Positions 1 to 64,000 of a DNA stretch of 64,000 nucleotides are shown one piece after another. The translations under genes were made by a program, and so were the position numbers. Every line of letters begins with the position of its first letter. The first letter of the stretch is position 1. The stretch comes from a virus, in the IMG/VR virus record IMGVR_UViG_3300034107_001363, positions 1 to 64,000 of that record. The stretch is one strand, 5' to 3'. A model generated the notes under the pieces. That model saw nothing but the letters and a program-made list of their open reading frames with translations, searched no databases and was not told where the DNA came from.

Positions 1-123
1 TTCACACCCACACTCTGGCTCGTCGCTGGTTTTTACCACCTTGCGGGATAGCGCGATAAGCCGAACAAGGCGCTGATCTGAACCGCCATCAGACGGTTTT
101 TGGTTGTGACAGCTTTCACTCAT
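1..123 (-). CDS. Hypothetical protein, 5' part (runs off the left edge)
   Basis: ATG at 123-121 overlaps the end of ORF 116..553; MSESCHNQKPSDGGSDQRLVRLIAL... open to position 1. Confidence 0.6.
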   Translation of the reverse strand, partial: MSESCHNQKPSDGGSDQRLVRLIALSRKVVKTSDEPECGCE

Positions 124-150
124 GGCGGTCAGATACCTCGGTGTGCTTGC
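61..150 (+). repeat. attC-like imperfect inverted repeat 1 (R' degenerate)
   Basis: CCGAAC-AAGGC-GCTGATCTGAACCGCCAT ... ATGGCGGTCAGATACC with unpaired extra bases; GTG where GTT is expected. Confidence 0.6.
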
Positions 151-553
151 GGTCCTGGCGCTCTTGCTCTAGCTTTGCCTCAACCAGATCCGCGCGCAGC
201 CGGTAGGTTTTGGCGAATCCGACAAGCCGCTTTTCGTCGCTGCGGAGGATGGTGATCTGCTCCCGCTCGGCGGCTAGCTGTTCCTCCAGCTCCTCCAGCC
301 GGTCGGCGGCGGCGTCGAATATGCCACCTAAGTTGTATTGCCGCAGATCGGCGGCTAGTTCTTTGGTGTCGCAGTCGATGTCGGCCATGAGTTCGCACCT
401 GACGCAATCATGGTCATACCCATCGGCGTCGCGATAAGACGAACAAGCCGTCGCATCCGATGGACTCAACGGCTTCTCTTTGGCTGGCGGATTCCAGCAG
501 CCTCCATACATCTCGCACTTTTCCATGTCTTGGCAGTTTTCGCAGTATCTCAC
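116..553 (-). CDS. Hypothetical phage protein (Cys-rich N-terminus, coiled coil)
   Basis: 145-aa ORF coupled to its neighbours; shares AADRLEELE with ORF 550..912. Confidence 0.7.
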   Translation of the reverse strand: MRYCENCQDMEKCEMYGGCWNPPAKEKPLSPSDATACSSYRDADGYDHDCVRCELMADIDCDTKELAADLRQYNLGGIFDAAADRLEELEEQLAAEREQITILRSDEKRLVGFAKTYRLRADLVEAKLEQERQDRKHTEVSDRHE

Positions 554-596
554 GGCATTGGCTTTTCAGTTGCGTCCACGGATGGACTTTGTTCGT
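439..596 (+). repeat. attC-like site 2
   Basis: ACGAAC-AAGCC-GTC(G)CATCCG(A)TGGACTCAAC ... GTTGCGTCCACGGATGGAC-TTT-GTTCGT; AAC/GTT core and two extrahelical bases. Confidence 0.7.
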
Positions 597-912
597 TCTC
601 CCAAGGGAAAAGGAGTCTAGCTGGTGATGCCTTTTCGATCTCGCCCGCGAGCCTGTCCGCAAGCGCCCGCTCGGCAGCTAACTCAGCAAACGTCTTTTTT
701 TCCAGATCAATCACCTCGCGGTTTAGTTGCGTTTGAAAATCGAGCGATTGAGCGGATTCGGCAAGCTCTCGCTCAAGCTCTTCCAGCCGGTCGGCGGCTT
801 CGTCGATAACCGCGCCGACCCACGCGGCTGACGGCTGGTCTAGCGTCTCGTTGCCTCGCCTCCACGCGTTGTATTCGCGGAGCTGGCTGCATAGGTTGTT
901 GGTCGGTGTCAT
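550..912 (-). CDS. Hypothetical phage protein (coiled coil)
   Basis: 120-aa ORF; LREYNAWRRG motif typical of small phage proteins. Confidence 0.75.
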   Translation of the reverse strand: MTPTNNLCSQLREYNAWRRGNETLDQPSAAWVGAVIDEAADRLEELERELAESAQSLDFQTQLNREVIDLEKKTFAELAAERALADRLAGEIEKASPARLLFPWENEQSPSVDATEKPMP

Positions 913-926
913 GTCGTTTCGTGGTT

Positions 927-976
927 AGAACTCTGGGATGCACCGGACGCCGTTGCACCGGTGATCTCGCTGTTCT
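927..976 (+). repeat. attC-like site 3 (compact, intergenic)
   Basis: AGAAC-TCT-GGGAT(G)CACCGG ... CCGGTGATCTC-GCT-GTTCT. Confidence 0.7.
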
Positions 977-977
977 C

Positions 978-1226
978 TTAATCCAAGACGGGCGGAGTCT
1001 GTTTGATCCAGCGTGTCCCGGCGTCCGAGCGCAGATTGATGTTATCACAGCGCGTCCAGCAGCCGCCAGTGGTCCACGCCAGCACACGCTCTTGCACGGG
1101 TTCGCCAGCGTCTTCCCAATAGATCATTTCGGCCTTGCCAATTTTCCATTCGTCGCCGTGCTTTCCGCGATAGTGACGCCACCACCACCCTTCCGAGTCC
1201 GGGCGGATTTTCGCTGTGTTTTTCAT
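978..1226 (-). CDS. Hypothetical phage protein (Trp-rich)
   Basis: 82-aa ORF in the coupled minus-strand run; stop codon abuts attC-like site 3. Confidence 0.65.
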   Translation of the reverse strand: MKNTAKIRPDSEGWWWRHYRGKHGDEWKIGKAEMIYWEDAGEPVQERVLAWTTGGCWTRCDNINLRSDAGTRWIKQTPPVLD

Positions 1227-1432
1227 TGGTCGTTTTCAGGTTTCCACCAGTCGGCAACTTCGGTTAGATCTTTGGTATCAGGCTGCTCGATCATCCCTGC
1301 CAGACGGCAGAGTGATTCCGTTTCCGCTTTCTGCATTTCAAGCGCGGCTTCGATGTCGCCTTTTTCGGCGGCGTCCCATTTGAGTTGAGCGAAGCCGTGA
1401 GCCTCGGCGTTGGTTATCTCTTTGTTATTCAT
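1223..1432 (-). CDS. Hypothetical protein
   Basis: ATG at 1432; ATGA overlap with the next gene. Confidence 0.6.
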   Translation of the reverse strand: MNNKEITNAEAHGFAQLKWDAAEKGDIEAALEMQKAETESLCRLAGMIEQPDTKDLTEVADWWKPENDQ

Positions 1433-1487
1433 GGCTTTCGGAAATTCAGAGAACAAGGTGGCCGGTTAGAACTTTGATCTTCCCTCT

Positions 1488-2003
1488 TTAATCAATGCTT
1501 GAATTGCCTGAGGCCCATGCCTGCCAAATGATGATCATGTCCCGGACTTCCTGCGATTGCACGTAGAGGTTATCGAGTTCTTGCTTGGCTTTGGTGGCTT
1601 GCTTTAACGATGAATTTGATCCGTCATCAGCGAAAGTGGATGCTGCATCTAGGCAAGACAGGATCTCACTGACGATGGCGTGCATTTCCACGGCTTCGAG
1701 CCATGCTTCTCGCAGTTGGTCTCCGCAGGGTATTTTGGGGTTGGTTGTTTTCATTTGGTTGGATGGTGGGTTAAGAGCCAAAATTGCCTTGTCGAGTTTT
1801 TGGCGCTCGTCTTCAGGCATCGACTCGTAGGTGGCTCGGATGGCCTCACTGAGTGAGACAGCTTCATTGAAGCTATTTGGCATGGTGGTTTCTTTTGGTC
1901 CTTTGACACAGAACTGGTGCTTCCAAGGCCCCCTGCCAAAAAACCCACGGAAAGTTGGTTGTCCTTTCACGATGGGTTCTTGGCAGAGAGGGCAAATTTT
2001 CAT
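1488..2003 (-). CDS. Hypothetical protein (N-terminal CxxC...HxxC zinc-finger-like)
   Basis: 171-aa ORF; CPLC...HQFC. Confidence 0.6.
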   Translation of the reverse strand: MKICPLCQEPIVKGQPTFRGFFGRGPWKHQFCVKGPKETTMPNSFNEAVSLSEAIRATYESMPEDERQKLDKAILALNPPSNQMKTTNPKIPCGDQLREAWLEAVEMHAIVSEILSCLDAASTFADDGSNSSLKQATKAKQELDNLYVQSQEVRDMIIIWQAWASGNSSID

Positions 2004-2182
2004 GGCTTCAAGGTATTAACTTCGCAGGAGTCGCATCCCCAAAAAGCCTCATTGTCTTCAGTCTCGGCAATTGTTCGCCAGCGCTGCTCTAGTCCATCGA
2101 GCAGGATCTTGAATGGAATGTCCTCAAACTCCTCCCATGGGCCCTCAACGCTAAAGGCTACGTCAACAAGGAAGTTTCTCAT
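2000..2182 (-). CDS. Hypothetical protein
   Basis: 60 aa; ATGA overlaps on both sides. Confidence 0.6.
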   Translation of the reverse strand: MRNFLVDVAFSVEGPWEEFEDIPFKILLDGLEQRWRTIAETEDNEAFWGCDSCEVNTLKP

Positions 2183-3159
2183 GATGCGAGCATGGCTTCT
2201 CCGGCCTTGACGAACTTGTCCCAGTCACGCTCGAAGCCTTCCATCACGAAGCGCTTGACCTGTGCGCCGGAACCGAATTCGGACGAGTAGAGCTGGTTGC
2301 CAGCTTCGCGCGAGGACTCGTGGCTGTAGAACTCGGTGATGCCCATTGCAGCGTCCAGCCGGGTGCGGCCGGAGTTGCCCTTGCCGCCGTCGAACAGCTC
2401 GACGATGCGGGCGGTGCGCTGCTTGATCGAGTTGCTCAAGTCCTTGGCATTTCGTGTTTCCACGCCAGTTACCCAAGCACGGGCTTCGTCACGCGAGCAG
2501 GGCTCCTTGTCGGACGTTTCCATCAGGTGCTGGAAGTAGGCCGAGGTTCCGGCGAAGGTGTCGAGCGCGTCGATGACCTTCTGGATGTTGCCGTCGAGGT
2601 TGCCGGAGTGGCGGGCCTTGCCGACCACGCTGCCCGCCTGCAGGTTGGCAAGGAAGGTGTTGAGGCAGACCGTGACGATGGAGGAGTAGACCGCCGTAAT
2701 CGAGCAGCTTTTGTCGAAGCTGTCGAGCAGGGTGATGTAGTCCTTGACGATGCGGTCTCCGACCCGGAAGCCGTCGGTCACCTTGATCGAGGCGAACACC
2801 TTGCCACGGTTGTCGGTAGTGCCGGCCGAGATGACGGTGTAGGGGGTTTCGCCCAGTCCCTTTTCGAGGATGTTCCAGAAGCCCGCAATGGAGCTTGGTG
2901 TGTAGCTAGGGGCGAACGGGTCGCCGACCGGCAGGAAGTCGTCGGTCGCGATCAAACGACGCCAGTTGGGGTCTTCGATAATCTTGTCAGGGACTTCCCC
3001 GAACGGGTCGTTTGACGGGATGCGGTAGCAAAGCGGGGTGGAGACAACTTCGAACGGGGTCGAGTTTTCTTTCGTTACCTCCGGTACGATGTTGGTGAGA
3101 CGGTGCCAGGCGTTTTCTAGTCCGCTCTGGATGTCGCGATTGGTGAGTCCGTGGGCCAT
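2179..3159 (-). CDS. DUF932 (phage/plasmid TIGR03299-like) protein
   Basis: AWHRL N-terminus, DSFDKS...VCLNT, RHSG and GRT...AxxGITEF motifs. Confidence 0.8.
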   Translation of the reverse strand: MAHGLTNRDIQSGLENAWHRLTNIVPEVTKENSTPFEVVSTPLCYRIPSNDPFGEVPDKIIEDPNWRRLIATDDFLPVGDPFAPSYTPSSIAGFWNILEKGLGETPYTVISAGTTDNRGKVFASIKVTDGFRVGDRIVKDYITLLDSFDKSCSITAVYSSIVTVCLNTFLANLQAGSVVGKARHSGNLDGNIQKVIDALDTFAGTSAYFQHLMETSDKEPCSRDEARAWVTGVETRNAKDLSNSIKQRTARIVELFDGGKGNSGRTRLDAAMGITEFYSHESSREAGNQLYSSEFGSGAQVKRFVMEGFERDWDKFVKAGEAMLAS

Positions 3160-3187
3160 GGTAGGTTCCTTTCTTGGTGTTGTTGGT

Positions 3188-3499
3188 TTAGAGAAGCCGT
3201 GGATTGTTCCAAGGCTGGGATTCGACGAGAGACATGAGTCGGGCGATTTGGGATTCCAGCTCGAACAAGCGTAAGTGGATGTCGTTTTCGGACTTTTGCT
3301 GGTTGCTTTTCCAGCCGAGGTCTTGCCGGATGCGGTTATACATGCTTTCGGACATCACAAGGAATCCGGCTTCCTTGAGCGTTTTGATTCCTTCGCTGGC
3401 ACTTTGGCGTTCCAGCGTTTCTTTGTTGTCGCTCATCCATTGCATCACCTTGAAGGTGTCGGTTCGGTTGAGGCGGGTTATTTTCTTTTGTGTGTTCAT
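3188..3499 (-). CDS. Hypothetical protein (possible HTH)
   Basis: 103-aa ORF; first gene downstream of the hairpin motif at 3551. Confidence 0.65.
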   Translation of the reverse strand: MNTQKKITRLNRTDTFKVMQWMSDNKETLERQSASEGIKTLKEAGFLVMSESMYNRIRQDLGWKSNQQKSENDIHLRLFELESQIARLMSLVESQPWNNPRLL

Positions 3500-3550
3500 G
3501 GTGTTGGGGGCCCTTTGCGGGCGCGATTCTTCACAGAGAAGTCATCAAAA

Positions 3551-3569
3551 TCTCAAGCGCGAAGCGCTC
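3551..3569. promoter_or_regulatory. Conserved TCTCAAGCGC-GAA-GCGCTC hairpin/operator motif (copy 1)
   Basis: 19 bp identical to 16531-16549; core also at 7113-7125; all three lie upstream of minus-strand operons. Confidence 0.65.
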
Positions 3570-3634
3570 AAGGAAAAGGAATTGAACTTGGCCACCCGCT
3601 GCGTCCCCCCCCGGAGTGCAGCCGATGACCAAGC

Positions 3635-4120
3635 TCAAAGTTTGCGTGCAGCCCGCTCGTCGTCACCGACCTTGGCGTGGCATTCGTGGCACAAAATTTG
3701 GTAACCTTCAGATTCGATGTAAAGCCGTCGGATTACTTCACTCCAGTCGTATCCGAGGAAATGGTTGCCTTCTGCCCAGTCGTGCTGAAGAGGAATGACT
3801 GGTTCGGTATGGTCTGCATGAACTCCGTTTTGGGGAAATTGGCGCTGACAATGCTGGCACTGGTGTAGTTTGCACTGGCGGCCGGTTGCCGGGTTGGTGC
3901 CATGTCCTACAAAGGCTTTTTTGAGGGCTTGGTGGCGCTGTGGCCACTGGGCACGACGAAGGGCGGACATCACGAAGCTACGCATCCGTGCAAGGGTCCA
4001 TTCGCCTCCATTGAACGGACGCTCAATCCCGCTCCGGGGAGTAGGTCGCTTTTTTGCGAAATGCTTGGGCTTTTTTGTGGTAGAGGCCGGAGCCTTTTTT
4101 TTGCGTCGGAAGGGCATCAA
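3635..4120 (-). CDS. HNH endonuclease
   Basis: SALRRA..WP; CQHC...HADHTEPV...YQILCHECH zinc-HNH pattern. Confidence 0.8.
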   Translation of the reverse strand: MMPFRRKKKAPASTTKKPKHFAKKRPTPRSGIERPFNGGEWTLARMRSFVMSALRRAQWPQRHQALKKAFVGHGTNPATGRQCKLHQCQHCQRQFPQNGVHADHTEPVIPLQHDWAEGNHFLGYDWSEVIRRLYIESEGYQILCHECHAKVGDDERAARKL

Positions 4121-4364
4121 AATTGAGCTGGTTTAGCTTGTCGGCAATGGTCTGCAAATTGGCCGCTGTAAGCGGGGTAGTGTCCAAAATTGCCATTGGG
4201 TAAAACGACCATTGTCCTGATTGTTCATCAAGCCGAAACTCTCCTAGTTTCAATCCTACCATCCACACGACATCGGTGAAGCCAATGGCTTGCACCGTTG
4301 TTTCTGCAAGCTTGCCGTCAATCCATTCAACGGCTCGGTAAGTGAATATAGTGATAGGGTTCAT
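4023..4364 (-). CDS. Hypothetical protein
   Basis: 113-aa ORF directly after the ncRNA region; 3' end overlaps the HNH gene. Confidence 0.55.
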   Translation of the reverse strand: MNPITIFTYRAVEWIDGKLAETTVQAIGFTDVVWMVGLKLGEFRLDEQSGQWSFYPMAILDTTPLTAANLQTIADKLNQLNFDALPTQKKGSGLYHKKAQAFRKKATYSPERD

Positions 4365-4384
4365 GGTGTTGGTTTTGAAAAAGG

Positions 4385-4581
4385 TGAGAAAGGCCGGTCT
4401 TACCCCGGCTCTAGGCTGATCGGGCCCAAGATCTACAGCATTTGTTTGAGTTTCACGCCGCCGCGTTACTATTTGCGTCGGGAATTAACGGATGCGTTAT
4501 CCATTAACCTCACCCGATAACTGACTCAAACCTCATACTGCGACTCATCTGCGTGTCTAAGAATTTCCACGCCGCTTTCTC
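4385..4581 (-). ncRNA. tRNA-like RNA with a ~140 nt insert in place of the anticodon arm
   Basis: 7-bp acceptor GAGAAAG/CTTTCTC followed by ACC; D-like stem GCGTG/CACGC; T-like arm GCCGG-7 nt-CCGGC; internal helices. Confidence 0.6.
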
Positions 4582-4654
4582 ATTTGGAAAATGGTGGCCT
4601 GTCCGGATCGGCATTGTGAACTCAACTGGCTCTTGAATGGCGTACGGCCAGTAA

Positions 4655-4823
4655 TCAGAGGAGCTTAGTGGTGGGTTTTCAGCCGCAGACCATTGGGTCC
4701 GGTTACCGTATCCGGTGCCAGCTTGACGCTACTGGCGGTTCCACGGCTTGCGCCGTGCCTAAGGCAGCGTCTTTCCGCTGTGTCACTGCACCTGTTTTGT
4801 CAGGAGGTAGTCAGCTTCTCCTT
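4655..4823 (-). ncRNA. Multi-hairpin structured RNA segment
   Basis: Consecutive hairpins CAGCG/CGCTG, CACGGC-GCAA-GCCGTG, GCCAG/CTGGC, CCGG/CCGG and GACC/GGTC; no credible ORF. Confidence 0.5.
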
Positions 4824-4923
4824 ATGTGGCGGGAGGATTCGAACCTCCGGACGTTGATACGTTGCAGCACGCATCCCCGTTCTATCTGCATCAACCTTAG
4901 ACCTGTCTCGGTCACAACCACAT
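4824..4923 (-). ncRNA. tRNA-derived RNA with canonical D and T arms but no anticodon loop
   Basis: TG-ACCGAGACAGGTCTAAGGT D arm; GGAGG-TTCGAAT-CCTCC T arm; bulged acceptor; TTGATGC/GTATCAA stem enclosing 27 nt. Confidence 0.65.
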
Positions 4924-5021
4924 TCCAACCCCCGATCAGGTCGCTCACCGTAAGCAGTGCCCTGCGAAGGTGCCCTCACTGCGGAGGCTGGAATGAGGTG
5001 ACCGCTTACGGCGGTCAGTCG

Positions 5022-5086
5022 TGGGCGGGGATGGACGCCACTCCATCTTTCTCGGCTTAACCGGACAGTTCCGGCTTCTCCCGCTC
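5022..5086 (-). ncRNA. Possible minimal tRNA-like element
   Basis: GAGCGGG/CCCGCCC acceptor-like stem; CCGGA/TCCGG and GATGG/CCATC arms. Confidence 0.35.
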
Positions 5087-5092
5087 AAAATG

Positions 5093-5410
5093 TCATTCCG
5101 GATTGTTGGCTGTCCGCCAAACCCGAATCACGGAACCGTCAAGCCGAGCGATAAACTTGGCTTGTGGCTCGTAGTTTTTGGCGTATTGCCGACTGCTCAG
5201 GATCACTGACGACAATTGACGCTGGGCATGGGAGGAATCATGCAAGGCAGGGAAGGAGAACGAATCCCCGGGTTCCAATTCATGGAATGGAAACACCGAC
5301 CGTTTGGTTGGAATTTCTTCTGGAATTGGAATGTTTCGTTCCCGAACGATTTGCTCCCGCTTGATCCTTGAGATAATTGGGCGGGATGGCTTTCTTGATT
5401 TGGTGCTCAT
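5093..5410 (-). CDS. Small phage DNA-binding-like protein (FPF..LEPGDSF...RVWR family)
   Basis: Motif pattern common in phage proteins; ATG at 5410 follows the SSB stop. Confidence 0.65.
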   Translation of the reverse strand: MSTKSRKPSRPIISRIKREQIVRERNIPIPEEIPTKRSVFPFHELEPGDSFSFPALHDSSHAQRQLSSVILSSRQYAKNYEPQAKFIARLDGSVIRVWRTANNPE

Positions 5411-5417
5411 CCGGGCC

Positions 5418-5966
5418 TTAGAAAGGGGCAGGTTGTTCGCCAAATTCGCTAGACTCCGGTGTTTCGCCGGTTTCGGAGTAGTGGGCATACACCTTGGCAA
5501 GCTGGAGGACCAAGGCTTGGGCGGAGAACACGTCACCACCGACACCCATCGAGGTTACCAGCGCCGTGGCGTGGGCAAGGCTGTTCTGGCGGATGATGGT
5601 AGAGTCCTTGGGAGTAACACCGGCAGGGCCGTGTTGGGCTGCAGGAGCTGCGTGAGCGGCTTGCGAGGGATCTCCCCCTGCAACTGCCAGCCCGTTCTCA
5701 CCGGACAACTGTGGAGTGCCCTTGTAGTCGCCGCGCTTGAGCGGTCCTTGCAGAGTGATCGTCTGGCCATCTTGGATGGGTAGGGAAGCGGCGGCGCCCC
5801 ACAAGGAGACGGCAATTTGGCCACTGCCGTCGGACAGCGTGATGTTGCGCATCATCTTGCCGGTAGAAGTAGCTTTGGCTGGCCACTTGGCTTGCGCCGT
5901 GACATTTTCGAGGGACATCACTTGTCCCCCGACAGGAGTGCTGATTGCTTGGAATACCGTAGGCAT
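5418..5966 (-). CDS. Single-stranded DNA-binding protein, RPA-like OB fold
   Basis: LSDGSGQIAVSLWG...GQTITL...YKGTPQLS; IIRQNSL helix; acidic tail ending in PF; adjacent to an exonuclease. Confidence 0.75.
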   Translation of the reverse strand: MPTVFQAISTPVGGQVMSLENVTAQAKWPAKATSTGKMMRNITLSDGSGQIAVSLWGAAASLPIQDGQTITLQGPLKRGDYKGTPQLSGENGLAVAGGDPSQAAHAAPAAQHGPAGVTPKDSTIIRQNSLAHATALVTSMGVGGDVFSAQALVLQLAKVYAHYSETGETPESSEFGEQPAPF

Positions 5967-6032
5967 TGTGTTGTTTGGTTATGATTCTTCCTTTTCTCCG
6001 GAAGTGGGGAGATGGTTGCTGCTTTGCTTGAT

Positions 6033-6045
6033 TTAGCTAGGCTAA
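6033..6045. promoter_or_regulatory. TTAGC-NNN-GCTAA palindrome (representative copy of a dispersed motif)
   Basis: Exact copies also at 8426, 9585, 16834, 19153, 21065, 25152, 27471, 31162 and 46769; 1-mismatch copies at 14833 and 39577. Confidence 0.75.
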
Positions 6046-6047
6046 AT

Positions 6048-6251
6048 TTACTGGATCACGCCGGGGATGTGGAGGGTCAGCTCGTCGCCGAAGACTGAGC
6101 AGCGGTAGCGCGGCCGCACTAGGTCGAATAGACGCTGAGCGTTTTGGACGGTGCCGCACTGGATGAACAAGTCGTTCTTAAGCCGGGACAGCTGATCGGG
6201 ATCGACCTTGAGGTCTTCCAGCAGATTCTTGATGTCGGCTGGCAGGTTCAT
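6048..6251 (-). CDS. Hypothetical protein
   Basis: 67 aa; coupled to the exonuclease gene. Confidence 0.6.
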   Translation of the reverse strand: MNLPADIKNLLEDLKVDPDQLSRLKNDLFIQCGTVQNAQRLFDLVRPRYRCSVFGDELTLHIPGVIQ

Positions 6252-7093
6252 TCCTCGAAGTTGGGTTCAGCTGCAGACTCGCGCTTGAATTGAGGACAGT
6301 GCATGTGGAAGCCGCAGAAGTATTTGCAGAAGGTTTTCTCCCCTTTGCGCGTCTGGATGATTTGCCCGGGCTTTTTTTCGGCTTCAGCTTCGGCTAGCGT
6401 GGCGCACAGCTTGGAAGCGCGCTTTGCTCCCGGCTTCATCAGGGCAAAACTGTCAGGTTTAGCCCATTGCTCGTCTGGTGTGCAGGGACGGGGGTTCCCA
6501 GCCACTGCAGCAAGGTGTTCAGGAATTCTTGTCAGGAACTCTTTCTCGGCACCTACAGAGTCGTAGTCGGCAAGAAATACTCGAAACGGGCTTTTGGGGT
6601 AGGCTGGGTTGACGGTGCTTTGTAGGTAGGACCAATCGCGCTGGAGGTAAACCACAGCCACTTGGTTGACTGGCACGCCGTTGATTGAGGCTAGGAAGCC
6701 ATTCATCTGGGCTTGGGCCCGGTGGTCAGGTTTAGCTTCTTCTTGGGTTCCTCCCGTCACCTTGTAGTCGAAGATGGTGCCGTTTTCGTAGAAGTCGATT
6801 TGACCGGAGACTACGGTGTCGAGGATGGTGTGGAAAAAACGCTCTTCCGCCCGCTCGCCGTTGGTCAGGTCAACGTGATGCTCTAGCACGGAATGCACTG
6901 CAGTGCCCAGCAAGGCGGCGAACGACGAGTAGCCGCTTTCCACTTTGGTTGAGAAGGTGCCAAGGTAGGTCCGCTGAGGAGGGGACAACAAGCCTGTTAC
7001 CGAAAACTGGGAGTGACCCTTGTTGTAATTGTCACGGTTGAGCGCGCGCAAGAACGGGGTAGGGAAACTCACGAGGTCTTTTCTTAATTCCAT
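6248..7093 (-). CDS. Cas4-like PD-(D/E)XK exonuclease
   Basis: SVTGLL, GTAVHSVLE, EERF, GQID, DYK, Q..N motifs and C-terminal CxxxC..C. Confidence 0.85.
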   Translation of the reverse strand: MELRKDLVSFPTPFLRALNRDNYNKGHSQFSVTGLLSPPQRTYLGTFSTKVESGYSSFAALLGTAVHSVLEHHVDLTNGERAEERFFHTILDTVVSGQIDFYENGTIFDYKVTGGTQEEAKPDHRAQAQMNGFLASINGVPVNQVAVVYLQRDWSYLQSTVNPAYPKSPFRVFLADYDSVGAEKEFLTRIPEHLAAVAGNPRPCTPDEQWAKPDSFALMKPGAKRASKLCATLAEAEAEKKPGQIIQTRKGEKTFCKYFCGFHMHCPQFKRESAAEPNFEE

Positions 7094-7112
7094 AATCTTC
7101 AAAATAATCACC

Positions 7113-7125
7113 AGCGCGAAGCGCT
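7113..7125. promoter_or_regulatory. AGCGC-GAA-GCGCT motif (copy 2)
   Basis: Lies between TCGACA and GATTAT on the minus strand, upstream of the exonuclease. Confidence 0.6.
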
Positions 7126-7136
7126 TTGTCGAATCT

Positions 7137-7337
7137 TTAGCTAGGCGTGTTAATGTGCTGTCGCCGTAATTCTTTTTCTACTTTGTCTAGCCAGTCATTC
7201 AAAGCGCCTTCGACCATGCGCGACACTGGAACCTTCCCAAGTTCAGCAAACGCTTTTGCTCTCAAGATTAGGCTTGGAGGCAACGTCAGCGCGATTTGCT
7301 GGCGATGGAATCGCTTGGGTATGGTTGGTCTTGTCAT
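7137..7337 (-). CDS. Ribbon-helix-helix DNA-binding protein
   Basis: IALTLP..L...KAFA.....VSRMVE.AL..WL pattern. Confidence 0.7.
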   Translation of the reverse strand: MTRPTIPKRFHRQQIALTLPPSLILRAKAFAELGKVPVSRMVEGALNDWLDKVEKELRRQHINTPS

Positions 7338-7567
7338 GGCTTTATCTGATTGCTTTGCTCTTTGACGATTAAACGGTCAATCATGTCGTCCCACAGTTCG
7401 CCTTCGAGGTTGCGGCGTTGTAGTGAGGTGAATTCAACGGCGTTGAGAGTCCGCATTTTTTCATAGCGAAGCCATCCTTTGGTTGCTTCGTGCTGGCCGA
7501 TTTGGTCGGAGGTGTCGAGGATGAGGTTGCGCAGCTGCTGCTGGGTCTTGTTTTGTTCCGGAGTCAT
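7334..7567 (-). CDS. Hypothetical protein
   Basis: 77 aa; ATGA coupling. Confidence 0.65.
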   Translation of the reverse strand: MTPEQNKTQQQLRNLILDTSDQIGQHEATKGWLRYEKMRTLNAVEFTSLQRRNLEGELWDDMIDRLIVKEQSNQIKP

Positions 7568-7911
7568 AGTGGTCGGCGTGCGGCAGGGAATTCGGTTTTC
7601 CCAAGTTCAATTCCAATTGAATTGACAGCAGGAATCCAATAATTGCTGCTCATTAGTTGGTCTCCTTCTTCAAGGACTTCGGACATGCTTAATGCGCGGT
7701 AGACCAGTTTGGACGGTGTTTCGCCGTCCATCCAAAAGGTGCTGGCGAGGGTGCAACGGACGATGGCTATTGCCTTGAGGATTTCGAATACGCCTCCAGG
7801 ATGTTGGTCGGACAGTCGCTCAGCTTCAATCTGAGCTTCCTCAAGGGTTGGGTGCTGGATTTTTGGTCCACGGTTTTCGTCGGTTCGGTAAATGTAGTAG
7901 TAGGGCTTCAT
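7564..7911 (-). CDS. Hypothetical phage protein (P...H.TLEEA..EAERL family)
   Basis: Recurrent small phage protein motif; ATGA coupling. Confidence 0.7.
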   Translation of the reverse strand: MKPYYYIYRTDENRGPKIQHPTLEEAQIEAERLSDQHPGGVFEILKAIAIVRCTLASTFWMDGETPSKLVYRALSMSEVLEEGDQLMSSNYWIPAVNSIGIELGKTEFPAARRPL

Positions 7912-8060
7912 GGGAATTTATCGGGATTTGCGGGCGGTGCCATTTCTTCGCAGCGGAGGCAAATGAAACACCGGACAACCCGGCCGTCGCACTCCATTTC
8001 TTCACCGCAGCACTCTGGGGGGTCGAGGTAATCCGGTGGGTTGTTTAAGTAGTCTTGCAT
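7908..8060 (-). CDS. Small Cys-rich protein (50 aa, not in the ORF track)
   Basis: MQDYLNNPPDYLDPPECCGEEMECDGRVVRCFICLRC...; overlaps both neighbours. Confidence 0.55.
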   Translation of the reverse strand: MQDYLNNPPDYLDPPECCGEEMECDGRVVRCFICLRCEEMAPPANPDKFP

Positions 8061-8422
8061 TACCAAGGGGCTGTGTCGGGGTTGAAAGCGGTGTTTTCGT
8101 CGAGACCGTCATGCGGATCAGGTCCAATTTCTTCGATGTTGCGAATGAGGCGTTGCTGGAAAGTTTCTGGTGCTGGTTTTTTGGCCCGTGGAGTGCCTCG
8201 TGGCTGCCTTGTGTTTGATTTCCTTCCTTTGCCCTTGGCCGATGCTTTGGATAGCTCCAGACGGGGTTCTAGGGCTAATGCCAGCTCGGCTGCACGATTG
8301 AACCCATCGATGTTGTCGCGGCACCATTGGACGTAGCCCGGATCTTTGAACAGCACCTTGGATAAGTGCATTCCTCGGTATTTGCCAAAGTTGAAGCAGC
8401 CGTCACCTTTGAAGGGTTTCAT
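8060..8422 (-). CDS. ExoX C-terminal-like (FGKYRG...DPGYVQW) domain protein
   Basis: FNFGKYRG..L......DPGYVQW motif. Confidence 0.65.
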   Translation of the reverse strand: MKPFKGDGCFNFGKYRGMHLSKVLFKDPGYVQWCRDNIDGFNRAAELALALEPRLELSKASAKGKGRKSNTRQPRGTPRAKKPAPETFQQRLIRNIEEIGPDPHDGLDENTAFNPDTAPW

Positions 8423-8434
8423 GATTTAGCTAGG

Positions 8435-8692
8435 CTAAGGACTTTTTCGAACTGAGTAGAAAGTGGCTCGATCAGCTGGTCCTCCGCGTGGAGGCACTTT
8501 AGATGGCCTCACTAGCTTTTTGTTGGCTAGGGCCCGTAGCTCGCGGCGGATGGTTGCGTCGGACACTCCGCTCAAGGCAACTAGTGTGGCTACGTCTTTT
8601 GGTCCTGATTCACGGAGAAGCTTGAGGATAACGAACTGGCTGAGCTTGAGTCCTCGGGCAACGGCATCCTTGAGTTCAGCAGGTAGGGTCAT
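8435..8692 (-). CDS. Winged-HTH protein
   Basis: SQFVILKLL...GVSDATIRRELRALANKKLV. Confidence 0.75.
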   Translation of the reverse strand: MTLPAELKDAVARGLKLSQFVILKLLRESGPKDVATLVALSGVSDATIRRELRALANKKLVRPSKVPPRGGPADRATFYSVRKSP

Positions 8693-8934
8693 GGGTCTAG
8701 TTCGCGCTGGCACTTGTTGTCGTGGTCAGCTTTGTCAGCTTCGTCAAGAAATCGGTGTTCAAGGCAGACCGAACAGTAACCGTTTGACCAGCCTTCTTGT
8801 TTTAGACCGAATTCCCTCAAAGCTTCAATTAGCTTGTCGTCTGGTTCGTCTAGAAGTTCGCGTGAAGCCACTTTGAATTCACATTCCACTCCGCAATTCC
8901 GGCAGGTTTCCCCGAAGGTGATAGCGATGTTCAT
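8689..8934 (-). CDS. Hypothetical Zn-binding protein
   Basis: CRNC...GW...YCSVC. Confidence 0.6.
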   Translation of the reverse strand: MNIAITFGETCRNCGVECEFKVASRELLDEPDDKLIEALREFGLKQEGWSNGYCSVCLEHRFLDEADKADHDNKCQRELDP

Positions 8935-9224
8935 TGGACAATTCCGTTGATGAAAGCGTGGGCTTTCGGGGTGAGCTGGTAGGTTGGAAACGATCCTCCT
9001 GTGGCTTGCTCTAGCATGTGTTTCATTCGCAGATGGCAAAGCACGCCGCGCACATGGTCGCTGTCGAGCAAGGTCTTGGCTTGCACTTTGCGCGCGCTGT
9101 TGGCGCCGGTCAGGTGCATGACCAGCAAGATGCGTGCTTGTTTGATTCCAAGGCCGTGTTCGGAAAGGCAGTCGACGACGTGGAGGGCCGACAAAGCGTT
9201 AATGCAAGGACGTGTAGCGGTCAC
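8931..9224 (-). CDS. MarR-like winged-HTH protein
   Basis: GIKQARILL...VRGVLCHL...YQLTPKA. Confidence 0.65.
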   Translation of the reverse strand: MTATRPCINALSALHVVDCLSEHGLGIKQARILLVMHLTGANSARKVQAKTLLDSDHVRGVLCHLRMKHMLEQATGGSFPTYQLTPKAHAFINGIVQ

Positions 9225-9406
9225 AAATTGATTCCTCTGGGGTAGGTGTCCTTGATTTCAGCGGCAATTTTTTCCATCTGCTCGACGAATCGGTCAAAGC
9301 CTCCAATTGAGTCGGCAATTTGAATTCGCACTTCTTTTCCAAAATAGAGGTGGATGCTGTAGTGGTTTTCGCCACAGGACTTTTCAACAGAAAAGTATGC
9401 TTTCAT
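9221..9406 (-). CDS. Hypothetical protein
   Basis: ATG at 9406, downstream of a leader hairpin. Confidence 0.55.
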   Translation of the reverse strand: MKAYFSVEKSCGENHYSIHLYFGKEVRIQIADSIGGFDRFVEQMEKIAAEIKDTYPRGINL

Positions 9407-9420
9407 GGTCGTGGTAATAA

Positions 9421-9469
9421 TAAAGAAGGCACCCCGGGAACCTTGGGCAGATTCTCGACGGGGTGCCTT
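9421..9469 (-). terminator. Terminator/attenuator-like hairpin
   Basis: AAGGCACCCCG...CGGGGTGCCTT followed by CTTT on the minus strand. Confidence 0.5.
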
Positions 9470-9550
9470 ATTTCTTGGCTGGTTGCGCGCTTTGTTAAAT
9501 TGCCCCTTGTCTCCGGGGTCTTCGAGGTTCACCTGTAAGCAGGTGATTCG

Positions 9551-9578
9551 AAATTAACACAAAACGCAAGAATGGCAA
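9551..9578 (-). promoter_or_regulatory. sigma70-like promoter
   Basis: TTGCCA-N16-TAATTT; the TTAGC palindrome sits just upstream (9585-9597). Confidence 0.5.
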
Positions 9579-9651
9579 GGATTGTTAGCTTGGCTAAACA
9601 AGAGGGCCGCTATAGGTAGTGGCTCTTAGGGTTTCGAAGCACAATCCACTG

Positions 9652-10068
9652 TCATTGATTTGCAGGAATTGAACATTCTTGGTCCGGCTCATAGTCTTTT
9701 ATCTCTTCAGCTCTGTTCCGGCCATCCTGATTGATTCCGTTGGCGTCCCACAGTGATTCATCGTCATGCAGCATTTGCAGGCTGGCCCAGAAATCCCACG
9801 GGGCGTTTGCCACTTCAGGTTGCAACACTTCGCACAATTCGAAGCCGAGTTTTTCGGCAAATTCGTCTGGTTGCTGGTTGTTGAGTCCTTGTGCTAGTTC
9901 GTCCATTTTTTGGAGGCGGCTGATTGTCTCTTCGTCATTGCGGCAAAACATTCCAACGGCACAACGGGTATTGTTCTCTCCAAGGTAGCGGCAGGAATGG
10001 ACAACCATTGACCGGTTTCCAAGATGGAAGTGACCGGTAACCTTGTCGATGATTTGGTGCAGGGTCAT
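9652..10068 (-). CDS. Hypothetical phage protein (C.Y.....RCAVG...LQ.LHD family)
   Basis: 138-aa ORF with a recurrent phage motif. Confidence 0.7.
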   Translation of the reverse strand: MTLHQIIDKVTGHFHLGNRSMVVHSCRYLGENNTRCAVGMFCRNDEETISRLQKMDELAQGLNNQQPDEFAEKLGFELCEVLQPEVANAPWDFWASLQMLHDDESLWDANGINQDGRNRAEEIKDYEPDQECSIPANQ

Positions 10069-10072
10069 AGCT

Positions 10073-10540
10073 TTATGCTTCGATAGCTGGAGTGTAGCCC
10101 ATTACTTTTTCAAGCAGCTGATCAAGGGCTGGAGCCACCTCGGAGTTGTCGAGAAGAGGGTTTGGTGCTGCGAGCCCTTGCTTGATTTTTTGCTTGGTCG
10201 CTTCTTCATCAAAGCGCGACGGATGGAGCCGGCTGATCTGTTTTTTGAGCTTCATAATCAAAGGAGTTGAAAGATCGATGACGCATTTCAGTGGTTGGTC
10301 TTCGTTGAAGTAGCGCACGCTCGTGTCGATTTCGAAGTCGATGGGTTTAATTCCTTTTAGCAGCTTGATGGCTTCTAAACGGAGCTGTTCTTGAACCTCC
10401 AGCGACTGCTTTTCGACGCGTTCTCCTTCTTTGGCGTGGGCAATCTTGGCCCGCTTAAGCAACGCTTCGGCAATTTGGGTCTTGGTTGGCTTTGGCTGGG
10501 CTTTTGAGACTTTGCCCGGGATGATGATGTTGGTGTTCAT
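10073..10540 (-). CDS. Hypothetical protein
   Basis: 155 aa; coupled. Confidence 0.7.
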   Translation of the reverse strand: MNTNIIIPGKVSKAQPKPTKTQIAEALLKRAKIAHAKEGERVEKQSLEVQEQLRLEAIKLLKGIKPIDFEIDTSVRYFNEDQPLKCVIDLSTPLIMKLKKQISRLHPSRFDEEATKQKIKQGLAAPNPLLDNSEVAPALDQLLEKVMGYTPAIEA

Positions 10541-10731
10541 TTGTCGTTGAGGATGGACCTGCCGGACATCAGCAGGATTTGGAGGTATGGAGTGGCAAGC
10601 CGGTCATCTGCAAACATTGCTCCTATTAGGAAAGATTGCTCGGTGATTGCGGCTTGCTTGGAGCCTTCCTTGATTGCGCTGTTTTTGAGTAGCTGGCGAA
10701 GACGGTCCTTGAGGTCTTGTTCAGTTTTCAT
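10537..10731 (-). CDS. Hypothetical protein
   Basis: 64 aa; ATGA coupling. Confidence 0.6.
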   Translation of the reverse strand: MKTEQDLKDRLRQLLKNSAIKEGSKQAAITEQSFLIGAMFADDRLATPYLQILLMSGRSILNDK

Positions 10732-10912
10732 GCGGGTCGTTTGGTGATGAATATCGCTTCCGGCTCGTAGTCGAGTGGGCTGCGAGTTAGCTTTTTGGCT
10801 TGGTTGATTGCTTTCTTGATTGTCTCAGCGGCGATTACAATTATGCAGTCGTCGACTTCCAGCGTGATGGCCCAGAGCGAGACGCGTTCTTGAGCTAGAT
10901 ACAGAGGGCCTT

Positions 10913-12079
10913 TCACAGCGCAAACTTCAGCCTCCGTTTGGCCTGACCAATTAGCTCGTTGATCAGGTGCTGTTGGAAAGCTAGCGAGTAGTCGTCGTAG
11001 CCGTTGGAGTGGCACTGCTCTTCGAACAGGGTGGCGACCATTTCAAAGCAGCCCTTGTCGAATGCCTTCTGGCTGAGGAGAATGTCGCCGTCATGGTAGT
11101 AAGCGATTACGTTCTGGTTGTCGCAGTGGACTTTTTTGATGCGGGCATTGACCGGGTAGCCAGCTAGTGCAAGGAATTCCTTGGCACGCTCGACCATAGC
11201 TTCCTCGTCGTTGACCATCTCGAGCTGCGCAAACCCGGCGGTGGGGTTCTTGCGCTTGTAAATCAACGCGATGGCAGGATTGAGGTCAGTCGGACGGGTT
11301 GCCCACAGGCGACTGACGACATCGGTCATTTCATCCGACCATGGGTTGTCGTAGTCGAGGTTTTGCTCAAAGCCTTTGGCCGTTACGAAATACTCGAGAA
11401 GCTTGGCGTCTTTGACATGACCGCAAACCGAATCGCCGATGCGGTAGCGCAAGGTGTATTCATTGGCGATGGTCCGGTCTTCGGTCAGCTCCATTTCGCA
11501 CAACAGCTCGTAGTCGTAATGGGCGCCTTCCAGCTCCTTTACCTTGACCCCGCGATAGAACACCTTGCCGTTCCCTTGATAGATCCGAAGGTTGCGCGAT
11601 TCGTGGATAGGTTCGCGGTCACCGATGAACAGTTGGTCGTGATTGGAGTGGGCCTTGAGGATGTCAGGACCGGTGACGACGATTGAAGTGCCGTCTTCCA
11701 TTGCTTCGCCTGTGAACCAGATGCCGCCTTCGTCTATGGTGTTGGACACCAGCTCACGGTAGGCGCCAGCAACCTGCCACTTCTTGCCGTATTCAGTGGT
11801 GAATGGCAGTTCCCTGCCGTTGCAGGTGACTTGCTGGAAGTCCTTGCCTCGGAAGCTGATGTCGGCAAGGCCAAAGGACCAATGCTTGCCGTTGCTGTGG
11901 ATGTCGACCTGATGGCCTTCACGCAGCAGCACGGCGATGGCATACTTGAGGCCGGTGCCAAACAGCCCGATTGGGTTGCCGGTTTCTTTTGCCGAGATTC
12001 CCATCAGTTCCCATGATTTGGGATCGATCGGGCCATTGGAGTGAAATACGACGGAGGTTGGTTTGGTTATCGTGTTCAT
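10913..12079 (-). CDS. GHKL/HATPase-like ATPase (permuted motif order) with a C-terminal zincin-like motif
   Basis: G.S.K...IGLFGTGLKYA, then RELVSNTIDEGG and GTSIVV; C-terminal EEQCH. Confidence 0.7.
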   Translation of the reverse strand: MNTITKPTSVVFHSNGPIDPKSWELMGISAKETGNPIGLFGTGLKYAIAVLLREGHQVDIHSNGKHWSFGLADISFRGKDFQQVTCNGRELPFTTEYGKKWQVAGAYRELVSNTIDEGGIWFTGEAMEDGTSIVVTGPDILKAHSNHDQLFIGDREPIHESRNLRIYQGNGKVFYRGVKVKELEGAHYDYELLCEMELTEDRTIANEYTLRYRIGDSVCGHVKDAKLLEYFVTAKGFEQNLDYDNPWSDEMTDVVSRLWATRPTDLNPAIALIYKRKNPTAGFAQLEMVNDEEAMVERAKEFLALAGYPVNARIKKVHCDNQNVIAYYHDGDILLSQKAFDKGCFEMVATLFEEQCHSNGYDDYSLAFQQHLINELIGQAKRRLKFAL

Positions 12080-12444
12080 GTCGGTGAATTATCCAGCCCG
12101 CAGGGCTTAGGTTGAATTTTGGAAACAAAATCAAAGACGATTTCAGCTAGCTCATAAGCGCCGATTGGCTTTTCCCATGCTTTGAGGATGGTTTTTATGA
12201 GCGCGTCTTTATTGAGGTGTAATCCTGCTAATTGGGTAGCTGGAAGTGGTAAGTCTTCTAGGGTTGAAATGAATGTCATGGCTCGGCAGCTTCCTCCTAC
12301 GGAAGTGTGGAGCCATAGCCCATCTTTACGCGTGCGATCCCAGCATCCGCCTTCTTTGAGGTAAGGAGAGTTTACGGTTCCGATTGGGACGTAGCGTTTT
12401 CCAATTTTTCGGTAAATTGGTTCTCGTGGATCTTTGATTTGCAT
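12076..12444 (-). CDS. Hypothetical phage protein (YRKIGKRYVP family)
   Basis: 122 aa; recurrent phage motif. Confidence 0.7.
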   Translation of the reverse strand: MQIKDPREPIYRKIGKRYVPIGTVNSPYLKEGGCWDRTRKDGLWLHTSVGGSCRAMTFISTLEDLPLPATQLAGLHLNKDALIKTILKAWEKPIGAYELAEIVFDFVSKIQPKPCGLDNSPT

Positions 12445-12624
12445 TTTGTGAGGCAGTGTAAAATTTAAATGACTATGAAGATGAGTGCGATTCGGAATAC
12501 CATTTTAGCTGTGACTAAAGGAAAGCTTGCACCCCGGTCCCAAAGGACGGAGCATCGGGGCGCGTTGGTGTGCCGGATTTCGCTCCAGAGTCCGGGAGGC
12601 GGTTCATAGCCTCTTCTTTCTTGG

Positions 12625-13166
12625 TTCCTTGCTACGGGAAATTAAATCAGGATAGAAAGCACTTTTGGCATCCGGTGGACGCCTTTGTTGTGGTTTTCAC
12701 GGCGTGTTGCCTTTGCTTGCCGATGCTCTTCCAGCATGTGCTGGTGACGAGCGTGTGGCATCATACATTTCAGCCTATCCCGCTCAAAGGTAGGGGTGTA
12801 GGTGTAGCTGAATTTGACTTCCGTGTTTGGGTGGGTGGTGGTGTATGGTTTCATTTGGCTTGGTTGCGTTGGTCGAGGAGCTTATCGATAAGGACTAGCA
12901 TTGCCCGTTTGGTTTTTTCGGTTTTGGTTGACCGCAATTTGCGGTAGGCGTCGAGCAGTTGTTGGTCGAGCAGGTTCACTTAAAAAAGAGGTGGAGTAGG
13001 AGGAGAATGACAATCAAGAAGATCAGTTTGATCATGGACGGGGAAATTAACAACGTCTTCCTTTGCGGGAAAAGGCGTAACGTGTCAGGTTGGTGGTCGG
13101 AAGCGGCCTCACGCTTCTGCTTGTGTTTTGTTACAGGTCCGGTTGATTCCTTGCTACGGGAAATTA
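12625..13166. repeat. 20-bp direct repeat TTCCTTGCTACGGGAAATTA
   Basis: Identical at 12625-12644 and 13147-13166; each copy includes a TAA stop on the minus strand. Confidence 0.85.
12642..12854 (-). CDS. Hypothetical protein
   Basis: 70-aa ORF. Confidence 0.5.
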   Translation of the reverse strand: MKPYTTTHPNTEVKFSYTYTPTFERDRLKCMMPHARHQHMLEEHRQAKATRRENHNKGVHRMPKVLSILI

Positions 13167-13448
13167 TGGAAGCGGAGGGATTTCGATTTCGTGACAGGCG
13201 ATGCGGTCGATTCCGCGGTTAAAATCGGCAGCCATTCGCCTTGGCCAAGTCGAAAAGCACTCGTTCGGATACTCGTTGATCCAAACTTTGCGCGGCTTCG
13301 GGGCGATTCGATAGTCGTCCTTTGGTCCTTGAAATGTCATATCGCCCGTTGTTATCCACTCGTTTTCAAAGCTGAGAGTTTGCACATTCTTGCCCTCCGC
13401 AAAAGCTGTGATGATCGGCAGTAGTTCTTTGGCGTGTTCTCGTGTCAT
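13164..13448 (-). CDS. Hypothetical phage protein (LLPIITAFAEGK.VQ...YRI.P family)
   Basis: Recurrent phage motif. Confidence 0.75.
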   Translation of the reverse strand: MTREHAKELLPIITAFAEGKNVQTLSFENEWITTGDMTFQGPKDDYRIAPKPRKVWINEYPNECFSTWPRRMAADFNRGIDRIACHEIEIPPLP

Positions 13449-13479
13449 GTTGTCCTGCGGTTTTGTAAATTAGAAATGC

Positions 13480-13818
13480 TTAATCCCGCCACAAAGCCAG
13501 TGTTCGGAGAAAGGCTTCGGCTCGTTGAGCTGCGGGAGCAAAAGCAACAAATACATTTTTTTTGTTGCTTTTCTTTAGGGCGCTCACGATGGCCCCCCCA
13601 TATCTAACGAGGTCGGCCAACGACAACACCTTCTCCGCTTCGTGCATGGCGTTGAGGTCGTTGAGGTAGTCGGGGACATAGCGCACATTCCGGCTTACGT
13701 AGTTTACATCCGGTGGGTAGCCCCTGACATCGTCGCAAAGACCTTCCTGCTGGCATATGGTTACCCACCTCCACCCGCAAGCCTCGGCGATGGCGATTCT
13801 TTGTGCTTCTGGTTTCAT
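13480..13818 (-). CDS. Phage protein, ABA-sandwich-like (IAEACGW...PDYLNDLNAM)
   Basis: Characteristic motif. Confidence 0.75.
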   Translation of the reverse strand: MKPEAQRIAIAEACGWRWVTICQQEGLCDDVRGYPPDVNYVSRNVRYVPDYLNDLNAMHEAEKVLSLADLVRYGGAIVSALKKSNKKNVFVAFAPAAQRAEAFLRTLALWRD

Positions 13819-13984
13819 GGTTTCCAGAGGTTGGCCACAAACCGCGAGAACGGCGAGGGGTGATACGGATGCGGCGCCTTCCGCGCCAACCACCGCGCCA
13901 GCTCCTCCTCCGCGAGTTTGCGGCCAGCCTTAGACTTTGCGCTGGCCACGTTGGCATGGAGCGCTTCGGTGATGGGGTTGGCGT

Positions 13985-14185
13985 TCATGGTTGGTTTCCT
14001 TTCACGGTGGCGATTGCCTTATCTAGCGGACTGGGACGGGTGTGTTTGCCAAACTCCGATACCGCCCATTCGCAAGCGGCGAGAAGCTCGTCGCGCTGGC
14101 GCTCAAGCCGTTTCGATGTTTCGTAGACCCGGACGATGCTCTCGTTGGCTGCCGCGTCTGTCTCCGGTGTCGGTCGGTCACTCAT
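13985..14185 (-). CDS. Hypothetical phage protein (TPETDA...LERQRDELL)
   Basis: Recurrent phage motif. Confidence 0.7.
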   Translation of the reverse strand: MSDRPTPETDAAANESIVRVYETSKRLERQRDELLAACEWAVSEFGKHTRPSPLDKAIATVKGNQP

Positions 14186-14499
14186 GCGCCCTCCTTTCTT
14201 GCCACGAGCATGGCGTCGGCAACAATGTAAGCTGCCTTGGCAACATTGCGCGCTTGGTCTCCTTCATCTATGCCGTCGTCCATCGTTAATGGCTGGCTAT
14301 GGGGTGGCATTTCGTCATCTAGCAACGAATCAACGCCTTTCATGCGCTCCCACTCAATACACCCCTGCAAAGCCGCCGCTGCGAAGTAGTCACGAAGGTT
14401 CATTCCGTTAGGGTCTCCGTTTTCTTCGCAATCCCAGAATTCGCGTTGGCCAACTGGCACAGGGAACGCTGGCCCGCCGTCGTTTTGTGGTTTGTTCAT
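14182..14499 (-). CDS. Conserved phage protein (GGPAFP...GM.LRDYFAA.A)
   Basis: Characteristic motif, ending AY..ADAML. Confidence 0.85.
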   Translation of the reverse strand: MNKPQNDGGPAFPVPVGQREFWDCEENGDPNGMNLRDYFAAAALQGCIEWERMKGVDSLLDDEMPPHSQPLTMDDGIDEGDQARNVAKAAYIVADAMLVARKEGA

Positions 14500-14675
14500 G
14501 ATTTTGAGTGTCAGAAGGGGTCTGTGGCTGAGGTTTGGGGATCTTTTGCAACCGATGCCCAAACATCAAGCCGAAGGCTTCAGTGAAGCCGTAGGGACCG
14601 GCACCAGTAGCATGGCCCGGAGTGGTTTTGCCATTGGTAGCAGTGCGGGCAGTAATAGTTTTTCATGGTTTTGGA

Positions 14676-14828
14676 TCAACCAACAAGATGACGGTCGTTT
14701 TTCCATTCTCGTAGCACCAACCAAAGTAGGCCGGCCAAAGTGGCTGCGTCATACATCCAGCAGGAATGCAGCAAGACCCAGCGGGCGTCTTCAGAGAACA
14801 CTCCTGCTTTTTCTTTGAACAATTTCAT
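14676..14828 (-). CDS. Small hypothetical protein
   Basis: ATG at 14828, 4 nt after a palindrome copy. Confidence 0.5.
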   Translation of the reverse strand: MKLFKEKAGVFSEDARWVLLHSCWMYDAATLAGLLWLVLREWKNDRHLVG

Positions 14829-14942
14829 GGTTTTAGTTTGGCTAATGAAAAAAGGTGTTGCCAAGTGGGCAGAAAGAAAGCATTTTGCTGTCGTCACTGC
14901 TGGCACGGATCGACAAGACTTTCTCACCGGCCGAGAAGCCAT

Positions 14943-14981
14943 AAAAGCCCCGGACCCTGTGCCAGCAGGACCGGGGTTTTT
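14943..14981 (-). terminator. Rho-independent terminator (possibly bidirectional)
   Basis: AAAAGCCCCGG...CCGGGGTTTTT. Confidence 0.65.
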
Positions 14982-15254
14982 CATTTTCCCCGACATCGAC
15001 CCTCGTGGTCTTCGGAGGCAAAGGGGGAAACCTCATGCTGGAAATCATCGTTTGTTCAACGACCGTGGTGGAAACAACACTCAGGACGCTGAAAGGGGCA
15101 GAAGGACGATGAGGCGGGCAACCCGGAAGGGACCAGTTTCGCTACTCAGTGACTCAGCTTTGCACCTGCCAGAGGTACGCGCGCGCGTGTATGGTACACG
15201 GAGTTCCGACCGGATGTTTCAATCCTCGAACAACTGAAGGGGCAGCTGGAGGAA

Positions 15255-15479
15255 CTAGGCACCTAGGCTACGGAACAACAAGGCATCGGTTTCCAGATCC
15301 ATTAGAGTGTTACGAGGCATGATTGAGACCAGTAGGTCATCTGACTTACCCCACACTTCCATTACTGACTTGAGGTAGGCTTGAAGGTCGGACCCGTTGG
15401 CCATGTAGAGAATTCCCTTGTTGTTGAGGACGAGGGTTATTGGCACTGGCTCCCCTAGCTTGCGTTTTGAGGCGGTCAC
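15255..15479 (-). CDS. Hypothetical protein
   Basis: 74 aa; coupled. Confidence 0.55.
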   Translation of the reverse strand: MTASKRKLGEPVPITLVLNNKGILYMANGSDLQAYLKSVMEVWGKSDDLLVSIMPRNTLMDLETDALLFRSLGA

Positions 15480-15829
15480 GGGACAAGGGGCTTAAGTAGC
15501 TCGATGCTGCGGGCTTCAATGAGTTTCAAGATTCCGCTGGCTTGCTTTTGCCATTTTGCCGTTTGTTCCAAATAATTCCATGAATGGCTGCTTTCCATTG
15601 AGAAAATTGCTTCGCTGAAGTCGTGACCTAGTTCGGCTAGCTCGTTGTCTAATGGCTCGCCACTTCCCTTTCGGGGAATGGCTGCACACAGGTTTCCGCA
15701 GGCACAGGTTACCCATTCCCCTGCGAGATCACTGGCGTTTATCAGCTGGTCGGCGGTGAATTCTTTTTGGGATAGAAATGCATTCCAGTCGAATGGTGGC
15801 TTACCATTTAGTTGGGTGAAGGTTTCCAT
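15476..15829 (-). CDS. Hypothetical phage protein (WVTCACG motif)
   Basis: 117 aa. Confidence 0.7.
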   Translation of the reverse strand: METFTQLNGKPPFDWNAFLSQKEFTADQLINASDLAGEWVTCACGNLCAAIPRKGSGEPLDNELAELGHDFSEAIFSMESSHSWNYLEQTAKWQKQASGILKLIEARSIELLKPLVP

Positions 15830-15924
15830 GCTGTTTGGATTGAACGTCTGAAAGTCTGGGTGTCACTGAACAACGGCCGGGGCGCGGGAGCTTGGTGTGC
15901 GGTGCCGGTGGGATTGATCGTAGC

Positions 15925-15965
15925 AAAAAAAGGGAAGGGGGCGAGGCCGTGAAGCCCTGCCCCCG
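15925..15965 (-). terminator. Rho-independent terminator
   Basis: GGGGGCAGGGC-loop-GCCTCGCCCCC followed by a T tract, after the stop at 15974. Confidence 0.7.
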
Positions 15966-15973
15966 TGGGTGGA

Positions 15974-16447
15974 TTAGAACGCGCTGCCGGACTCTTCGCC
16001 CTTGCCGAACGCGGCGGCGAACTCGGAGTAGCCCTTGAGCACTTCGAAGGCCTCGGCGTCGAGGATCTTACCCGCGAAGTAGGCCTGCGGTGGTGTTGAG
16101 CCGGAGGAACGGCTGCCGTCCTCGCGGGTCTTATTCCAGCTGCGGATCACGGTGACCTCGCCAAGCTGGGCTGCGATGTCCAATGGTAGTCCCGTGGTGA
16201 CGATGCGGGTGCCTTTGCTGGCGGCACTGAGCAGGGCCATCTGGGACTCGCTGGATAGGCCGTGGACGACCTTGCGGAGGTCCGCCACCTTTTCGAGGTC
16301 GCAGTTGGTCGAGAGCGCCGTGTAGTCGGCAGCGTCTCGGGTGTGGATCAGTGCGGCGGTCGGTGTGACGACGGCGGTGGACGATTCGCCAGCGTCGGAG
16401 AACTCGGAGGCTTCGTTGCGGGCGATGTTTGCGAATGCGGTCTTCAT
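15974..16447 (-). CDS. Hypothetical protein (acidic tail; has its own upstream motif and terminator)
   Basis: ATG at 16447; strong codon bias. Confidence 0.7.
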   Translation of the reverse strand: MKTAFANIARNEASEFSDAGESSTAVVTPTAALIHTRDAADYTALSTNCDLEKVADLRKVVHGLSSESQMALLSAASKGTRIVTTGLPLDIAAQLGEVTVIRSWNKTREDGSRSSGSTPPQAYFAGKILDAEAFEVLKGYSEFAAAFGKGEESGSAF

Positions 16448-16530
16448 GGTCGTGTTGTCTTTTCTATTGAGGTGTGAGACAAGGGCGGACGGGCAACAGC
16501 GCCCATCCACCCTCATCTCGATCACTGAAC

Positions 16531-16549
16531 TCTCAAGCGCGAAGCGCTC
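16531..16549. promoter_or_regulatory. TCTCAAGCGC-GAA-GCGCTC motif (copy 3)
   Basis: Identical to 3551-3569. Confidence 0.65.
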
Positions 16550-18362
16550 CGCGCAAGGCCTGCTCCAAAGCAATGGCGAAGGTGTCTGCTACCTCTTGCT
16601 CGTGGGTTCCGGCTTCAAGCTCTTCGCTGATCATTGCGCGTAGGCGAGCCTTGAGCGTAGGTGAGGCATTGCGGGCCGTTAGTGGTGCTTGTGGCAGAGG
16701 ATCGATGCGTTTGGCTACGAGTCCGTGTTTGGTTTCCACTAGGGCCGTGGTGCCTCGTTTGACGCGATTCATCACTGATACTCGATGTGGCGGCAGACTA
16801 TCGGCTTGCTTGACCTTTGGTTCAGGGACTGCGTTAGCCGGGCTAATAGCCATGAATGGCTCTGTGCGGATAGGCTCCATTAGCGGCGGATGTGACTCCG
16901 TTCCGCGCATGGATGCAAATCCTTTGCAGTTGGCTGATTCTGGACGTGTGTTCTCGAAGGTGATGGTGAAGGGTTCACCACTATGGACGTAACGGATGTT
17001 GGTCCAAGTCCGCTTCTCGACCAGCTCCGACTGGCTTTCGAGGTCGGTCAACTGGTCTTTGAACGAGCGCATAAGCTGACTGCGCTGGTTTTTGAGCCTA
17101 AACTCCATCTTCCCCAACTCCATGTGCCTCATTTGGAGGTCAAACTTTTCGAACCCCTCCAGCTGATCGCGTAGGATGATGCCGACAATCTTCCGCATTT
17201 GAGCGCGAATGATCTGGATACGCTTGGTGAGTTGGTGCCGCTCTTTTCTAACCTCGCTGGCGATTAGGGCCAACTGGTCACGAAGTTCTGGGTGGTCCCA
17301 AATGGCTGAGCCATTACGAAGCTCAATGGACAAGCCCATGTTGGCTGCAGCCTGAACCAGCAGGAAGGACTCCATAGGCTCAGGTTCGTCGCTTTCGTCC
17401 CGCATCAAGCCCTGAAGCACCAGTTCCTCGTCGTCGTTCATGTAATCGACAACGTATCCCTCTGCGTCCTCAATCTCGCCTTCTGCTGCACCTTTGAGTA
17501 GGTGGTAGTCCAATTCGGACAAGGTGAGACGATCTTCCGGTGATCCAGCCATAGTCAGTTCACCCTCACCTTTGTAGTAGGATGACTGGGTGATCTTGGG
17601 GTCGCCCTGCCAACCAACGATGACTAGCCACTGGTTGCGGTGCCAAACCGTGGTGTAGGCAGGGATAATGCCCGTGATGCCGGTCAGCACTTGCACGATG
17701 CTGTGGGCACCGCCGCGAACGGTGATTCCTGCTCGCTTGGCAATGCGCTGCATGGCGACATCGGGCCCGTCCGACATGATCGGCTTGAAGCCATCTTGCG
17801 TCTGCCCAAGGTCGAAGTAGCGGCCGTCTGGTAGCCGGATGGCGTAGCGTGCTTCCTCGTGCTTGAGGCTTTTCCCTTCGCTTTGCATTAGCGGAGGTAG
17901 TTCGTAGACTGTAGCGTCAACCCACTGCCTCTTGCCGTTGACCAACTGCTTGCTGGTTTCTGACTTGAGATAGTGCCGCTGTGCGCGACGGATCACCGTT
18001 TGTTCGGCTTTCCATTTTTCCAAGTCAGCAATGCGCTGAACGTTGAAGACTGTGGATGCGATGAGGTCGGACGCATCCAACGGGTATCCACGCTCCTTAG
18101 CGTGTTCCGTGAGATACTCGTTTGTGGCCGCTATGATTGCATCGGCTCCTTTGGGCAGCCACTTGCCGAATTGGCGTCGCAGCATTGCCCGTGGGATGCG
18201 GGGAAGCAGTCCGTGGGTGATTTGGAGGTCATCGAACAATGCCTCCGGTTCCTCGCCGTTAAAGCGAGCCTCCATCTCCATGATGATCGAGGCGGGGTCC
18301 AGTTGCGAGGACGCGACAAGTTCCGGGTCAAGCCCGGTGATGGTTTTCAATGCTAACTTCAT
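16533..18362 (-). CDS. Large hypothetical early protein (609 aa)
   Basis: Long ORF; no motif recognised. Confidence 0.8.
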   Translation of the reverse strand: MKLALKTITGLDPELVASSQLDPASIIMEMEARFNGEEPEALFDDLQITHGLLPRIPRAMLRRQFGKWLPKGADAIIAATNEYLTEHAKERGYPLDASDLIASTVFNVQRIADLEKWKAEQTVIRRAQRHYLKSETSKQLVNGKRQWVDATVYELPPLMQSEGKSLKHEEARYAIRLPDGRYFDLGQTQDGFKPIMSDGPDVAMQRIAKRAGITVRGGAHSIVQVLTGITGIIPAYTTVWHRNQWLVIVGWQGDPKITQSSYYKGEGELTMAGSPEDRLTLSELDYHLLKGAAEGEIEDAEGYVVDYMNDDEELVLQGLMRDESDEPEPMESFLLVQAAANMGLSIELRNGSAIWDHPELRDQLALIASEVRKERHQLTKRIQIIRAQMRKIVGIILRDQLEGFEKFDLQMRHMELGKMEFRLKNQRSQLMRSFKDQLTDLESQSELVEKRTWTNIRYVHSGEPFTITFENTRPESANCKGFASMRGTESHPPLMEPIRTEPFMAISPANAVPEPKVKQADSLPPHRVSVMNRVKRGTTALVETKHGLVAKRIDPLPQAPLTARNASPTLKARLRAMISEELEAGTHEQEVADTFAIALEQALRGALRA

Positions 18363-18434
18363 GTGTAGTCACTTTCTATTACTAAGCCCCCACTGCTCCC
18401 GCCCGAAGGGCTGGCAGAGCAATGGAATGAATGG

Positions 18435-18779
18435 TCACGGGGTGATGGTTTCGAGTGCGCGGCGCTTGATTACGTCGCAATGACAGGCCTGCGGGTAGCA
18501 GTGGCAGTAGAGAGCCACTGATTTGCCTTCTGAGAGCCTCAAGGCGATGCGCTGAATCACTTTGAGGTGTTGCTCCCGGTGGGGCTGCCAATCCTGTTCC
18601 AGAGACAGTTTGTAGGCCTCGCAAACGGCATTCCTCATGTCCTCGTGGGTCATTTCGAACGGATTGCCCAAACCTGCATTGGTCAGGTGGGGATATTTCC
18701 AGTGGTTGCGTCCACAATAGAGGTGGAGGTCGGCTTTAACGCCGGTTTCCCGGACGTGGTGGATGGTGATAGTGCTCAT
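18435..18779 (-). CDS. DUF4326 domain protein
   Basis: YCGR...LGNPF...R..VCEAY...L.CHCYP..CHCDVIK. Confidence 0.85.
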   Translation of the reverse strand: MSTITIHHVRETGVKADLHLYCGRNHWKYPHLTNAGLGNPFEMTHEDMRNAVCEAYKLSLEQDWQPHREQHLKVIQRIALRLSEGKSVALYCHCYPQACHCDVIKRRALETITP

Positions 18780-19135
18780 GGTTTTTTTGATTCGAGGTCG
18801 TGGATGAGGGCCCAAAGCTGTGAGCGTTCCGAGATGAGGGCTTCGGCTTGAGCCGAATCCTCTTGTTGTTCTTTCTCCCCAAAGGTCTCAATGGCCCATT
18901 GGGTGTGCTTCCATTTTCCGGTCAGCTCATCCAAGCGTTCTTCGATTTGCCAAATCCGGAGATCGGCTTCGCGGAGCTTGGTGTCACGAGGCGACTCAAC
19001 GTGGCTGGTTAGCTGGGAGCGGACGATGCTTTCGGCTTCAAGGCAGGCTCCCGCTTCATTGTGGGACTGCACTGTCACTAGGGCGTATGCTCCCTGAAAT
19101 CCGGGAGCGCTCACTTTTACGTGGTAGGTTTGCAT
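18776..19135 (-). CDS. Hypothetical protein
   Basis: ATG at 19135; divergent from the terS-like gene. Confidence 0.6.
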   Translation of the reverse strand: MQTYHVKVSAPGFQGAYALVTVQSHNEAGACLEAESIVRSQLTSHVESPRDTKLREADLRIWQIEERLDELTGKWKHTQWAIETFGEKEQQEDSAQAEALISERSQLWALIHDLESKKP

Positions 19136-19220
19136 ACTGCGTGTTCTCTGTTTTAGCTTGGCTAAGACGCCCAAGCGTGCGTGGTGGACAAGTTCCACCG
19201 AAATCTGTAGGTTAATGGGC

Positions 19221-19754
19221 ATGGAGCAACCATCCCATCTAGCCGAAGGCTCATCGCCTGTCGTGCCGCGTCCTGTTCTCACCCGCAAAGACCCGAATAA
19301 GAAGGTCAGCGACGAGGACAGGGAAGTCCTGAAAGCCTTGTATTGCCAAGGTGTGCCCGCGCCTTTGCTTGCTGAACGCTACGGAATCAAGCCCCGGACG
19401 ATCAACGGTTGGGCGAGCAAGGAGAAGTGGCCATCACCGGGACGTGTGTCCCGGGCCCAGAAGCACCCTGTAGCTGAAGCAAGCGATCCTGCTGCTGCTC
19501 TTGCCCAGTTGTGGCTTGAACGCGGCACAGCAGGACGTGAGGCCATTTATCAGGGAAGCAAGCGAGCCATCGACCGGTTCTTTGCCATGCAGCCCGTGCC
19601 ACAGACCTTCGCTGAAGCTGCCACTGCCGTCAAACTGATGAAGGAAGCCATCAATCCCAACGAGGGCAAGGAAGTGAGCCAAACCGGCATCAGCATTCAA
19701 GTGCTAACCCAGCAGGGCTTCGTCCCCAAGCTGGCCACAACCATCGATGTCTAA
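19221..19754 (+). CDS. Putative terminase small subunit (N-terminal HTH)
   Basis: ALYCQG....LAERYGIKPRTINGWASKEKW, helical middle and beta C-terminus; preceded by TGGACA-N17-TAGGTT. Confidence 0.6.
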   Translation: MEQPSHLAEGSSPVVPRPVLTRKDPNKKVSDEDREVLKALYCQGVPAPLLAERYGIKPRTINGWASKEKWPSPGRVSRAQKHPVAEASDPAAALAQLWLERGTAGREAIYQGSKRAIDRFFAMQPVPQTFAEAATAVKLMKEAINPNEGKEVSQTGISIQVLTQQGFVPKLATTIDV

Positions 19755-20489
19755 TCGCAACCCAGCTGCATTAGTCGGGAGGGGCATTCAGGGGGAGCTT
19801 GAACTTAGCCATCCCCTAATAACCATAACAGCAATGGACACCAGACCATCCGCAACCCCGGACGGACGCCCATCACCCACCCACCGGACCCTTATTGGCT
19901 TGTCCGTGTGAGGAAAGTGTGCTACATTTTGAGCAAGCGGAAGCCGAGGGTTATAGGGTGTGAAATCCCTTCCAGCGCAGCGAGTTAGGCCGACCGGGAC
20001 GATAGTTGCCGTAATCCGCCGAAGCAGACTGGGGGTTCTTTAGCCAAGTGAAACTGCCTGAATTGAGCGGAAACTGAGAGGTTTGCCGCTATTTCTGTGT
20101 CATGCAGTCGGGATGATGGTCTGGATCGTGGATGGCACTGAATGGACCCCTCCAGCCGAAGGCTTAGGTTCCTGCCCCTCCGTCCCATTGACATGAAAGT
20201 CACCCCAAGCCAGCCTGCACCCACCGATGATTGATGGAGGAAACAAGCTGGCCCCATCTGGAAGAGGAAATCGGGCTGGGTTTGGTCCAGTCCCGGGAAG
20301 AACCCTCACCGGTTAAGGTGAGGGCCCATGCCCGAGACTAGTCCATGGGAATCCAGCGGACGCGGTGCTTGCCGTCCAGTTTTGATTCCTTGCTGTCTCC
20401 AGTGGTCCAGCGCTTGGGGGTGCGCGGCTGGATGTGGCGGAGGCCGAGGGCGAGTCCACCGAGGTGGAGTGCGACTGCGATTAGGTAGG

Positions 20490-20711
20490 TCATAGGTAGT
20501 GCTTTCTAACGTGTTGAGTGGGGAATTGGACGCTTCTGGTTCCCCCGAATACCAGCGTGGTAGTATGGCTGTCAGAAACCGACACTGTAGCTGTCGATTT
20601 GGTTCGCCGGGACGTCAGCACCAATCCCGGGTAAAGCTCGCTCACAGGTGCCTTGTAGCCCTCACAGAGAGCCAGCATCCGTTCGGCCCATTGCTCATCG
20701 CTCTCGCTCAT
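20490..20711 (-). CDS. Hypothetical protein
   Basis: 73 aa. Confidence 0.5.
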   Translation of the reverse strand: MSESDEQWAERMLALCEGYKAPVSELYPGLVLTSRRTKSTATVSVSDSHTTTLVFGGTRSVQFPTQHVRKHYL

Positions 20712-20796
20712 GAGAACAAGAGGATGAGAATGTAGAGGAAGCAGGCCCCGAATGCCAGCAGCGAAGCCAGCACCGGGTCGATTGGTTCGTGGTCAA

Positions 20797-21060
20797 TCAT
20801 GCTACCACCTCCTTCGAGTAGCTGATCTTCACCAAGTTTTCACCCGCCTTGCGGAAGGTGAACTTCTCCTCGGTGACGTCCATCACCTCGTTGCCTCCAT
20901 CGAAAGCCTCTCCATCCCCCTTGCGGTAGGTCAGCTTCCTCAAGGATGTCCCATTGGGCTCCCAGTCAGCCATTTCCCTCCACAAGGCCACGGCCTCAGA
21001 GCGGGAAACGATGAGGTTCTTCTGTTTCACCCAGGTCACCTTGCAGGCGAGCAGGGGCAT
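20797..21060 (-). CDS. Hypothetical protein
   Basis: Probable ATG at 21060, 4 nt after a palindrome copy. Confidence 0.55.
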   Translation of the reverse strand: MPLLACKVTWVKQKNLIVSRSEAVALWREMADWEPNGTSLRKLTYRKGDGEAFDGGNEVMDVTEEKFTFRKAGENLVKISYSKEVVA

Positions 21061-21192
21061 TGTCTTAGCTTGGCTAATTGTCGTGTTCATCTCTTCAAAT
21101 ACCCGCATTGGTTCGTGGCGGGAGCACGTCATCAGTTTCCCCGATGAGCTAAGGACTTACACACGGTCTAGCCGTGATGCCCCAGCGAGGGA

Positions 21193-21532
21193 TTAGGCCT
21201 CTTGGTGATCGAGCGCGAACTCGTCGGCGAGATCATCGGCCTCGCTTGCGCGGAGCTTCTGCCACCACTCTTTCTTAGTGCGATCCCAGTCGAGGTTGCC
21301 GACGCCCCCATTCATAATGCGAACGGCTTCTTCGAGACTCCAGTCGTGGGTATCGGCCATAACCTCCGACATGAAAGACGCCATCAAGGCATCCTCCCAT
21401 GTTTCGGGGTTAAGCGCCAAGAGGCAGACGGCCTGCCTCTTTTGGGCATTCACCATCCACGCCCCCTCATTAGGGAACGTTGCCATTGCTCCGTTTGCGA
21501 TCATCTGGAGGCGGGTGATATTGTTCATGTTC
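21193..21532 (-). CDS. Hypothetical protein
   Basis: ~113-aa ORF. Confidence 0.6.
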
Positions 21533-21704
21533 ATAGTAACGTTTGCCACTCCATCGGCGTGTCGCGGATTCAGTCAACCGCGAAGACATCCCTGAACGTC
21601 GGGATTGGACGTGCTGGTGCCTATGCCAGCGTAAGGCCCTAGAGGGCTGAGTGGTGTCCACCCAGCGAGGGCGGCAGTTTAACGACGTGCCGAGGTCGTG
21701 GGGA

Positions 21705-22025
21705 TCAGAATGGGACGTCGGTCGCCCAATTTTCTGGAGGCGGCAAGATCACCATCTCCTTGTCGTCGAGCGGCTCCGACTCGGTGATCCAGCTGTTGAC
21801 CAGCACCTTGCTGGCCACCTTACGATAGCGGCGCGTGCCATCCTTGGTGACCTTCCAGTCACCGAAGAAGCGCTCGGCCATCAGGGCCTTGAGGGCCTCT
21901 AGCTCGAACTCCGCGTCCCTTAGCTGTTGCAGGACCGCCCGCGTCTCCTGTTTGGAGACCTGAAGGTCAATGGCTGGGACCACGCCCATAAGGCGGCAGA
22001 GCAGGCTTTCAATCATCGTTGTCAT
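21705..22025 (-). CDS. Hypothetical protein (first gene of the left arm)
   Basis: 106 aa ending in DVPF. Confidence 0.6.
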   Translation of the reverse strand: MTTMIESLLCRLMGVVPAIDLQVSKQETRAVLQQLRDAEFELEALKALMAERFFGDWKVTKDGTRRYRKVASKVLVNSWITESEPLDDKEMVILPPPENWATDVPF

Positions 22026-22314
22026 GGTAGCGTGTTTGTTTGTTGTTCCCCATGTGCATACGTTGTGTATACATATGGAAGGTAGCGAGCACTGGGCTCA
22101 CTGGTCACACTACTAAGGCGACTACAGGCTACATCATCGTGATGCAGTGGTTACTGAGGGGCGACGGGTCTACCTCGACTCCGCCTATCCTCACACAGCT
22201 ACAGGGGGACAGTCATGGCATGAGCGTGGGAATTTTTATTTAGCCACGGAAAAAGTAAAAAGGGGGCGTGAAATTTTGAATTGGTGGATGGTTTGGGAAA
22301 GTGTAATGGGGGTG

Positions 22315-23046
22315 ATGCCGAAGGTGCCTGTGAAGCTTGCGAAGAAGGTTTTGGATCAAAGCCGTCAGGTTCGTTTGAGTCCTGAGCAGGCGGCTCAATT
22401 TGAGTTGGCGAAGGAGCCGATGAAGAAGGCGGCGGCTGGGGTGGTTTTGAAGCAGCCGGACTTGTCGGAGGAGGAGGTGGATCAGGCTGGGGTGGTGGAG
22501 GCGTTGGCGGAGGCTGGGGAGTTGGGGGAGTCTGGAGCTTCGACGTTGGCGATGGGTGCTGGTTTGGCTTCTTTGTTAAAGGTGAAGGGGGCTGCGGGAT
22601 TGGCGGGCAAGGCTGGAAGGGCGGCTGGGGTGGCGACGGTGGCGTTGAACGCGGTCGATTTGGCGCGGACGTTGGTGGATGATGATTACCGTGAGGAGGT
22701 GAAGGCGTCGTTGGAAGGGATGGATGGGTGGGACGGGTTTCAGCAGGGGTTGACGAGGGCCCCGTCGCTGGTGACTGCCTTGCAGTCGGTGAATGAGGAG
22801 ACGGCGGATCAGTTTGAAGGAATTGAGGAGCAGGATGCCCGGACTGACCGGCAGTTGTATGAGATGCGGCTGAGGAAGAAGGCGCGGCAGCAGGAGACAG
22901 AGCGGGTCAATGAGGAGCAGAGGAGGGCCTTGGAGGCTCCGAGTGCTGAAGAAAAAATCCGGATGGCGAAGCTTGAGGATGAGATGGAAAAACAGAATGC
23001 GCGGAACATGGTGCGTTCTTACTTGGAGGAGCAGGGATTGGTATGA
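22315..23046 (+). CDS. Hypothetical protein upstream of terL (Gly/Ala hydrophobic segment and coiled coil)
   Basis: ATGA overlap with terL. Confidence 0.7.
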   Translation: MPKVPVKLAKKVLDQSRQVRLSPEQAAQFELAKEPMKKAAAGVVLKQPDLSEEEVDQAGVVEALAEAGELGESGASTLAMGAGLASLLKVKGAAGLAGKAGRAAGVATVALNAVDLARTLVDDDYREEVKASLEGMDGWDGFQQGLTRAPSLVTALQSVNEETADQFEGIEEQDARTDRQLYEMRLRKKARQQETERVNEEQRRALEAPSAEEKIRMAKLEDEMEKQNARNMVRSYLEEQGLV

Positions 23047-24788
23047 TCATTGATGGAGCTGAGTTTCCGGACGGGACATGTCCCATTGCGGCGCATTTGT
23101 GGTTGTATGCGCAGGCGGGAGAGGGCAATGGTTGGATCCGGACGCCGGAGCAGCGGTTTCAGAATTTCAAGGCGGCGGTAGACCTTGCGTTCAACTGCGA
23201 GGGTTCCATCCGGCGGGTGGTTTGGAATCGATGGACTGAGTTGATTGTCCGGTCCTACATTGGCAACTGGGACAAGAAGCGGTTTTTGGCTCTTGCTGGA
23301 TGCTCGAGTTCTGGAAAGTCGGACGGCATTGCGTTGTGCGGGCTGATGGATTACTGGGCACGACCTGCGGAGACGTTCTTCTTGGTGATGTCGACGACCA
23401 AGCAGGCGGCTCGGATGCGTATTTGGAAGTCGATTACGCAGCTTTGGGGGCAGGCCGTGGAGAAGGGGTGTCCGGGCAAGCTCATTGATTCTGACGGCTA
23501 CATCAAAGGGGTGAACCAGAACGGGATGCTGTGGAGGAATAGCGGCATCATTTTGATGGCTGCGGGCAATTCGGATGCTGAGCAGGCCTGCAAGGACTTG
23601 CTGGGGATCAAGAACCCGAATGTCATCATCGGTGCGGACGAGTTCAACGAGCTGGGGGACGGCATCTTAAAGACGGCGTTTGAGAACATGACGTCGAACG
23701 ACCGGCTTAATTTCACGGGGATGGCGAATCCGGACAAGCTGACCGACCCGTTTGGGGAACTGGCGGAGCCGTTGCACGGGTGGAAGTCCATTACTGAAGA
23801 CGACGAGCAGTGGTTGACCAAGTATGGCCGGTGCGTCCGGTTGAACGCGGAGAATTCGCCCCGGATCAAGGACGAGGGGGGCGAGAAGTTCCATTGGCAG
23901 CCTGACCAAGCTTACTGCGACCGGATTGCCAAAGCGCGAGGTGGGGTGAAGAGCCGGGGTTACTATCGCTTCGTCAAGGCGTTCTGGTGTCCGGACGGCG
24001 CCACCAATTCGATTTACTCGGAAGTCGAGCTGATGAATGGCTGTGCCCTTGATTTGGAGGAGCCGCGTTGGGACTCCCAGCCAATTACGTTGTCTGGCTT
24101 GGACCCGTCGTTCAGCCGCAACGGCGACCGCTCGTGCGACGTCAAAGCAAAGCTGGGCAAAGTGGAAGGGCGAACCCATCTTCATTTCTGCCACTACCAG
24201 ACGCTGGTTGAGGACATCCAAGACAAGGAAGTGGCGTTGTCGCACCAAATTGCCCGTCAGTGGAAGCAGTCGTGCGAGGACTGGGGAGTGAAGCCGTTTC
24301 ACGCGGCGATGGACAACACCGGAGCTGGCACGCCGTTCGGCCACATCGTCGACATGGAGTGGAGTCCGGCGGTGATGAAAGTGAACTTCCAAGGCAAGGC
24401 ATCCGACCGGACGGTGGTGTTCCGCAACGAGGACGTTGGTTTCTACAACAAGAACTCGGAGCTGTGGATTCAACCGAAGGAGTTTATTCGGGCCAACCAG
24501 ATTAGCGGCATCAGCAAGGAGATGATGGCCGAACTGGTCGACCGCGAGTATCACGACAAGGAGGGACGCTTGTTGCGGGTCGAAAGCAAGGAGGAGGCCA
24601 AGAAGCGGCTCAAGCGGTCTCCTGACTTGGTTGACGCGGCGTTGCTTGTCATCGAGAAGGCGGTCAGTCTTGGAATGTTGCGCAGCGAAGAGGTCCGGCA
24701 GGTAGCCAAGATGGCCAATTCGGGCTGGGCCTTGAGCCGTGTCAAGAAGATGATAGCGACGGTTTGCGGGCGGCGGTTGCGCCGGTAA
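23043..24788 (+). CDS. terL: Terminase large subunit
   Basis: Walker A GCSSSGKS, Walker B IIGADE, motif III ANP, RNase H-like GLDPS and SPDLVDA. Confidence 0.92.
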   Translation: MIIDGAEFPDGTCPIAAHLWLYAQAGEGNGWIRTPEQRFQNFKAAVDLAFNCEGSIRRVVWNRWTELIVRSYIGNWDKKRFLALAGCSSSGKSDGIALCGLMDYWARPAETFFLVMSTTKQAARMRIWKSITQLWGQAVEKGCPGKLIDSDGYIKGVNQNGMLWRNSGIILMAAGNSDAEQACKDLLGIKNPNVIIGADEFNELGDGILKTAFENMTSNDRLNFTGMANPDKLTDPFGELAEPLHGWKSITEDDEQWLTKYGRCVRLNAENSPRIKDEGGEKFHWQPDQAYCDRIAKARGGVKSRGYYRFVKAFWCPDGATNSIYSEVELMNGCALDLEEPRWDSQPITLSGLDPSFSRNGDRSCDVKAKLGKVEGRTHLHFCHYQTLVEDIQDKEVALSHQIARQWKQSCEDWGVKPFHAAMDNTGAGTPFGHIVDMEWSPAVMKVNFQGKASDRTVVFRNEDVGFYNKNSELWIQPKEFIRANQISGISKEMMAELVDREYHDKEGRLLRVESKEEAKKRLKRSPDLVDAALLVIEKAVSLGMLRSEEVRQVAKMANSGWALSRVKKMIATVCGRRLRR

Positions 24789-24825
24789 GCTTGACATTCA
24801 TCGGGTCTTATGGACAACTCCCGAA

Positions 24826-25137
24826 ATGCCAGCAGGAATTATCACCATTGGAACTACCCCGGTTTCTCAACTTGTCCCGGTGCCGCGCGGCCGCACCTTC
24901 ACGATGGCCTTGCGAGGAACCCCTGGAACCCTCACTTCGTTCAAGGCCCAGTGGTATGACGGCACCAACTGGAACAACTTCGTCTCCACCGACCTTGATT
25001 TGGCAGTGGCAGGAGAAGCAACCGGGGTAAATGTTGGCGCGATCAACGAGATTTTGGTGGTTTCAACAGGAAATACCGCTGGGACAACGATGATTGCGGT
25101 GATCAATGTCGAACCGCTGGAAGCTCACTCGATGTAA
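24826..25137 (+). CDS. Hypothetical virion protein (beta-rich)
   Basis: 103 aa between terL and portal; TTGACA at 24791. Confidence 0.65.
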   Translation: MPAGIITIGTTPVSQLVPVPRGRTFTMALRGTPGTLTSFKAQWYDGTNWNNFVSTDLDLAVAGEATGVNVGAINEILVVSTGNTAGTTMIAVINVEPLEAHSM

Positions 25138-25167
25138 TTTGTTCCTTTCATTTAGCCCGGCTAAAGC

Positions 25168-27474
25168 ATGTCACTTTTCTACGACTCCGAAAAAGCCCTA
25201 GCCGATCTTAAGGGATTGGATGATGATCTGGAGGCCGCAGAAGAGCGGCTGGGTTCGCCAGAAGCGGCCCGGGCCATCTATGACACGCTGAAGGAGGCCG
25301 ACGGAGACAGTTCGTTTAACCGTGGGCTAGTGCAGGGACAAATGAATTTCCTTCCTCCCCACGATGAGAGCGAACTGGAGAACAAGGGGCAGTCGGATCG
25401 CTTTAACATTACCACTGGCGAGGGCCCTGCCATCAAGAACGAGGCAGTGGCTGCCTACATGGACATCTACACCACGCCCCGGATGCTGGTGGACATCCCT
25501 CTTAATCCGTCGATTGACAGGAACTACGCTACCACTTGGGGTCAGGTGATGGCCGAGGAGTTCACCACGATGGACCGTTCCGACGACAGTTCGTTACCAA
25601 CCCACCTCCAGCTGGCAGACACCTACGTTACCCACGGTGTAGCCATCGGTTACTTCGACGATCCGGAAACCATGCAGTTTTCGGTGGCTGGGCTTGACCA
25701 TTTCAAGTTTCCGCGCAAGACCGGCATCGTTTCCTCGAAAGCCGAGTTGGTCACAGCCTTGGGCGAATACAGTGCCAGCCAGCTTTACCGCAAAATCGGC
25801 AACAAGGGATGGGACGAAAACGCAATCCGTAAAGCAATTCGGTCGACTGCTGGCCGCTACCAAAAGGACTGGGATAACTGGGAGCTGATCCAGCGTGAGA
25901 TTAAGAGCAACGAGATGTACATCGATTCGGTTTGCGAACCGATTGAGGTCATTTTCACATGGGTTCAGGAATTCGACGGTAGCTGGTCCTACTATGTCTC
26001 AGCCCGCTCCGGCCTCGACAGCAAGGGGCGCAAGGACGATCAGGAAACCTTCCTATTCAAGTCGCGCAACCACTACGAATCGGCGGACCAGTGCTTCCAG
26101 ATTTTCCCTTTTTCGGTGGGCGACGGCGGGCGACTCTACACCGTGCGTGGCTTGGGCTACCTGATCTACCAGCTTTGCAACGCGATGGACATCATGCACT
26201 GCAAGTTGCTGGACAACGCGCGGGTCGGTTCTTCGCTGCTGGTTCAGCCTGCCACTACAGAGGATGCTCAAGACATGCAGCTCATCGACTTCGGCGGAGG
26301 CATTGCATTACCGCCAACGATGCGGATTCCTGAGCAGCGGGTCGCTCAAAACCTGAACAACTCCCTGATCCCGGCCATCAACGAGTCTCGCCAGATCCTC
26401 AACCGGGCAACCGGCGGGCTGGCGTCCGGCCAGATGATGCTGCAGCCCGAGCAAGACCGCCGGACCAAGTTGGAAGTGTCGTCCCAGCTGGACTACATGA
26501 ACAAGCTGAACAGCTTTGCGATCAACCTGTTCTACGGGCCCTACGACAAGATTATGAGGGAAAAGGTTCGCCGGGCATTCACTGTGCCCCAGAAGGACCG
26601 CGCCGCAGCAAAGAGGGTCAAGGAGATGAAGCAGCGCTGCCTTGAACGGGGAGTTCCTGAACAGGCTTTTTCTTCGATTGATCTCAAGGGCGTCCGGGCT
26701 AGCCGGATCATCGGTACTGGCAGTCGAGCTAGCCGGATTATGCTGATGGACCAGATGCAGCAGATGTACAGCACTTGGGATGCGGTTGGTCGGTCTAATT
26801 TCGAGTTCGACTATTTGGTCGAGCTGGTGGGCCCTGAAAAAGCCGAGCGTTACGCTGGACAGCCGAACCTCAAGCGCGAGACCTACGACGACTCCATTGC
26901 AATGCTAGAAAACTTCCAGTTGCTGGAAGGCGACTACATGGCGCCGAAGGAAGGACAGGACCAAATGGTTCACCTACCGAAACACATCGACGAACTGGAA
27001 GTTGGCCTCAAGGAAGTTGACGAAGGTCAGGTGGATTTGATGCAGTGGACCATCGAGCATGAACCGCTCTACCGTCACTGTGTTGCCACTCTCGAGATCA
27101 CGGTGGTCCACGAGACCGTCCAGCCCGAACTCAACATGTATCGCCAGCGGGTGCAGCAAATCGGCGAGCTGGTAGTCAACGGGATGAAGATGATCAACAA
27201 GGCCCAGCGGGAAGGAAAGTTTGATCCACAGCAAGCTCAAGAAGGCGAAAGCCCGGAACAGGCCAAGTTGAGCGAAGAAATGCGCGCATCCCAACTTAAG
27301 CACAAGCAAGAGATGGAGCAGAACTGGCAGAAGCACATGGCAACGCTTGAGCAGATCAAGCAGACCGGCCAACAGAAGATGGTCATTGAGGCTCAGCGGG
27401 CAATGGGCAAGGTAGCGGAACGGGATGTCGAGGTTCAGGAGCGGATGAACCGCTTGCGTGCCAGCCAGATTTAG
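25168..27474 (+). CDS. Portal protein
   Basis: 768 aa; position after terL; Q-rich C-terminal coiled-coil barrel like P22-type portals. Confidence 0.75.
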   Translation: MSLFYDSEKALADLKGLDDDLEAAEERLGSPEAARAIYDTLKEADGDSSFNRGLVQGQMNFLPPHDESELENKGQSDRFNITTGEGPAIKNEAVAAYMDIYTTPRMLVDIPLNPSIDRNYATTWGQVMAEEFTTMDRSDDSSLPTHLQLADTYVTHGVAIGYFDDPETMQFSVAGLDHFKFPRKTGIVSSKAELVTALGEYSASQLYRKIGNKGWDENAIRKAIRSTAGRYQKDWDNWELIQREIKSNEMYIDSVCEPIEVIFTWVQEFDGSWSYYVSARSGLDSKGRKDDQETFLFKSRNHYESADQCFQIFPFSVGDGGRLYTVRGLGYLIYQLCNAMDIMHCKLLDNARVGSSLLVQPATTEDAQDMQLIDFGGGIALPPTMRIPEQRVAQNLNNSLIPAINESRQILNRATGGLASGQMMLQPEQDRRTKLEVSSQLDYMNKLNSFAINLFYGPYDKIMREKVRRAFTVPQKDRAAAKRVKEMKQRCLERGVPEQAFSSIDLKGVRASRIIGTGSRASRIMLMDQMQQMYSTWDAVGRSNFEFDYLVELVGPEKAERYAGQPNLKRETYDDSIAMLENFQLLEGDYMAPKEGQDQMVHLPKHIDELEVGLKEVDEGQVDLMQWTIEHEPLYRHCVATLEITVVHETVQPELNMYRQRVQQIGELVVNGMKMINKAQREGKFDPQQAQEGESPEQAKLSEEMRASQLKHKQEMEQNWQKHMATLEQIKQTGQQKMVIEAQRAMGKVAERDVEVQERMNRLRASQI

Positions 27475-27489
27475 CCTGGCTAACGATTT

Positions 27490-27741
27490 ATGTCAGTATT
27501 CAGCGACGAAGAGAAACGAGAGTTGGCGCGCCATCTGGAAGCGCCAGTAGTAAAGAAGGCAATCGGAGAAGCCTTGCATACCCTGTGGCGGTCCAAGCGT
27601 GGCCTTGAGACGCTTGAAGCAAGCGCCATGGCGTTCAACTACCACAGTGGGGCCTGCGACGCTTTAGAAGCCCTTTACGGCCTTGCCGAGACGCCAAAGG
27701 ATTTTGCCATCAACCCGAGAAAGCTACGGGCGAACGGCTGA
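27490..27741 (+). CDS. Small conserved head-module protein
   Basis: 83 aa between portal and scaffold. Confidence 0.7.
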   Translation: MSVFSDEEKRELARHLEAPVVKKAIGEALHTLWRSKRGLETLEASAMAFNYHSGACDALEALYGLAETPKDFAINPRKLRANG

Positions 27742-27760
27742 GCACGAAACACCGAATACC

Positions 27761-28975
27761 ATGAGCACTGAAAGCACTGAGACATTGGAAGCAACCAATT
27801 GGGCCGATCCTTCCGGCAAAGGGATGATGGCCGCGATGGAAGACATTTCCTTCACTGACGACTTTGGCGCGCCGTCGATTGCGCCTACTCCGGTCGTAAA
27901 GCCTGCCGTGACGCCCGATCCGGCTCCAAAAACGGCTGAAACCGTCGTGACGCCGGTTGAAATCCCGGAATCGCTAATCGATGAGGACTTTTTTGGCAGC
28001 GAAACCAAAGAGACTCCGGTAGCCGAAACCAAGGTGGATGGCTTCGACGAAAAAGGCTTTGACGCCGAGACTGAAGAGCAGGCAAAAGGCCTTGATGCCA
28101 AGGCGGGCGATAAGTTCAAAGCTTTGCGGGCTGAACTAAAGGAGTTCAAGGCCAAGCCGGTCGAAACCGTATTGCCGGAAGAAACGCGGCTCAAGTTAGA
28201 AACTCTCGAGCTCAAGGCACAGGAAACTGAAGGGCTTAAACAACGGCTGGAGGAAATCAGTTCTCAGTCGGCCAAGTTGAAGATGGAAAACAGCGAGGTC
28301 TACAAGCGTGAAGTGCTAGACCCTGCTGCTGAAACCTTCAAACGTAGTGATGCTTTGGCTGAAATGTATGAGAAAGAGCCAGCTATCCTGCGAGCCATCA
28401 TCAAGGAGCGTGACCGTCGGGTTCAGAACGAGCTGATCAAGGAACACCTTGGCGAGTTCTCCGACTTCGACCGCTCCGAAGTTTATCGTCAGATTCAGGA
28501 CTTCAACGGCTTTGTTGCCAAACGAGAGAGCTTGTTGGCTAATGCCGAGCAGGAACTAGAGCTACAGGAAGTTCAAAGAGCCGAAGCGACTGGCAAGCAA
28601 CTAGCCCAGCAGCGGAATGCGGTGCAGACTATTCAGAAGGAAATCTGGGAGAAGTATAAGGACACTATCCCCGGCTTTCTTGACGACAGCGGCGAGACCA
28701 AGGACTTCCGTGAACTGATGGCCAAAGGACTATCGATCGATTTTTCAACAGCCCGGGCCAAGGATCAGGCTTTTGCCGCATTTGCAGGAACTGCTTTGCC
28801 ATTTGCGGTCAAGCAAATCGCCGTGTTGCGCAAGGAACTTGCTGAAGCGAACAAAACTGCAGGCCGTGAGGTCAAGGGGCGGCCCTCTGCCGGTTCCGTG
28901 ATCAAGGCTGATTCGGCGGAAAGCAACGCTCCGAAGACCTTCATGGAAGCGATGGCAATGGATCTCAGTAGCTAA
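27761..28975 (+). CDS. Capsid scaffolding protein
   Basis: Acidic disordered N-terminus, long coiled coil, immediately before the capsid gene. Confidence 0.7.
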   Translation: MSTESTETLEATNWADPSGKGMMAAMEDISFTDDFGAPSIAPTPVVKPAVTPDPAPKTAETVVTPVEIPESLIDEDFFGSETKETPVAETKVDGFDEKGFDAETEEQAKGLDAKAGDKFKALRAELKEFKAKPVETVLPEETRLKLETLELKAQETEGLKQRLEEISSQSAKLKMENSEVYKREVLDPAAETFKRSDALAEMYEKEPAILRAIIKERDRRVQNELIKEHLGEFSDFDRSEVYRQIQDFNGFVAKRESLLANAEQELELQEVQRAEATGKQLAQQRNAVQTIQKEIWEKYKDTIPGFLDDSGETKDFRELMAKGLSIDFSTARAKDQAFAAFAGTALPFAVKQIAVLRKELAEANKTAGREVKGRPSAGSVIKADSAESNAPKTFMEAMAMDLSS

Positions 28976-29213
28976 TTTTGCGGCTGCCTTCGATTTTGCT
29001 TCACAAGAGCGGACAATCGGGGTTAGAAGACCAACGAACTTGCCGACCGGGCAGGTTCGGAAACTTCTCCCGGTTCGTCCGCTCGGTTCGTCATCCGTTC
29101 TAGCAATTCGTTTCAGAGCCGCTTTCTGCGGGCTCCGTTTTCGCTCGCCCCCATCCGTGAGGGCAAAGAACCGACCAATCTACATTCATACCGCGCCTTA
29201 GCGCACACACACT

Positions 29214-30716
29214 ATGCCCTATACCGTTCAAGACTTCCTCGTGGAGCAATCGCCGATCATTGGAACCGACATCAACCAGAAACTGATGGAGCAGCCCACG
29301 CCGTGGATCTCGCTCTACAAGCAGGAGTTCTGGGATGATGAGAAATCCAACATCCAGAAGACCTTCCAGTTCGACCGTGCCAAATTGGTCGATGCCAACA
29401 ACACCCTTGCTGACGACCTGGTCGACGAAGTGAGTTGGGCCAACGTTGCCAGCACCGTTTCGTTTGACGACAACACGGCGAACCATCAAAGCGGCACCGG
29501 CGACGGTCTGCCTCCTTCCGACACCGTAGAGTTTACCCAGACCCTTCGTAGCTACAATCTGCAGCACAAGGCCATCTGGGGTCCGCCGATGAACACCAAC
29601 CAGCTGCGCGACAAGTTCGAGCGGGTTAAGCAGATGGGCGCCTGTGTCAAGGCTCTAGCTGACCAGTCCCGTGAAATCTGGATTGAACGCAAGCGTGATG
29701 AATACAAGCGCATTGCCTCCAACTTGGTGGTTCTTGACTCTTCGTTCAACCTTGGTGGAACCGACCTCTACGACAAGTTGGCTTTCCCGGCCGCAAGCGC
29801 GACCGATCAGTCGATCCTGACCAACGGCTTCACCGATTCGATCTACGAGTATCTTAATCTCCACGGCGCAGGAATGGGCGCAATGGGCCGCGCTGAAAAC
29901 CGTCCGGTCTACGGGCTGGTCACCAGCTCCCGCCAGTCGCGCCGCCTGATCATGGCCGACCCGGACGTCCGCGAGGACTTCCGTTACTCGAGCCGCAACG
30001 AAAGCCTGCTTGGGCCGATGGGCGTGAAGTGGACTTACAACGGCTTCACCCACATCATCGACGAAAAGCCTGATCGCTGGGAGTTTGTTGCTACCGGTGG
30101 CACCCCGAACATCACTCTTTCGGGCTCTTCTGGGAACAACGTGAACGCTGTCATCACCGCCGCGTTGAGCCCGACCATCAACGGTGCGGTCAGTTCCTCG
30201 ACTTGGCCAGTCTACAAGGGAAGTCAATTCCACATCAACAGCAAGACATATGAGGTAGTTAGCCGCTCGACGGCTTTGGCCTTCGTGCTGAAGACGGTTG
30301 ATGGCACAGCTGCCGAAAACCGGATCGCGAGCAATGCCTTCACTGCATGGCTCAAGGTGCCCCAGTTCGTCACCGCTTCGGTTTCCGGAGTGATGAAGCG
30401 AGTTCCCAATTCCCGCTGGCTTACCGGCACATGGGAAGACTCCTATGTCTTCCACCAAGACGTCTGCTGCTCGCTGGTTCCTCGTCCGATCACTTCGGTC
30501 GGCATGGCCACCTTCCCTGCTGTCAACTACTCCGGCACGTTCAGCTGGAAGAACTACGATAACAAGGCGGATAACCCTGACGGCACGATTGGTCAGTTCC
30601 GTGGCGTTCTGTCGAACGGCACCAAACCTGAAAACCCCGAGTTTGGCATTGTTATCCGCCACCTTGCGGTCCCAACCCCTGATGGCCGCGTGATGAACGG
30701 CAGTTCTCTTGGTTAA
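29214..30716 (+). CDS. Major capsid protein
   Basis: 500 aa; strong codon bias; follows the scaffold and precedes a terminator. Confidence 0.8.
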   Translation: MPYTVQDFLVEQSPIIGTDINQKLMEQPTPWISLYKQEFWDDEKSNIQKTFQFDRAKLVDANNTLADDLVDEVSWANVASTVSFDDNTANHQSGTGDGLPPSDTVEFTQTLRSYNLQHKAIWGPPMNTNQLRDKFERVKQMGACVKALADQSREIWIERKRDEYKRIASNLVVLDSSFNLGGTDLYDKLAFPAASATDQSILTNGFTDSIYEYLNLHGAGMGAMGRAENRPVYGLVTSSRQSRRLIMADPDVREDFRYSSRNESLLGPMGVKWTYNGFTHIIDEKPDRWEFVATGGTPNITLSGSSGNNVNAVITAALSPTINGAVSSSTWPVYKGSQFHINSKTYEVVSRSTALAFVLKTVDGTAAENRIASNAFTAWLKVPQFVTASVSGVMKRVPNSRWLTGTWEDSYVFHQDVCCSLVPRPITSVGMATFPAVNYSGTFSWKNYDNKADNPDGTIGQFRGVLSNGTKPENPEFGIVIRHLAVPTPDGRVMNGSSLG

Positions 30717-30730
30717 TCGGTAGTGCTCAA

Positions 30731-30774
30731 AACCCCGGTTCGGATGCCCATCCGGGCCGGGGTTTTTCTTTTTA
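30731..30774 (+). terminator. Rho-independent terminator
   Basis: CCCCGGTTCGGATG/CATCCGGGCCGGGG followed by a T tract. Confidence 0.85.
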
Positions 30775-30792
30775 CATAGCTTTTTTCTTACT

Positions 30793-31113
30793 ATGAAACC
30801 AATCATTTTAGCTCTTCCAACTTATCGAAACACCCTCGGTAATGCTACGGTCACCAGCGACCTGTCGCGTCGAATCACCCACTTTACCGGTGCAACCGGT
30901 CAAACCCTGACTCTCCCGTCCGCTACCGGAAAACGCAAGGAGTTCATTATTGTCAACACCTCTGTTAACGTCGTGACGATTGCAGGACCAACCGGCAAAT
31001 TGAATGGGATTAATGCCACTTCGACCGCAGTGGTTGCTGGCAATTCTATTACCCTTGCCGCCGCTAGCGTTGGTCACTTCCAAGCAGTTGATGGCAAGTG
31101 GTTCCGCGTGTAA
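30793..31113 (+). CDS. Capsid decoration/fibre-like protein
   Basis: TLTLPSA....FIIVN...W beta-sandwich pattern. Confidence 0.6.
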   Translation: MKPIILALPTYRNTLGNATVTSDLSRRITHFTGATGQTLTLPSATGKRKEFIIVNTSVNVVTIAGPTGKLNGINATSTAVVAGNSITLAAASVGHFQAVDGKWFRV

Positions 31114-31117
31114 CTTA

Positions 31118-31156
31118 GAGGGCTCCTCCCTGCTGAAGGGAGGGGCTTTTCTTTTT
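31118..31156 (+). terminator. Rho-independent terminator
   Basis: GGGCTCCTCCC-loop-GGGAGGGGCTT followed by a T tract. Confidence 0.75.
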
Positions 31157-31178
31157 CCAACTTAGCTAGGCTAAAGCC

Positions 31179-33584
31179 ATGAAAAGCAATCAATCGTTGG
31201 TCCTTGTTGAAGACGGAGTGGTTAAGGGCGCAAGCAAGGGCCATAAAGCTTTTGCTTTTCGAAATGGAGAGCCAACAACGGTTGATTACAAAGGCAATGA
31301 AGTCCCTCTCGTCTCCGGCGACGGCACGGGCATCACGGACGCGGGGGCGTTTCTCCGCGCTGCCCGCGTCAACGGCTTCGGGAGTCTCGTCAATGTCCCC
31401 TCTAAGCTCTGGCGGCTGACGATGGCGCTTTACCGTATGAGCTACACCCCCTCAGGATACAACACGCCGTATCGCGTTCGGGCCGTTGCTTTGGGGGACT
31501 CCGTGGTGTGCGATATTGCAGAAGAGCTTGGCGCTTACTTTGGGATGGGCGGCGGGGACTTGAACTTGCAGCAGTGGGCCAAGCAGGGTGCCGCCGTTCC
31601 AACTGATGCAGTCGGAGGAAATTATGCGGCATGGTCCAATGGCGTTTACAGCCTCTACGACGAGTGGACGCGGACGATAAAAGGTCTGGTAGTGCATCTC
31701 GATCAATCTTTTGCAACCGGGACTTATATCGAGCAACTCAACTACCGCGCACCTCTCGCCACCTTGCAAGTCGGCTACCTTGCCGGGAGTGGCTATGGGA
31801 GTTTCAAGCTGGAGTATAAGATCAATGGTGCAGGGTCATGGATTAGCGCCACTGCCGCCACAATCCTCACCCCGTCAGGAGGGGGGGCGGCGGCGGCTGG
31901 CATTGTGAACTCGGGCGGCGCGGGAACCTCAGCTACCGAGGTTTACGCGATTGCTGCGTTTGCTTTACCCAAGGCCGATGTCTATCACCTGCGGTTGACC
32001 GCTACGGCGGGTCGCGTTCGACTTGTGCATGTCGCCGCGGTTCTCATGGCGAGCGGGCAGGGTGCCGCGGCTGGGCAGGGACAGATTGGCGGAGCCATGG
32101 GTTACGACTTCTCACAAGGAAGCAAGGGCATTGGATCCCACTTCTCGCAATGGTCGCAGGCAGTCCTCAGTTCCGCATTGGGTGTCATCGACCCACAGAT
32201 CATAGTTTACAAGTCACTCAACGAGTGGAGCCTCGCGAACTATCAGACCTACTGGCCGACACTTGCCGCGAAGCTGTTCACGGCTGCCCCGAATGCAACC
32301 CTCGTGGTTTGTGGTTCGCATCCTCGGGGAGCGGCACCGGAAAGCGCCAATGCTGGAGACATCGCGGTGGATGACTACTTGCGGGAATGGTGCGCCACGC
32401 AGAACGGGGCGATTTTCGTGGATGTTCGGCAGTCGTGCCCGCCGCACTTGGTTGCATACAACAGCTCCACCACCTCGACCGATGATCTTTGGTCTGACGG
32501 CGTCCATATGAATGCCGAAGGGGGGCACTTGGCATCTGGCTTTCGTTGGATTCGCGCTCTGGTTTTTGAGCACCTTCGGCCTGCGTTCCAGTCAGCTACG
32601 CTCTCCCGCCCAATGGCGGCAATTAGCACGGTCATGCCCTTTGTCTCGAACGAAATTCGCTTGTTCGACGGGTTGACGCGAGAGGGCACCAATCCGCATT
32701 GGAACAAGTTGATTCTCAGCACGTATCCACGTCTGCGGAGCGAGGTGATGCTGCGTCCGGTGGACAGCACCTACAACTCGGGCATTGGACTGTTTGAAAA
32801 CGATTCGGGATTTGGGGCTCAGTCCAGTTCCGCATCTTCGCCGCGTGGGCTTTATCTCAAGAGCAACGGGCAAGACGCCATTGTTTTCGGGCATAATTCT
32901 AGCGGGCCGTTCCAGGGTTTCTGCGTGGGAGTCTCCGGTGCTTCCGACGGAAACCTGGCACGCGCTGCCAGCGGGTATCGCTTTAAGATCCCGTGGGGCA
33001 TTTACGGGATGAAGAACGGCCTGATTTCGGAGGGGCGTGACGACTCGCCTGCTGATGCTCGACTGCTGGGGGTGGACATCAATGCGACGGAGGCCGCCGC
33101 AGGAACACAACTCTGGAGTTGGTATAACGGTTCGACCTCGACCCGCACGGGAGGTGCTACGACCAACGCAAGCCCCAACATTTCGTTCACGGCGGGAATT
33201 GCTCCTCCGGTTGGAGCATTGGTGACCGGAGCCGGGATTCAGGTCAACACGGTCGTTGTCAGTTCAACGACGACAACGGCAGTCCTGAGTAAGAACGCAA
33301 CGGCGACGGCGTCCGGTCTGACGTTTACCGTCGTCGTACCCTCTACGGTCGTTCACCACGGTCGCGTCGATGACGCGAACGTCACCACGTTCACTTACGA
33401 CGAGCCTACTTCGGTTGCGACGATTCACACCCCGGTATGTTCGACCGCTGGAACCGGCGTCCGCGTCCGATCCGTCGCCGTCGTCGGCAGTTACGCCACC
33501 AAAGCAGCCGGAGAAGCAGCTGTCGAAGTTGGAGAGGTCTTCTACGACGAAGGCACCGGTAAAACCCGCACTCGATTGGTTTAA
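31179..33584 (+). CDS. Tailspike/fibre with an SGNH (GDSL) hydrolase domain
   Basis: VALGDSV block I, N block III (LNEW), DGVH block V; Thr-rich C-terminus. Confidence 0.7.
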   Translation: MKSNQSLVLVEDGVVKGASKGHKAFAFRNGEPTTVDYKGNEVPLVSGDGTGITDAGAFLRAARVNGFGSLVNVPSKLWRLTMALYRMSYTPSGYNTPYRVRAVALGDSVVCDIAEELGAYFGMGGGDLNLQQWAKQGAAVPTDAVGGNYAAWSNGVYSLYDEWTRTIKGLVVHLDQSFATGTYIEQLNYRAPLATLQVGYLAGSGYGSFKLEYKINGAGSWISATAATILTPSGGGAAAAGIVNSGGAGTSATEVYAIAAFALPKADVYHLRLTATAGRVRLVHVAAVLMASGQGAAAGQGQIGGAMGYDFSQGSKGIGSHFSQWSQAVLSSALGVIDPQIIVYKSLNEWSLANYQTYWPTLAAKLFTAAPNATLVVCGSHPRGAAPESANAGDIAVDDYLREWCATQNGAIFVDVRQSCPPHLVAYNSSTTSTDDLWSDGVHMNAEGGHLASGFRWIRALVFEHLRPAFQSATLSRPMAAISTVMPFVSNEIRLFDGLTREGTNPHWNKLILSTYPRLRSEVMLRPVDSTYNSGIGLFENDSGFGAQSSSASSPRGLYLKSNGQDAIVFGHNSSGPFQGFCVGVSGASDGNLARAASGYRFKIPWGIYGMKNGLISEGRDDSPADARLLGVDINATEAAAGTQLWSWYNGSTSTRTGGATTNASPNISFTAGIAPPVGALVTGAGIQVNTVVVSSTTTTAVLSKNATATASGLTFTVVVPSTVVHHGRVDDANVTTFTYDEPTSVATIHTPVCSTAGTGVRVRSVAVVGSYATKAAGEAAVEVGEVFYDEGTGKTRTRLV

Positions 33585-33662
33585 CGCCATGAAGTCCCTC
33601 CTCACCTACGCCTTCCTCGCCGCCTACGTCCTCTGGACGATAGTATTCTGACCCACCCTGCC

Positions 33663-33881
33663 ATGAAAGACAACGCCGTCATCCTCGCCATCCTGCTGGT
33701 CATCAGCGCGTCCATTGGTCCTGCATGGAACCTGACCATTGCCGAACTTGCCGACGCCACCGATACCAGCGCCACCACGATGTTCCAGCCCGAGCTTTTG
33801 ATTTCCGCATGGGGATCGGCCATCGCCGCCATTGCTGGCGGGATCGTGATCTACTTCACCCGCAATCAACCGAAACCGTGA
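33663..33881 (+). CDS. Putative holin (2 TM segments)
   Basis: Two hydrophobic segments and a basic C-terminus. Confidence 0.45.
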   Translation: MKDNAVILAILLVISASIGPAWNLTIAELADATDTSATTMFQPELLISAWGSAIAAIAGGIVIYFTRNQPKP

Positions 33882-34183
33882 GCAAAGACGACCTCTACGA
33901 CGCCGCCCAGCGTGACAGCCCCAACTATGTGGATCTCCCGAAATCATGGCCCGGAATCTTCGCATGGATCACGATCAAGCTTGGCCCTTGGGCCGTCATT
34001 GCCGTGGTCTGCGGATGGGCCACCTCGGTCGTCTACACCCACCAACGTGAGGACCAGCAACTTCTCCTAGCTGCCTACCAAGCCAACATCAGGGCTATGG
34101 ACTCTTTTACCTCGCAGCTTCAAAGTATGCAGGACACGATTGACGAGGCCCATCGCCGTGTAGTTTCTGATTCCCTGAAGTAA
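33878..34183 (+). CDS. Membrane-anchored coiled-coil protein (holin/i-spanin-like)
   Basis: GTG start overlaps the previous stop; TM segment followed by a helical region. Confidence 0.5.
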   Translation: MSKDDLYDAAQRDSPNYVDLPKSWPGIFAWITIKLGPWAVIAVVCGWATSVVYTHQREDQQLLLAAYQANIRAMDSFTSQLQSMQDTIDEAHRRVVSDSLK

Positions 34184-34194
34184 AAATCAACATT

Positions 34195-34341
34195 ATGAAA
34201 GCCATCCTAATCCTCCTTGCTTCCACTCTTGTGCTTGCTTTCACGAGCTGTTCCGTATCCATTTCTCCCGATGGCGCAAAGTCGTTCAGCATTGATGCAG
34301 CACAAGCCACCAAGGCAATTGAACTTCTCAATCAAAAGTGA
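34195..34341 (+). CDS. Small lipoprotein (o-spanin candidate; not in the ORF track)
   Basis: MKAILILLASTLVLAFTS-C lipobox; 48 aa. Confidence 0.6.
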   Translation: MKAILILLASTLVLAFTSCSVSISPDGAKSFSIDAAQATKAIELLNQK

Positions 34342-34344
34342 TCG

Positions 34345-34605
34345 ATGAAAAAGGACTCAAGACTTTCCAGTGCTGGAGTGTCTGGCTACAACAAGCCGAA
34401 GAAGACTCCCAGTCATCCAACTAAAAGCCACGTTGTCGTCGCCAAGTCGGGCGAGCAGGTCAAGACCATCCGCTTTGGCCAGCAGGGCGTCAGTGGCTCC
34501 CCTGATGGCTCCAAGCGCAACGCGGCATTCAAGGCCCGCCACGCAGGCAACATTGCCAAGGGCAAGATGTCAGCGGCTTATTGGGCCGACAAAGTGAAGT
34601 GGTAG
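34345..34605 (+). CDS. Conserved small basic viral protein (IRFGQ...FKARH...SAAYW family)
   Basis: Characteristic motif of a family widespread in aquatic phages. Confidence 0.75.
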   Translation: MKKDSRLSSAGVSGYNKPKKTPSHPTKSHVVVAKSGEQVKTIRFGQQGVSGSPDGSKRNAAFKARHAGNIAKGKMSAAYWADKVKW

Positions 34606-34614
34606 CTTTCTCCT

Positions 34615-34743
34615 ATGAAAAACAAAGCAATGGCCGAATACGGTAACAAGATGGCAGCTGGCAAAATGCCCGCTGGGAAGATGGCTAAGAAAATGGCTCC
34701 ACCAGCCAAGAAGATGGCCAAAAAGATGGGTAAGAAAATGTAA
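34615..34743 (+). CDS. Lys/Met-rich basic micro-protein (42 aa; not in the ORF track)
   Basis: MKNKAMAEYGNKMAAGKMPAGKMAKKMAPPAKKMAKKMGKKM; followed by a terminator. Confidence 0.65.
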   Translation: MKNKAMAEYGNKMAAGKMPAGKMAKKMAPPAKKMAKKMGKKM

Positions 34744-34750
34744 CCTACCG

Positions 34751-34785
34751 GGGGCGCGGTTGTGCAGCCAGCCGCGTCCCTTTTT
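34751..34785 (+). terminator. Rho-independent terminator
   Basis: GGGGCGCGGTTG...CAGCCGCGTCCC followed by TTTTT. Confidence 0.75.
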
Positions 34786-34831
34786 GCTTTATGAATCCGG
34801 GCGTTCCGCCAGTGACTAAAACAAAATCACC

Positions 34832-35161
34832 ATGACTCCCGCCAGCACCCCCCTGCCGATCTACAAAGGCGCCAAGTTTGAACACACGCTGACTTTTTAC
34901 GAAAGCGACAGCGATACGGTGATCAACCTAACTGGGCTTGGCACGTTCTCGGCTGCAATCAGCCACGCGGCAAGGGACGAGGTACTGGTGGTGCCTACCG
35001 TCACTGTTACCAACGCTGCAGGAGGAACAATGGTAATCACCGCCACTCCTGCCCAAACCGACAGCTTAAAACTAGGCACTGTCCGATTCGGATTGCAAGA
35101 TGGCCAAGGTAATCCTTACTTGGCTTCGGTCTGCCCGGTCTTGTTCTTCTCTCACTCTTGA
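34832..35161 (+). CDS. Virion adaptor, BppU/Ig-like
   Basis: L.IYKGA.F...L......INLTG pattern preceding fibre genes. Confidence 0.6.
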   Translation: MTPASTPLPIYKGAKFEHTLTFYESDSDTVINLTGLGTFSAAISHAARDEVLVVPTVTVTNAAGGTMVITATPAQTDSLKLGTVRFGLQDGQGNPYLASVCPVLFFSHS

Positions 35162-36954
35162 TCATGTCGAACACCATCATCCGCATCGACGCTGCTCCCA
35201 TTCGGATGAATGTGTCGGCGGCGCAAGGCCCGGGAGGTCTTCCGGGTATTCCGGGGCCAAACTCGGTCACCTCAGCCACGGCGAGCAACAGCACTGCCGA
35301 TCTCGACCTGCTCAACGTGGAAACGGTCACCGCGACCGTCAGCGGCACGCTCACTGCTAATCACATTCATGGTAATCTGGCTGGGAGTGTCTATGCACAC
35401 ATTCGTGCTGGAGAAGCTTTGACCAAAGGTGATCCGGTGTATGTTTCCGGCTTCCATCCCGGTTCATCGACAGCCGAGGTCATGAAGGCTGATGCGAGCA
35501 ACGCGGCAAAGATGCCCGCCATCGGCATCATGGATGCAAATGTGGCCCACAACAATACAGGGCACATGGTCATTGTCGGTAACGTCATCGACATCGACAC
35601 CTCCACCTTCTCAGTCAACGCCGAACTCTACGTCAAAGCAGGTGGAGGGCTTACGGGGACACCTCCAACGGCACGAGCGCAACCGGTGGCCCGCGTTGAA
35701 AGGGTCAACCTGAACAACGGGGCCATCATCGTCAAAGTCAACGGGCTGTCGGCATCGGACGCGACGGCGAACACGCTGGTGCGGCGGGATTCAAGTGGCG
35801 GGGCTCAGTTTTCAGACCTTGTGGCTACAACGTCTTTTGACGCTGGAATGTTTGCTGTTGACTCACTGGTAGGCAGCACCTTTGAGGCTGGCTCTAGCAT
35901 AGCATTTAACTCAACCACCTACACCTACGGCACCGGAGCCGCCTCCGCGCACCGAATCGCCCTCGGCGGGGTTGGCGACAGCAGCACCGGCACGGCGCTG
36001 TTTGGGGCGGCTGATGTAACGGCTGCTCTAACGACTCTCGGCGGCGGTAACGCAGCAACCGGAACGGGAGCGATTGTGCGGGCAACTTCGCCGACGCTGG
36101 TGACGCCTAACATTGGAGCGGCCACAGGACAGAGTCTAACCCTAACCGGTGATATAATCATTCCGAACGCCTCCTCTTTTAGAGGAGTTGAGAGTAGAAA
36201 CTCTATCATTCCGAACATTGGAGGCTCCCTTACAGTTAGTGGTTTCCTCGGAATTGCTTTCAGGACCGGAGCGACACCAACAGTCAGAGGTAGCATTTCA
36301 TCCACAGGTTGCCTAATTCTAGGATCAAATCCGGATACTGGGGTAGGTGGCGTTTCCGCGACAACCGTCACCGCCAGCGGCACCCTCGCTGTCACCGGAG
36401 CCAGCACGTTGACGGGGGGCGCGACATTCGGCGGGGGCACGCAGCAGGCAGCAACCCGCTTCGCCCTAGGCGCGACCACGACCGGCACCGGGCTGTTCAC
36501 AGCAGTAGATCCGGGAGCGGCGAGGACGGTCCTCGGTGCAACCACAACCGGAACGTCCGTGTTTACCGCAGCCAGCGCATCAGACGCCCGCATTGCGCTG
36601 GGTGGGGTTGGCGACAGCAGCACTGGAACGGCACTTTTTGGTGCAGCGACGGTGCCAGCGGCGAACACGATCCTAGCGAACAACATCGTCGAGAAGAACG
36701 CCGACTTCACGCTCGCGCAGACCGACGCCGGAACCTACATGCGGCTGACCAAAACCGGCAGCACGCAGCAGATCACGCTACCGGTATCAGGCATCTCGGC
36801 GGGCGCGGAATTCCAGTTCTACCGCATCACGACCCAAGCCCTTGCGTTCGCTGGCAGCGCGACCGTGAACGGCGCGGCGAACCTCGCGAGCGTCCCGACC
36901 AACGGCGCGTTCGCCCTGAAACACATCTCAAGCGGCACCTACGATTTCATCTGA
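35158..36954 (+). CDS. Tail/head fibre protein with internal repeats
   Basis: GEALTKGDPVYV...KADA...PAIG domain; duplicated RIALGGVGDSSTGTALFGAA. Confidence 0.75.
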   Translation: MIMSNTIIRIDAAPIRMNVSAAQGPGGLPGIPGPNSVTSATASNSTADLDLLNVETVTATVSGTLTANHIHGNLAGSVYAHIRAGEALTKGDPVYVSGFHPGSSTAEVMKADASNAAKMPAIGIMDANVAHNNTGHMVIVGNVIDIDTSTFSVNAELYVKAGGGLTGTPPTARAQPVARVERVNLNNGAIIVKVNGLSASDATANTLVRRDSSGGAQFSDLVATTSFDAGMFAVDSLVGSTFEAGSSIAFNSTTYTYGTGAASAHRIALGGVGDSSTGTALFGAADVTAALTTLGGGNAATGTGAIVRATSPTLVTPNIGAATGQSLTLTGDIIIPNASSFRGVESRNSIIPNIGGSLTVSGFLGIAFRTGATPTVRGSISSTGCLILGSNPDTGVGGVSATTVTASGTLAVTGASTLTGGATFGGGTQQAATRFALGATTTGTGLFTAVDPGAARTVLGATTTGTSVFTAASASDARIALGGVGDSSTGTALFGAATVPAANTILANNIVEKNADFTLAQTDAGTYMRLTKTGSTQQITLPVSGISAGAEFQFYRITTQALAFAGSATVNGAANLASVPTNGAFALKHISSGTYDFI

Positions 36955-38324
36955 TGTCCTCATTGCTTTCAATCATGTCGGCGGGCCGCAAACGAAACCT
37001 ACTCGGTGGGTTGGTCGATTGGTGGGATTCAGGCCTGACCAACGGGCAGCATTCGGGAATTGCGTTCACGAATGCGAGCTACAGTTTGACCACTGACCCT
37101 TTCGGGGGCAGCCTTGCTTACTACGCGGTTGCCGGGAGTGATACATTTCGTCCCGGACTACCCACGGCTATTTCGGCCCAGAATCCGTGGACGGTTGCTT
37201 GCGTTTTCTACAGAGGTGCAGGGGTTGGAATCTACGCCCTCGCACAGTCCGGTGGCACCTCACCAGCCGTTCTCCCCCAACCTGATGGGTCGGTATTCGT
37301 TCAAAGTTGGTTTGAACAGGCTGGACTAGGCACGATTATGCCCGCAGGAACAGTCTCTACGGGATGGCATTCTTTCGTGACAAGCTATGCCAGCGGAGTG
37401 GTTAACTTCTATTTGGATGGGGTGCTCCGCGCTACCAGATCGGTTTCACACACCACCTCAACTTGGCAGCCAGCATTCGTCTACTTCTTCAGGTTAGGAA
37501 CTGAAGCTCGATGCGCCGTCGGCGCTATCGCAACCCGAGCTTGGTCGTTGGGAGATGCCATTTCGTTCCACAATTCCGGCAGCTTCAAAAGGTATCGGGA
37601 TTTTTCCGGCTTTGAACCGGAGACCAACGTCTACCTTGCCAGAATTGTCGCGGCAGGCAGTTCGATCAGTTCTGGCAATTTGGGTGCGGTCAATACATTC
37701 ATCGCCGGATGCAAGGCGGATGGAATCTGGAACGCGATCAAGGCAAGCTGTCTGCTTGCCGGTGCCGACACTCTGGCGGGGGCGCTGATTCCGCTAGTTG
37801 GTCCAGTCCCGACGAATGGCGGCGGACTGTTTGTCTCTGGCGACTATTCAAGGACGACAGGATTACTGGGTGGAGGGGGACGACGGATTATCACCAATAG
37901 AGTGAACAGCGCGGACCTGCAAGACGACTGCCACGCAGCGATTTGGGTCACGGAAACAGGGTCGGGAACAACCGTTGGCCTTATTGGATCGAACAGCAAT
38001 ACCGGCGTCGCACAGCGTCGAATTTATCGGACCTCTACCGCTTGCAATGATATTTCTGGTAGTGCATACTCCGCTCCTGCCTCAGGGCTAATCGGAATAA
38101 GCCGATCGTCGCCAAGTAGCTATATTCGCCGCTCCAGCAATTCCGATGCGACGTTAAACGTTGCTTCTACAGGAAACCCCAGTTTTAACATTGCAATTTT
38201 TGCTCGCGACTTCCTCGGCGCGAGCAGTTGGGGTGGGCGTGCGTCTTTTTACTCCCTCGGCGGAAACCTCAACCTCGCTTTGCTCGACGCTCGCCTCGCA
38301 ACCTACATGTCATCCCTGACCTAA
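36954..38324 (+). CDS. Lectin-like (LamG/ConA) virion protein
   Basis: ATG at 36954; WH..V.SY....NFYLDG motif plus a second beta domain. Confidence 0.65.
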   Translation: MSSLLSIMSAGRKRNLLGGLVDWWDSGLTNGQHSGIAFTNASYSLTTDPFGGSLAYYAVAGSDTFRPGLPTAISAQNPWTVACVFYRGAGVGIYALAQSGGTSPAVLPQPDGSVFVQSWFEQAGLGTIMPAGTVSTGWHSFVTSYASGVVNFYLDGVLRATRSVSHTTSTWQPAFVYFFRLGTEARCAVGAIATRAWSLGDAISFHNSGSFKRYRDFSGFEPETNVYLARIVAAGSSISSGNLGAVNTFIAGCKADGIWNAIKASCLLAGADTLAGALIPLVGPVPTNGGGLFVSGDYSRTTGLLGGGGRRIITNRVNSADLQDDCHAAIWVTETGSGTTVGLIGSNSNTGVAQRRIYRTSTACNDISGSAYSAPASGLIGISRSSPSSYIRRSSNSDATLNVASTGNPSFNIAIFARDFLGASSWGGRASFYSLGGNLNLALLDARLATYMSSLT

Positions 38325-38328
38325 TCCC

Positions 38329-38775
38329 ATGTCCCTACTCACCCCAACCGAATCCGTCACCGCCCGCATCGCCGCCGATGCTGGCGCTCTCGCCGCACAT
38401 CTGCGAAACGCCATCGTGCTCGCGAACCGCATCACCGGCCACGCGCTCGACCTGCCGACTGCCGAGTTGAACGAGTGGCTGAACGCCCGACCGATGGAGC
38501 AGCGATACGAAGAGTTCACCGCGCACGGCGTGACGGGCGACGCGCTCAACGAAGCAGCCTTCAACAGCGAGGTCGCAACGGGCGCACTGAACCACAGCCT
38601 CGGACGCGTGGACACCCGCAGCGTCCTCGACAAGCTCCTCGATCAGGGTCGCACGCTCGACATCGTCAATGGCGCGTTCGTGGTGGCAGACATCCCGGAG
38701 GAAGAACCTGAACCTGAACCCGAGCCTGAGCCGCAGCCTGAGCCTGAACCGGAGCCTGAACCGGAGATTGAATGA
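38329..38775 (+). CDS. Hypothetical protein with a C-terminal (PE)n tail
   Basis: 148 aa; EPEPEP repeat at 38700-38770. Confidence 0.7.
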   Translation: MSLLTPTESVTARIAADAGALAAHLRNAIVLANRITGHALDLPTAELNEWLNARPMEQRYEEFTAHGVTGDALNEAAFNSEVATGALNHSLGRVDTRSVLDKLLDQGRTLDIVNGAFVVADIPEEEPEPEPEPEPQPEPEPEPEPEIE

Positions 38776-38972
38776 CCCAAGACTTTATCGCGGACGCCTG
38801 TGACGCGCTTGTCCAAGGAAAACAGGCATTCTTGATTATTGTCTTTACTGAAGACTCGTCGATTGTCCACTCCTCCCTCGATGAGAAACACCCTTCCGTT
38901 CTTCACGACTGGATGACCAGCGGGCATTGGAACCTGATTCTGCAAGAACACCTCGACAGCCTCGGCTCATGA
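38772..38972 (+). CDS. Hypothetical protein
   Basis: 66 aa; ATGA coupling on both sides. Confidence 0.55.
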   Translation: MTQDFIADACDALVQGKQAFLIIVFTEDSSIVHSSLDEKHPSVLHDWMTSGHWNLILQEHLDSLGS

Positions 38973-39580
38973 AAACTCCTCAGGCATCCCGTGAAACCGT
39001 GTTGGAATTGGCCCGTGAAGAATGGGCGCGTTCAGGCCCGGACCTGCCATTCCCGTTGTATGTCATTGTTGCCTTTCGGGGATATTGGCCGCAGTCGATG
39101 GGTCCGACTCCCGGAAACGACCCCAGCGTGTGGGATGACGCGTGGTATTTCATCGCTCCCGGCAAATTGAGGAAGACTGATGCCAATACCGACCCGAGTC
39201 GGTATGGTTGGAACTCCGGGACAGACAAGCCAATGGCCGTGCTCAACACCGGCTGCTGGCCTTTCCGCAGGGGGCCGCACAAGGGCCGCACTCCGGCGCT
39301 GCGTCAGTTCACCGAGCAGGAAGCCCGCAAGGCCAAGGTGCCTGACGACGGGCGCTTCAGCGTGACGCGGACCTACAAGGTGGGTGATCCACGAAACTAC
39401 GTTGAGGGCGGATACTACGCGATTAACTGCCATCCGGGCGGGATCAACGTAACGTCCTCCGAGGGCTGCCAGACTCTGCCTCGCGACGTTGCTGACGACA
39501 TCCTGTGGGACATCTGGAAAACAACCGAGCGGGCCGGAGTGGACGTGATTTGGTACATCCTGATTGAAGGCCCGATTTAG
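38969..39580 (+). CDS. Putative endolysin, L,D-transpeptidase/YkuD-like
   Basis: INCHPGG....SSEGCQ fits the HxG...SxGC catalytic motif. Confidence 0.65.
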   Translation: MKTPQASRETVLELAREEWARSGPDLPFPLYVIVAFRGYWPQSMGPTPGNDPSVWDDAWYFIAPGKLRKTDANTDPSRYGWNSGTDKPMAVLNTGCWPFRRGPHKGRTPALRQFTEQEARKAKVPDDGRFSVTRTYKVGDPRNYVEGGYYAINCHPGGINVTSSEGCQTLPRDVADDILWDIWKTTERAGVDVIWYILIEGPI

Positions 39581-39634
39581 TCAGGCTAAAACGAGAAGTC
39601 TTGATAGTTCCCCAAGTTTTACTACTCTCCTGCA

Positions 39635-42600
39635 ATGGCCAAGGCATTACCTGATCCCTCTCCTGAACGGTTCCCGGTCCTCAGTTTCGAGGGGATCGGC
39701 GCCGATCTGTTCTTTTGGGAAAAGGTCGACCTTAAGATGCGGCGCAATCGGGACGCTGCAATTGGAACCCCTCATTGGGACATTGTCCTCTATCCCAACC
39801 ACAAGTTGGTACACAAAACCCCGCTCGATGCGGCAGGTCAATGGTACAAGTTCTTCTACGCTGCTGACAGGGAAAATCAGGACGATTACAACTGGCAGTT
39901 TGATGGCAGTTCCTTGACCCGGACCTACGTGCTGCCCCGGGAGGCCTACTTGCAGAACATTGGCACGCTCTACGGGGCTGAGGCACGGGCCGCCACGGTT
40001 GGGGTGGCTGATGAGGTGTTCGGCCTTTACGGTTTCACCCATGAGGAAGTTCAGCGGGCTCCCAAGGAGCTGGAATCGCTTTACGTCATTCTGACCCGGG
40101 TGTTCCAGCAGATTACCAAGACCAAGCAGTTTTTTGACAATGAACTGGGAGTGAAAGTGCTTGAAACCACCCAAATCGTAGCACGCGGCAGCATGGCCGC
40201 TTCTTCTGCGGCGGGTCTGGTGGTCGAGATCAATCCGGTCAACCAGTTCTACGACATCAAGGTAACTCAAGCGGTTGGAACAATCACGCTGTCGGCAGGC
40301 GTTCCTGTGGTGACCCCGCTGGCCTACCCTTTTAAGCGTGATTCGTTGCCATCGGATTCGAGCTATCAGTTTCCACCGCTCTTGCGGAACGTCTCGATTG
40401 AAGCCGCGTGGGCCTACGCTGATTCTGCCACTGCTGCTCGGGCTTACGACGAAGCTTGGTATTTCAAATATGAATTGATCGAACCGGCGCCGGGGCCTTA
40501 CGAAGCTCGCATCTTGCGTTATCTCACTGGAGATCCTGACGAGTTGTCTACCCAGTTCACCGTCGACACTCCACCTGCTACCCCGCGTGAAGTCATCGGC
40601 ATTGCAGGCTGGTGGTTCCACGCTTCGACCAAGGGCAACAGCGCCTTCGCTGAGGCTCGCGAGGAAGTAATCCCCTCGTCGATCCACGAGCGGCTTGAAA
40701 TTGATGTGAATGGCATTGTGGCGCTCAGCAACCGGCTTTCCACGACCGTGCTCGAAGAGACTCCCGGCTTTGAGGAGTTTTCCACGCGCCGTTCGATGAT
40801 CATTGGCTACGAACCCCGGATCACGCGCTACGGCCTCTACGAAATCAGGATCATTGAACTCAACACCACTGGTCTTTACGGAGGAGTCAAAGTGCCAATG
40901 GGGTCAGTGGAAGGAGATGGAGGCTCAACTGGTGCCTCAATTCCCGGCAATACCCTCAAGCCGGAGGCTCCGGTGGCCATGATTAGCGCCGACAACCTGA
41001 CCGTTTCAGGCACCACCTATTCTAATGGGGCCGTGACAGTGATTGAGACGTCAACAGGAACTGTGGTTGGCCGAGTGACTGCTGACATCAACGGGGACTA
41101 CTCGCTTCTTCTGACTGCCGAATACCTCGACCCGGTTGGATTGACCGTGATAGTTCGTTACAACGGTCAGACCAGCTACTCTACTACACTGACCACCTAC
41201 GATTTGACCCCGTTTGCTCCTCTGGCATCGATTGATTCAGGTGGCACTACCGTGACGGGAATTACCGAGCCCGGTGCCACTGTAAGCATTCTTCTTAAAA
41301 GAGCGCAAGTTGAGTCCATCGTTACGATTGGTGCTGCTACTAGCACTGCCGACGTGATTGTCACCGTGTCAGGAATGGATATTATTGGCAGCCCGCTAGC
41401 CATTAATGTCCCTGTAACTTCCGGTGATTCAGATGTGGTTGTTGCTGACGCAATTAAATCGAGTATTGGAATGACTACCGCCATCACCGATTTCTATACG
41501 GTCGGAGGATCTGGCACCACGATTACCTTGACGGAGATTTCTCCCAATGGCGATGACAACACTCTTAACATCGCAATCGACGGAACCACCAATGCGACCG
41601 GAATTTCGGATGTCCCGACGTCCACTGACGACACTCCCGGATTGGTCGATTCATTTTCTTCTACCGCTAATGGCAGCGGGAATTTCAGCTATACTTTTTC
41701 TCCGACCTTGTTGAATGAGGACATTCTGGAAATCACTGCCACTGATAACGGTGGGACAAGCCCCGTGACGACCGTAAGATTTGATGGCGATCCGCCGACC
41801 ATCACAAGTGCAACGTTTCTTACTGCAACTAGCATTACCGGCGTTTGCACTCCTTTGAGTATTGTTCGAGCCTACCTTGTTGATGGTACCGAAATTGGCA
41901 ATAATACGGCGGGGTTTTCAGGATCGTTTGCTATCACCTTGTCCGTTAGCCGGATTCGCGGCGAGGTTGTGCGACTGGTGGCGGAAGATCCAAGCGACCC
42001 AGCCAATCGCAGCGGGGTAACAACCATCACTGCGCCTGATTTGAACTTGGCGATTCCTGTTCTTACTTATACTTCGGCTGGCTGGATTGGAACAAAGCCA
42101 ATTGGATCGACCAGCATTGTTTATCGAATTGCAACCCTTGCCTTAGCTGAAGTGGTGGTCACTCCATTTGCCAATGGTAATTTCGCCTTCAACCTGCCGA
42201 CCTACGGAGGAGAGCGCTATCAAGTGGTTGCTCGCTATGCTAGTGGTGACTCCGACCCGGTTTACATCAATGCTCAAGACATTCCGCTCGCTCCGATTAA
42301 AACGGCTTTTATTGCCAGTGGTGCTTTTCCAAATAATTGGCTCGATGGCGCCCCGGGTGGCAGTTACGCTCACGTTAATGGATATTATGGCGCTATCTAC
42401 AAAAGTGGTTACTCTAACTGGCTAATTGACGCCGTTAAGCCTGGCGACAACGGAATCTTTTTTTACGTTCCTTACCAAGCAGGGATGACGGTCCAGTTTA
42501 CTTTCCCCGGTCAGGCCCTTAATACTGTCAACCATTCTCCGGGAGGCACCAACTTTGGCACTGACTACCGCTACAAAATCGGGGTTTCGCCTCTTAATAC

Positions 42601-42736
42601 TAGTCCGTTGACCACTACCGTCTTGCCGACCTTGATGAACATTGTTGCCACCTATCCAGACGGGCGAACGGTTTCAGCATTTTTTGACCGGGCCGTTCTT
42701 AACTATAAATACCTTAACTCTTTTTTGATTCAGTGA
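39635..42736 (+). CDS. Tail protein with C-terminal Ig-like repeats
   Basis: 1033 aa; repeats such as TTVTGITEPGATV and TANGSGNFS. Confidence 0.75.
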   Translation: MAKALPDPSPERFPVLSFEGIGADLFFWEKVDLKMRRNRDAAIGTPHWDIVLYPNHKLVHKTPLDAAGQWYKFFYAADRENQDDYNWQFDGSSLTRTYVLPREAYLQNIGTLYGAEARAATVGVADEVFGLYGFTHEEVQRAPKELESLYVILTRVFQQITKTKQFFDNELGVKVLETTQIVARGSMAASSAAGLVVEINPVNQFYDIKVTQAVGTITLSAGVPVVTPLAYPFKRDSLPSDSSYQFPPLLRNVSIEAAWAYADSATAARAYDEAWYFKYELIEPAPGPYEARILRYLTGDPDELSTQFTVDTPPATPREVIGIAGWWFHASTKGNSAFAEAREEVIPSSIHERLEIDVNGIVALSNRLSTTVLEETPGFEEFSTRRSMIIGYEPRITRYGLYEIRIIELNTTGLYGGVKVPMGSVEGDGGSTGASIPGNTLKPEAPVAMISADNLTVSGTTYSNGAVTVIETSTGTVVGRVTADINGDYSLLLTAEYLDPVGLTVIVRYNGQTSYSTTLTTYDLTPFAPLASIDSGGTTVTGITEPGATVSILLKRAQVESIVTIGAATSTADVIVTVSGMDIIGSPLAINVPVTSGDSDVVVADAIKSSIGMTTAITDFYTVGGSGTTITLTEISPNGDDNTLNIAIDGTTNATGISDVPTSTDDTPGLVDSFSSTANGSGNFSYTFSPTLLNEDILEITATDNGGTSPVTTVRFDGDPPTITSATFLTATSITGVCTPLSIVRAYLVDGTEIGNNTAGFSGSFAITLSVSRIRGEVVRLVAEDPSDPANRSGVTTITAPDLNLAIPVLTYTSAGWIGTKPIGSTSIVYRIATLALAEVVVTPFANGNFAFNLPTYGGERYQVVARYASGDSDPVYINAQDIPLAPIKTAFIASGAFPNNWLDGAPGGSYAHVNGYYGAIYKSGYSNWLIDAVKPGDNGIFFYVPYQAGMTVQFTFPGQALNTVNHSPGGTNFGTDYRYKIGVSPLNTSPLTTTVLPTLMNIVATYPDGRTVSAFFDRAVLNYKYLNSFLIQ

Positions 42737-43032
42737 GCGAGCCTGTATTCCAGACTATAATTGTCCGGTCGTCTTCCTCGAGTTTGTTTCCGGGAGGATG
42801 GCCTCGTCTTGTCTCGCGTGATTCCCGCCCTAAAAGCGGAGGAAAAACCAAGAACGAAGCAGTTGGGGGTGACGGAACTTTGACGTTCATTGACTGCGAT
42901 GGAGCCACTTTGGCAAGCATTGGCTGGCAACGAGGAGAAATTCAAAACAGTGGCAATCAAGTTGTTGAAGTGGGCAGTTGTCCCGAAGGAACAGGCACAG
43001 GCTCAGGCACAGGCTCAGAACCACCACCATGA
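42733..43032 (+). CDS. Hypothetical protein
   Basis: 99 aa; coupled. Confidence 0.55.
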   Translation: MSEPVFQTIIVRSSSSSLFPGGWPRLVSRDSRPKSGGKTKNEAVGGDGTLTFIDCDGATLASIGWQRGEIQNSGNQVVEVGSCPEGTGTGSGTGSEPPP

Positions 43033-43706
43033 TTCACACTGCCGTCATCATTCAAGATCCTGCTGGTTATTCCGAGCGATGCAGAGCTTTGAAGCAGGCT
43101 CATCCACACGCTTTTGCGGTTTCGCCAGAGGACAAGCCTCATGCTCACACCTTGTCGGTGGCCATTCCGGATGAATGGCTTCCGGCTGACCTGACAATTT
43201 CCTTTAGTCGACGTTGCTGGCACCGTGCCCACACCTTGGGCCTTGCTGCCGTCCAAAAGCTCGCCATTGACGCTGACTACTATTGGTTCATCGAATCGGA
43301 TTGCGTTGCCTCACAGGAGCGCTGGAAAGCCTTGTTTGCTTCTCACGCCACAAACCCGGCCGATTGCGTCTCCAATCGATTTCGTTCCCGGGCTGAAACC
43401 AAAGACAACTTTTGGTGGACTCATCCCGGCACCCCTGACTGGGCGACCCATTTTTACGTCCCGGCTTGCCATCGATTGTCCCGACGGGCAGTCGACGAAC
43501 TAATCCGGACGGCCGAGGAGACTCGCGAGTGTTTTTGCGAACATGCGTTAGCCAGCACCATCGTCCGGGCTGGCTTGACGTTCTCAAACGCAAACATTCC
43601 AGTTACTCACTGGAACCGTCAAACCTACCGATTTTCTGCTGAGGCTGTAATCCCTAATCCAAACTTTCTTTGCCATCCGGTGAAGGAGAATAGTTTCGGT
43701 CCTTGA
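43029..43706 (+). CDS. DUF3405-like putative glycosyltransferase
   Basis: DYYWFIESD, RLSRRA, E....T and terminal HPVK motifs. Confidence 0.6.
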   Translation: MIHTAVIIQDPAGYSERCRALKQAHPHAFAVSPEDKPHAHTLSVAIPDEWLPADLTISFSRRCWHRAHTLGLAAVQKLAIDADYYWFIESDCVASQERWKALFASHATNPADCVSNRFRSRAETKDNFWWTHPGTPDWATHFYVPACHRLSRRAVDELIRTAEETRECFCEHALASTIVRAGLTFSNANIPVTHWNRQTYRFSAEAVIPNPNFLCHPVKENSFGP

Positions 43707-43737
43707 AGTTTTCCTGATTGTCTTCATTATCGTCCCA

Positions 43738-44673
43738 ATGGCCAAGCTCATGACCTACTCCCAAGCGATCAGCCGGTTTGCCAATTTGGCGACTACCGGG
43801 ATCGGCATCGAGGAAGCAATCCGTGAAGCGGTTGACCGAATTTACGAAATGGGTCGATGGCCGGGCACTACGGTTGAGGTTGAGTTAGCCGAGTCTGACT
43901 TCATCGCTGGGGAGAATGACCACGAGTGGTTTGTCTACTTCAACGAGGATACCTACGACGGGGCAATTGGCTTCCGTAATAACCACCGTGGCTGGTCAAT
44001 TGTTGACCACTCCTCGCTCTATCGCGACGGGATTAATGCTGGCGACCGGGAGTTTGTGGACTATGGGACAGTTCAGTATGCAACTGGCAATCTCACTTTC
44101 ACGGGCGCTTTGACTAGCAATGGATCAACCGTTGTGACCATCCCGCTTTTAATCCCAACCACTAATGGCGACAACATCCAGACGTGGTCTGACACCGGGG
44201 ACTGGGACACTGCTGACTACGCCTACCACATTTCTGACGCCAATTCCAACAACCGTTACATTACTGCGGTTGGGGGAACGGTAAACTGGTCTTCTACCAA
44301 TGGTGGCACTACGTGGACTCCTGCTGGCTCTGCAACCGGTAGTCCAGTGCTGGAATTGGAATATGAAAGCCGAAGGAAATACCGCGCTCCACTAGGCTTC
44401 TGTCCGGATCAAGGCCCTTACTTTGCGCTGATGAAGCTGGAAGCTCCTGAACTCGAGGACGACACCATCATTCCAATTCATTCGGCTGGGGCACTCAAGA
44501 CTGCCATCCTTGCGGTTTGCCAGGAGTATGTGAACGACGACGACCGAGCGATGCTCAATTGGCAGAAGTTCGATTCATTCATCACCAAGGCAGCCAAGCA
44601 GGTTGACGGGCCGAAGCGCTGGTCAATTGGAATGGATTCGTCGCTTCGCCGCAAACCAACCCAATTTCTCTGA
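43738..44673 (+). CDS. Head-tail adaptor/tail tubular-like protein with an inserted beta domain
   Basis: Helical N- and C-termini; position before the ejection genes. Confidence 0.5.
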   Translation: MAKLMTYSQAISRFANLATTGIGIEEAIREAVDRIYEMGRWPGTTVEVELAESDFIAGENDHEWFVYFNEDTYDGAIGFRNNHRGWSIVDHSSLYRDGINAGDREFVDYGTVQYATGNLTFTGALTSNGSTVVTIPLLIPTTNGDNIQTWSDTGDWDTADYAYHISDANSNNRYITAVGGTVNWSSTNGGTTWTPAGSATGSPVLELEYESRRKYRAPLGFCPDQGPYFALMKLEAPELEDDTIIPIHSAGALKTAILAVCQEYVNDDDRAMLNWQKFDSFITKAAKQVDGPKRWSIGMDSSLRRKPTQFL

Positions 44674-44676
44674 ACC

Positions 44677-45798
44677 ATGGCTGAAAACGAAATTATTACG
44701 CCCAAGGAGAACCTGAAGGCCAATACGGTTGCCGACACCCGGGCCATTGCGGCCAAGCGTGGGGCCATCAATGCCGAGCGGCAGGCAATGCAGACAGAGC
44801 GTTCGTTGCAGCGGAAATACCGCCGTGCTGTGCGCAATGACGACTTTGGAGGAGCTGCGGACATCAGCAAACTGCTTGCCCAGACCGGTGGAAGCACGGT
44901 GGGTCCGGTGATCCGCCAAGCAGAAGAGGAGAGGGCGGTGGCTGGCCAACGTGCCATCGACCGGGCCGACCAGCAGAACAAGATCCGGGCCGGCGGAACC
45001 GCTGCCTTGATGCCCGGTGACCAGCGTCCGGTGGAACCCGATCCGGCTAACCCTCCAGCAGCGGTCAATGCTGGCAACCAGCCGGGTGCTGACGAGGTGG
45101 CTGAACAGGCAACCGCCAATCCTGAAGCCAAACCTGGGGCGGGCAATGGCACCGCGTTGAAGGGTTCGCAGCGCGCCGCAAAAGGCGGCGGTAACCGAGC
45201 TGTTGGTGATCGAAATGAAGCTGCTGATTCTATCGAGGCTCAAGCAGCTGCTCCGGCAGCGCAAGCAGCTGAACCGCCTCCAAAAGCCTTTCAACCTGAC
45301 AGTCGCCAACGGTTCATCGGCGATTTGAGGAAAAGTGATTCTTTCAGCAAGAAAGATCCCAATGCAATTAACAAGGCCATTGAGCGTGGATCCCAATTCG
45401 GAATTTCCCGTGATCAAATTAAGGCCTTTTCAGAAGACCCCACTTCAGCAACACCCTCCTTACGAGCTCAAGCAGCCAAGGATGACCTAGCTCGGGAGGT
45501 CGAAGAAAACTGGAACAAGGAAGTGTCGGGCCGCGAAGCCGTGATCAGGAGCAAGGCGCTTGACCTCGACAACGGCTTCATGTCCGGCCCGGCGTTTGAT
45601 GAGCTCTACGGTAAGGCAAAGACCGAAATAAAAAACCTGAGGGAGCTGCAAATTCCAGGCTACGAACGGCCGGCATCCGGAGCTTCGAATGCCACGTCTT
45701 ACGTCAATCCAAAGATTGAGCGGGCCTTCAGCGTGTCGCGCGAACGTATTGCCAGTTCGGAACAACGCTTCGAGAAGATGCGGCAAATCCTTGCGTAA
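44677..45798 (+). CDS. Putative internal virion (ejection) protein
   Basis: 373 aa; Ala/Gln-rich helical; position. Confidence 0.55.
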   Translation: MAENEIITPKENLKANTVADTRAIAAKRGAINAERQAMQTERSLQRKYRRAVRNDDFGGAADISKLLAQTGGSTVGPVIRQAEEERAVAGQRAIDRADQQNKIRAGGTAALMPGDQRPVEPDPANPPAAVNAGNQPGADEVAEQATANPEAKPGAGNGTALKGSQRAAKGGGNRAVGDRNEAADSIEAQAAAPAAQAAEPPPKAFQPDSRQRFIGDLRKSDSFSKKDPNAINKAIERGSQFGISRDQIKAFSEDPTSATPSLRAQAAKDDLAREVEENWNKEVSGREAVIRSKALDLDNGFMSGPAFDELYGKAKTEIKNLRELQIPGYERPASGASNATSYVNPKIERAFSVSRERIASSEQRFEKMRQILA

Positions 45799-45804
45799 CC
45801 ATTC

Positions 45805-47262
45805 ATGAGCACTGACCAAGAACTTGCCGCAGCGTCTGCCGGTTTGACCAACAACCTGCCCGGGATGAACATCTTCGGGGCCGGCCGTTCGACCATGGCG
45901 GTGCTGCCGGAAATGATGCAGCTGGGCGAGGTGATGCGGATGCGCGCCGACCAGACCAAGGATGCCTATGCTATTCGGGGCTTAGACCGGGCTGAACAAT
46001 CGGCGTTTGCTGAAGCTGATGAGTTTGGAGCGTTTCAGGAGCACCTCAAGTCAACTGCTGGCATGAGCGATATTGATCGGGCAAAAGCCAATCAGAATGC
46101 TCTTATTTCCAATCCCAAATGGACCGCTAATCCGTTCATCAAAGACTCCCTCAGCCAACTGGATCAGTCGGGAGCTTCTTTGCTTTCTGCCCGCAAGAAT
46201 GAATTGGAGGTAAAGCAGGTTGAGCAAGGGATGTGGGCTGCCGGGATCGAGGAGTCAATGAGGGAAGAGGCGGTGAAAACGGCTCGGATCAACAGTCGCA
46301 CCGCCCTCAAGCAAGCGGAAGATGGAGCAGTTGAATATGACGCCAAAGTCGAGCAAGGCCAGTTCGACAACGCACTGTCTTTGAGCGAGGCCTTGCATTC
46401 TTCCGGAATGGGGCAGAAGGCCAAAGAGAGAGTGGCAGTGTTGGCCGACCGTTTTGGTGCTGATCCTGTTGATCAGGCCCGGGTCCGGGGGATCAGCAAG
46501 ATTGTCGGCTCGTTTAGCCGGGCCCCGGCGGTGGCGCGGGTCTACGCTGCAGAGTTGACTCCTTACCAAGAGGTTTACAACCAAATGAAGTCTGATGGTC
46601 TTGCGGTGGATCCGACCGACCCGAACCAAACCCCTCAATCCATTGCGGCCAGTTTTGATCAGGCCATGTCCAATGTAGGGAAAACTGGCGCGCGGTTAGA
46701 GGATCAAAGCAAGATGTTGGCTAGGATTACCGAAGCCAAGGCGGCGATGATGGTGCTGGCTAATCATGTTAGCCTGGCTAATACCGCCGAAGCGGAATTT
46801 GTCGCCGGGTTGGAAGAGAAGATGAAGGACTCCTCCCCCGGAGGGAAACAGGCGTTGCGCGAGTTTACCGTGGAGTGGGGAGTGAAAGCGGGCGAGTTCA
46901 GCGGGATCTACAAGCAGCAGATGGAGGAACATGCGCTGAAGCTAAAAACCGAAGAGGAACAGCTCAAGCAGGATGACGTCCGCTCAAAAATTGCGGCTCG
47001 GGTCTCCGGAGCCACTGCAGCCGAAGCCCGAATTGTGCTTCAGGAATACGGTTTCGTATTTAAGGCTTCTCAGAACAAGTCGGCTCAAATCGCTTCGGTG
47101 CTCAAAGCCATTCTTCCCGACGAGATTTCCGAGGAAGATGGCGTAATCGACATTGAGGCTTACGAACAGAAGGCTAGGGAGATCGTTGAAGCCAATGACG
47201 CTACCCCGCTGGTTCCTGACGTTTCGAAGAAGCTTCCCGGCACCAACGACGCTCTCGACTAA
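45805..47262 (+). CDS. Putative internal virion (ejection) protein
   Basis: 485 aa; helical; precedes the giant ORF. Confidence 0.55.
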   Translation: MSTDQELAAASAGLTNNLPGMNIFGAGRSTMAVLPEMMQLGEVMRMRADQTKDAYAIRGLDRAEQSAFAEADEFGAFQEHLKSTAGMSDIDRAKANQNALISNPKWTANPFIKDSLSQLDQSGASLLSARKNELEVKQVEQGMWAAGIEESMREEAVKTARINSRTALKQAEDGAVEYDAKVEQGQFDNALSLSEALHSSGMGQKAKERVAVLADRFGADPVDQARVRGISKIVGSFSRAPAVARVYAAELTPYQEVYNQMKSDGLAVDPTDPNQTPQSIAASFDQAMSNVGKTGARLEDQSKMLARITEAKAAMMVLANHVSLANTAEAEFVAGLEEKMKDSSPGGKQALREFTVEWGVKAGEFSGIYKQQMEEHALKLKTEEEQLKQDDVRSKIAARVSGATAAEARIVLQEYGFVFKASQNKSAQIASVLKAILPDEISEEDGVIDIEAYEQKAREIVEANDATPLVPDVSKKLPGTNDALD

Positions 47263-47280
47263 TTTCCGATCACTCTCATC

Positions 47281-50200
47281 ATGGATTTTTCCAACCTGAC
47301 CCGTCTCGCTCCGCCTAAGTCGCTTTTCACCAAGGAACCAGAAGTTCCGGAAGTGCCAGAAGAAGAGCAAGAGGAACTCGACCTGAAGCGGCCGGAGACC
47401 TACTTGCTTTCATCGAAATGGGTCAATGCCAAGTCCGTTGAGGAGCGGGTGGCGTTGGTCGACAGGATTGCTTTGAAGCAACTGGAAGCACTGGAAGCTG
47501 ATAAGGAGGGCACCATCGAGATGGAGGTCTACCGCAAGGAAGCCGACGGCAGCCGGTCGGGCAAGCCGGTGCGCGACCAAGTAAAGACCTATGGTCCGGA
47601 TGGGTTATTGAGCCGGCAGTCGCTTGAGTTCCTTGAGCAAAGCCGCCAAACCCTTCTTCAGGCTGCTCAGGATCCGGACGGCGGGGTTCGCCTCAACGGT
47701 TTTTCCGGCAAGCTGGAGGCATCCAACTGGATTGACCAGGCGGTGCGTGGCAATCGGGCTCCGGTTGAAGACGATCCGTCTCTCAAGCCTTACGACGAAT
47801 TCATCAAGGACCAGTCGGTGTTGGCAACCGAAGAAACCAAGCCCGATTTCTCGTGGGAGAAATACACCAAGTGGAGCAACGACCGCCAGACCGACCCCTC
47901 CAAGCAGGTTGACCCAAAAGACGAAAAGCAAAAGAGGAAGTTTGATGAGCATGTCGGATGGGCGACCTACGACCCGACCAGCATGGGGCCCGACAAGGTG
48001 ATTGACACCTTCAACGGTCGGGTGACGGTCAATCCGACCAACTTGTTTGAGTATGACCAAGCTGAGCGGGAGCTTACCGAGCGCACTGATTTGACTCCTG
48101 CCGCCAAGAAGCTGGCTTGGATGGACTACGAAGCCAAAGTCAACCAGCACATCATGGACGGGGTCAACCTGTTTGCTTCGGCGGATGCTGGAGTGGAGTT
48201 TTTGTTTGGTGATTTTGTTTCTTCTGCGGAAGGCCTCGCAATGGAGGAAAAGATCAAAGGGTGGAGTGATGAGGACAAACAGGCGTTTCGGCAGGAGCAA
48301 GCGGCTAAATTCAGCGGACGGATGGGACTCGGAGCAAAGCCTTTGATCAACGAGCTGGAAGCTCATCTTGAGGCAGGAGGGTCCGGCATCGACTTTTTGC
48401 GCGCCAACAAAGAGCGCATGAGTCGGGATTCGTATGGTCCAGTTAGCGAGTTGGCCGCCAAGACCCGTGACGCGTTTCTGGCAACCGGTGGCGGAATCAA
48501 CTGGGCGATCGGTCATTACGTTAACCAAGCGCCCGGCGTTGGGACCATGTTTCGCATGGCGACGGGAACTGATGGCACCGAGTTTAGCCGTCCAGCCCAA
48601 GAGTGGGGAATCTTGGCCGAGGAAACAGCACAGGCCTATCGCAATCCTGAATATAATTTGCTGATCACTAAGGTCAACCGCCGTGACCTCACCTCATTGG
48701 GCGGACAGCTTGCTTCGTTTATCGGGTTGGGAAGCTTGGGGATAGCAGCAACTAAGGGAGCAACTTTGAGTGCGGCGAAAGCGGCTTTGGCCCAAGGCAC
48801 CGCGATGGCAACCGCGAGCACGGCGACACGGCTGGCGACGGCTACTGGCGGTCGTCTTGGCCCGAAGACAGCAGCTTTTTTGGTTGAGACGGCAACAGAC
48901 GCCACTGCTTATCTTGGTGCCATCCAAGCGTCAGGGATGTCGTTTGGCGGAACTCATGACGCGATTCTCAAAAAGACCGGCGACGCGAAGGAAGCCTACC
49001 GGGTGGCTTCGATTGACGCCGTGGCTGACGGACTTGGAGCACTCATTGCCACCTCGGTGATGAACCGGGTCGCACCCGGAGCGGAACGGTTGTTTGGTCT
49101 CCAACCTGGCAAGGCCGGTGGTTCGTTGGTTCAGCGCTTTCGCGCAACCCGGGCGAATACCGTTGGCGCCAGTGGTTTGGCAGACATCAAGAATAGCTTG
49201 AGCAAGCTTCATCCAAAACTTGGCAAGCAGTTTGCCAAGGACATGAAGGCTGCGATTCGCCACGAAGCTGCCCAAAAGGGTCTTCGTGGTTTTGGGGTGT
49301 TCAAGTCAATGGGAGCGGAAGGAATCGAGGAGTTCTCCGACGAAGCGATTTCCGACGTGATCAAAATGATTATCGATGACTCCAAAAGCTGGTCAGCCGG
49401 CGACTGGGGCAACATCCACGACAACTTCCGCGACTATTTGAAGGCCGGTGTGTTGGGGATGATCGGCGGGGCAGTGGGCGACGCCAAGGCAATGGCCTCA
49501 TCGGGCTGGAAAGCAACCGTTGGCAACGACGATAAACGCAAGGCTGAAATCAAGCGGGCCGTCACCGACCGGTGGGCATTTATCAAGGCCGATGTGGCAG
49601 GGGCAATGGCTGACAAGGACACCGTCAATCCGATTTACGACGGCACGGATCCGGATGCGTTGAAGCTGGCTGCGGTGCTGGCGTCAGACGATCCGAAGTT
49701 CGATTTGAAATACAAGTCGCGGATGCTGGTGGCGGCAGCCCGCAAGGGGGCGGCGAGGCCGTTCAGCGAAGCGGTCGAGAATGCTCAAGAAGATGGTCAG
49801 AAGCCGTCCAAGCGCACTTCGGCTGTCACTACTCCGGCGACGGGCTCAGCGAGTCCTGTGGTGCCTTCTGGGGGCTCTAGTATTGAAGAAGCGAGGCAAG
49901 CGGCGGTGCTTGGTGTTTCCAAAGCTCCCGCAGGCACCCGGGCCAGGCAGAAAATCGAGGTTGAGGAGTTGCCTGCGGTGACGTTGCCCAACGGCAGCAC
50001 CTTGACCCCGTTGAAAATTGGCGGGGTGGGAGCGGCTGGAGCGCGGCTTTTGGTAGCGGGGCCGGACGGTAGTGTCACGGTCAGCTACCTCGATGCGACC
50101 GAAGCTGCGGCGCTGGTAGGCACGACCGACAAGAAGCTGCGCAAGGAGTTCGAGCAGACCGCCAAGGACCAGCAGCAGGAACTGGCCGGAGGCAAATTCA

Positions 50201-53200
50201 GCGACGCATGGACCGAGGCTGAGAAAAAGACGGATAGCAAAGCGGCGCAGAAGCAGGCTGAAGTGAAGCCTGCTGACCGGCTCAAGGCCGCAGCGGCCGT
50301 GAAGCTCAAGCGCAAGCCGCCCGCCCTAGGCACTTCAAAAGAGCGCTTTGAAAAAGCCCAGCCGCCGAAAGAGGTAATCAAGAACAAGCCCGTCAATTCG
50401 ATGGGCGAGGCCACTCACAATTACAGGACCAAGAAAGGCATCCTTGAGTCGGTGACCACCATTCTCGGAAAGTCCCGCCGGTTCTTTTTTGACAAACAGA
50501 AAGCACTTGTTGCGGCAGTCAAGGGCACGGGGATGACCGTGCAGGAGAAGGCTGCCGAATGGGACGCCGATACCGAGGCTGGCACCTTGCTGCACGAGCA
50601 AGTGTCCGCGGTGTTGTCCGGCGGTAATCCGTCCAGCGATCCGTTGGTGACGAAAATTGTTGAACTGGTTCGGGAGAATGCAGCCGACGTTCCATTGTCG
50701 GAAGTGATCATCAGCAGCAAAACCTATGCGGGGTCCATCGACATCCTTGTGCCCCTGGCTGACGGAAGCTGGCTGTTGATGGACATCAAAACCCTCAAGG
50801 ACAACCCTCACGAGACCGGATCCAAGCCGTCTCTCCGTCATCGCGACAAGGGTTCCAAAATCGACGCATGGGCCATTCAGCTGCTGGCTTACAAGACGGC
50901 TCTTGAGGCTCGCGGCTTGGTGGTGAGCGAGATGAAAATCATCCCGGTTGACCGTGTCGGGCGGGAGGTTTTTGTCGACAGCGAGGGCAATGCGCTACTG
51001 GATGTGGCCCCTACTCCAGAGCAGGAGGAGTGGTTCAACGAAATTTTCCAGCAAGATGACACCGACCAAGGAGCCGACGATGTGGCAGTTGATGAGCAAG
51101 ATTCAGGTCCCAAGCCAAAAGGTGCTGGAGTGGATGCAGCTGCCAAAGTCGGAAGCGGTCAACAAGATGCAGGCAATCGGCCAGCTGGAGAAGAATCAGG
51201 CAGAGAGACTGCACCAGATGCTGCAGCCGAAGTAGCAAGGAGCAAAACTCCCTCCAAGGTGTTGCTACCAAAGGCAACCGAAAATGCTCCGCCACGTCCA
51301 CCACAAGAAGGTGGCCGGGAAGGGCGAGACGCACGTCAGGCGTGGGACGACCAGTATGCGTTCACCCACAACCCCGACGGCAGTCCGATTCAACCGACAC
51401 TCACAGAAGAAACGGTTCAAGCTGCTCAAAAAGCGGGCAAGCTCGCCACGGGAGATTCGCGGATTGATGCGTTAGGCGTGTTCGATCAAGCCGGGGTGGG
51501 AACAGCCGTTGAGCAGCTTCTCGATGCTGGGTGGAACTGGAACGGGCAGCGCATGGAGAACCCCGACGACCTGGCTGAAACCCCAGCCGTTGGGTTGCAG
51601 CGAATCCGTGCCGCCCGCGACAATGCTCAACAGGCACCTACACCGGCGGCACCTGCACCCGCAACCCCTTCAGTCTCCCCCCAAGCCCCCCTCGAACCCG
51701 CTGCCGAAGTAACCTACGAAGCGGTGAACGGCAACCGGCTTCCAGCCAAGGTTGTCGGGGTCAATCCCGATGGAACCTACCAAATAGATGTTCCAGGATT
51801 CGGCGAGTTGACCCGTGTCACTCGCAACCGGTTGGAACCAACCCCGACAACCAATGAAGAACAAAACCAAGTCGAAGTTCCGGTTGTGGAAGCTCCTGCT
51901 TCATCTGGCCTAACTGTTCCGAAGCTGGTGACCCGGTTACGCCTCTTGCACGGCATTGTGTTTGAGCCGAAAGCCAGAGACGCGGGTGCCCGTAACCTCA
52001 ACAACAAAGACCGCTATCCTGGCAATAACGACGTCTGGATGCAGGCAAACAACGGCGCGTTGTTCTTCCATCCGGACTTTCTCGAGAAGGTGTTGGCTAA
52101 CGACGAAATTTCCGACAAGGTGGGCTTCGTGGAAGCGACTGTTGAGGCGGTCCGCACTGGCACCGACATCCCGTTGATGCCCGAGCAAACCGAAGAGGTT
52201 ACGGTGGAAGAACAGACCGAGGAAGAGCAGGAAGCTGCCGCGGTGAAGGAGACCGAGGAAGTCAAAGCAGAGCTGGAGCAAGAGGAGACCAAGCTGGAAC
52301 AACTTCCGGACGATTCGACTGTCGATGAGGTTCGCGAGGTGGCACCGCAGCTGGTGGATACCGCGACGTTGGCTGCCCTCAATGCTTCCGACCGCGAGTC
52401 GTTCCTGACTTGGCTCAAGGGATTCTCCAAAGGCCTCTCTCGTTTCGGCGACAAGATTTGGCGTGCTGCCAAGGGGATGGCAGTTGCACTGGCCGGCATC
52501 TCGGTAGCTCCTCAAGCGACCAACCATGAAATTGCTTCGGTGGCTCAGGTTTCCCCTGAACTGGTTGAGGTGGTTAGCGGTAGTTTGCCTAACTGGGCAA
52601 CCCCTTCCGACGTCTCCATTGAGGCGGAGTTTTCCGATGGCACCCTGCCGCTGCCTCTCAACGAAACTGACAATGTGGCGGCGCTGGATGTCAGCACCTT
52701 GCCTCAACCGGCTTTGGTCAGCATCGATGTGCCTCAGCCTCGTCAGGTCATCAAAGATGTGCAGGCGCCGAAGGTTGGCAGCGTGGAAGCGACCCAGTCG
52801 CTTATCGATGAAATGAACCTTGGCAACGTAGGCACGACTCTTCCCGGCGGTTTGGCCAAGTGGTGGCTGAAGCAAGGCAAGAATCCGGCGGTCAATGCGG
52901 CAGCTGCCTTGCTGGGAGAACACGAGAAAGGTTCATCCCGAATCAAGTCGATGCTGGTGAGCATGGGGGTTTCTGAAAATCCCTCGTCCTTCCCGTGGTG
53001 CAGCGCTTTTCTTTCGTGGAGCCTGAACCAAGCTGGACTCAAGACCAAGACCATGTCGTCACGGGCTTTTCTTGGTCTCGGCCAGAAAACCACTGCTCCT
53101 GCCTATGGTGACGTGGTGGTTCTGTGGAATGATAATCCAGCTACCGGCGGCAAGGATGGCTGGGGTGGACACACTGGGTTTTACCTCGGCGAGACCGATA

Positions 53201-56200
53201 CTCATGTGATTGTGCTCAGTGGCAATTCGGGCGACTCGGTAGATGTTTCGGCTTTTGTCAAAACCCGTGTTCTTGGCTATCGAGCTTTTGGCAACACACC
53301 GGGATTGCTCGCTTCTCGCGGACGGCCGAAGCGCCGGGCTCGTTCCCGTCGGTCCTTGCCGCCGTTGAAGGGATTGGCGGGGGGGCCTGCTCAGCCGGCT
53401 CCAGCGGTTCGCAAGATCAGGAACTTGTCTGTCACCGAAGCGGAACTGACGGAGGAATCGGCGGAAGGCAAGTGGCAGCAAAAGGGGAACGACTACCTTT
53501 TCACCCCGGCCAAGGGCAAGATGGTGCGGCTTGCTCCGGGCGAAGTAGTGCAAATCGCCGGTAGCGACGACTTGTTGTTTCTCTACTCGGTCGGCGACGG
53601 GGTGTGGCAGTTCAAGCGGATCAATCCGGAAAAGCTCTCCGAGATGTGGAGCGACGGCAATACTCGGGTCAAGGTTGGCCATTTGCAGCAGGAATGGGCG
53701 AGGACTCGGTTGGACCAGACTGCGGCCGATGTCGAAGGCTTGCTCGACGACTTGCTTGGCTCGGACGCCGCACCCAAAGCCAAGCTGATCACCGGGCTGC
53801 GCAAGCTGCTGCGGAAGGTAATGGCGGAAGTTGCTCCTAATGCTGATCCAGTTGCTCCTGATGGTGATCCGTTTGTCGAGGTGAAACTGGAAGGCGACGA
53901 TTTCATCCAGGCTCGCATTGAAACGGTGCTGGTTGAAAGTTCCCAAGAAACCAAAGAGAAACTAGGAAAGGAGTTGGCTAGGCTTGAAGCGAACCCGGAG
54001 TTGCAGCAACTAAAGGATGAAATCAAAAGGATTCTCGGGAGTTTGCCTAAGCATGATGACCCAGGCCGCATGGCGGCTGAAGCTCCGCTAAAACCACTTC
54101 AGGATCGCTTGAAAGCCCTTGAGCTTGAAATCAATAAAGTCAAAACCGCCATCAGTCGGACGATTAAGCGTATTGAAACTGAAGCTGATTATTACGGTGA
54201 AGCTGCAGTTAAGACCATGGAGGTGGACTTGGTCAATTTGGTGGCCAAGCTGCGCCGCGAGCTGGGAGGGGTAATGCTGGCCAACGACGAGACTCGCGCC
54301 CATGCTGCGCTCGAGGTGGCGCGCCTGCTGGCCAAGTGGGTCGACGAAGAGCAAATCCACTTCCTTACTTTTGACGAAAAGCGTTTCCCGCGACTTGAGG
54401 TGGAGGGCATGGTCGGAGCTATTTTCAAAGACGTGAAGCATCCGTTCCGGCCAATGCTGCTGGAGACGCTGGACGAGCGTTTTCCAGACCGTTCGCTGGA
54501 TGAGGCCGATGACACTTTCCTCGACGACGACAACGGGTTTTACACCCTTGGCGCCGAGTTGCTGCGGAAGATGCTTCAAAAACAACTCACTGGCACGACT
54601 TCGGAGGATGCGGTTGCTCAAGCAAACTACTTGGCTGCTGCAATGGCTGCTGACTTGCGCGCTGGCAAGATGACCAGCAAGGGCAAGCCGTCGCTGTTAC
54701 AGACCATTGGGGCTTTGCTGCGGCGCTACAGTGAGCGGATGCGTTCGATCCTTGGGATGCGTTGGGCCGTCGGCCAGTTGCCGGAAGGTCAATATCGTCT
54801 GTTCCACCGCCTGATGCAGGACTACCGCAAGGCCAACTTGCGCGGCGACGTCGATCTGGCGCGCGAGAAGCTGGTGATTGCCACTGCCACCCGCTTGCAG
54901 CTGCACAGTTCGGACATGGAGGAGCGGCTCAACAAGATCGGCCGCAAGCACACCGAGGGCCTTGAGCAGATCAAGCGTTTGCCCAAGGTGCTGCTGGACA
55001 TCGGTCAGGAGGATTTCCTTGTCCTTAATGCCGAGGGTGAGCTGACGTTGCACGAAGAGGTTGAGAAGTTCATCAATCGCAATCCTGACAAGTTCAGCCA
55101 CTCGCTCATTTACGACGCCTTAGAAGCGATGCAGTCGGAAGATGGTTACCAAGCCGCTTGGATGGACGCCGCGCTTGCTAGGAATGCCTTGGAGGCCCGG
55201 GAATTGGCCTTCGACTTTAACCCCGCCGAGTTGTTTGGTGATTCGTCGACTTTTGACCCTGAATCTGCCGTCGGCAAGATCATCGCTGGTTCGCCGCAAG
55301 CTGCTTACAATCCGCTGGTGCGGATGCGCCGCGACGAGCTGGCCGCGATGGACAAGCAAATCGAAGACCGTGCGGCTGGCTTGGTGGTGTCGGAACTCGA
55401 ACGAGTTGAGAATCTTGATCCTTCCGATAAGAAAGATCAGCGGGGTTTGATCAAGTTGGCGGGAGCGCTTGGCGTGATGCCGGCTTCACTCCCTTCGTCC
55501 AATGAAGATTTCGCCAGGCTAAAGGAACAAATTGCTGTTCACATGGAGGTGATGTTCGAGCAGGGCGGTCCTCGTCCGTGGGAAGGCAATTACGACCCAG
55601 CTTCTGGCCGCTTGGATGGCGCGGTGTATGGGGGGCCGTTACCGTCCGGTTCGTGGTCGATGGGGGACGAAACAGCTGAGGCTCAGCCGTCTATTTTCAG
55701 GCAAGAGCAGGAAGCTTTGGCCGCGTTGCGCGAGCAGCGGTCCCGCAAAGCCGACGACCTACTTATCCTGCAAGGGGTGCTTCAACGCGACGCCAACGGC
55801 CAGATTGTTTCCGGACCGACCACCGAGGAAGTGCCTGAAACCGACCGCACTGGGGCTTTGTGGCAACTTAACAGGGAACAACGCCGGAACGCCGAAGTGC
55901 TGCGGATCCGTGACCGGATGCGTCAAGCCGAGAAGGACGTCGACATGGTGGAAGCCGAGCGGCGCTACGCTCAACTGGTCGACTACCTCGAAGCGCTGGA
56001 TGAATACAATCGACGGGTCACCCACATGAAGCGGCGGGCAATCGGCGACTTTTACGACTGGGAGAAATCTGACTATGGCCTGTTTTGGCAGGACACTCGG
56101 GTCGACAGCGAGAAAGCCGAGGATCCCCGTATGTGGGATAAGAGCGACCCGGCGCCGGTAGCTATGACCGCTAGCGACGTGTTTGGTTACCAAGCGCTGC

Positions 56201-59200
56201 CGCCCGAAGCGACAACCGGGGAAGGGATTAAGCCGGGCTTCGGCCATCCCCGCAATCCACCGAAAGACGCCGACCCCAAGGAAGCCGAACTGTTCCGCGC
56301 TTACGACCGCGCGACCAAGAGCAACGCGGCGTTCCGAGGCCGGGAATGGCGCAAGGACTTCACGCTGGCCCAGTGGATGGAGGAGCTTCCACTCAATTTC
56401 GACCAGCAACTTTACACCGCAACTGGCGGCTTTCGCTTCCCATCGATCGAAAAGGACGAGTTTGGCCGCTTGAGTTACGAGACCTCCGAGCAGGCGTTTC
56501 CTAGTTTTGACGGCTTTGACGAGCTGTATGCGATTCATCGAATGGGAGAGGAGAACGAGGAACTGAGCCAGCAGCAGCGCAACCTGCGGGATGCCCCTTT
56601 GTGGATCGATCAGTTTATCGGTTACGTCGACAAGGCTGAACGCTGGCTGGCCCACGTCCAACTTCGGGCTGGCTTGGATGAGTTTGACACTGGTCCTGAC
56701 ATTGTGCGCGAGATGAACGGTAAGCCGACGCTGGCGGCGCAAAGCCAGTTGCTGCTCGATCCGGTGCTAGAGGCGTTTAGCGACAGGCTTGCCGCACTCA
56801 AGAAGGATTTCCTATCCAAGATGGGGCCTCACTTGGACTACTCCGCGAAGGAGAACTTCCGCGACAGTTTTGCTCGTGAACGGGGCAAGCTGGCTCCCCT
56901 GACTGACGAAACTCAGATGGCTCAGGCGTTCTTGAAGATGATCAAGGCCAAGGAGTCCTTCAGCCCGTTTAAAGTGGCGATGGAAGCTACCCAGCAGGCC
57001 AACACTGCGGTCAAATTGGTTCGACGGGCTCTCCATGAGTTTAGCAACTTGCGTTGGCAGGAGAACTTGGAGAAGGAAATGATGAAGACGGTGCGGGACT
57101 TGTCCTACACCCCTGAGCATTCCGAGTTTTTGCGGTTGCGCGATACTACCCTCGACCCGGCGACCATCCGATTCCTTGAGTTCAATCTCAAATACATCTC
57201 GCAGTTCCCCGATTCTTACCACGTCGGGGCGGGTTACGCCTACGAGTTCCTCGAGCAGCACCGCAAGGTCAACAAGGGTGGCGGCGGGGAGCCATTCATG
57301 AAGGTCTACTTGGACAGCCAAAAGCGCGCGCTGGCCAAGGGTCTTCCAGTTGAAATTAACGAAGAGGCCCAGGTACTGACGATTGACGACACGGGGCCGG
57401 ATGGACAGGCCTATAACGTGTTTGCTTCAGGCGAACAGGGGGCTGACTATAACGCTTTCACCAACGAACGGATTGGCAATGGCTGGCAGACCCAACAGGA
57501 GAAGGCGACCAAGGATGCCAACATCGCATTTCAGGCCCGCAAGATCCGGCTGTCGACTTGGCTGACTCTTATCGGTTTCCGGATTAGCGAGAGCACGGGC
57601 AACGTCGAGGACGCTAAGAGCTTTCGCAGTGACGTCGTGCGCAAGATGCTGACCGGTGAGGGTGACTCGCTGGAGTTGGTTGGTCGCGGAATTCGAGGAA
57701 TGTTTACCGCCGCTTTGTTCAACGACGAGTTGCATTCCACTTTGGTTGAGCAGTTTTTGGAAGCTAATCCGCACTGGAAGGATTTGCCGTCGCTGGATGA
57801 AGAACTGAATCAAGAAACGACATCCCGACGTGTTGCTGGAGGATTTGATGCCGAGGCTTTTGCGGTGGATTTGCTTGAGTTCAAGGAGGGTTTCGAGCGA
57901 GAAGTGCTGCAATCGGCGCTGGTCAACGACAAGGACCAGATGGCGACGGCCTTGGCTACCGTGCTGCGGGTCGGCACAGCAGGCATCAAGGACATCGTGA
58001 TTGATCCTGAGTTTAGCGGTCTGAGTGCTGCCTACCGGCTGAAGCAGGACTACCAAGCGTTCGGCAAGGCCCATCAGGAGAAATACGGCGTGGACATCCT
58101 CAACGCCGACGAGCAGGTGTTTTCCAACGTCACTGCCGAGGAAGCGACTTTGGTCGCTCAAGTGATCCAGCAGCAGATGCTCAACGGCGACTTGCGGCCA
58201 TACGACGGCCGGCTGGTCACTGGCGACTTATGGCTGGCAACCAACCCTGTGTTGGCTTTGCTAGCGGGGTCTCAACCCGGCTCGCGCTGGGTGCCCGATC
58301 TGGTCAAGGAAGGTGAGGAAGAGACCGGTAAATGGGTGCCGGTGCAGACGTTGATCATTAGCCCTGACGAGAAGGCGATGGCGGTTGCTGGCGCGGATGT
58401 CGGGTTCCGGGTCTTTCCCGGCAGCGACGGGATGCCTGACGTCATCTGGGCCCCGCTCAAGCCAACTGGCCAGCAGGACGCCCAGTTTGCCATTCAGCAG
58501 TTGCTGCAGGTTTACGGGGAGGTGCCGGCGATTAAGAGCAACTTGCGCGAACTGGCACGGATTTTCCGCGAGACGCTGGCCCCCGGCTTCCTTGCCAACG
58601 ATGTGATGGCTGCGTTGGACGATAAGATGGTCCGGCTTCGTAGCGATGTCAGTAACCGCAATTTGTTGGGCACGACCACTACCGGGAATTCCAGCACTTG
58701 GCAATCAGTGGCGCTAGATTTGGGAGTGACCGAGTTTTTGGGAGCGACTTGGGAAAGCGAGTTGGCCAAAATGGGGGTCGATTTCAAGTCTCCGGCTTTT
58801 GAGGAAATCCGCCAGCTGATCAAGTCAAGCAAGCACGGGCCGAGCCGCCATTGGAAAATGCTCCACAACGCTCTTAAAGCGCAGAAGTTGACTGCTACCA
58901 TGGGCGAGCTTAGCGAAAGCCTGCGCGCCCGCTTTGCCGACCGGATTTCTGAGTTGTCGAAGGAAGAATCCGAGCTGTTCGAGCAACTGCTGGCCGACCA
59001 CTACTATTCCGCTTCCCGGTCGCTGGCTGAGTCGTCGATCACCGAGGCCGAGATCAAGAGCGAGGGCTGGGGTGCCGACGTGCTGCTCATTTCGCTGATG
59101 CTTAGCGATCCTGCCTACAAGCGGGCTTTTGACGTGTCCTATGTCGGCGACGAGTCGGAAAATCCAGCGGGTGACGACAGTCTTTCGCCGGTGATGCGTG

Positions 59201-62200
59201 ATGCCCTTCAGCGGGCCATCAGCCAGCTCCGCAGCGTGGCTCAGGACTACGAGCAGGCGGACGAGGGCCGGACGGCTAACGATGCCGTGCAGGCCTTTGG
59301 CGAGAGCGATCTGGTAGATGACCAGCAAGTGGCTGATGAAGACGACCAGGCTGGGGCACAACGGGTGGAGAGCAGCACCGAAGAGGAATCCCCTCGTGCA
59401 CGAGGCAAGGGCAACCTACAAGCCGACCCGCTTGCTCTTCTTAAGTTGCTAGCTCCGAACCGAATGACCTCGCCGCGCCGTGACGAAGGGGTGATTCCTC
59501 CGTCTGACGCCTTGTTGTTTAACTTGCTGGAAAACGTTTTTGTGGCGGCCAACAAGTGGAATGATCGGCTGAACTACCCTGAGTCTCCGCTCCGCAAGCC
59601 GTCTGTCCGAAAAATGATCAAGAAGTCGACCAATGCCAACAAGGGTTTGGCGGCGCCGATCTACGAGGAAACTGGCAAGCCACAGAATGCTCGTGCTCGT
59701 GCGAGATCAATGTATGTCGGGAGCATCCTAAATCTTGGCAATCCGGGCTCGCTCGGCAAGACCCGCATCTCGGCGGCGATGAATCGGACCCGCCACGCAA
59801 CGATCAGTGCCGCGTTGCTGGGCAGCGACGAGTATACCCGCGAGGAGATCGACAGCGAGATTGGGATGCGCGCCGACAAGGCGGAGAAGCGCGGGATGGA
59901 CTACGGCATGATCGAGCAGAAACTGGTGCTCCATCCTTACATGATGGACCGACTGGCTTTGATGCTGCCAGGCTTGGAAGAACAGCGCGACAAAGCCCGA
60001 CAGGCGTTGAACAGCCTTGACAGCCGGCTTGACTATCTCGACGGGACCTCCACTGCAGCCGAGAAGTTCTTGCGAGAAACACGGTCCAGCACGCTGATGC
60101 TCGACCGAGTTCATGCCGCTTTGCGTGTAGAGAAGCAGCAGCTTGAGGTTGACATGGCTGGCTACGAGCCGTCCCAAGCACAGGAAATTGATTCAATTAA
60201 ACGCGAGATTGCTCGAATTGATGGCTTGTTAGCCAAGAAGGATTTGGGCGAGTTCATCGAGTTGGCTGACCTACATGGGGATTTTGTGGCAAACCACTTG
60301 GCTGATGCCGTGGTGGAGATGGCGGAAGAGTTTGGCTATCAAGCCGATCGGTTGGCCGCTACTTCTGTTCGTCTGGTGGAAAAAAGCCTGTTGGCCCGTC
60401 TTAAGCTGATTCATGGAGGACAAGGGGCTCGGGTTGAAAGCGGGATGGTTCCTGCAATGACCCAAACGATTGAGGCGATGCGCTTCCTGTTGCGCCAGCG
60501 GGATGCTGTTCTTGAGACCGATCCTTTTGGGCAGGTGGCTTCAATCAATCAGGAGCTGGAGGAGAAGATTGCCGAATTTGGCGAACTAGCCGGACAGCTG
60601 GAAGGAGCGGTTCGGGCCAATCTGAATGCTAGTCTGAAGGAACTAGGGCTCAAACCGCGTTCCGGTCAGGCGTTCCCGTCGTTTAAATTTGGCCCAGCGG
60701 AAGGCTTGGATGACAACCAGCTTGAAGGAATGTCGCGCCGCTTGTCTGCTCGCTCAATCCTTCGCCAGGCTAAAACTGGTGAAGCGCTGCTTGAGGGCAC
60801 TCTTGACTGGGCAACCCGTGAATTCCGCGACGGCATTGGCAACTTGCTCAATAAGCGAGGAGGAGGGCAGAAGCCGAAGACTGCCAAAGACAAGGAGGCC
60901 AAGGAGCAGGCCATTGGTTTGCTTCACAACTTCTTGCGGGGGATGACCGGCAAGAGCAAGACCGATGTGGTAGCCGCGCTTAACGCGCTGGTCAGCCGGG
61001 TTGAGGAGGCCGCAGCTCCAGAACAGGTCAATATTATCAACCTGACGGTCAATCCTGATTGGGAGAGCGTCAAGGAAGCGGCACGGAAACAAGCTTCGCC
61101 ATTGTTTGCGATGCTGCGGATGCTGGCGCTAAGTACGGAAGAAGGTCAGGCTTTGCTCGACAACAACACCACCACTGCTGGCGAATTGAAACGTCAAGCC
61201 AAGGCCCGTAACCATATCACGGAAGCTGCTCGTGAAAAAAGCCGGCTATTGAAGCAAAAGTCGATGATGCTTGGCGGTGACGGCACTTACTACGTTGGAC
61301 GCTATAGCCATGTCAGTCCACACCTTAACCGGGCGGGCGATCCTTACGTGGTGCCGGTGGCTATGACCTTGGCTGCACCACAAGTAGATCCCAACTCGCG
61401 GGTCCAGTCTTTGACTCAAGAACAGGTCAGCAAACAGAAGCAGTCTGTTGAAGAACAGATTCGTCGCGAGTTTTATATCAACCGTTCGGCATTGAATCGA
61501 ACTTTGCAGATTTTGGCGGTCGACCGGATTGACGCTCACTACAAGCTGCTTCGTGGCGAACTGGACAACTACAGCACTTTCGATCCATCGTTGATGGTAA
61601 ACGAGGCAATCGATCGGGTTAGGATTGCCGACGCGGTGATCAAGACTCGCCACGAGCAGGCTTTGTCTGACCAGGAGCAAGCTGCCAGCCGTGGGATGAC
61701 CCAGGAGTCGCTTGGGATGTTGCTGGAAGACCACAGCGAGTTTTTTACTGGCGAGCCGGTGTTGCCAGCTCATCTACAGAAGCACGGCACGGTGGCCGGA
61801 ATGAAGCGGCGCAGCGAACTGCGGGCCAAGGTCAACCGGCTTCCCGCTAGCTACGAGGCCCGTAACCGGCTTTACGGCACACTTTACGATAACGGCACTC
61901 CGATTGTACTGATGGCTCAGGATGCTCGTCAGCGGCTGATGGACGCTTTTCCTGAGACTATTACCCCGCGCAACATCAACCGGACGGTCAACAACATGGT
62001 GTTGCGTGCGCTGGCCAAAACCCCGGCTGCTCGCGGCAAGCCGGCGTTTATGATCCACACTTACGCTGACCTGAGCGGCAAGTTTACCGGAGACTTTGAG
62101 CTGACCAATGGCAAAGATTTGAATTTGGAGCAAGCTGGCAAGGCGTTTTCGGAACGGATCAGCGGTCACCTGCAGCAGTGGCTTGACGGCAAGCGGGGCA

Positions 62201-64000
62201 AGGAGGTTGCCCTGACTGGTGCGACCTCATCCCGCACGCTTGGCTTGTTCAAATCGTTGGTCGAGCAGCTGGTGCATGTCTATGGCGATCCTCGGATGCG
62301 CAACCAAAAGGGAGAACTCAACAACACTGGCAAGAAGGTGGAAGCGTTGCTTCGTCAGATCGACGGGAATGGGTTCTCTGCCGACATTCAGGTAGCCAAG
62401 TTTGACCTGATTGGCACTTTTGCTGAAGCTTTTGCTGAGACCGAAGCGGAGCTGGTGATGCGCGACTTGGTGGCCGGTCTGGTTACTCATAACGACGTAT
62501 TCAGACTGACCACGATGAAAATACTTCATCATTCGTCGGCTCGTAATCGGATTCGATTCAACAAGACTCACGTCGCTCGCGAGACTGCGATGTATTTGCA
62601 AGCTTACTTGGAGCGCGGCTTTGACGGCGAGAGCGGACGCGAGGGCCGGCAGACTGCCCACGAGGAGCAGCGAGCCCGTCTTTCTACGGCGTCTAAGAAG
62701 ATCAGTAGCATTGGCCAAGACAAGACGCTTGACCAGTCGTTGGCTTACGTGGTGGCCCAGCTGGACGGCTTGCAACACGCTAACGGCTTAGACCCTACTC
62801 AGGCGCTAGGTGAGTGGTATGAGGCATTCAAAGCTGGCTACCGACAGCTGAAAGAACTCGACAAGCAGCAAGGCAAGAAATGGAACAGTTTTGAGAGGTT
62901 CTTTGTGGCCAACCATGTCAATCTGATCCGCGATTTGCCGCTGGCCAACAAGCTGGCGGAGATCATGAACGCATCGCGGGCGATGGACGACTTCGGCTTG
63001 GTTGATCCGACTAGCACCAAAAACCACGATGAATATCGCAACGACGAATCGCTGCGGATCATTGCTCAGCTTAAGGAGGCTTTGCTTAAGGCCTCCACTG
63101 ACCGGGCAGGCACAGAACATTACGCTGCCGAGATGGGAGCCGTGCTGCTGGACGCCTACAATGCGACCGCTTTGGCTTTGGCGGTGATGTCAAAGGTTAG
63201 CGGTCCTCGGATCGACACCGGGATAGAGCAAGAAGACGACGCTTCGATTGCTTGGCAGAATCGGGAGATTAAGCCGTGGCGGCGGACTTACGGCGCGGTG
63301 CCGATTCGATTGGCTTACGCTACCAACCCGGGGATGCTCGAAAAAGTTCAAGGCCGCGAGGGCAAGTGGATCCCCGATCCGGCCGACACGGTAGCAATTA
63401 CCGACAGCTCGTTCTTCGGCGGCCTTGGCAAGAAGGAGACCAACCGTCGCTCGCTGGAAGTTTTGCGGCCGATGTCGGTGAACGGCTTGTCGGCTCCGCT
63501 GGCAATTTTGGACGACGCGATTTACCGGTTGAACGTGGCTCCCAATTACGAGGTACTGCGGCGCTTGACGGGCAAGGTGGAAACCCAGTCTGGGGTGCCC
63601 GAGGTTGGCGATTCGATGATGCTCAACGCCGCCAACCGCAACAATCGCGGGATTTACGACCAGGACAGCAACTGGCGTTTCGCTATGGCGGCAGTGGCCA
63701 GCGAGATTGAAAGCAACTTGTTCAACGACGCGCGGTCAGGGGTTCTCGACACAGCTTTTGCCGAGGCGACCAGTTGGCTTTCTTCTGCTTTCATCGTTCG
63801 CTCGTTGTCATCGGTCCTTCAGCTTTGGGACCAAACGGCGTCTGCTACTGTTGGCTTTGTTTTGAAGAAAGTGCTAACCGGTCAGCCTCAGGTGGCTGGA
63901 GATTTCATTTACGCGGTGGCTCATCAAATTGGCAGCCTTTGGAGCGGGGAGGACGGTTTCAATAGGCGTTTGTCGCGGTTTACCTACAACATTTCGCCTT
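47281..64000 (+). CDS. Giant multidomain virion/ejection protein, >5,570 aa, 3' end outside the window
   Basis: ATG at 47281 (MDFSNLTRLAPPK); I saw no stop in frame +1 in the stretches I translated, and the track lists no frame +1 ORF here, consistent with an unterminated ORF; nuclease, CHAP-like and zincin-like motifs. Confidence 0.9.
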   Translation, partial: MDFSNLTRLAPPKSLFTKEPEVPEVPEEEQEELDLKRPETYLLSSKWVNAKSVEERVALVDRIALKQLEALEADKEGTIEMEVYRKEADGSRSGKPVRDQVKTYGPDGLLSRQSLEFLEQSRQTLLQAAQDPDGGVRLNGFSGKLEASNWIDQAVRGNRAPVEDDPSLKPYDEFIKDQSVLATEETKPDFSWEKYTKWSNDRQTDPSKQVDPKDEKQKRKFDEHVGWATYDPTSMGPDKVIDTFNGRVTVNPTNLFEYDQAERELTERTDLTPAAKKLAWMDYEAKVNQHIMDGVNLFASADAGVEFLFGDFVSSAEGLAMEEKIKGWSDEDKQAFRQEQAAKFSGRMGLGAKPLINELEAHLEAGGSGIDFLRANKERMSRDSYGPVSELAAKTRDAFLATGGGINWAIGHYVNQAPGVGTMFRMATGTDGTEFSRPAQEWGILAEETAQAYRNPEYNLLITKVNRRDLTSLGGQLASFIGLGSLGIAATKGATLSAAKAALAQGTAMATASTATRLATATGGRLGPKTAAFLVETATDATAYLGAIQASGMSFGGTHDAILKKTGDAKEAYRVASIDAVADGLGALIATSVMNRVAPGAERLFGLQPGKAGGSLVQRFRATRANTVGASGLADIKNSLSKLHPKLGKQFAKDMKAAIRHEAAQKGLRGFGVFKSMGAEGIEEFSDEAISDVIKMIIDDSKSWSAGDWGNIHDNFRDYLKAGVLGMIGGAVGDAKAMASSGWKATVGNDDKRKAEIKRAVTDRWAFIKADVAGAMADKDTVNPIYDGTDPDALKLAAVLASDDPKFDLKYKSRMLVAAARKGAARPFSEAVENAQEDGQKPSKRTSAVTTPATGSASPVVPSGGSSIEEARQAAVLGVSKAPAGTRARQKIEVEELPAVTLPNGSTLTPLKIGGVGAAGARLLVAGPDGSVTVSYLDATEAAALVGTTDKKLRKEFEQTAKDQQQELAGGKFSDAWTEAEKKTDSKAAQKQAEVKPADRLKAAAAVKLKRKPPALGTSKERFEKAQPPKEVIKNKPVNSMGEATHNYRTKKGILESVTTILGKSRRFFFDKQKALVAAVKGTGMTVQEKAAEWDADTEAGTLLHEQVSAVLSGGNPSSDPLVTKIVELVRENAADVPLSEVIISSKTYAGSIDILVPLADGSWLLMDIKTLKDNPHETGSKPSLRHRDKGSKIDAWAIQLLAYKTALEARGLVVSEMKIIPVDRVGREVFVDSEGNALLDVAPTPEQEEWFNEIFQQDDTDQGADDVAVDEQDSGPKPKGAGVDAAAKVGSGQQDAGNRPAGEESGRETAPDAAAEVARSKTPSKVLLPKATENAPPRPPQEGGREGRDARQAWDDQYAFTHNPDGSPIQPTLTEETVQAAQKAGKLATGDSRIDALGVFDQAGVGTAVEQLLDAGWNWNGQRMENPDDLAETPAVGLQRIRAARDNAQQAPTPAAPAPATPSVSPQAPLEPAAEVTYEAVNGNRLPAKVVGVNPDGTYQIDVPGFGELTRVTRNRLEPTPTTNEEQNQVEVPVVEAPASSGLTVPKLVTRLRLLHGIVFEPKARDAGARNLNNKDRYPGNNDVWMQANNGALFFHPDFLEKVLANDEISDKVGFVEATVEAVRTGTDIPLMPEQTEEVTVEEQTEEEQEAAAVKETEEVKAELEQEETKLEQLPDDSTVDEVREVAPQLVDTATLAALNASDRESFLTWLKGFSKGLSRFGDKIWRAAKGMAVALAGISVAPQATNHEIASVAQVSPELVEVVSGSLPNWATPSDVSIEAEFSDGTLPLPLNETDNVAALDVSTLPQPALVSIDVPQPRQVIKDVQAPKVGSVEATQSLIDEMNLGNVGTTLPGGLAKWWLKQGKNPAVNAAAALLGEHEKGSSRIKSMLVSMGVSENPSSFPWCSAFLSWSLNQAGLKTKTMSSRAFLGLGQKTTAPAYGDVVVLWNDNPATGGKDGWGGHTGFYLGETDTHVIVLSGNSGDSVDVSAFVKTRVLGYRAFGNTPGLLASRGRPKRRARSRRSLPPLKGLAGGPAQPAPAVRKIRNLSVTEAELTEESAEGKWQQKGNDYLFTPAKGKMVRLAPGEVVQIAGSDDLLFLYSVGDGVWQFKRINPEKLSEMWSDGNTRVKVGHLQQEWARTRLDQTAADVEGLLDDLLGSDAAPKAKLITGLRKLLRKVMAEVAPNADPVAPDGDPFVEVKLEGDDFIQARIETVLVESSQETKEKLGKELARLEANPELQQLKDEIKRILGSLPKHDDPGRMAAEAPLKPLQDRLKALELEINKVKTAISRTIKRIETEADYYGEAAVKTMEVDLVNLVAKLRRELGGVMLANDETRAHAALEVARLLAKWVDEEQIHFLTFDEKRFPRLEVEGMVGAIFKDVKHPFRPMLLETLDERFPDRSLDEADDTFLDDDNGFYTLGAELLRKMLQKQLTGTTSEDAVAQANYLAAAMAADLRAGKMTSKGKPSLLQTIGALLRRYSERMRSILGMRWAVGQLPEGQYRLFHRLMQDYRKANLRGDVDLAREKLVIATATRLQLHSSDMEERLNKIGRKHTEGLEQIKRLPKVLLDIGQEDFLVLNAEGELTLHEEVEKFINRNPDKFSHSLIYDALEAMQSEDGYQAAWMDAALARNALEARELAFDFNPAELFGDSSTFDPESAVGKIIAGSPQAAYNPLVRMRRDELAAMDKQIEDRAAGLVVSELERVENLDPSDKKDQRGLIKLAGALGVMPASLPSSNEDFARLKEQIAVHMEVMFEQGGPRPWEGNYDPASGRLDGAVYGGPLPSGSWSMGDETAEAQPSIFRQEQEALAALREQRSRKADDLLILQGVLQRDANGQIVSGPTTEEVPETDRTGALWQLNREQRRNAEVLRIRDRMRQAEKDVDMVEAERRYAQLVDYLEALDEYNRRVTHMKRRAIGDFYDWEKSDYGLFWQDTRVDSEKAEDPRMWDKSDPAPVAMTASDVFGYQALPPEATTGEGIKPGFGHPRNPPKDADPKEAELFRAYDRATKSNAAFRGREWRKDFTLAQWMEELPLNFDQQLYTATGGFRFPSIEKDEFGRLSYETSEQAFPSFDGFDELYAIHRMGEENEELSQQQRNLRDAPLWIDQFIGYVDKAERWLAHVQLRAGLDEFDTGPDIVREMNGKPTLAAQSQLLLDPVLEAFSDRLAALKKDFLSKMGPHLDYSAKENFRDSFARERGKLAPLTDETQMAQAFLKMIKAKESFSPFKVAMEATQQANTAVKLVRRALHEFSNLRWQENLEKEMMKTVRDLSYTPEHSEFLRLRDTTLDPATIRFLEFNLKYISQFPDSYHVGAGYAYEFLEQHRKVNKGGGGEPFMKVYLDSQKRALAKGLPVEINEEAQVLTIDDTGPDGQAYNVFASGEQGADYNAFTNERIGNGWQTQQEKATKDANIAFQARKIRLSTWLTLIGFRISESTGNVEDAKSFRSDVVRKMLTGEGDSLELVGRGIRGMFTAALFNDELHSTLVEQFLEANPHWKDLPSLDEELNQETTSRRVAGGFDAEAFAVDLLEFKEGFEREVLQSALVNDKDQMATALATVLRVGTAGIKDIVIDPEFSGLSAAYRLKQDYQAFGKAHQEKYGVDILNADEQVFSNVTAEEATLVAQVIQQQMLNGDLRPYDGRLVTGDLWLATNPVLALLAGSQPGSRWVPDLVKEGEEETGKWVPVQTLIISPDEKAMAVAGADVGFRVFPGSDGMPDVIWAPLKPTGQQDAQFAIQQLLQVYGEVPAIKSNLRELARIFRETLAPGFLANDVMAALDDKMVRLRSDVSNRNLLGTTTTGNSSTWQSVALDLGVTEFLGATWESELAKMGVDFKSPAFEEIRQLIKSSKHGPSRHWKMLHNALKAQKLTATMGELSESLRARFADRISELSKEESELFEQLLADHYYSASRSLAESSITEAEIKSEGWGADVLLISLMLSDPAYKRAFDVSYVGDESENPAGDDSLSPVMRDALQRAISQLRSVAQDYEQADEGRTANDAVQAFGESDLVDDQQVADEDDQAGAQRVESSTEEESPRARGKGNLQADPLALLKLLAPNRMTSPRRDEGVIPPSDALLFNLLENVFVAANKWNDRLNYPESPLRKPSVRKMIKKSTNANKGLAAPIYEETGKPQNARARARSMYVGSILNLGNPGSLGKTRISAAMNRTRHATISAALLGSDEYTREEIDSEIGMRADKAEKRGMDYGMIEQKLVLHPYMMDRLALMLPGLEEQRDKARQALNSLDSRLDYLDGTSTAAEKFLRETRSSTLMLDRVHAALRVEKQQLEVDMAGYEPSQAQEIDSIKREIARIDGLLAKKDLGEFIELADLHGDFVANHLADAVVEMAEEFGYQADRLAATSVRLVEKSLLARLKLIHGGQGARVESGMVPAMTQTIEAMRFLLRQRDAVLETDPFGQVASINQELEEKIAEFGELAGQLEGAVRANLNASLKELGLKPRSGQAFPSFKFGPAEGLDDNQLEGMSRRLSARSILRQAKTGEALLEGTLDWATREFRDGIGNLLNKRGGGQKPKTAKDKEAKEQAIGLLHNFLRGMTGKSKTDVVAALNALVSRVEEAAAPEQVNIINLTVNPDWESVKEAARKQASPLFAMLRMLALSTEEGQALLDNNTTTAGELKRQAKARNHITEAAREKSRLLKQKSMMLGGDGTYYVGRYSHVSPHLNRAGDPYVVPVAMTLAAPQVDPNSRVQSLTQEQVSKQKQSVEEQIRREFYINRSALNRTLQILAVDRIDAHYKLLRGELDNYSTFDPSLMVNEAIDRVRIADAVIKTRHEQALSDQEQAASRGMTQESLGMLLEDHSEFFTGEPVLPAHLQKHGTVAGMKRRSELRAKVNRLPASYEARNRLYGTLYDNGTPIVLMAQDARQRLMDAFPETITPRNINRTVNNMVLRALAKTPAARGKPAFMIHTYADLSGKFTGDFELTNGKDLNLEQAGKAFSERISGHLQQWLDGKRGKEVALTGATSSRTLGLFKSLVEQLVHVYGDPRMRNQKGELNNTGKKVEALLRQIDGNGFSADIQVAKFDLIGTFAEAFAETEAELVMRDLVAGLVTHNDVFRLTTMKILHHSSARNRIRFNKTHVARETAMYLQAYLERGFDGESGREGRQTAHEEQRARLSTASKKISSIGQDKTLDQSLAYVVAQLDGLQHANGLDPTQALGEWYEAFKAGYRQLKELDKQQGKKWNSFERFFVANHVNLIRDLPLANKLAEIMNASRAMDDFGLVDPTSTKNHDEYRNDESLRIIAQLKEALLKASTDRAGTEHYAAEMGAVLLDAYNATALALAVMSKVSGPRIDTGIEQEDDASIAWQNREIKPWRRTYGAVPIRLAYATNPGMLEKVQGREGKWIPDPADTVAITDSSFFGGLGKKETNRRSLEVLRPMSVNGLSAPLAILDDAIYRLNVAPNYEVLRRLTGKVETQSGVPEVGDSMMLNAANRNNRGIYDQDSNWRFAMAAVASEIESNLFNDARSGVLDTAFAEATSWLSSAFIVRSLSSVLQLWDQTASATVGFVLKKVLTGQPQVAGDFIYAVAHQIGSLWSGEDGFNRRLSRFTYNISP

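Follow-up and report, generated by a model that had tools for sequence, protein, structure and literature searches.

A family of attC-like sites read in frame by small genes of a lake-water phage, with a probable role in cassette shuffling

Introduction

Integrons are generally taken to be devices of bacteria, and their attC sites to be largely non-coding DNA. As described for class 1 and chromosomal integrons by Nivina et al. 2016 (PMC5027507), attC sites combine AAC/GTT feet, unpaired spacers about 5 nt long, a box of 3 bp, bulged bases and a variable loop, and in chromosomal arrays near-identical sites stand beside different genes. Phages hold such sites too, though apparently rarely: Qi et al. 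2023 (PMC9892861) report 17 attC clusters lacking an integrase (CALINs) in 10,705 phage genomes, as well as recombination by IntI1 at five of the six phage sites tested. In T4-type phages, PeSLs, each an intergenic sigma-70 promoter with a terminator stem-loop, form repeated hairpins between small genes of unknown function in a hyperplastic early region, are tied to gene gain, loss and replacement, and recombine by homology (Arbiol 2010, PMC2839356). ORF-11 of attI1 is a short frame that crosses a recombination site, ends at its core and couples the next gene (PMC8876359), while synthetic attC sites have been designed into coding sequence, attC being structure-dependent and so writable into other sequence (Nivina 2020, PMC7439510).

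The locus considered here belongs to an uncultivated lake-water phage with a genome of 73 kb (IMGVR_UViG_3300034107_001363), the first 64,000 nucleotides of which form the window that was analysed. A first-pass annotation of the window had placed three attC-like inverted repeats near its start, and had proposed that they delimit genes that could be shuffled as cassettes. As in the CALINs described by Qi et al. (PMC9892861), co-oriented attC-type hairpins occupy about 1–2 kb of an integrase-free phage, among small genes of unknown function; unlike those CALINs, as far as the published account describes them, the strand of the recombinogenic type is here the coding strand, the sites are translated in frame, and their feet read GAAC/GTTC instead of TAAC/GTTA. 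The phage sites share with the integron attC of PMC5027507 all the structural parts listed above, together with the recurrence of near-identical sites beside different genes, and depart from that description in having no integrase or attI nearby, in not matching RYYYAAC/GTTRRRY, in carrying C at the near bulge where G is usual, in including lengths of 54 and 160 nt against a range of 57–141, and in the reversed orientation of their genes. They resemble PeSLs (PMC2839356) in being hairpins repeated between small early genes and linked to gene turnover, whereas the phage sites are translated, diverse in sequence and of attC geometry, have no promoter or terminator found, and, in the case of sites 1 and 2, lie inside reading frames and not between genes. 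In contrast with ORF-11, which as described is one fixed site beside the integrase (PMC8876359), every site of the phage array seemingly serves the gene that precedes it, and in contrast with the designed sites of Nivina 2020 (PMC7439510) the phage sites are natural, and in frame.

The phage and its relatives

A blastn search of window positions 1–3200 against 50,697 phage records gave zero matches, and the small genes, A to G, match nothing in Pfam or PHROGs, the only matches there being DUF932 (2179–3159) and an HNH endonuclease (3635–4120). An exonuclease-like protein is encoded at 6248–7111. The annotation had found no integrase in the window, and this extends to the complete 73-kb genome, where neither PF00589 nor TIGR02249 had a match at E values up to 1, so that a gene for a tyrosine recombinase was found nowhere in the phage; the records of five relatives, searched likewise, had none. 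The pattern CTTGTTCGNCTTATCGCG, searched in viral contigs, had ten matches, none of them akin to the phage genome, and the contigs so matched served again as a negative control. The pattern GCATCCNAGAGTTCTAACC had a single true match among metagenome contigs (L031); its one match in 185,579 species genomes lay between unrelated flanks and was read as chance.

Architecture of the sites

The three inverted repeats (61–150, 439–596 and 927–976) were present where the first-pass annotation had put them, with its quoted strings correct, and are described here on the minus strand. Site 3 (54 nt, 925–978; delimited by sequence, fold and a strict geometry scan) opens with the R' foot AGAGAAC (978–972), the spacer AGCGA (971–967), the 3-bp box GAT (966–964) and CACCGG (963–958); beyond a loop (957–948) come a bulged T (947), CCGGTG (946–941), a bulged C (940), ATC (939–937), the spacer CCAGA (936–932) and the R'' foot GTTCTAA (931–925). 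Its inner arms are those first quoted, GAT-G-CACCGG / CCGGTGATC. Site 2 (160 nt, 438–597; from fold and geometry scan, with 13 of 13 arm pairs formed) may take its R' AAC from 597–595, which is in frame, or from 593–591. Its 5' arm consists of GTC (587–585), CATCCG (584–579) and TGGAC (578–574), followed by a long loop, and its 3' arm of GTCCA (465–461), a bulged T (460), CGGATG (459–454), a bulged C (453) and GAC (452–450), ending in the spacer GGCTT (449–445) and the R'' foot GTTCGTC (444–438); here too the quoted inner arms, GTC-G-CATCCG / CGGATGGAC, proved exact. Site 1 (90 nt, 60–149) is a degenerate member with 12 of 13 arm pairs, in which CAC (145–143) stands where AAC is expected, as had been noted from the opposite strand as GTG in place of GTT. 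It continues with a spacer (142–138), GGT (137–135), ATCTGA (134–129) and CCGCCAT (128–122), then, on the 3' side, with ATGGCGG (89–83), a bulged T (82), TCAGAT (81–76), a bulged C (75), AGC (74–72), the spacer GCCTT (71–67) and the R'' foot GTTCGGC (66–60); its 3-bp box pairs at two of three positions. On the same strand, at 1464–1473, the 3' foot of site 3 (AGTTCTAACC) stands alone, its hairpin missing, upstream of gene E (69 aa, 1223–1432, minus strand). That gene is common to three relatives at 81–83 % amino-acid identity, and in these relatives, as in metagenome contigs, which show a loose end at 1473, a full site 3 precedes it.

As plain inverted repeats, sites 1–3 are no stronger than chance provides. 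The fold z-scores were −1.2/−1.5 for site 1, −3.25/−2.85 for site 2 and −2.9/−2.4 for site 3, and in raw folding energy over 158-nt windows site 2 was unremarkable (rank 1673 of 7314). When 9130 windows each of the real and of a shuffled genome were examined, arm pairing as strong as that of site 2 turned up in 87 real and 63 shuffled windows, with corresponding counts of 27 and 21 for site 1 and of 245 and 168 for site 3. This similarity of real and shuffled counts is what one would expect of chance repeats chosen by eye; that explanation is nevertheless refuted by the geometry scan, both covariance models, the covariation, the AAC breakpoints and the in-frame rule presented below, and it is scarcely credible.

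Likeness to attC in geometry and consensus

The strict scan demanded, in order, AAC, a spacer of 3–7, 3 bp, 6 bp, an inner stem, T, 6, N, 3, a spacer of 5 and GTT. In the 73-kb genome it returned four distinct matches (442–597, 929–974, 65216–65265 and 73176–73221), all four on the minus strand, against a mean of 0.11 in 100 shuffles (90 with none, nine with one and one with two). The number of attC-shaped sites in the phage genome is thus far past chance expectation. Applied to 128 kb of plasmid integron loci, the same scan matched nine of the 17 instances of real attC there, with no other matches. Site 1 escaped it because of its CAC, and was caught by the second covariance model described below, so that the attC architecture claimed at the outset stands for sites 2 and 3 on geometry and for site 1 by that other route. 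A loose geometry scan gave abundant background matches, and an early loose AAC..GTT scan, its cut-offs chosen post hoc, was superseded by the strict one.

The AAC...GTT foot is present in sites 2 and 3 (4–5 and 8 foot pairs, respectively) and lacking in site 1, while the triplet pairs A-U, A-U and C-G are kept in all seven of the aligned phage sites. The consensus RYYYAAC/GTTRRRY is matched by neither site 3 (AGAGAAC/GTTCTAA), site 2 (AACGAAC or GGAGAAC/GTTCGTC) nor site 1 (GTTCGGC). GTTA appears among the GAAC/GTTC feet of the phage sites only in the site at 6369–6453 of the related record L019, whereas TAAC/GTTA feet were seen in each of 13 real attCs examined. Central spacers measure 5+5 nt in sites 3 and 1, and 7+5 or 3+5 in site 2 depending on the AAC chosen. 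On the minus strand the GTT arm of all three sites runs through a bulged T, 6 bp, a bulged base and 3 bp, the same layout as was checked in ten real attCs; the near bulge is C in sites 1–3, and G in the L019 site and in that at 668–755 of L031. Against the attC length range of 57–141 nt, site 1 lies within, and sites 3 and 2 fall slightly beyond.

Covariance models and covariation

Two covariance models were used. The first, R1, was built here on ten natural class-1 attC bottom strands, and is distinct from the model of IntegronFinder; the second, R2, came from seven phage sites only. R1 gave held-out real attCs 26.8–42.5 bits, and its noise ceiling, on unrelated viral DNA totalling 99 kb, was 14.1 bits. 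Among related phages, sites that it detected in the homologous variable region reached 37.2, 27.9, 26.1 and 19.3 bits. In the window itself, site 2 reached 15.4 bits (E 0.037–0.072), site 3 a non-significant 10.1 bits (E 1.8–3.5), and site 1 was not listed at E values up to 10. The covariance-model check named in the first-pass annotation left its proposal unrefuted, with 19.3–37.2 bits in the relatives and weak scores for the window's own sites under R1.

R2 found exactly five sites of at least 30 bits in the 73-kb genome, sites 1–3 among them, the next best match being at 15.9 bits. Site 1, which lay outside the training set, scored 30.1 bits (E 1e-5); site 2 scored 65.7 bits as a member of that set, and site 3 scored 35.3 bits with another of its copies in it. 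In the reverse direction, R2 detected every one of the 13 distinct real attCs, with scores of 13.3–48.2 bits and the strand right in each case. The window's sites are thus tied, through R2 and the geometry scan, to the strong sites of the relatives, among them L014 5212–5297, L019 6369–6453 and L031 668–755. Among the seven phage sites, 94.1 % of cells were paired, against 69.1 ± 3.1 in shuffled controls (none of 500 shuffles being as high) and 24–46 % in slid controls, and 13 of 21 pairs had changes on both sides; R2 and its alignment were chosen and fitted via R1, so that this covariation and the R2 results are partly circular. If the sites are counted as attC, the phage holds what defines a CALIN, namely four minus-strand sites within about 1.1 kb across the ends of the record and no integrase, while by R1 alone only site 2 comes near the threshold.

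Genes around the sites and the in-frame rule

All genes of the array are predicted open reading frames on the minus strand. Gene D (978–1226; 82 aa, of no known family) ends in a TAA stop (980–978) that adjoins site 3, in a frame shared with the AAC of that site. Gene C (550–912; 120 aa, of a coiled-coil paralogue family) has its ATG 12 nt past site 3, and closes with 16 codons that form the 5' arm of site 2. ORF A (116–553) comprises 145 aa as called, of which residues 1–55 lie within or right after site 2; the portion that is paralogous to gene C begins at the ATG at 388, and the coding score is weak at 553–389 (0.10) and strong at 388–119 (0.58). The closing codons of ORF A make up the 5' arm of site 1, in the loop of which ORF B (1–123; 41 aa) starts. 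The TGA stop of ORF B spans the end of the record and shares bases with the ATG of an ORF of 46 codons, which reads through a second copy of site 3 (genome positions 73225–73172). The stop/start junctions that had been placed inside two of the loops are there, that of site 2 holding the stop of gene C (550–552) and the start of ORF A (551–553), and that of site 1 the stop of ORF A (116–118) and the start of ORF B (121–123); the arm peptides GSDQRLVR, PSDATACS and ENEQSPSVDAT likewise occur in the ORF translations. An estimate of roughly one site per gene was borne out for the four genes A to D and breaks down at the E/D and F/E junctions.

Two regularities extend beyond the window's three sites. 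At 18 of 20 sites the longest open frame upstream reads the AAC as one of its codons, and at 14 of the 20 the stop of that frame overlaps a start codon. As first suggested, the genes do have the reverse of the usual cassette orientation: in plasmid arrays the attC bottom-strand matches lie opposite to the genes, and in the phage they lie on the coding strand. Phage sites stand just upstream of genes, whereas a normal cassette has its ORF on the top strand, upstream of its own attC.

Because the strand that resembles attC is also that of the mRNA, an RNA role has to be weighed, whereby hairpins in the transcript set the coupling, processing or stability of the small early genes and no DNA recombination takes place. 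Besides strand, the stop/start overlaps in or right after hairpins (the 14 sites just mentioned) are in keeping with such a role, as is the other copy of site 3 in this genome, whose stem change pairs as G-U on the coding strand only. It would account, however, neither for the constancy of the AAC/GTT feet nor for a T bulge set six pairs away from its companion, and equally not for the likeness to models of real attCs or for breakpoints at AAC, and the window gave no Rfam match at gathering thresholds; as the sole account of the sites we consider it very unlikely. An RNA role and recombination could also be compatible.

Differences between related phages

The proposal that breakpoints would fall at the cores of the sites is supported by two natural differences between near-identical relatives, which are indirect evidence for recombination there: both end at AAC, one of them with the swap of a protein tail. 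In the first, L019 carries a unit of site plus gene, 456 nt long, that the otherwise near-identical L014 lacks, and the edges of this unit begin at AAC. In the second, a shared gene is identical up to ...TTGTCGAAC and then runs into two unrelated sites, the two tails parting exactly at AAC with only CGAAC shared at the junction. Site 3 itself is present in eight copies in five records, about 89 % alike column by column, and all eight lose similarity just upstream of GAAC; in lake metagenome contigs, from which both depth and junctions were derived, it is covered about 20-fold more deeply than the flanks and the phage, and right after base 975 the contigs diverge into several different continuations. 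The four joints listed for the contigs, 675>764, 675>923, 778>901 and 799>909, connect paralogous gene motifs and not site with site. Such sites are absent from two close relatives, the records containing L005 and L012. The stems of the eight copies contain five broken and two G-U cells, and a change in the L019_b copy, considered as compensatory, was rejected, there being no compensatory pairs.

Several of these observations suit a different account, in which the sites are regulatory hairpins at gene junctions, their shared sequence provides homology for the general recombination of the phage, as with PeSLs, and attC likeness is incidental. The similarity of the site 3 copies and the exonuclease-like protein of the phage are both in line with it, and because a 21-nt direct repeat flanks the L014/L019 indel, that unit may also have been gained or lost by homologous recombination. 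Many junctions, moreover, lie outside the sites: mosaic junctions in the metagenome contigs at 127, 583–691 and 1221 are away from any site. Shuffling mediated by PeSLs, with mini-circles, is on record (PMC2839356). What such homology does not readily provide is one exact geometry, with covariation and scores like those of real attCs, among sites of differing sequence, or a tail swap with no shared sequence past the CGAAC at its junction; in addition, window positions 1–2200 contained no sigma-70-like promoter, and nothing resembling a terminator was found at sites 1–3 on the coding strand. We regard this account as unlikely. A version in which site 3 is a PeSL-like linker and sites 1 and 2 are chance was dropped on the results from the models, geometry, covariation, breakpoints and in-frame reading.

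The same events speak to the age of the system. The sites might be decayed relics of bacterial integron cassettes that were captured by an ancestor of these phages and no longer recombine, as the missing AAC and one unformed box pair of site 1, the lone 3' foot at 1464–1473, the stem mismatches left unrepaired in the site 3 copies and the want of an integrase in the phage would all suggest. A whole-unit difference and a tail swap between relatives with near-identical flanks point instead to recent events, a strict in-frame rule over about 15 different upstream genes is not expected of relics, and the genes are oriented opposite to bacterial cassettes, all of which makes decay a distinctly improbable explanation.

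Proposed mechanism

The reading that we favour, and hold to be probably correct, is that the sites form one family with the geometry of attC bottom strands, shuffled as cassettes by a recombinase of the IntI type. Sites 1–3 and a fourth site across the ends of the record split about 1.1 kb into units of about 220–450 nt. During a single-stranded DNA stage each site would fold, and folded sites would be recombined by an enzyme of the IntI kind that presumably belongs to the host, no such gene having been found in the phage, with the result that site-plus-gene units could be excised, inserted and reordered. AAC is an in-frame Asn codon for whichever gene lies upstream, and therefore that gene takes its last 10–30 codons from the 5' arm of the site that follows it, and its stop as well, which usually overlaps the following start codon. 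Translational coupling would in this way survive any new order of neighbours. The site family with its geometry, covariation and likeness to real attCs, the in-frame rule and the unit-sized natural differences ending at AAC are observations; the action of an IntI-like enzyme, its origin in the host and the importance of the coupling are inferences.

A more specific version, put forward tentatively and with rather more doubt, is that the array constitutes a phage-specific mirror image of the integron, made of tiny cassettes in which attC, upstream on the coding strand, acts as a translated adapter for a recombinase from the host or for an unrecognised phage enzyme. The cut would then fall within the in-frame Asn codon (AA|C), the upstream gene would gain a new short tail ending at the start of the next gene, and all permutations might be expressed with no need of a promoter or ribosome-binding site of their own. 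Its recombinase would be a host integron integrase borrowed in infection, or else a phage enzyme that has gone unrecognised, and cassettes would pass among co-infecting phages rather than exchange with bacterial arrays.

Significance

The early-gene region is the usual home, in phages, of genes for host takeover and counter-defence. If cassette shuffling is correct, an abundant lineage of lake phages uses attC-type sites inside that region, and coding-strand sites that are translated in frame and cut inside a codon would revise thinking about cassette systems. What is new relative to the published phage attC clusters is the reversed orientation and the in-frame translation, although the supplement of Qi et al. 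2023 may list a similar layout. Public lake metagenomes already hold related variants that are one unit apart. The phage sites would also be a natural counterpart of the attC sites that have been designed into genes, and they raise the testable question of whether phages borrow the integrases of their hosts to shuffle accessory genes.

Three inverted repeats and the copies of site 3

The three inverted repeats that the first-pass annotation described as attC-like (sites 1, 2 and 3, on the minus strand at 60–149, 438–597 and 925–978), along with the sequence strings it quoted, are present where it had placed them, and the observation of the sites is confirmed. As plain inverted repeats, they are unremarkable; among 9130 windows, arm pairing at least as good as that of site 2 occurs in 87 of the real genome vs 63 of the shuffled one, the corresponding numbers being 27 vs 21 for site 1 and 245 vs 168 for site 3. 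Because these counts lay near the shuffled ones, site 3 was at first read as a repeated linker and sites 1 and 2 as chance, a reading since superseded by the attC-model, geometry, breakpoint and reading-frame results. Site 3 has a second copy in the genome (73225–73172) and six further copies in four related contigs; the similarity among them ends sharply upstream at GAAC, and the genes upstream are unrelated. In the lake metagenome, depth at base 935 is ~2271 vs ~109 in the flanks, with several differing contig continuations starting past base 975. No covariation is seen among the eight copies, which have 0 compensatory pairs; five cells are broken and two are G-U. A 13-base string of the site 3 5′ arm, spotted by eye, also lies inside a gene, in the same frame (E-I-T-G), of L005 (5480–5492), a relative without sites, and may be a chance match.

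Covariance models and attC geometry

No Rfam family matched in the window. A covariance model, R1, was made from an alignment of ten attC bottom strands excised from natural class-1 integron arrays in plasmid records, on which the textbook attC fold, holding in most of the ten, was imposed. R1 recovered the held-out attCs of dfrA17 (26.8 bits), dfrA12 (40.4 bits) and the orfF cassette (42.5 bits), with nothing besides real attCs above 15.2 bits in 78 kb; unrelated viral contigs totalling 99 kb gave at most 14.1 bits. In related phages it identified, always on the coding strand, L014 5212–5297 (37.2 bits, E 7e-9), L019 6369–6453 (27.9 bits), L031 668–755 (26.1 bits) and L014 4188–4276 (19.3 bits). 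Site 2, on the coding (minus) strand, scored 15.4 bits (E 0.04–0.07), the site 3 copies, also on the coding strand, scored 9.6–13.7 bits, which is within noise, and site 1 did not appear among the matches with E up to 10. Thus, this independent model lends the attC assignment of the first-pass annotation strong support in the relatives, but no more than borderline support in the window itself. In L015, a more distant relative, a hairpin at 6582–6649 scored 17.0 bits (E 0.015) with feet CCCTGAC/GTCAGGC, without AAC/GTT.

In the available text of Nivina 2016 (PMC5027507), the attC bottom strand holds AAC in its 5′ foot and GTT in its 3′ foot, with spacers of 5–6 nt and a length of 57–141 nt; on the arm opposite the AAC there are extrahelical bases, and six pairs separate the near one from the far one, a T. 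On the minus strand, sites 1–3 have these parts in exactly the attC layout order. However, site 1 lacks AAC, unlike integron attC, sites 3 (54 nt) and 2 (160 nt) fall outside the published lengths, and the phage feet are GAAC/GTTC, whereas all 13 real attCs examined have TAAC/GTTA. A layout scan whose sequence constraints were AAC, GTT and T alone found nine of 17 real attC instances, and nothing else, in 128 kb of plasmid loci; in the phage genome it gave four matches, all on the minus strand, vs 0.11 on average over 100 shuffles, and on the coding strand of relatives four in L014, two in L019 and one each in L020 and L031. When seven phage sites were aligned to R1, 94.1 % of cells were paired vs 69.1±3.1 % in shuffles (0 of 500 reaching it) and 24–46 % in slid controls, and both sides had changed in 13 of 21 pairs, the alignment being fitted to R1 and so favouring the structure.

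A second model, R2, trained on the seven phage sites, recovered each of the 13 distinct real attCs, always on the correct strand (13.3–48.2 bits), a result that is only partly independent because R1 picked the training sites. Over the whole phage genome, R2 found exactly five sites at or above 30 bits, all on the minus strand, namely site 2 (65.7 bits, in the training set), site 3 (35.3 bits), its second copy (30.9 bits), a hairpin at 65212–65269 (30.5 bits) and site 1 (30.1 bits); the next best scored 15.9 bits, and noise in unrelated contigs reached 14.4 bits. By this ranking, the sites first noticed are the window's best three. L014 contains six sites within 1.65 kb, and none were found in the records of two close relatives (L005 and L012).

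The 58-nt hairpin at 65212–65269 (L045 1212–1269), outside the window, sits exactly where plus- and minus-strand gene blocks converge. It has a perfect 7-bp pair of feet (TGAGAAC/GTTCTCA), one of which takes in a giant ORF's TGA stop, and folds at −20.1 kcal/mol, and on the minus strand it shows the attC-like layout in full; it may be a terminator, the array's last site, or both. At L014 5030, L019 5692 and L020 424, a 3′-arm motif (T, 6, N, 3, spacer, GTTC) stands upstream of a start codon; an arm scan there reached 11 of 13 pairs, without a clear 5′ partner, and these may be half or decayed sites. Despite its unclear partner, L014 4952–5036 scores 31.3 bits with R2.

Reading frames and breakpoints

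The longest upstream open frame reads the AAC as one of its codons at 18 of 20 sites, which involve ~15 distinct upstream genes, and at 14 of 20 this frame ends in a stop that overlaps a start codon. Both exceptions to the in-frame AAC belong to this genome; gene D, just upstream of site 3, stops one codon ahead of AAC, the frame being the same, and at the second site 3 copy a frame other than the 46-codon ORF is the longest. Bottom-strand matches lie on the coding strand in the phages and opposite the genes in real plasmid arrays, bearing out the earlier statement that the genes are reversed relative to the usual cassette orientation; each site is therefore upstream of 'its' gene.

A 456-nt stretch of L019, consisting of one site and one gene, is absent from L014 within near-identical surroundings; both of its ends fall within a 21-nt repeat starting at AAC, and the difference could also be explained by homologous recombination. 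A second gene, common to L014 and L019 (2 mismatches in ~180 nt), is identical up to ...TTGTCGAAC, beyond which it enters two unrelated sites, resulting in two different protein tails. Shared sequence at this junction does not go beyond CGAAC, and the tail swap is hard to explain by homologous recombination. Both differences fall at AAC, in keeping with the breakpoint check that the first-pass annotation had proposed; however, metagenome-contig junctions at 127, 583–691 and 1221 lie away from sites, so general mosaicism is also at work. Small coiled-coil proteins of one family (window 116–912, genome 72505–73159, L014 3712–4038 and 5842–6378) are assembled from short modules that have been shuffled, with the motifs AADRLEELE and ERALADRLA, and mosaic junctions fall within their genes.

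The phage genome

The 73,295-base virus record, of which the window is bases 1–64000, is rated complete by CheckV, its ends are circularly continuous, and its minus-strand gene blocks cover ~1–21000 and 65267–73295. ORF B (123→1), a small gene that starts in the loop of site 1, has a TGA stop that forms across the record's ends and overlaps the ATG of the 46-codon ORF, and a single contig of L005 holds genes of both ends. The sequencing runs with this sequence are lake-water metagenomes; because contigs over 1–3200 in the best run have a single, even depth (~104–131), that region belongs to the phage genome. Window 1–3200 had no match among 50,697 phage records, eight of ten large proteins examined lack a PHROG family, and the lineage looks only remotely related to the phages described so far. 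Seven plus-strand ORFs of 430–1033 aa (window 22000–47000) have no PHROG family at an E of 1e-5 or better, and one 5,977-codon ORF, whose first 5,000 residues match nothing in Pfam, spans window 47281–64000 and on to genome 65214. The site array is adjoined by a DUF932 protein (2179–3159), a domain also annotated in the plasmid R100 leading region, beside antirestriction, ssb and psiB genes.

Relation to known systems

The earlier statement that the window contains no integrase extends to the whole 73,295-base genome, in which tyrosine recombinase, serine recombinase and Y1 transposase families gave no match with an E of 1 or lower; the records of five relatives likewise yielded no tyrosine recombinase. 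PeSL elements, the promoter-early stem-loop cassettes of T4-type phages, are described with a promoter and a terminator in the available text of PMC2839356, whereas window 1–2200 yielded no sigma-70-like promoter, and sites 1–3 no coding-strand terminator-like site, which argues against an element of this type.

A limited search of partial literature texts found no report of coding-strand sites, of whole arrays translated in frame or of a cut site within a codon; in the available text of PMC8876359, ORF-11 in attI1 is the nearest precedent for translational coupling across a site. Phage attC clusters are already known in kind, since the available text of Qi et al. 2023 (PMC9892861) reports 17 clusters without an integrase among 10,705 phage genomes screened, some in virulent phages, and the recombination by IntI1 of five of six phage sites tested. 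The covariance-model and breakpoint tests support the interpretation offered by the first-pass annotation. We consider it on balance probable that the sites are recombined by an integron-type mechanism; no recombinase was found in the phage, and the action of an integrase is inferred.

What the first reader, a model, noticed from the sequence alone, without database searches (positions are those of the whole stretch)
4385..5086. ~700-nt cluster of non-canonical tRNA-like and structured RNAs in the early region
Seen: a stretch with no credible ORF, in an otherwise overlapped gene run, that folds almost end to end on the minus strand. It contains a mini cloverleaf (5086-5022), a 14-bp helix with possible pseudoknot, a tRNA-derived unit (4923-4824), a multi-hairpin unit with a GCAA tetraloop, a TGGCC/GGCCA-CCA ended unit (~4650-4592) and a large tRNA-like unit (4581-4385). 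No unit has a normal anticodon loop. Known: phages encode tRNA-associated large ncRNAs (GOLLD, ROOL) and tRNA-mimicking Y-like RNAs. Inference: a polycistronic precursor processed by RNase P/Z into tRNA mimics, perhaps decoys for anticodon nucleases or other tRNA-sensing defences.
Basis: partly seen in the sequence, partly recalled or inferred. Interest (0 to 1): 0.8.

Follow-up and report, generated by a model that had tools for sequence, protein, structure and literature searches.

The report
Phage array of tRNA-like RNAs
A 730-base gene-free stretch of an uncultured lake phage holds several conserved, folded RNA modules, some shaped like tRNA, that match no catalogued RNA family and whose job is still unknown.

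Summary
Window 4365-5092 has no conserved ORF and folds far better on the minus strand (z -4.6) than the plus strand (z -1.3). It is a mosaic of separable RNA modules, none matching Rfam 15.

1. A long hairpin with an invariant internal loop ("D2", 5001-4914). The motif pattern hit at least 119 viral contigs. It shows strong covariation and often sits next to tRNAs.
2. A tRNA-like cloverleaf (4923-4823). ARAGORN calls it only when introns are allowed. Its acceptor and T stems covary in a relative.
3. A four-hairpin module (4792-4690), found in 23 records.
4. A roughly 100-nt unit closed by a covarying 6-7 bp helix with an invariant U.G pair and an ACCA tail (4691-4592).
5. A roughly 200-nt cloverleaf-like unit ending in ACC (4581-4383).

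Ten-base pyrimidine-then-A spacers separate the last units. A close relative carries five further ACC(A)-tailed units.

Modules 1, 3 and 4 recur in other phages in different combinations, which favours an array of separate RNAs over one giant RNA.

Processing by tRNA enzymes is inferred, not shown. The decoy function is speculation. There is no expression evidence. GOLLD, ROOL, tmRNA, Y RNA, UG27 arrays, an attP site and antisense coding were all tested and not met.

The parts
5019..5086 (-). Unit 1: a 68-nt mini-cloverleaf. A 5-bp closing helix holds two hairpins and leaves a CCAC tail.
   Evidence: The MFE fold closes the ends, z -2.63. No homologue was found; L002 differs here.
4914..5001 (-). 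D2 motif. It has a long P1 helix, a CA bulge, a short invariant helix, a one-by-five internal loop (G against AGCGA) and a variable P2 hairpin.
   Evidence: R2 model hit of 68.5 bits. Covariation. The motif pattern hit at least 119 viral contigs.
4823..4923 (-). tRNA-like cloverleaf. It has a 7-bp acceptor, a 4-bp D arm and a 5-bp T arm with loop UUCGAAU. In place of an anticodon arm it has a 7-bp hairpin with a 6-nt loop, preceded by a 19-nt single strand.
   Evidence: ARAGORN with introns allowed. MFE cloverleaf, z -2.06. Both-sided changes in the acceptor (1 pair) and T stem (2 pairs) in L028. Default ARAGORN and Rfam tRNA find nothing.
4793..4822 (-). Linker with two small hairpins.
   Evidence: Identical in L002 and absent in other relatives. 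Hairpins appear in the fold.
4690..4792 (-). R1 module. H1 is GACA plus a 5-bp stem with loop GAAAGA. H2 is a variable hairpin, here with a GCAA loop. H3 and H4 are twin 5-bp hairpins with conserved 10-nt and 9-nt loops.
   Evidence: R1 model hit of 108.7 bits. 12 of 18 pairs changed on both sides in 9 sequences. Hits.
4592..4691 (-). ACCA unit. A 6-bp closing helix carries an invariant U.G at pair 3, with CGG/CCG stacked below it and a 3' ACCA tail.
   Evidence: Alignment A11: 74 of 74 cells paired, U.G in 8 of 8. R3 model hit of 100.7 bits.
4582..4591 (-). 10-nt spacer UUUUCCAAAU between the ACCA unit and unit B.
   Evidence: The extended 14-base motif occurs only here and at 4373-4386 in this region; its one other window match, at 39714, has 2 mismatches. 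Five to six copies in L002.
4383..4581 (-). Unit B: a roughly 200-nt cloverleaf-like RNA. It has a 7-bp closing helix, a D-position hairpin, a long branched central arm, a variable-position hairpin, a T-position hairpin (5 bp, 7-nt loop) and an ACC tail.
   Evidence: RNAalifold with L002: 58 pairs, 0 broken, 4 changed on both sides, 7 on one side.
4373..4382 (-). Second spacer (UUUUUCAAAA), 8 nt before the ATG of ORF 4023-4364.

Best explanation
The ORF-free stretch 4365-5092 on the minus strand is a co-oriented array of at least five structured non-coding RNA modules. It lies inside the leftward gene run of a 73-kb uncultured lake phage.

The modules are evolutionarily separable building blocks, and phages combine them differently:
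- D2, a widespread phage hairpin motif that tends to sit next to tRNAs.
- A tRNA-like cloverleaf without a decoding anticodon arm, fused to D2.
- The R1 multi-hairpin module.
- Two units closed by helices that end in ACC(A).

Inferred working model, not shown:
1. The array is transcribed with the flanking genes.
2. It is cut into stable small RNAs by the host's tRNA-maturation machinery. RNase P would cut at the 5' side of each acceptor-type helix. The pyrimidine/A spacer would be trimmed at the 3' end back to ACC(A), with the CCA enzyme completing the tail.
3. The products present tRNA top-half shapes to host or phage factors that bind tRNA.

Which factor, and to what end, is unknown.
For: Real, strand-specific structure:
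- Fold z -4.6 on the minus strand against -1.3 on the plus strand.
- Many G.U pairs, which would not pair on the other strand.

Conservation above the neighbouring gene:
- 88% DNA identity with L002, including about 145 identical columns, while the adjacent protein is 75% identical.

Covariation:
- D2 on an unfitted MAFFT alignment of 7 sequences: 98.4% paired, 8 of 19 pairs changed on both sides, 0 of 500 shuffles as high, slid controls 34-44%.
- D2 in 40 sequences: one pair next to the invariant core is kept in 40 of 40 through 6 pair types.
- D2 in 49 sequences: 91.6% paired against 64.3% shuffled.
- R1: 92.9% paired, 12 of 18 pairs changed on both sides.
- ACCA unit: 74 of 74 cells paired.
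- Unit B: 0 of 58 pairs broken.

Modularity:
- R2 finds D2 in 8 of 26 R1-family sources.
- R1 finds nothing in 77 D2 loci.
- The ACCA unit occurs twice in L002, and in L080 with D2 but without an R1 match.

tRNA theme:
- Genuine tRNAs start 15-17 nt after the D2 core in L040 and L042 and flank D2 in L087 and L111.
- T-arm-like hairpins lie within 160 nt of D2 downstream in 6 of 51 and upstream in 8 of 51 distinct motifs. The background is 0.007 per 160 nt.

Unit grammar:
- 8 of 8 units cut at my chosen boundaries fold with paired ends and a 3-5-nt tail.
- Spacers are 10-11 nt.
Against: - No transcription or end-mapping data. No RNA run on record holds the stretch, and the runs laid are contigs that are probably DNA.
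- Processing is inferred from shape alone.
- I chose the unit boundaries for from the helices, so '8 of 8' is partly circular. Two units have weak z-scores (-0.5, -0.9).
- ACC(A) tails are not universal. R1 in L005, L018 and L022 ends in a hairpin plus a U-run without ACC.
- No spacer separates D2, the tRNA-like unit, R1 and the ACCA unit. The acceptor 5' strand of the tRNA-like unit is shared with the D2 helix, and the whole-region MFE forms D2 rather than the acceptor.
- Alignments A3 and A10 were fitted to the models.
- Unit 1 has no homologue.
- No RNA-handling protein partner was seen among the 57 ORFs scanned.
Confidence: 0.55

Rival explanations
1. One large ornate RNA of about 500 nt (5001-4592: D2, tRNA-like domain, R1 and the ACCA domain) acts as a single folded molecule, as GOLLD and ROOL do. 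Unit B would be a second RNA. The tRNA-like part would be an optional insert, not a released product.
For: - The four parts abut without spacers.
- They keep the same order in the 8 sources that hold both D2 and R1. Seven of these 8, all but L020, also match the ACCA-unit model.
- The slot after D2 is variable: tRNA-like in the window, L002 and L028; a 23S-like hairpin in L013; other inserts in L026 and L033; and replaced by 37 letters in one public contig.
- GOLLD has a conserved 3' half and a variable 5' half, and sometimes carries tRNAs in its linker (passages of bioRxiv 2024.12.08.627333).
Against: - Each part also occurs alone. D2 was confirmed by the R2 model in dozens of the viral contigs that matched the motif pattern, and none of the 77 D2 loci searched has R1.
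- R1 occurs alone, followed by a U-run, in L005, L018 and L022.
- The ACCA unit occurs as a separate spaced unit in L002.
- No long-range helix closing the whole was seen.
Confidence: 0.25
2. The elements act in cis on the operon. They could be terminators, attenuators, processive-antitermination RNAs, RNA-stability elements or phage promoter hairpins, rather than released trans-acting RNAs.
For: - In other phages D2 and R1 are often followed directly by a T-run.
- The GACA-plus-hairpin element (loop GAAAGA) recurs just upstream of different modules. 26 of 32 such hairpins in 1.4 Mb carry the GACA prefix.
- The array lies inside a co-directional gene run.
Against: - D2 has no conserved neighbouring gene. 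Only 4 of 40 upstream and 4 of 41 downstream proteins have a homologue in the set.
- About 20 invariant loop bases and cloverleaf-type folds are more than a terminator needs.
- The simple scan finds no terminator or sigma-70 promoter on the minus strand here, though that scan does not cover other promoter types.
Confidence: 0.1
3. The stretch is decayed remains of a phage tRNA cluster or an attP core, with no present function.
For: - T-arm and acceptor remnants are present.
- Relatives carry a real tRNA-Arg nearby.
- An HNH endonuclease gene lies next door.
Against: - The region is more conserved than the flanking protein.
- Compensatory changes occur in many helices.
- No tyrosine-type integrase (PF00589) at E <= 1 in the genome.
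- The strict module pattern found no copy in 185,579 representative genomes.
Confidence: 0.03
4. The stretch encodes a protein on the plus strand, ORF 4668-5060 (130 aa).
For: The frame is open in the window and in L002, at 64% identity with in-frame indels.
Against: The same frame carries stop codons inside the conserved core in 10 of 14 homologues. The substitutions keep RNA pairing rather than codons.
Confidence: 0.02

Closest known systems
GOLLD and ROOL (large ornate phage/prophage RNAs)
   Same: Both are phage-encoded, highly structured and of unknown function. Both are associated with tRNA genes. GOLLD has a variable half and can carry tRNAs in a linker (passages read in bioRxiv 2024.12.08.627333).
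   Different: No match to either Rfam model. Here the parts recur independently in other phages, so this looks like an array of modules rather than one conserved giant fold.
Phage T4 RNAC/RNAD (species 1 and 2 stable RNAs of the tRNA region)
   Same: Both are small stable phage RNAs of unknown function encoded with tRNAs. That they are matured with the tRNAs is my recollection. The passages of PMC9697503 that I read say only that RNAC and RNAD are of unknown function and expressed late.
   Different: T4 has bona fide tRNAs alongside, whereas this genome has none.
Bacterial/phage Y RNAs (YrlA) that mimic tRNA
   Same: Both have a tRNA-like module with a T arm but no decoding function. PMC4201824 was seen in a search listing and abstract only.
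   Different: By my recollection, YrlA is permuted, with the tRNA-like part closed by the Ro-binding stem, and lies beside rsr. Here the topology is that of an ordinary tRNA. No Ro60-type protein was seen among the 57 ORFs scanned, and there is no Rfam hit.
UG27 reverse-transcriptase ncRNA arrays of phages
   Same: Both are phage-encoded arrays of structured units of about 150 nt that gain and lose units (passages of bioRxiv 10.64898/2026.09.22.753630).
   Different: No reverse transcriptase in the genome (PF00078, E <= 1). The unit motif of that paper is absent from the stretch.
tRNA punctuation (mitochondrial transcripts, MALAT1-mascRNA) and 3' tRNA-like structures of RNA viruses
   Same: tRNA-shaped elements with an ACCA-type end mark processing sites or recruit tRNA enzymes. 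This rests on established knowledge and on abstracts listed.
   Different: Those are eukaryotic or RNA-virus systems. No DNA-phage array of anticodon-less units is described in the papers that my searches returned.
Catalogue of 8,495 unnamed candidate structured RNAs from IMG/VR (PMC10690425)
   Same: It uses the same data source and reports tRNA-like candidates and terminator-like candidates of 29-151 nt (passages read).
   Different: I cannot tell whether D2 or R1 is already listed there under a number.

Membership tests
tRNA (Rfam RF00005) | 7-bp acceptor stem, and a 5-bp T stem with a 7-nt T loop next to the acceptor 3' strand | tested here: met
   Unit 4923-4823: ARAGORN with introns allowed and the MFE cloverleaf. 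Both-sided changes appear in L028.
tRNA (Rfam RF00005) | 5-bp anticodon stem with a 7-nt loop | tested here: not met
   ARAGORN has to remove a 20-nt 'intron' at a non-standard place. L028 supports a 7-bp hairpin with a 6-nt loop instead.
tRNA (Rfam RF00005) | Recognition by the standard detectors | tested here: not met
   Default ARAGORN finds 0 in the window. RF00005 finds 0 in the whole genome at E <= 10, while 14 of 14 control genomes ring.
GOLLD (RF02032) | Match to the covariance model of the conserved 3' half | tested here: not met
   0 matches at E <= 10. cmscan of all families finds none.
ROOL (RF03087) | Match to the covariance model | tested here: not met
   0 matches (where the control rang nowhere). 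The cmscan includes the family and lists nothing.
tmRNA | tRNA-like domain plus a tag reading frame, as detected by ARAGORN or Rfam | tested here: not met
   ARAGORN tmRNA mode at 80% thresholds finds nothing. Rfam finds nothing.
Y RNA / YrlA | A Ro60 (rsr) gene nearby, and a match to the Rfam models | tested here: not met
   No Ro-type family among the 57 ORFs scanned with Pfam. No Rfam hit.
UG27 ncRNA array | Adjacent reverse transcriptase and the short conserved unit motif | tested here: not met
   PF00078 absent at E <= 1. The motif has 2 window matches, both elsewhere, at the chance level.
Phage attP at a tRNA gene | An integrase, and identity to a host tRNA 3' half | tested here: not met
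   PF00589 absent. The unit covaries between phages. Identity to a host tRNA was not tested because the host is unknown.
RNase P substrate (tRNA top-half mimic) | A coaxial acceptor-plus-T stack of about 12 bp with a 3' RCCA tail, cleaved by RNase P | not testable with these tools
   The shape fits for unit B (7+5 bp, tail ACC) and for the tRNA-like unit (7+5 bp, with no CCA encoded). The ACCA unit has 6 bp plus a further 3 bp beyond a bulge, with an ACCA tail. Cleavage needs an enzyme assay.
DNAVirus_X candidates of PMC10690425 | Match to one of the published candidate models | not testable with these tools

The most novel reading that the evidence does not exclude
These phages carry a kit of early-made RNA mimics of the host translation apparatus. 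The kit includes tRNA top halves with ACCA ends and a fixed U.G mark. One relative also carries a copy of the 23S rRNA hairpin of the GTPase-associated centre. The mimics hang on a widespread, so far uncatalogued phage RNA motif (D2). D2 either cuts or protects the neighbouring tRNA-shaped RNA, or toggles with it through the strand they share. The mimics would soak up or mislead host factors that read tRNA ends or the ribosome, such as tRNA-directed defence toxins or stringent-response enzymes.
Probability: 0.15. Interest if true: 0.85.

Novelty: new variant of a known kind. Interest (0 to 1): 0.7.

Why it matters
Phage-encoded structured RNAs next to tRNAs (GOLLD, ROOL, T4 RNAC/RNAD) have been known for years without a function.

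This locus adds at least three covariation-supported families that match nothing in Rfam 15. One of them (D2) was seen in well over a hundred viral contigs from unrelated phages.

It also shows such RNAs being built from interchangeable modules that imitate tRNA ends. In one relative a module imitates a ribosomal RNA hairpin.

The units are small, at 70-200 nt. Their predicted ends are precise. They can be tested directly with RNase P, the CCA-adding enzyme and aminoacyl-tRNA synthetases. That makes the question 'what do tRNA-associated phage RNAs do?' more tractable than the 600-800-nt RNAs allow.

Tried and rejected
- **Rfam.** Whole window at gathering scores: 0. Positions 4200-5300 at E <= 10: six chance-level hits to unrelated families. 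Six relatives at E <= 1: 0. Twenty D2 loci at gathering: only 6 tRNAs. A minimal D2 (L045:100-200) at E <= 10: 0.
- **Cultured phages.** blastn of the stretch found no match. tblastn of the nearby exonuclease found only relatives below 30% identity. D2-plus-tRNA regions of L087 and L040 matched only through the tRNA part.
- **Representative prokaryote genomes.** A strict module pattern gave 4 stretches, and R1 confirmed none of them.
- **Upstream ORF 5093-5545.** No relative in viral contigs.
- **Expression.** No RNA holder is listed. The laid runs were contigs flagged 'probably DNA' or of guessed kind, and no ends can be read from them.
- **Simple promoter/terminator scan.** Nothing on the minus strand. 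It is uninformative for hosts with other promoter types.
- **Antisense ORF.** Rejected.
- **attP.** No integrase.
- **UG27 array.** No reverse transcriptase and no unit motif.
- **Window RNA against E. coli genomes.** No match.
- **Recalled resemblances.** I considered likenesses of the D2 loop to the sarcin-ricin loop (sequence read), to the TPP and ZTP riboswitch cores and to k-turns. None fits the covariation-supported pairing and none gave an Rfam hit, so I claim none of them.
- **Wrong accession.** I recalled GOLLD as RF01998. One search showed that this is another family, and one search used the right one.
- **Literature.** Searches returned no description of these motifs. Passages were read from four papers. 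Their supplements could not be seen and may bear on novelty, above all those of PMC10690425.
- **First submission.** One search was returned for a missing confidence field. This report is the same with that field added.
Full report
**Setting.** The window is bases 1-64000 of a 73,295-base IMG/VR virus record that CheckV rates complete. Genes up to about 21 kb run on the minus strand. Few have Pfam or PHROG matches. An ORF of more than 5,573 codons runs off the right end. The finding lies between the stop of ORF 5093-5545(-) and the ATG of ORF 4023-4364(-). An HNH endonuclease gene (3635-4120) lies further downstream and a PD-(D/E)XK exonuclease gene (6248-7111) upstream.

- The 731-nt stretch folds at -270.7 kcal/mol on the minus strand, against -244.4 +/- 5.7 for shuffles (z -4.62). 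The plus strand gives z -1.34.
- Default ARAGORN finds no tRNA or tmRNA in the window.
- Rfam 15 finds nothing at gathering scores and only chance-level hits at E <= 10.
- The Rfam tRNA model finds nothing in the whole genome at E <= 10.

**A close relative.** Contig L002 shares the downstream protein at 75% identity. It shares the RNA stretch at 88% over 608 columns, including about 145 consecutive identical columns that cover the tRNA-like unit. The differences are indels inside hairpin tips and base changes that keep pairing. L002 also carries about 500 extra bases made of five more units.

**Module R1 (4792-4690).**
- blastn against phages that share the exonuclease showed a conserved core in 6 of 11 loci.
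- I built a covariance model from 6 sequences. It hits the window at 108.7 bits, and hits L005 and L006 two and three times.
- Pattern scans added 5 viral and 10 metagenome loci. The model matched in all 15 of them: 7 matches in the 5 viral loci and 13 in the 10 metagenome loci. That makes 23 records in all.
- Five whole related virus records gave only one weak match.
- On 9 sequences, 92.9% of cells pair against 72.3% in shuffles. 12 of 18 pairs change on both sides. That alignment was fitted to the model.
- The twin hairpins H3 and H4 keep 10-nt and 9-nt loops while their stems vary freely.
- In L005, L018 and L022 the module stands alone and is followed by a U-run.

- Seven relatives aligned by MAFFT alone give 98.4% paired cells, with 8 of 19 pairs changed on both sides. 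None of 500 shuffles reached these values, and slid controls gave 34-44%.
- Of 98 distinct flanked sequences, 70 have a flanking helix of 8 bp or more, and 62 of those 70 share a CA-N-U prefix. The rest look protein-coding.
- RNAalifold on 40 sequences shows that the variable N pairs with the base after the 3' invariant strand in 40 of 40 sequences, through six pair types.
- Model R2 finds 49 matches in 69 sources. It leaves out all of the coding look-alikes except one partial 25-bit match in L084. On those matches 91.6% of cells pair against 64.3% in shuffles, with 232 cells changed on both sides (fitted alignment).
- Many G.U pairs mark the sense strand as the folded one.
- D2 has no conserved neighbouring gene: 4 of 40 upstream and 4 of 41 downstream proteins have a homologue in the set.
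- It is tied to tRNAs. Genuine tRNAs begin 15-17 nt after its core in L040 and L042 and directly after it in L092. It sits between two tRNA-Leu genes in L087 and L111.
- T-arm-like hairpins lie within 160 nt downstream in 6 of 51 and upstream in 8 of 51 distinct motifs. The background is 0.007 per 160 nt.
- Neither 20 D2 loci nor a minimal D2 match any Rfam family.

**The tRNA-like unit (4923-4823).**
- ARAGORN with introns allowed, at default thresholds, calls it 'tRNA-Cys(gca) with a 20-nt intron'.
- The MFE fold is a cloverleaf with a 7-bp acceptor, a 4-bp D arm and a 5-bp T arm with loop UUCGAAU. Its central arm is 3 bp plus 7 bp with a 6-nt loop.
- The only diverged homologue found is L028, at 78.6% identity. 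It changes both sides of one acceptor pair and of two T-stem pairs. It also improves two pairs of the 7-bp hairpin. The pairing that ARAGORN's 'intron' model needs is broken there.
- It is therefore tRNA-shaped but has no decoding arm.
- The 5' acceptor strand is also the outer 3' strand of the D2 helix, which pairs with the D2 5' strand in D2-only relatives. The two helices therefore exclude each other in part, and the whole-region MFE chooses D2.
- One public contig replaces 4786-4920 with 37 other letters.

**The ACCA unit (4691-4592).**
- Eight sequences keep a 6-7-bp closing helix in 74 of 74 cells, with 3 pairs changed on both sides. The third pair is U.G in 8 of 8. Three invariant pairs follow, and the tail is ACCA, or ACCC or ACCU in one sequence each.
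- The count of pairs changed on both sides is not significant on its own (105 of 500 shuffles). The share of paired cells and the covariation score are (0 of 500).
- Model R3 finds 10 matches in 66 sources. These include a second, separate copy in L002, and a copy in L080 that follows D2 without R1.

**Unit B (4581-4383).** With L002 it gives 58 predicted pairs. None is broken, 4 change on both sides and 7 on one side. The layout is a cloverleaf: a 7-bp closing helix, a D-position hairpin, a long branched arm, a variable-position hairpin and a T-position hairpin directly stacked on the closing helix. The tail is ACC.

**Unit grammar.**
- In the window a 10-nt spacer (4591-4582) separates the ACCA unit from unit B. 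A similar one follows unit B.
- The extended 14-base spacer motif occurs nowhere else in the window at up to one mismatch. Its third match, at 39714, has two.
- L002 has five further units of 69-116 nt. Each is closed by a 5-12-bp helix, ends in ACCA, AACC, CACC or ACC, and is followed by a 10-11-nt spacer of the same kind.
- All 8 units that I cut out fold with paired ends and a 3-5-nt tail, with z from -0.5 to -2.9. I chose the boundaries from the helices, so this is weak support.
- A further recurring piece is the H1 hairpin of R1: GACA, a 5-bp covarying stem and loop GAAAGA. It also stands directly before D2 in L026, L033 and L080, and before the ACCA unit in L080. 26 of 32 such hairpins in 1.4 Mb carry the GACA prefix.

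**One RNA or many?**
- D2 and R1 co-occur in only 8 of 26 R1-family sources.
- R1 is absent from 77 D2 loci.
- The ACCA unit travels with or without R1.

The parts are therefore independent evolutionary modules. Whether they are also separate molecules in the cell is not shown, so I keep the single-large-RNA reading as the main rival.

**What it is not.**
- Not GOLLD, ROOL, tmRNA or a Y RNA.
- Not a UG27 reverse-transcriptase array, as there is no RT and no unit motif.
- Not an attP site, as there is no integrase and the unit covaries.
- Not a plus-strand gene. That ORF is open in the window and L002, but the same frame has stops inside the conserved core in 10 of 14 homologues.

**Mechanism.** What is shown: conserved, strand-specific folds; tRNA-type end architecture; regular spacers; and association of D2 with tRNAs. 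What is inferred from established knowledge of bacterial tRNA maturation:
- RNase P recognises the stacked acceptor and T helices and the 3' RCCA.
- Exonucleases trim 3' trailers back to an encoded CCA.
- The CCA enzyme completes missing ends.

On that basis such a transcript would be cut into stable units. A role as decoys or sponges for tRNA-binding factors is speculation. No partner protein is evident among the 57 ORFs scanned.

**Prior work.** My searches returned no description of these motifs. A 2023 catalogue of 8,495 unnamed candidate RNAs from IMG/VR may contain them. I read passages only, and its supplements are closed.

Noticed in passing
L013:2737-2769 (also L010 and L012): At the slot where the window has its tRNA-like unit, these relatives carry a 33-base segment that is 88% identical to E. 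coli 23S rRNA positions 1054-1086. By my recollection this is the L11-binding hairpin of the GTPase-associated centre. It is found in only 3 of 151 loci, at E about 6e-6 against one rRNA operon.
   Followed up: partly
window 4914-4923 with 4995-5001 and 4824-4830: The strand AUGUGGU can pair either with the 5' strand of the D2 helix or with the 3' acceptor strand of the tRNA-like unit. Both partners follow its one change in L028. This could be a structural switch.
   Followed up: partly
window 4767-4784; L026:445-465; L033:26-46; L080:1887-1910 and 1647-1670: The element GACA plus a 5-bp covarying stem with loop GAAAGA stands directly upstream of different modules (R1, D2, ACCA unit). 26 of 32 such hairpins in 1.4 Mb have the GACA prefix. 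It could be a start or processing signal.
   Followed up: partly
window 47281-64000 (+): An open frame of more than 5,573 codons runs off the window. It was not analysed. It is reminiscent, from recollection, of the giant virion proteins of N4-like phages.
   Followed up: no
L013:3247-3275; L018:4686-4700 and 8280-8296; L005:10593-10615; L022:1725-1745: In relatives a small hairpin of the form UUUAG-N6-CUAAA lies 10-15 nt before gene starts that follow the RNA modules. It was not seen in the window.
   Followed up: no
window 4365-4372 and gene starts of relatives: Gene starts are preceded by A/C-rich leaders without a Shine-Dalgarno sequence. This hints at a host that does not rely on SD pairing. 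The host was not identified.
   Followed up: no
L005:~10070-10180; L018:~3650-4116; L022:897-1367: A conserved OB-fold-like gene with a shared C-terminal motif precedes the R1 module in three relatives, but not in the window.
   Followed up: no
window 4786-4920, run X15: A 270-base contig of a wastewater run joins 4785 to 4921 with 37 unrelated letters between. It is a variant that lacks the tRNA-like unit and the linker hairpins.
   Followed up: partly
L002:3445-3519; L008:4419-4495; L009:3821-3895: Relatives carry a standard tRNA-Arg(tct). The window and its whole genome carry no standard tRNA.
   Followed up: partly
window 4668-5060 (+): A 130-codon antisense frame is kept open in L002 through in-frame indels, but is broken in 10 of 14 more distant homologues. 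It is probably a by-product of the conserved G+C-rich RNA.
   Followed up: yes

What the first reader, a model, noticed from the sequence alone, without database searches (positions are those of the whole stretch)
4385..4581. tRNA scaffold carrying a ~140-nt structured cargo
Seen: a perfect 7-bp acceptor stem stacked on a 5-bp/7-nt T-like arm (loop GGTAAGA rather than TTCGA), a 2-nt linker and a GCGTG/CACGC D-like stem. Between them lie long helices (GTTTGAG/CTCAAAC; TTAATGGAT/ATCCGTTAA). The topology is tmRNA-like, but it lacks the G3-U70 pair and the GGGG 5' end. Inference: the tRNA fold serves as a processing/stability handle for a functional RNA domain.
Basis: partly seen in the sequence, partly recalled or inferred. 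Interest (0 to 1): 0.7.

Follow-up and report, generated by a model that had tools for sequence, protein, structure and literature searches.

The report
Phage tRNA-Leu-derived scaffold RNA with cargo
A lake-water phage carries a structured RNA of about 200 nt that looks like a leucine tRNA whose anticodon arm was replaced by a 114-nt folded domain, and it sits in a row of similar stem-closed RNAs separated by a conserved spacer.

Summary
Against the only related contig found, 14 of 14 substitutions in paired columns keep the pair, and 4 pairs changed on both sides. The scaffold is specifically like tRNA-Leu. It has the acceptor stem, A73, D arm, a variable-arm hairpin and the T stem. Its 4 best matches among 43 tRNAs of acidobacterial genomes are all tRNA-Leu. 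A 114-nt branched domain replaces the anticodon arm, and the D- and T-loop consensus is lost. ARAGORN and Rfam do not call it a tRNA or tmRNA. It is one module of an array. Each module is closed by a 5-8 bp terminal stem, ends in ACC(A/U), and is followed by the spacer YTTTYCARA. A neighbouring module derives from tRNA-Asn. I infer that the host tRNA maturation enzymes cut the array into stable RNAs. Expression, processing and the function of the cargo are untested. The termini are invariant, so they cannot show covariation. Only two full copies are known.

The parts
4582..4591 (-). Upstream spacer TTTTCCAAAT. U4582 is the nucleotide at -1 of the module.
   Evidence: Motif YTTTYCARA found 2 times in this window region and 7 times in L002, always between modules.
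4575..4581 (-). Acceptor-like stem, 5' strand GAGAAAG
   Evidence: Pairs with 4392-4386 in the MFE and in the consensus fold. 6 of 7 positions match tRNA-Leu(TAG/CAG) GCGAAAG.
4551..4572 (-). D-like arm: GCGTG, a 12-nt loop GAAATTCTTAGA, then CACGC
   Evidence: One GC->GU change in L002 keeps the pair. Resembles the tRNA-Leu D arm GCG-GAATTGGCAGA-CGC but lacks G18G19.
4431..4544 (-). Cargo domain in place of the anticodon arm. It has a 10-bp and an 8-bp helix leading to a three-way junction with two hairpins (one has a 5-bp base plus 9 bp, the other 4 bp), and conserved single strands such as CGCAAATAGTAA.
   Evidence: Helices 3-7 carry all 4 double-compensatory changes and 5 of the 6 one-sided changes. 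Coordinates.
4412..4428 (-). Hairpin TGGGC-CCGATCA-GCCTA at the position of the long variable arm of a class II tRNA
   Evidence: helix 8, invariant stem; the loop varies. Position compared with tRNA-Leu.
4393..4409 (-). T-like arm GCCGG-GGTAAGA-CCGGC (5 bp, 7-nt loop)
   Evidence: The stem is identical to the T stem of tRNA-Leu(GAG/CAA/TAA) of genome G001. The loop lacks the TTCRA consensus.
4383..4392 (-). Acceptor 3' strand CTTTCTC followed by the tail A-C-C
   Evidence: A at the discriminator position, as in all 5 tRNA-Leu of G001. L002 has ACU here.
4372..4382 (-). Downstream spacer TTTTTCAAAAC, ending 7 nt before the ATG of the next gene
   Evidence: In L002 five more modules lie between this spacer and the gene.
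4592..4691 (-). Module B3: 100 nt, closed by GGTCTG/CAGGCC, ending ACCA
   Evidence: The G->A and C->T differences in L002 fall on one predicted pair of the closing stem (GC -> AU).
4692..4824 (-). Module B2: structured stretch ending ...CCGG-ACC-CAAT. It includes a variable hairpin that differs between the two phages.
   Evidence: Most of it lies in the 145-nt block that is identical in both phages. Its fold is not resolved.
4824..4923 (-). Module B1: tRNA-Asn-derived element with a canonical T arm GGAGGTTCGAATCCTCC, acceptor TGTGGT/GCCACA, a short D arm and an enlarged arm in place of the anticodon arm
   Evidence: 25 nt (4849-4825) are identical to tRNA-Asn(GTT) of Thermoanaerobaculia genomes. 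ARAGORN calls it only at relaxed thresholds.
4924..4992 (-). Long hairpin directly 5' of B1. Its base is conserved and its tip differs between the phages.
4023..4364 (-). Downstream gene, 113 aa, no family assigned. Its ATG follows the last spacer.
   Evidence: The structure model was too poor to use (pLDDT 47).

Best explanation
The 197-nt element (4581-4385, minus strand) is a non-coding RNA that evolved from a class II tRNA-Leu gene.

What it keeps and what it lost:
- It keeps the acceptor stem, discriminator A, D stem, variable-arm hairpin and T stem.
- The anticodon arm has been replaced by a 114-nt branched domain (the cargo).
- The D- and T-loop consensus has been lost, so it is not a decoding tRNA.

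It is one cassette of a polycistronic array of RNAs in the phage's minus-strand gene block (hairpin, tRNA-Asn-derived B1, B2, B3, then this RNA). The related phage has five more cassettes. Each cassette is closed by a terminal stem, ends in ACC(A/U), and is followed by the spacer YTTTYCARA.

Inferred mechanism:
1. The array is transcribed as one precursor.
2. The host's tRNA maturation machinery cuts it up. RNase P cuts between U4582 and G4581, guided by the 12-bp acceptor/T stack and the A-C-C tail. The single-stranded spacer is cut by an endonuclease and trimmed, and the CCA-adding enzyme completes the 3' end.
3. The tRNA frame protects the released RNA, and the cargo carries the function.
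4. Release of the last cassette also leaves the downstream mRNA with a very short leader.

Status of each claim:
- Shown: the structure, the strand, the likeness to tRNA-Leu and the array architecture.
- Inferred: derivation from a tRNA-Leu gene, transcription, processing sites and stability.
- Unknown: what the cargo does.
For: Structure:
- The fold is far better than shuffles and specific to the minus strand.
- 14 of 14 substitutions in paired columns preserve pairing. There are 4 double and 6 single compensations and none is broken.

tRNA-Leu likeness:
- The 5' and 3' scaffold parts score 26 against tRNA-Leu(TAG), versus 11.5 for the next best of 33 tRNAs. Shuffles give 9.2 +/- 2.3, with a maximum of 17 in 1000.
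- With 43 tRNAs, the top 4 are all tRNA-Leu.
- The acceptor differs from GCGAAAG/CTTTCGC only by the compensated pair 2:71.
- The T stem equals that of tRNA-Leu(GAG).
- A73 is present, as in all five tRNA-Leu.

Array:
- 6 of 6 inter-spacer segments in L002, and this one in the window, close with 5-8 bp terminal stems (5 of 6 are >= 7 bp). Only 2.2% of 2000 random segments reach >= 7 bp.
- Tails are ACC, ACCA, AACC(A) or CACC.
- The model built on this RNA also finds L002 module H at E = 3e-5. H shares the spacer, terminal stem and T-like hairpin but has a different interior.
- Neighbouring module B1 shares 25 identical nt (T arm plus acceptor 3' strand) and 6 of 7 nt of the 5' strand with tRNA-Asn.

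Features favoured by RNase P, taken from passages of PMC10731613, are a 12-bp acceptor/T stack, U(-1)/G(+1) and a 3' RCC. All three are present here.

Selection: the RNA region is 88% identical between the two phages and contains a 145-nt identical run, whereas the flanking coding DNA is 71-79% identical.

Not a leader of the next gene: in L002, 500 nt of extra cassettes separate it from that gene.

No terminator-like or sigma-70-like site on the minus strand in 3900-5700. This fits one precursor transcript.
Against: - No transcript data, so expression and ends are untested (one search listed no RNA holder).
- The terminal stem, T-like arm and variable-arm hairpin never vary between the two copies, so they carry no covariation evidence.
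- The T loop (GGTAAGA) and D loop lack T54-Psi55-C56 and G18G19. The elbow that RNase P and other tRNA enzymes contact may therefore not form.
- U(-1) can pair with A73 and extend the stem to 8 bp. [quoted passage not shown]
- The strongly conserved spacer sequence is not explained by RNase P. It is absent next to the genuine tRNA-Arg of L002 and next to 38 tRNAs of a candidate host genome, so another, sequence-specific factor may do the cutting.
- ARAGORN (even with introns allowed and thresholds relaxed to 65%) and Rfam find nothing at this RNA.
- Only two full copies and one partial third copy are known.
Confidence: 0.6

Rival explanations
1. It is a tRNA mimic that acts through its acceptor end. 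Either it is charged with leucine (LeuRS does not read the anticodon, a fact I recall rather than tested), or it serves as a decoy or sponge for host enzymes or defence toxins that act on tRNA acceptor ends or elbows. On this reading the cargo is secondary.
For: - tRNA-Leu-type acceptor stem with A73 and a CC tail.
- The array holds mimics of at least two different tRNAs, Leu and Asn.
- Cassette number varies between close relatives, as expected for arms-race genes.
- Papers on phage tRNAs countering tRNA-targeting defences exist (PMC11555353 and PMC11559606; search listing and abstracts only).
Against: - D- and T-loop consensus is lost.
- B1 has U, not G, at the discriminator position and no CCA.
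- The cargo is the part with the clearest compensatory evolution, so it is under selection itself.
- No defence or counter-defence gene was recognised nearby.
Confidence: 0.12
2. It is a cis-acting leader (riboswitch or attenuator) that controls the 113-aa gene immediately downstream.
For: - It lies directly upstream of the gene on the same strand. The last spacer ends 7 nt before the ATG, and no Shine-Dalgarno sequence is visible.
- The T-like hairpin is followed by a pyrimidine-rich run.
Against: - In L002 the same RNA lies about 530 nt and five cassettes away from the same gene.
- It is closed by its own terminal stem, leaving the spacer free.
- No terminator-like site on the minus strand.
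- No Rfam riboswitch match at E <= 10.
Confidence: 0.06
3. It is a decaying tRNA gene cluster: pseudogenes left over from a former phage tRNA array, with no present function.
For: - Two modules are visibly tRNA-derived yet cannot decode.
- No intact tRNA in the whole 73-kb record.
- The relative still has a tRNA-Arg nearby.
Against: - Substitutions are filtered for pairing: 14 of 14 are compatible and 4 are double changes.
- The region is more conserved than the flanking coding DNA and has a 145-nt identical run.
- A 114-nt well-folded insert is not what decay produces.
Confidence: 0.07
4. The tRNA-like pieces are integration-site (attP) remnants that match host tRNA 3' ends.
For: There is a 25-nt exact identity to the 3' part of a bacterial tRNA-Asn gene. 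That is the kind of identity seen at attP cores (general knowledge, recalled).
Against: - No tyrosine integrase (PF00589) or serine recombinase (PF00239) in the complete record.
- The 5' acceptor strand and a D arm are also present.
- This idea does not apply to the RNA under review, whose match to tRNA-Leu is diverged and includes the 5' half.
Confidence: 0.03

Closest known systems
Class II tRNA-Leu (bacterial)
   Same: - Acceptor stem matches in 6 of 7 pairs, and the seventh (2:71) is compensated.
- Discriminator A73 and an encoded CC.
- 2-nt linker and a D arm of the GCG-GAAUU..AGA-CGC type.
- A hairpin at the long-variable-arm position.
- T stem GCCGG/CCGGC with a 7-nt loop.
   Different: - No anticodon stem-loop; a 114-nt branched domain takes its place.
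- G18G19 and T54-Psi55-C56 are absent.
- Not recognised by ARAGORN or Rfam RF00005.
Phage T4 species 1 and species 2 RNAs (rnaC, rnaD)
   Same: - They are stable non-tRNA RNAs encoded inside a phage tRNA cluster (annotation of AF158101).
- rnaC ends with a canonical T arm next to its 3' end, and rnaD ends in CACC followed by A.
- Their functions are unknown (recalled).
   Different: - No sequence or structure similarity: model R1 gives E = 3.8 on the T4 cluster.
- T4 has no conserved inter-gene spacer.
- rnaD is not closed by a terminal stem in its MFE fold.
- Here the parent tRNA (Leu) can be identified.
tmRNA
   Same: Topology: an acceptor/T-arm tRNA-like domain with a large functional insert between the D region and the T arm.
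   Different: - Pair 3:70 is G-C, not G-U.
- There is no GGGG 5' end.
- The only short frame in the cargo is broken by a 1-nt indel in L002.
- ARAGORN and Rfam find no tmRNA.
- The parent is of Leu type, not Ala type.
Engineered 'tRNA scaffold' for recombinant RNA (PMC3753655, PMC3401473; search listing and abstracts only)
   Same: A cargo RNA is carried in a tRNA frame for in vivo expression. That the cargo sits in the anticodon arm and that the cell processes and stabilises it is what I recall of the method. The RNA here looks like a natural counterpart.
   Different: Natural rather than designed. It is a class II Leu frame with altered loops, and it is arranged in a spacer-punctuated array.
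Murid gammaherpesvirus 68 TMERs and plant mitochondrial t-elements (PMC4838037, PMC1920247; search listing and abstracts only)
   Same: tRNA-like units are used as handles that set the ends of other RNAs. The last spacer here sits just before the next gene's ATG, like tRNA punctuation.
   Different: Those are eukaryotic systems in which the cargo lies beside the tRNA-like unit, not inside it. That TMERs are cut by tRNase Z is recalled.

Membership tests
tRNA (Rfam RF00005 / ARAGORN) | Recognised by tRNA covariance or heuristic models | tested here: not met
   ARAGORN finds 0 genes in the window, and none at this RNA with introns allowed and thresholds down to 65%. Rfam finds nothing at the gathering threshold or at E <= 10. 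RF00005 gives 0 hits in the whole record.
tRNA (Rfam RF00005 / ARAGORN) | 7-bp acceptor stem stacked on a 5-bp T stem with a 7-nt loop | tested here: met
   4581-4575/4392-4386 and 4409-4393, directly abutting.
tRNA (Rfam RF00005 / ARAGORN) | Anticodon stem-loop (5 bp, 7-nt loop with U33) | tested here: not met
   It is replaced by the 114-nt branched domain at 4544-4431.
tRNA (Rfam RF00005 / ARAGORN) | Elbow nucleotides G18G19 and T54-Psi55-C56 | tested here: not met
   The D loop is GAAATTCTTAGA and the T loop is GGTAAGA. The consensus itself is recalled.
Derivative of class II tRNA-Leu | Scaffold closer to tRNA-Leu than to any other tRNA species | tested here: met
   Score 26 versus 11.5 for the next of 33 tRNAs, with a shuffle maximum of 17 in 1000. 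The top 4 of 43 tRNAs are all Leu. The tRNA set comes from acidobacterial genomes (mostly G001) that are only a guess at the host group.
tmRNA | G3-U70 pair and alanine-type acceptor stem | tested here: not met
   Pair 3:70 is G-C and the stem is GAGAAAG/CTTTCTC.
tmRNA | Conserved tag reading frame; detection by tmRNA models | tested here: not met
   A 1-nt indel between the two copies shifts the only short frame. ARAGORN and Rfam find no tmRNA.
Bacterial RNase P substrate | 12-bp acceptor/T stack, U(-1)/G(+1), and a 3' R73-C74-C75 | tested here: met
   Sequence at 4582-4575 and 4409-4383. The criteria come from passages of PMC10731613.
Bacterial RNase P substrate | Actual cleavage at the predicted site | not testable with these tools
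   Needs an in vitro assay or RNA end mapping. No RNA run was listed.
T4 rnaC/rnaD-type stable RNAs | Sequence or structure homology to rnaC or rnaD | tested here: not met
   Model R1 on the T4 tRNA cluster gives its best hit at E = 3.8, on the wrong strand.

The most novel reading that the evidence does not exclude
The array is a phage toolkit of re-purposed tRNAs. Each cassette keeps the acceptor/T half of a particular host tRNA (Leu, Asn, others not yet recognised), so that it is still handled, and perhaps charged or targeted, like that tRNA. The anticodon half has been rebuilt into a new domain. The Leu-derived RNA could be a leucine-accepting RNA with a cargo, which would be a second natural class of tRNA-plus-cargo RNA after tmRNA. 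Alternatively, it could be a decoy that soaks up host defence enzymes acting on tRNA acceptor ends. In either case the conserved spacer would be the recognition site of a dedicated cassette-processing or cassette-exchange factor.
Probability: 0.12. Interest if true: 0.85.

Novelty: new variant of a known kind. Interest (0 to 1): 0.62.

Why it matters
Non-tRNA stable RNAs in phage tRNA clusters have long been known (T4 species 1 and 2; recalled) and their roles remain unknown. Here the parent tRNA can be named, the insertion point is exact (the anticodon arm), and the cargo is under structural selection.

- It looks like a natural counterpart of the laboratory tRNA scaffold.
- It offers a clear example of how new non-coding RNAs can arise from tRNA genes.
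- The spacer-punctuated, stem-closed cassettes, whose number differs between two close relatives, suggest a modular way of carrying several such RNAs.
- If the RNAs are processed as predicted, the frame and spacer could be reused to express RNAs in bacteria.
- If they act as tRNA mimics, they bear on the contest between phages and tRNA-targeting defences.

The case rests on two genomes from uncultured lake phages, so it is a lead rather than an established class.

Tried and rejected
**Searches for more homologues**
- Protein-anchored searches found only one related contig in IMG/VR. They found none in metagenome contigs or genome contigs.
- DNA patterns from the RNA found only that contig plus chance hits:
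  - L004 lies in coding DNA.
  - L118-L120 share only 22-23 nt, in bacterial contexts.
  - L168 and L169 have no R1 match.
  - Searches returned only the known contig.
- A three-spacer pattern returned at least 113 loci. As far as inspected these are coding tandem repeats, with periods in multiples of 3.
- GenBank phages: no match.
- Model R1: 0 of 151 Thermoanaerobaculia genomes and a single copy in the phage's own record.

**Expression**
- No RNA holder was listed.
- The runs laid were contigs and cannot show RNA ends.
- One 249-nt contig from a wastewater run (recorded as RNA-Seq but probably DNA) covers 4519-4727 with 6 differences. It then diverges inside the cargo hairpin, in a way that still looks stem-compatible by eye. 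I could not fetch more of it.

**Other ideas tested and dropped**
- Known ribozyme, riboswitch, GOLLD/ROOL or Y RNA: no Rfam hit.
- A coding tag inside the cargo: rejected, see the membership tests.
- A target for the conserved loop CGCAAATAGTAA elsewhere in the window: none.
- Terminator or promoter roles for the spacer: no consensus sites on the minus strand.
- Parent tRNAs for modules B3, D, E, F and G: no clear parent.
- Structure of the downstream 113-aa protein: pLDDT 47, not searched further.
- Context annotation: Pfam gave 4 families in 8 proteins, of which only DUF932 was above its cut-off, then 0 of 10 and 1 of 10. PHROGs gave hits for 2 of 10 proteins, both of unknown function.
- Earlier findings of this scan were not open.

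**Literature**
Searches turned up no description of such an array. That covers only those term sets in the held library, and supplements were not seen.

Full report
**Setting**

The window is the first 64 kb of a 73,295-nt IMG/VR virus record that CheckV rates complete. Public lake-water metagenomes hold the same DNA. Almost none of its proteins match Pfam or PHROGs.

The finding lies on the minus strand, in a 728-nt gap (5092-4365). The gap sits between a 150-aa ORF with a weak, below-cut-off DUF7303 match and a 113-aa ORF with no family. All neighbouring genes are on the minus strand.

**Observation**

- GAGAAAG / CTTTCTC as a 7-bp closing stem.
- GCCGG-GGTAAGA-CCGGC directly stacked on it.
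- A CG linker.
- GCGTG/CACGC with a 12-nt loop.
- Long inner helices.

The unconstrained fold contains all of them. It scores -71.7 kcal/mol, z = -4.0, and 0 of 200 shuffles are as good. The opposite strand gives z = -1.5.

**Covariation**

The only relative I could find is one 20-kb IMG/VR contig (L002/L003/L005). It is syntenic with the window.
- The RNA proper differs at 24 of 198 aligned columns.
- In the 226-column alignment that includes the spacers, 28 columns differ. Of these, 14 lie in paired columns and none breaks a pair.
- 4 pairs changed on both sides and 6 on one side, through G-U intermediates. All 118 cells are paired.
- Sliding the partners gives 30-42% paired and 0-1 double changes.
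- The G-U intermediates fix the minus strand as the RNA strand.
- All compensatory changes lie in the D-like stem and the cargo.
- With two sequences the shuffle control is weak (36 of 500).
- A third, partial copy in a wastewater run keeps 4519-4727 at about 97% identity. It then diverges inside the cargo hairpin. I could not retrieve more of it.

**What the scaffold is**

A 23-nt pattern from the neighbouring module hit six Thermoanaerobaculia/Acidobacteria genomes among the GTDB species representatives. All six hits were in tRNA-Asn. I collected tRNAs from these acidobacterial loci, most of them from genome G001, and compared them with the ends of each module.

For the RNA under review:
- The 5' part (acceptor plus D arm) and the 3' part (variable hairpin, T arm, acceptor, tail) score 26 against tRNA-Leu(TAG). 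The next best of 33 tRNAs scores 11.5. Shuffled versions score 9.2 +/- 2.3, with a maximum of 17 in 1000.
- With 43 tRNAs, the four best are all tRNA-Leu isoacceptors.
- The acceptor stem equals GCGAAAG/CTTTCGC except for pair 2:71, which changed on both sides (C-G to A-U).
- The discriminator is A, as in all five tRNA-Leu.
- The D arm is a lengthened version of GCG-GAATTGGCAGA-CGC.
- A hairpin sits where class II tRNAs have their long variable arm.
- The T stem GCCGG/CCGGC is that of tRNA-Leu(GAG).

What is missing is the anticodon stem-loop, G18G19 and the TTCRA loop. Accordingly, ARAGORN (even with introns allowed and thresholds relaxed to 65%) and Rfam see nothing.

So the RNA looks like a tRNA-Leu derivative whose anticodon arm became a 114-nt branched domain. 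The likeness is to bacterial tRNA-Leu in general. The choice of genome for comparison is only a guess at the host group.

**The array**

The related contig made the context clear. Its intergenic region is about 500 nt longer and consists of further units. The motif YTTTYCARA occurs 7 times there and twice in the window region. In the window as a whole the exact 8-mer is not enriched.
- Every segment between two motifs closes on itself with a terminal stem. Stems are 8, 7, 5, 8, 7 and 8 bp in L002 and 8 bp in the window. Only 2.2% of 2000 random segments of the same lengths reach >= 7 bp.
- After the 7-bp stem come ACC, ACCA, AACC(A) or CACC, and then the spacer.
- The base before the stem is U in four modules, C in two and A in one.
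- The covariance model built on this RNA also matches L002 module H (E = 3e-5). The match runs through the spacer, terminal stem and T-like hairpin. The interior differs.

In the window the array reads as follows:
- A long hairpin (4992-4924).
- B1 (4923-4824).
- B2 (4824-4692).
- B3 (4691-4592), closed by GGTCTG/CAGGCC, with one G-C to A-U double change in the relative.
- The spacer, this RNA, another spacer, then the ATG at 4364.

B1 has a canonical T arm. It shares 25 identical nt, plus 6 of 7 nt of the 5' acceptor strand, with tRNA-Asn(GTT). Its D and anticodon arms are rebuilt, and ARAGORN calls it only at relaxed thresholds. A 145-nt run (4904-4760) is identical in the two phages, whereas the flanking coding DNA is 71-79% identical.

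**How it most likely works (inference)**

The features that bacterial RNase P favours are a 12-bp acceptor/T stack, U(-1)/G(+1) and a 3' RCC that pairs with its L15 loop (passages of PMC10731613). All are present at 4582/4581 and 4409-4383.

No terminator-like or promoter-like site lies on the minus strand within 3900-5700. I therefore propose one precursor transcript that the tRNA maturation enzymes cut into stable RNAs. The tRNA frame would serve as handle and protection, and the cargo as the working part. Release of the last cassette would leave the next mRNA with a very short leader. This resembles tRNA punctuation and the plant mitochondrial t-elements (PMC1920247, abstract only).

**What speaks against this or is unexplained**
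- There are no RNA data.
- U(-1) can pair with A73, and such pairing is said to slow RNase P.
- The elbow nucleotides are gone.
- The spacer is far more conserved than an unstructured linker needs to be.
- The spacer is absent beside the genuine tRNA-Arg(TCT) of the relative and beside 38 tRNAs of genome G001. A sequence-specific factor, or a role of the spacer in cassette gain and loss by recombination, remains open.

**Rivals**
- A leader of the downstream gene is unlikely, because five cassettes separate the two in the relative.
- Decaying pseudogenes do not fit the filtered substitutions or the high conservation.
- An attP remnant could concern only B1, and the record has no integrase or serine recombinase.
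- A tRNA mimic that is charged, or that acts as a decoy, is not excluded. It is the most novel reading.

**Comparison with known systems**
- It is not a member of tRNA or tmRNA as those families are defined (see the membership table).
- In topology it works like tmRNA and like the engineered tRNA scaffold (PMC3753655, abstract only).
- In genomic setting it is closest to T4 species 1 and 2 RNAs, which I fetched and folded. rnaC has a canonical T arm at its 3' end and rnaD ends in CACC(A), but neither matches model R1.
- My six literature searches found no description of a spacer-punctuated array of tRNA-derived chimeric RNAs in phages. Supplements were closed.

**Verdict**

This is a real, structured, tRNA-Leu-derived RNA in a cassette array. 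It is a new variant of a known kind. Its function is unknown and the evidence base is narrow: two genomes.

Noticed in passing
window 4824-4923 (-): Module B1 is a tRNA-Asn-derived element. 25 nt (4849-4825) are identical to tRNA-Asn(GTT) genes found only in six Thermoanaerobaculia/Acidobacteria genomes of the GTDB species set, which hints at the host group. ARAGORN calls it only at relaxed thresholds, once as tRNA-Cys(GCA) with a 20-nt insert.
   Followed up: partly
window 4760-4904 (-): A 145-nt run is identical between the two phages, although the flanking coding DNA is only 71-79% identical. It covers most of B1 and about half of B2, whose fold and role I did not resolve.
   Followed up: partly
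L002 2130-2650 (+): Five extra cassettes (D-H, 70-117 nt) lie between the reviewed RNA and the 113-aa gene in the related contig. Each is stem-closed with an ACC-type tail. Only H resembles the reviewed RNA's frame, and no parent tRNA was recognised for D-G.
   Followed up: partly
L002 3445-3519 (+): There is a genuine tRNA-Arg(TCT) in the related phage with no encoded CCA and no spacer motif beside it. The window has no tRNA at the matching place, and none anywhere in the record.
   Followed up: yes
L002 about 1716-1760 (+): A short direct repeat (two copies of a 17-nt unit) replaces the small GCAA-loop hairpin of the window inside module B2. This tip is variable within an otherwise invariant RNA.
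   Followed up: no
L121 3168-3180 (-) (phage T4) versus window 4575-4586 (-): The 12-nt string CCAAATGAGAAA occurs both at the T4 tRNA-Arg/rnaD junction and at the spacer/5' end of the reviewed RNA. It may be chance. Model R1 finds no wider similarity.
   Followed up: partly
window 4344-4379: Contigs from two lake runs (348 and 922 nt) match only these 36 nt (5 differences) and continue into unrelated, A+T-richer sequence that contains another spacer-like motif. This may be a more distant phage with a similar junction.
   Followed up: no
window 4364 and 3499 (-): Two gene starts share the context CCAACACCATGAAC and show no Shine-Dalgarno sequence. Other starts inspected also lack one.
   Followed up: no
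window 2179-3159 (-), 8060-8422 (-), 3635-4120 (-), 5418-5966 (-): These are the few recognisable proteins: DUF932 (E = 1e-16), an ExoX-like C-terminal motif (E = 1.6e-8), and below-cut-off hints of an HNH endonuclease and an OB-fold protein. The rest of the phage matches no family with a known function in the libraries searched.
   Followed up: partly
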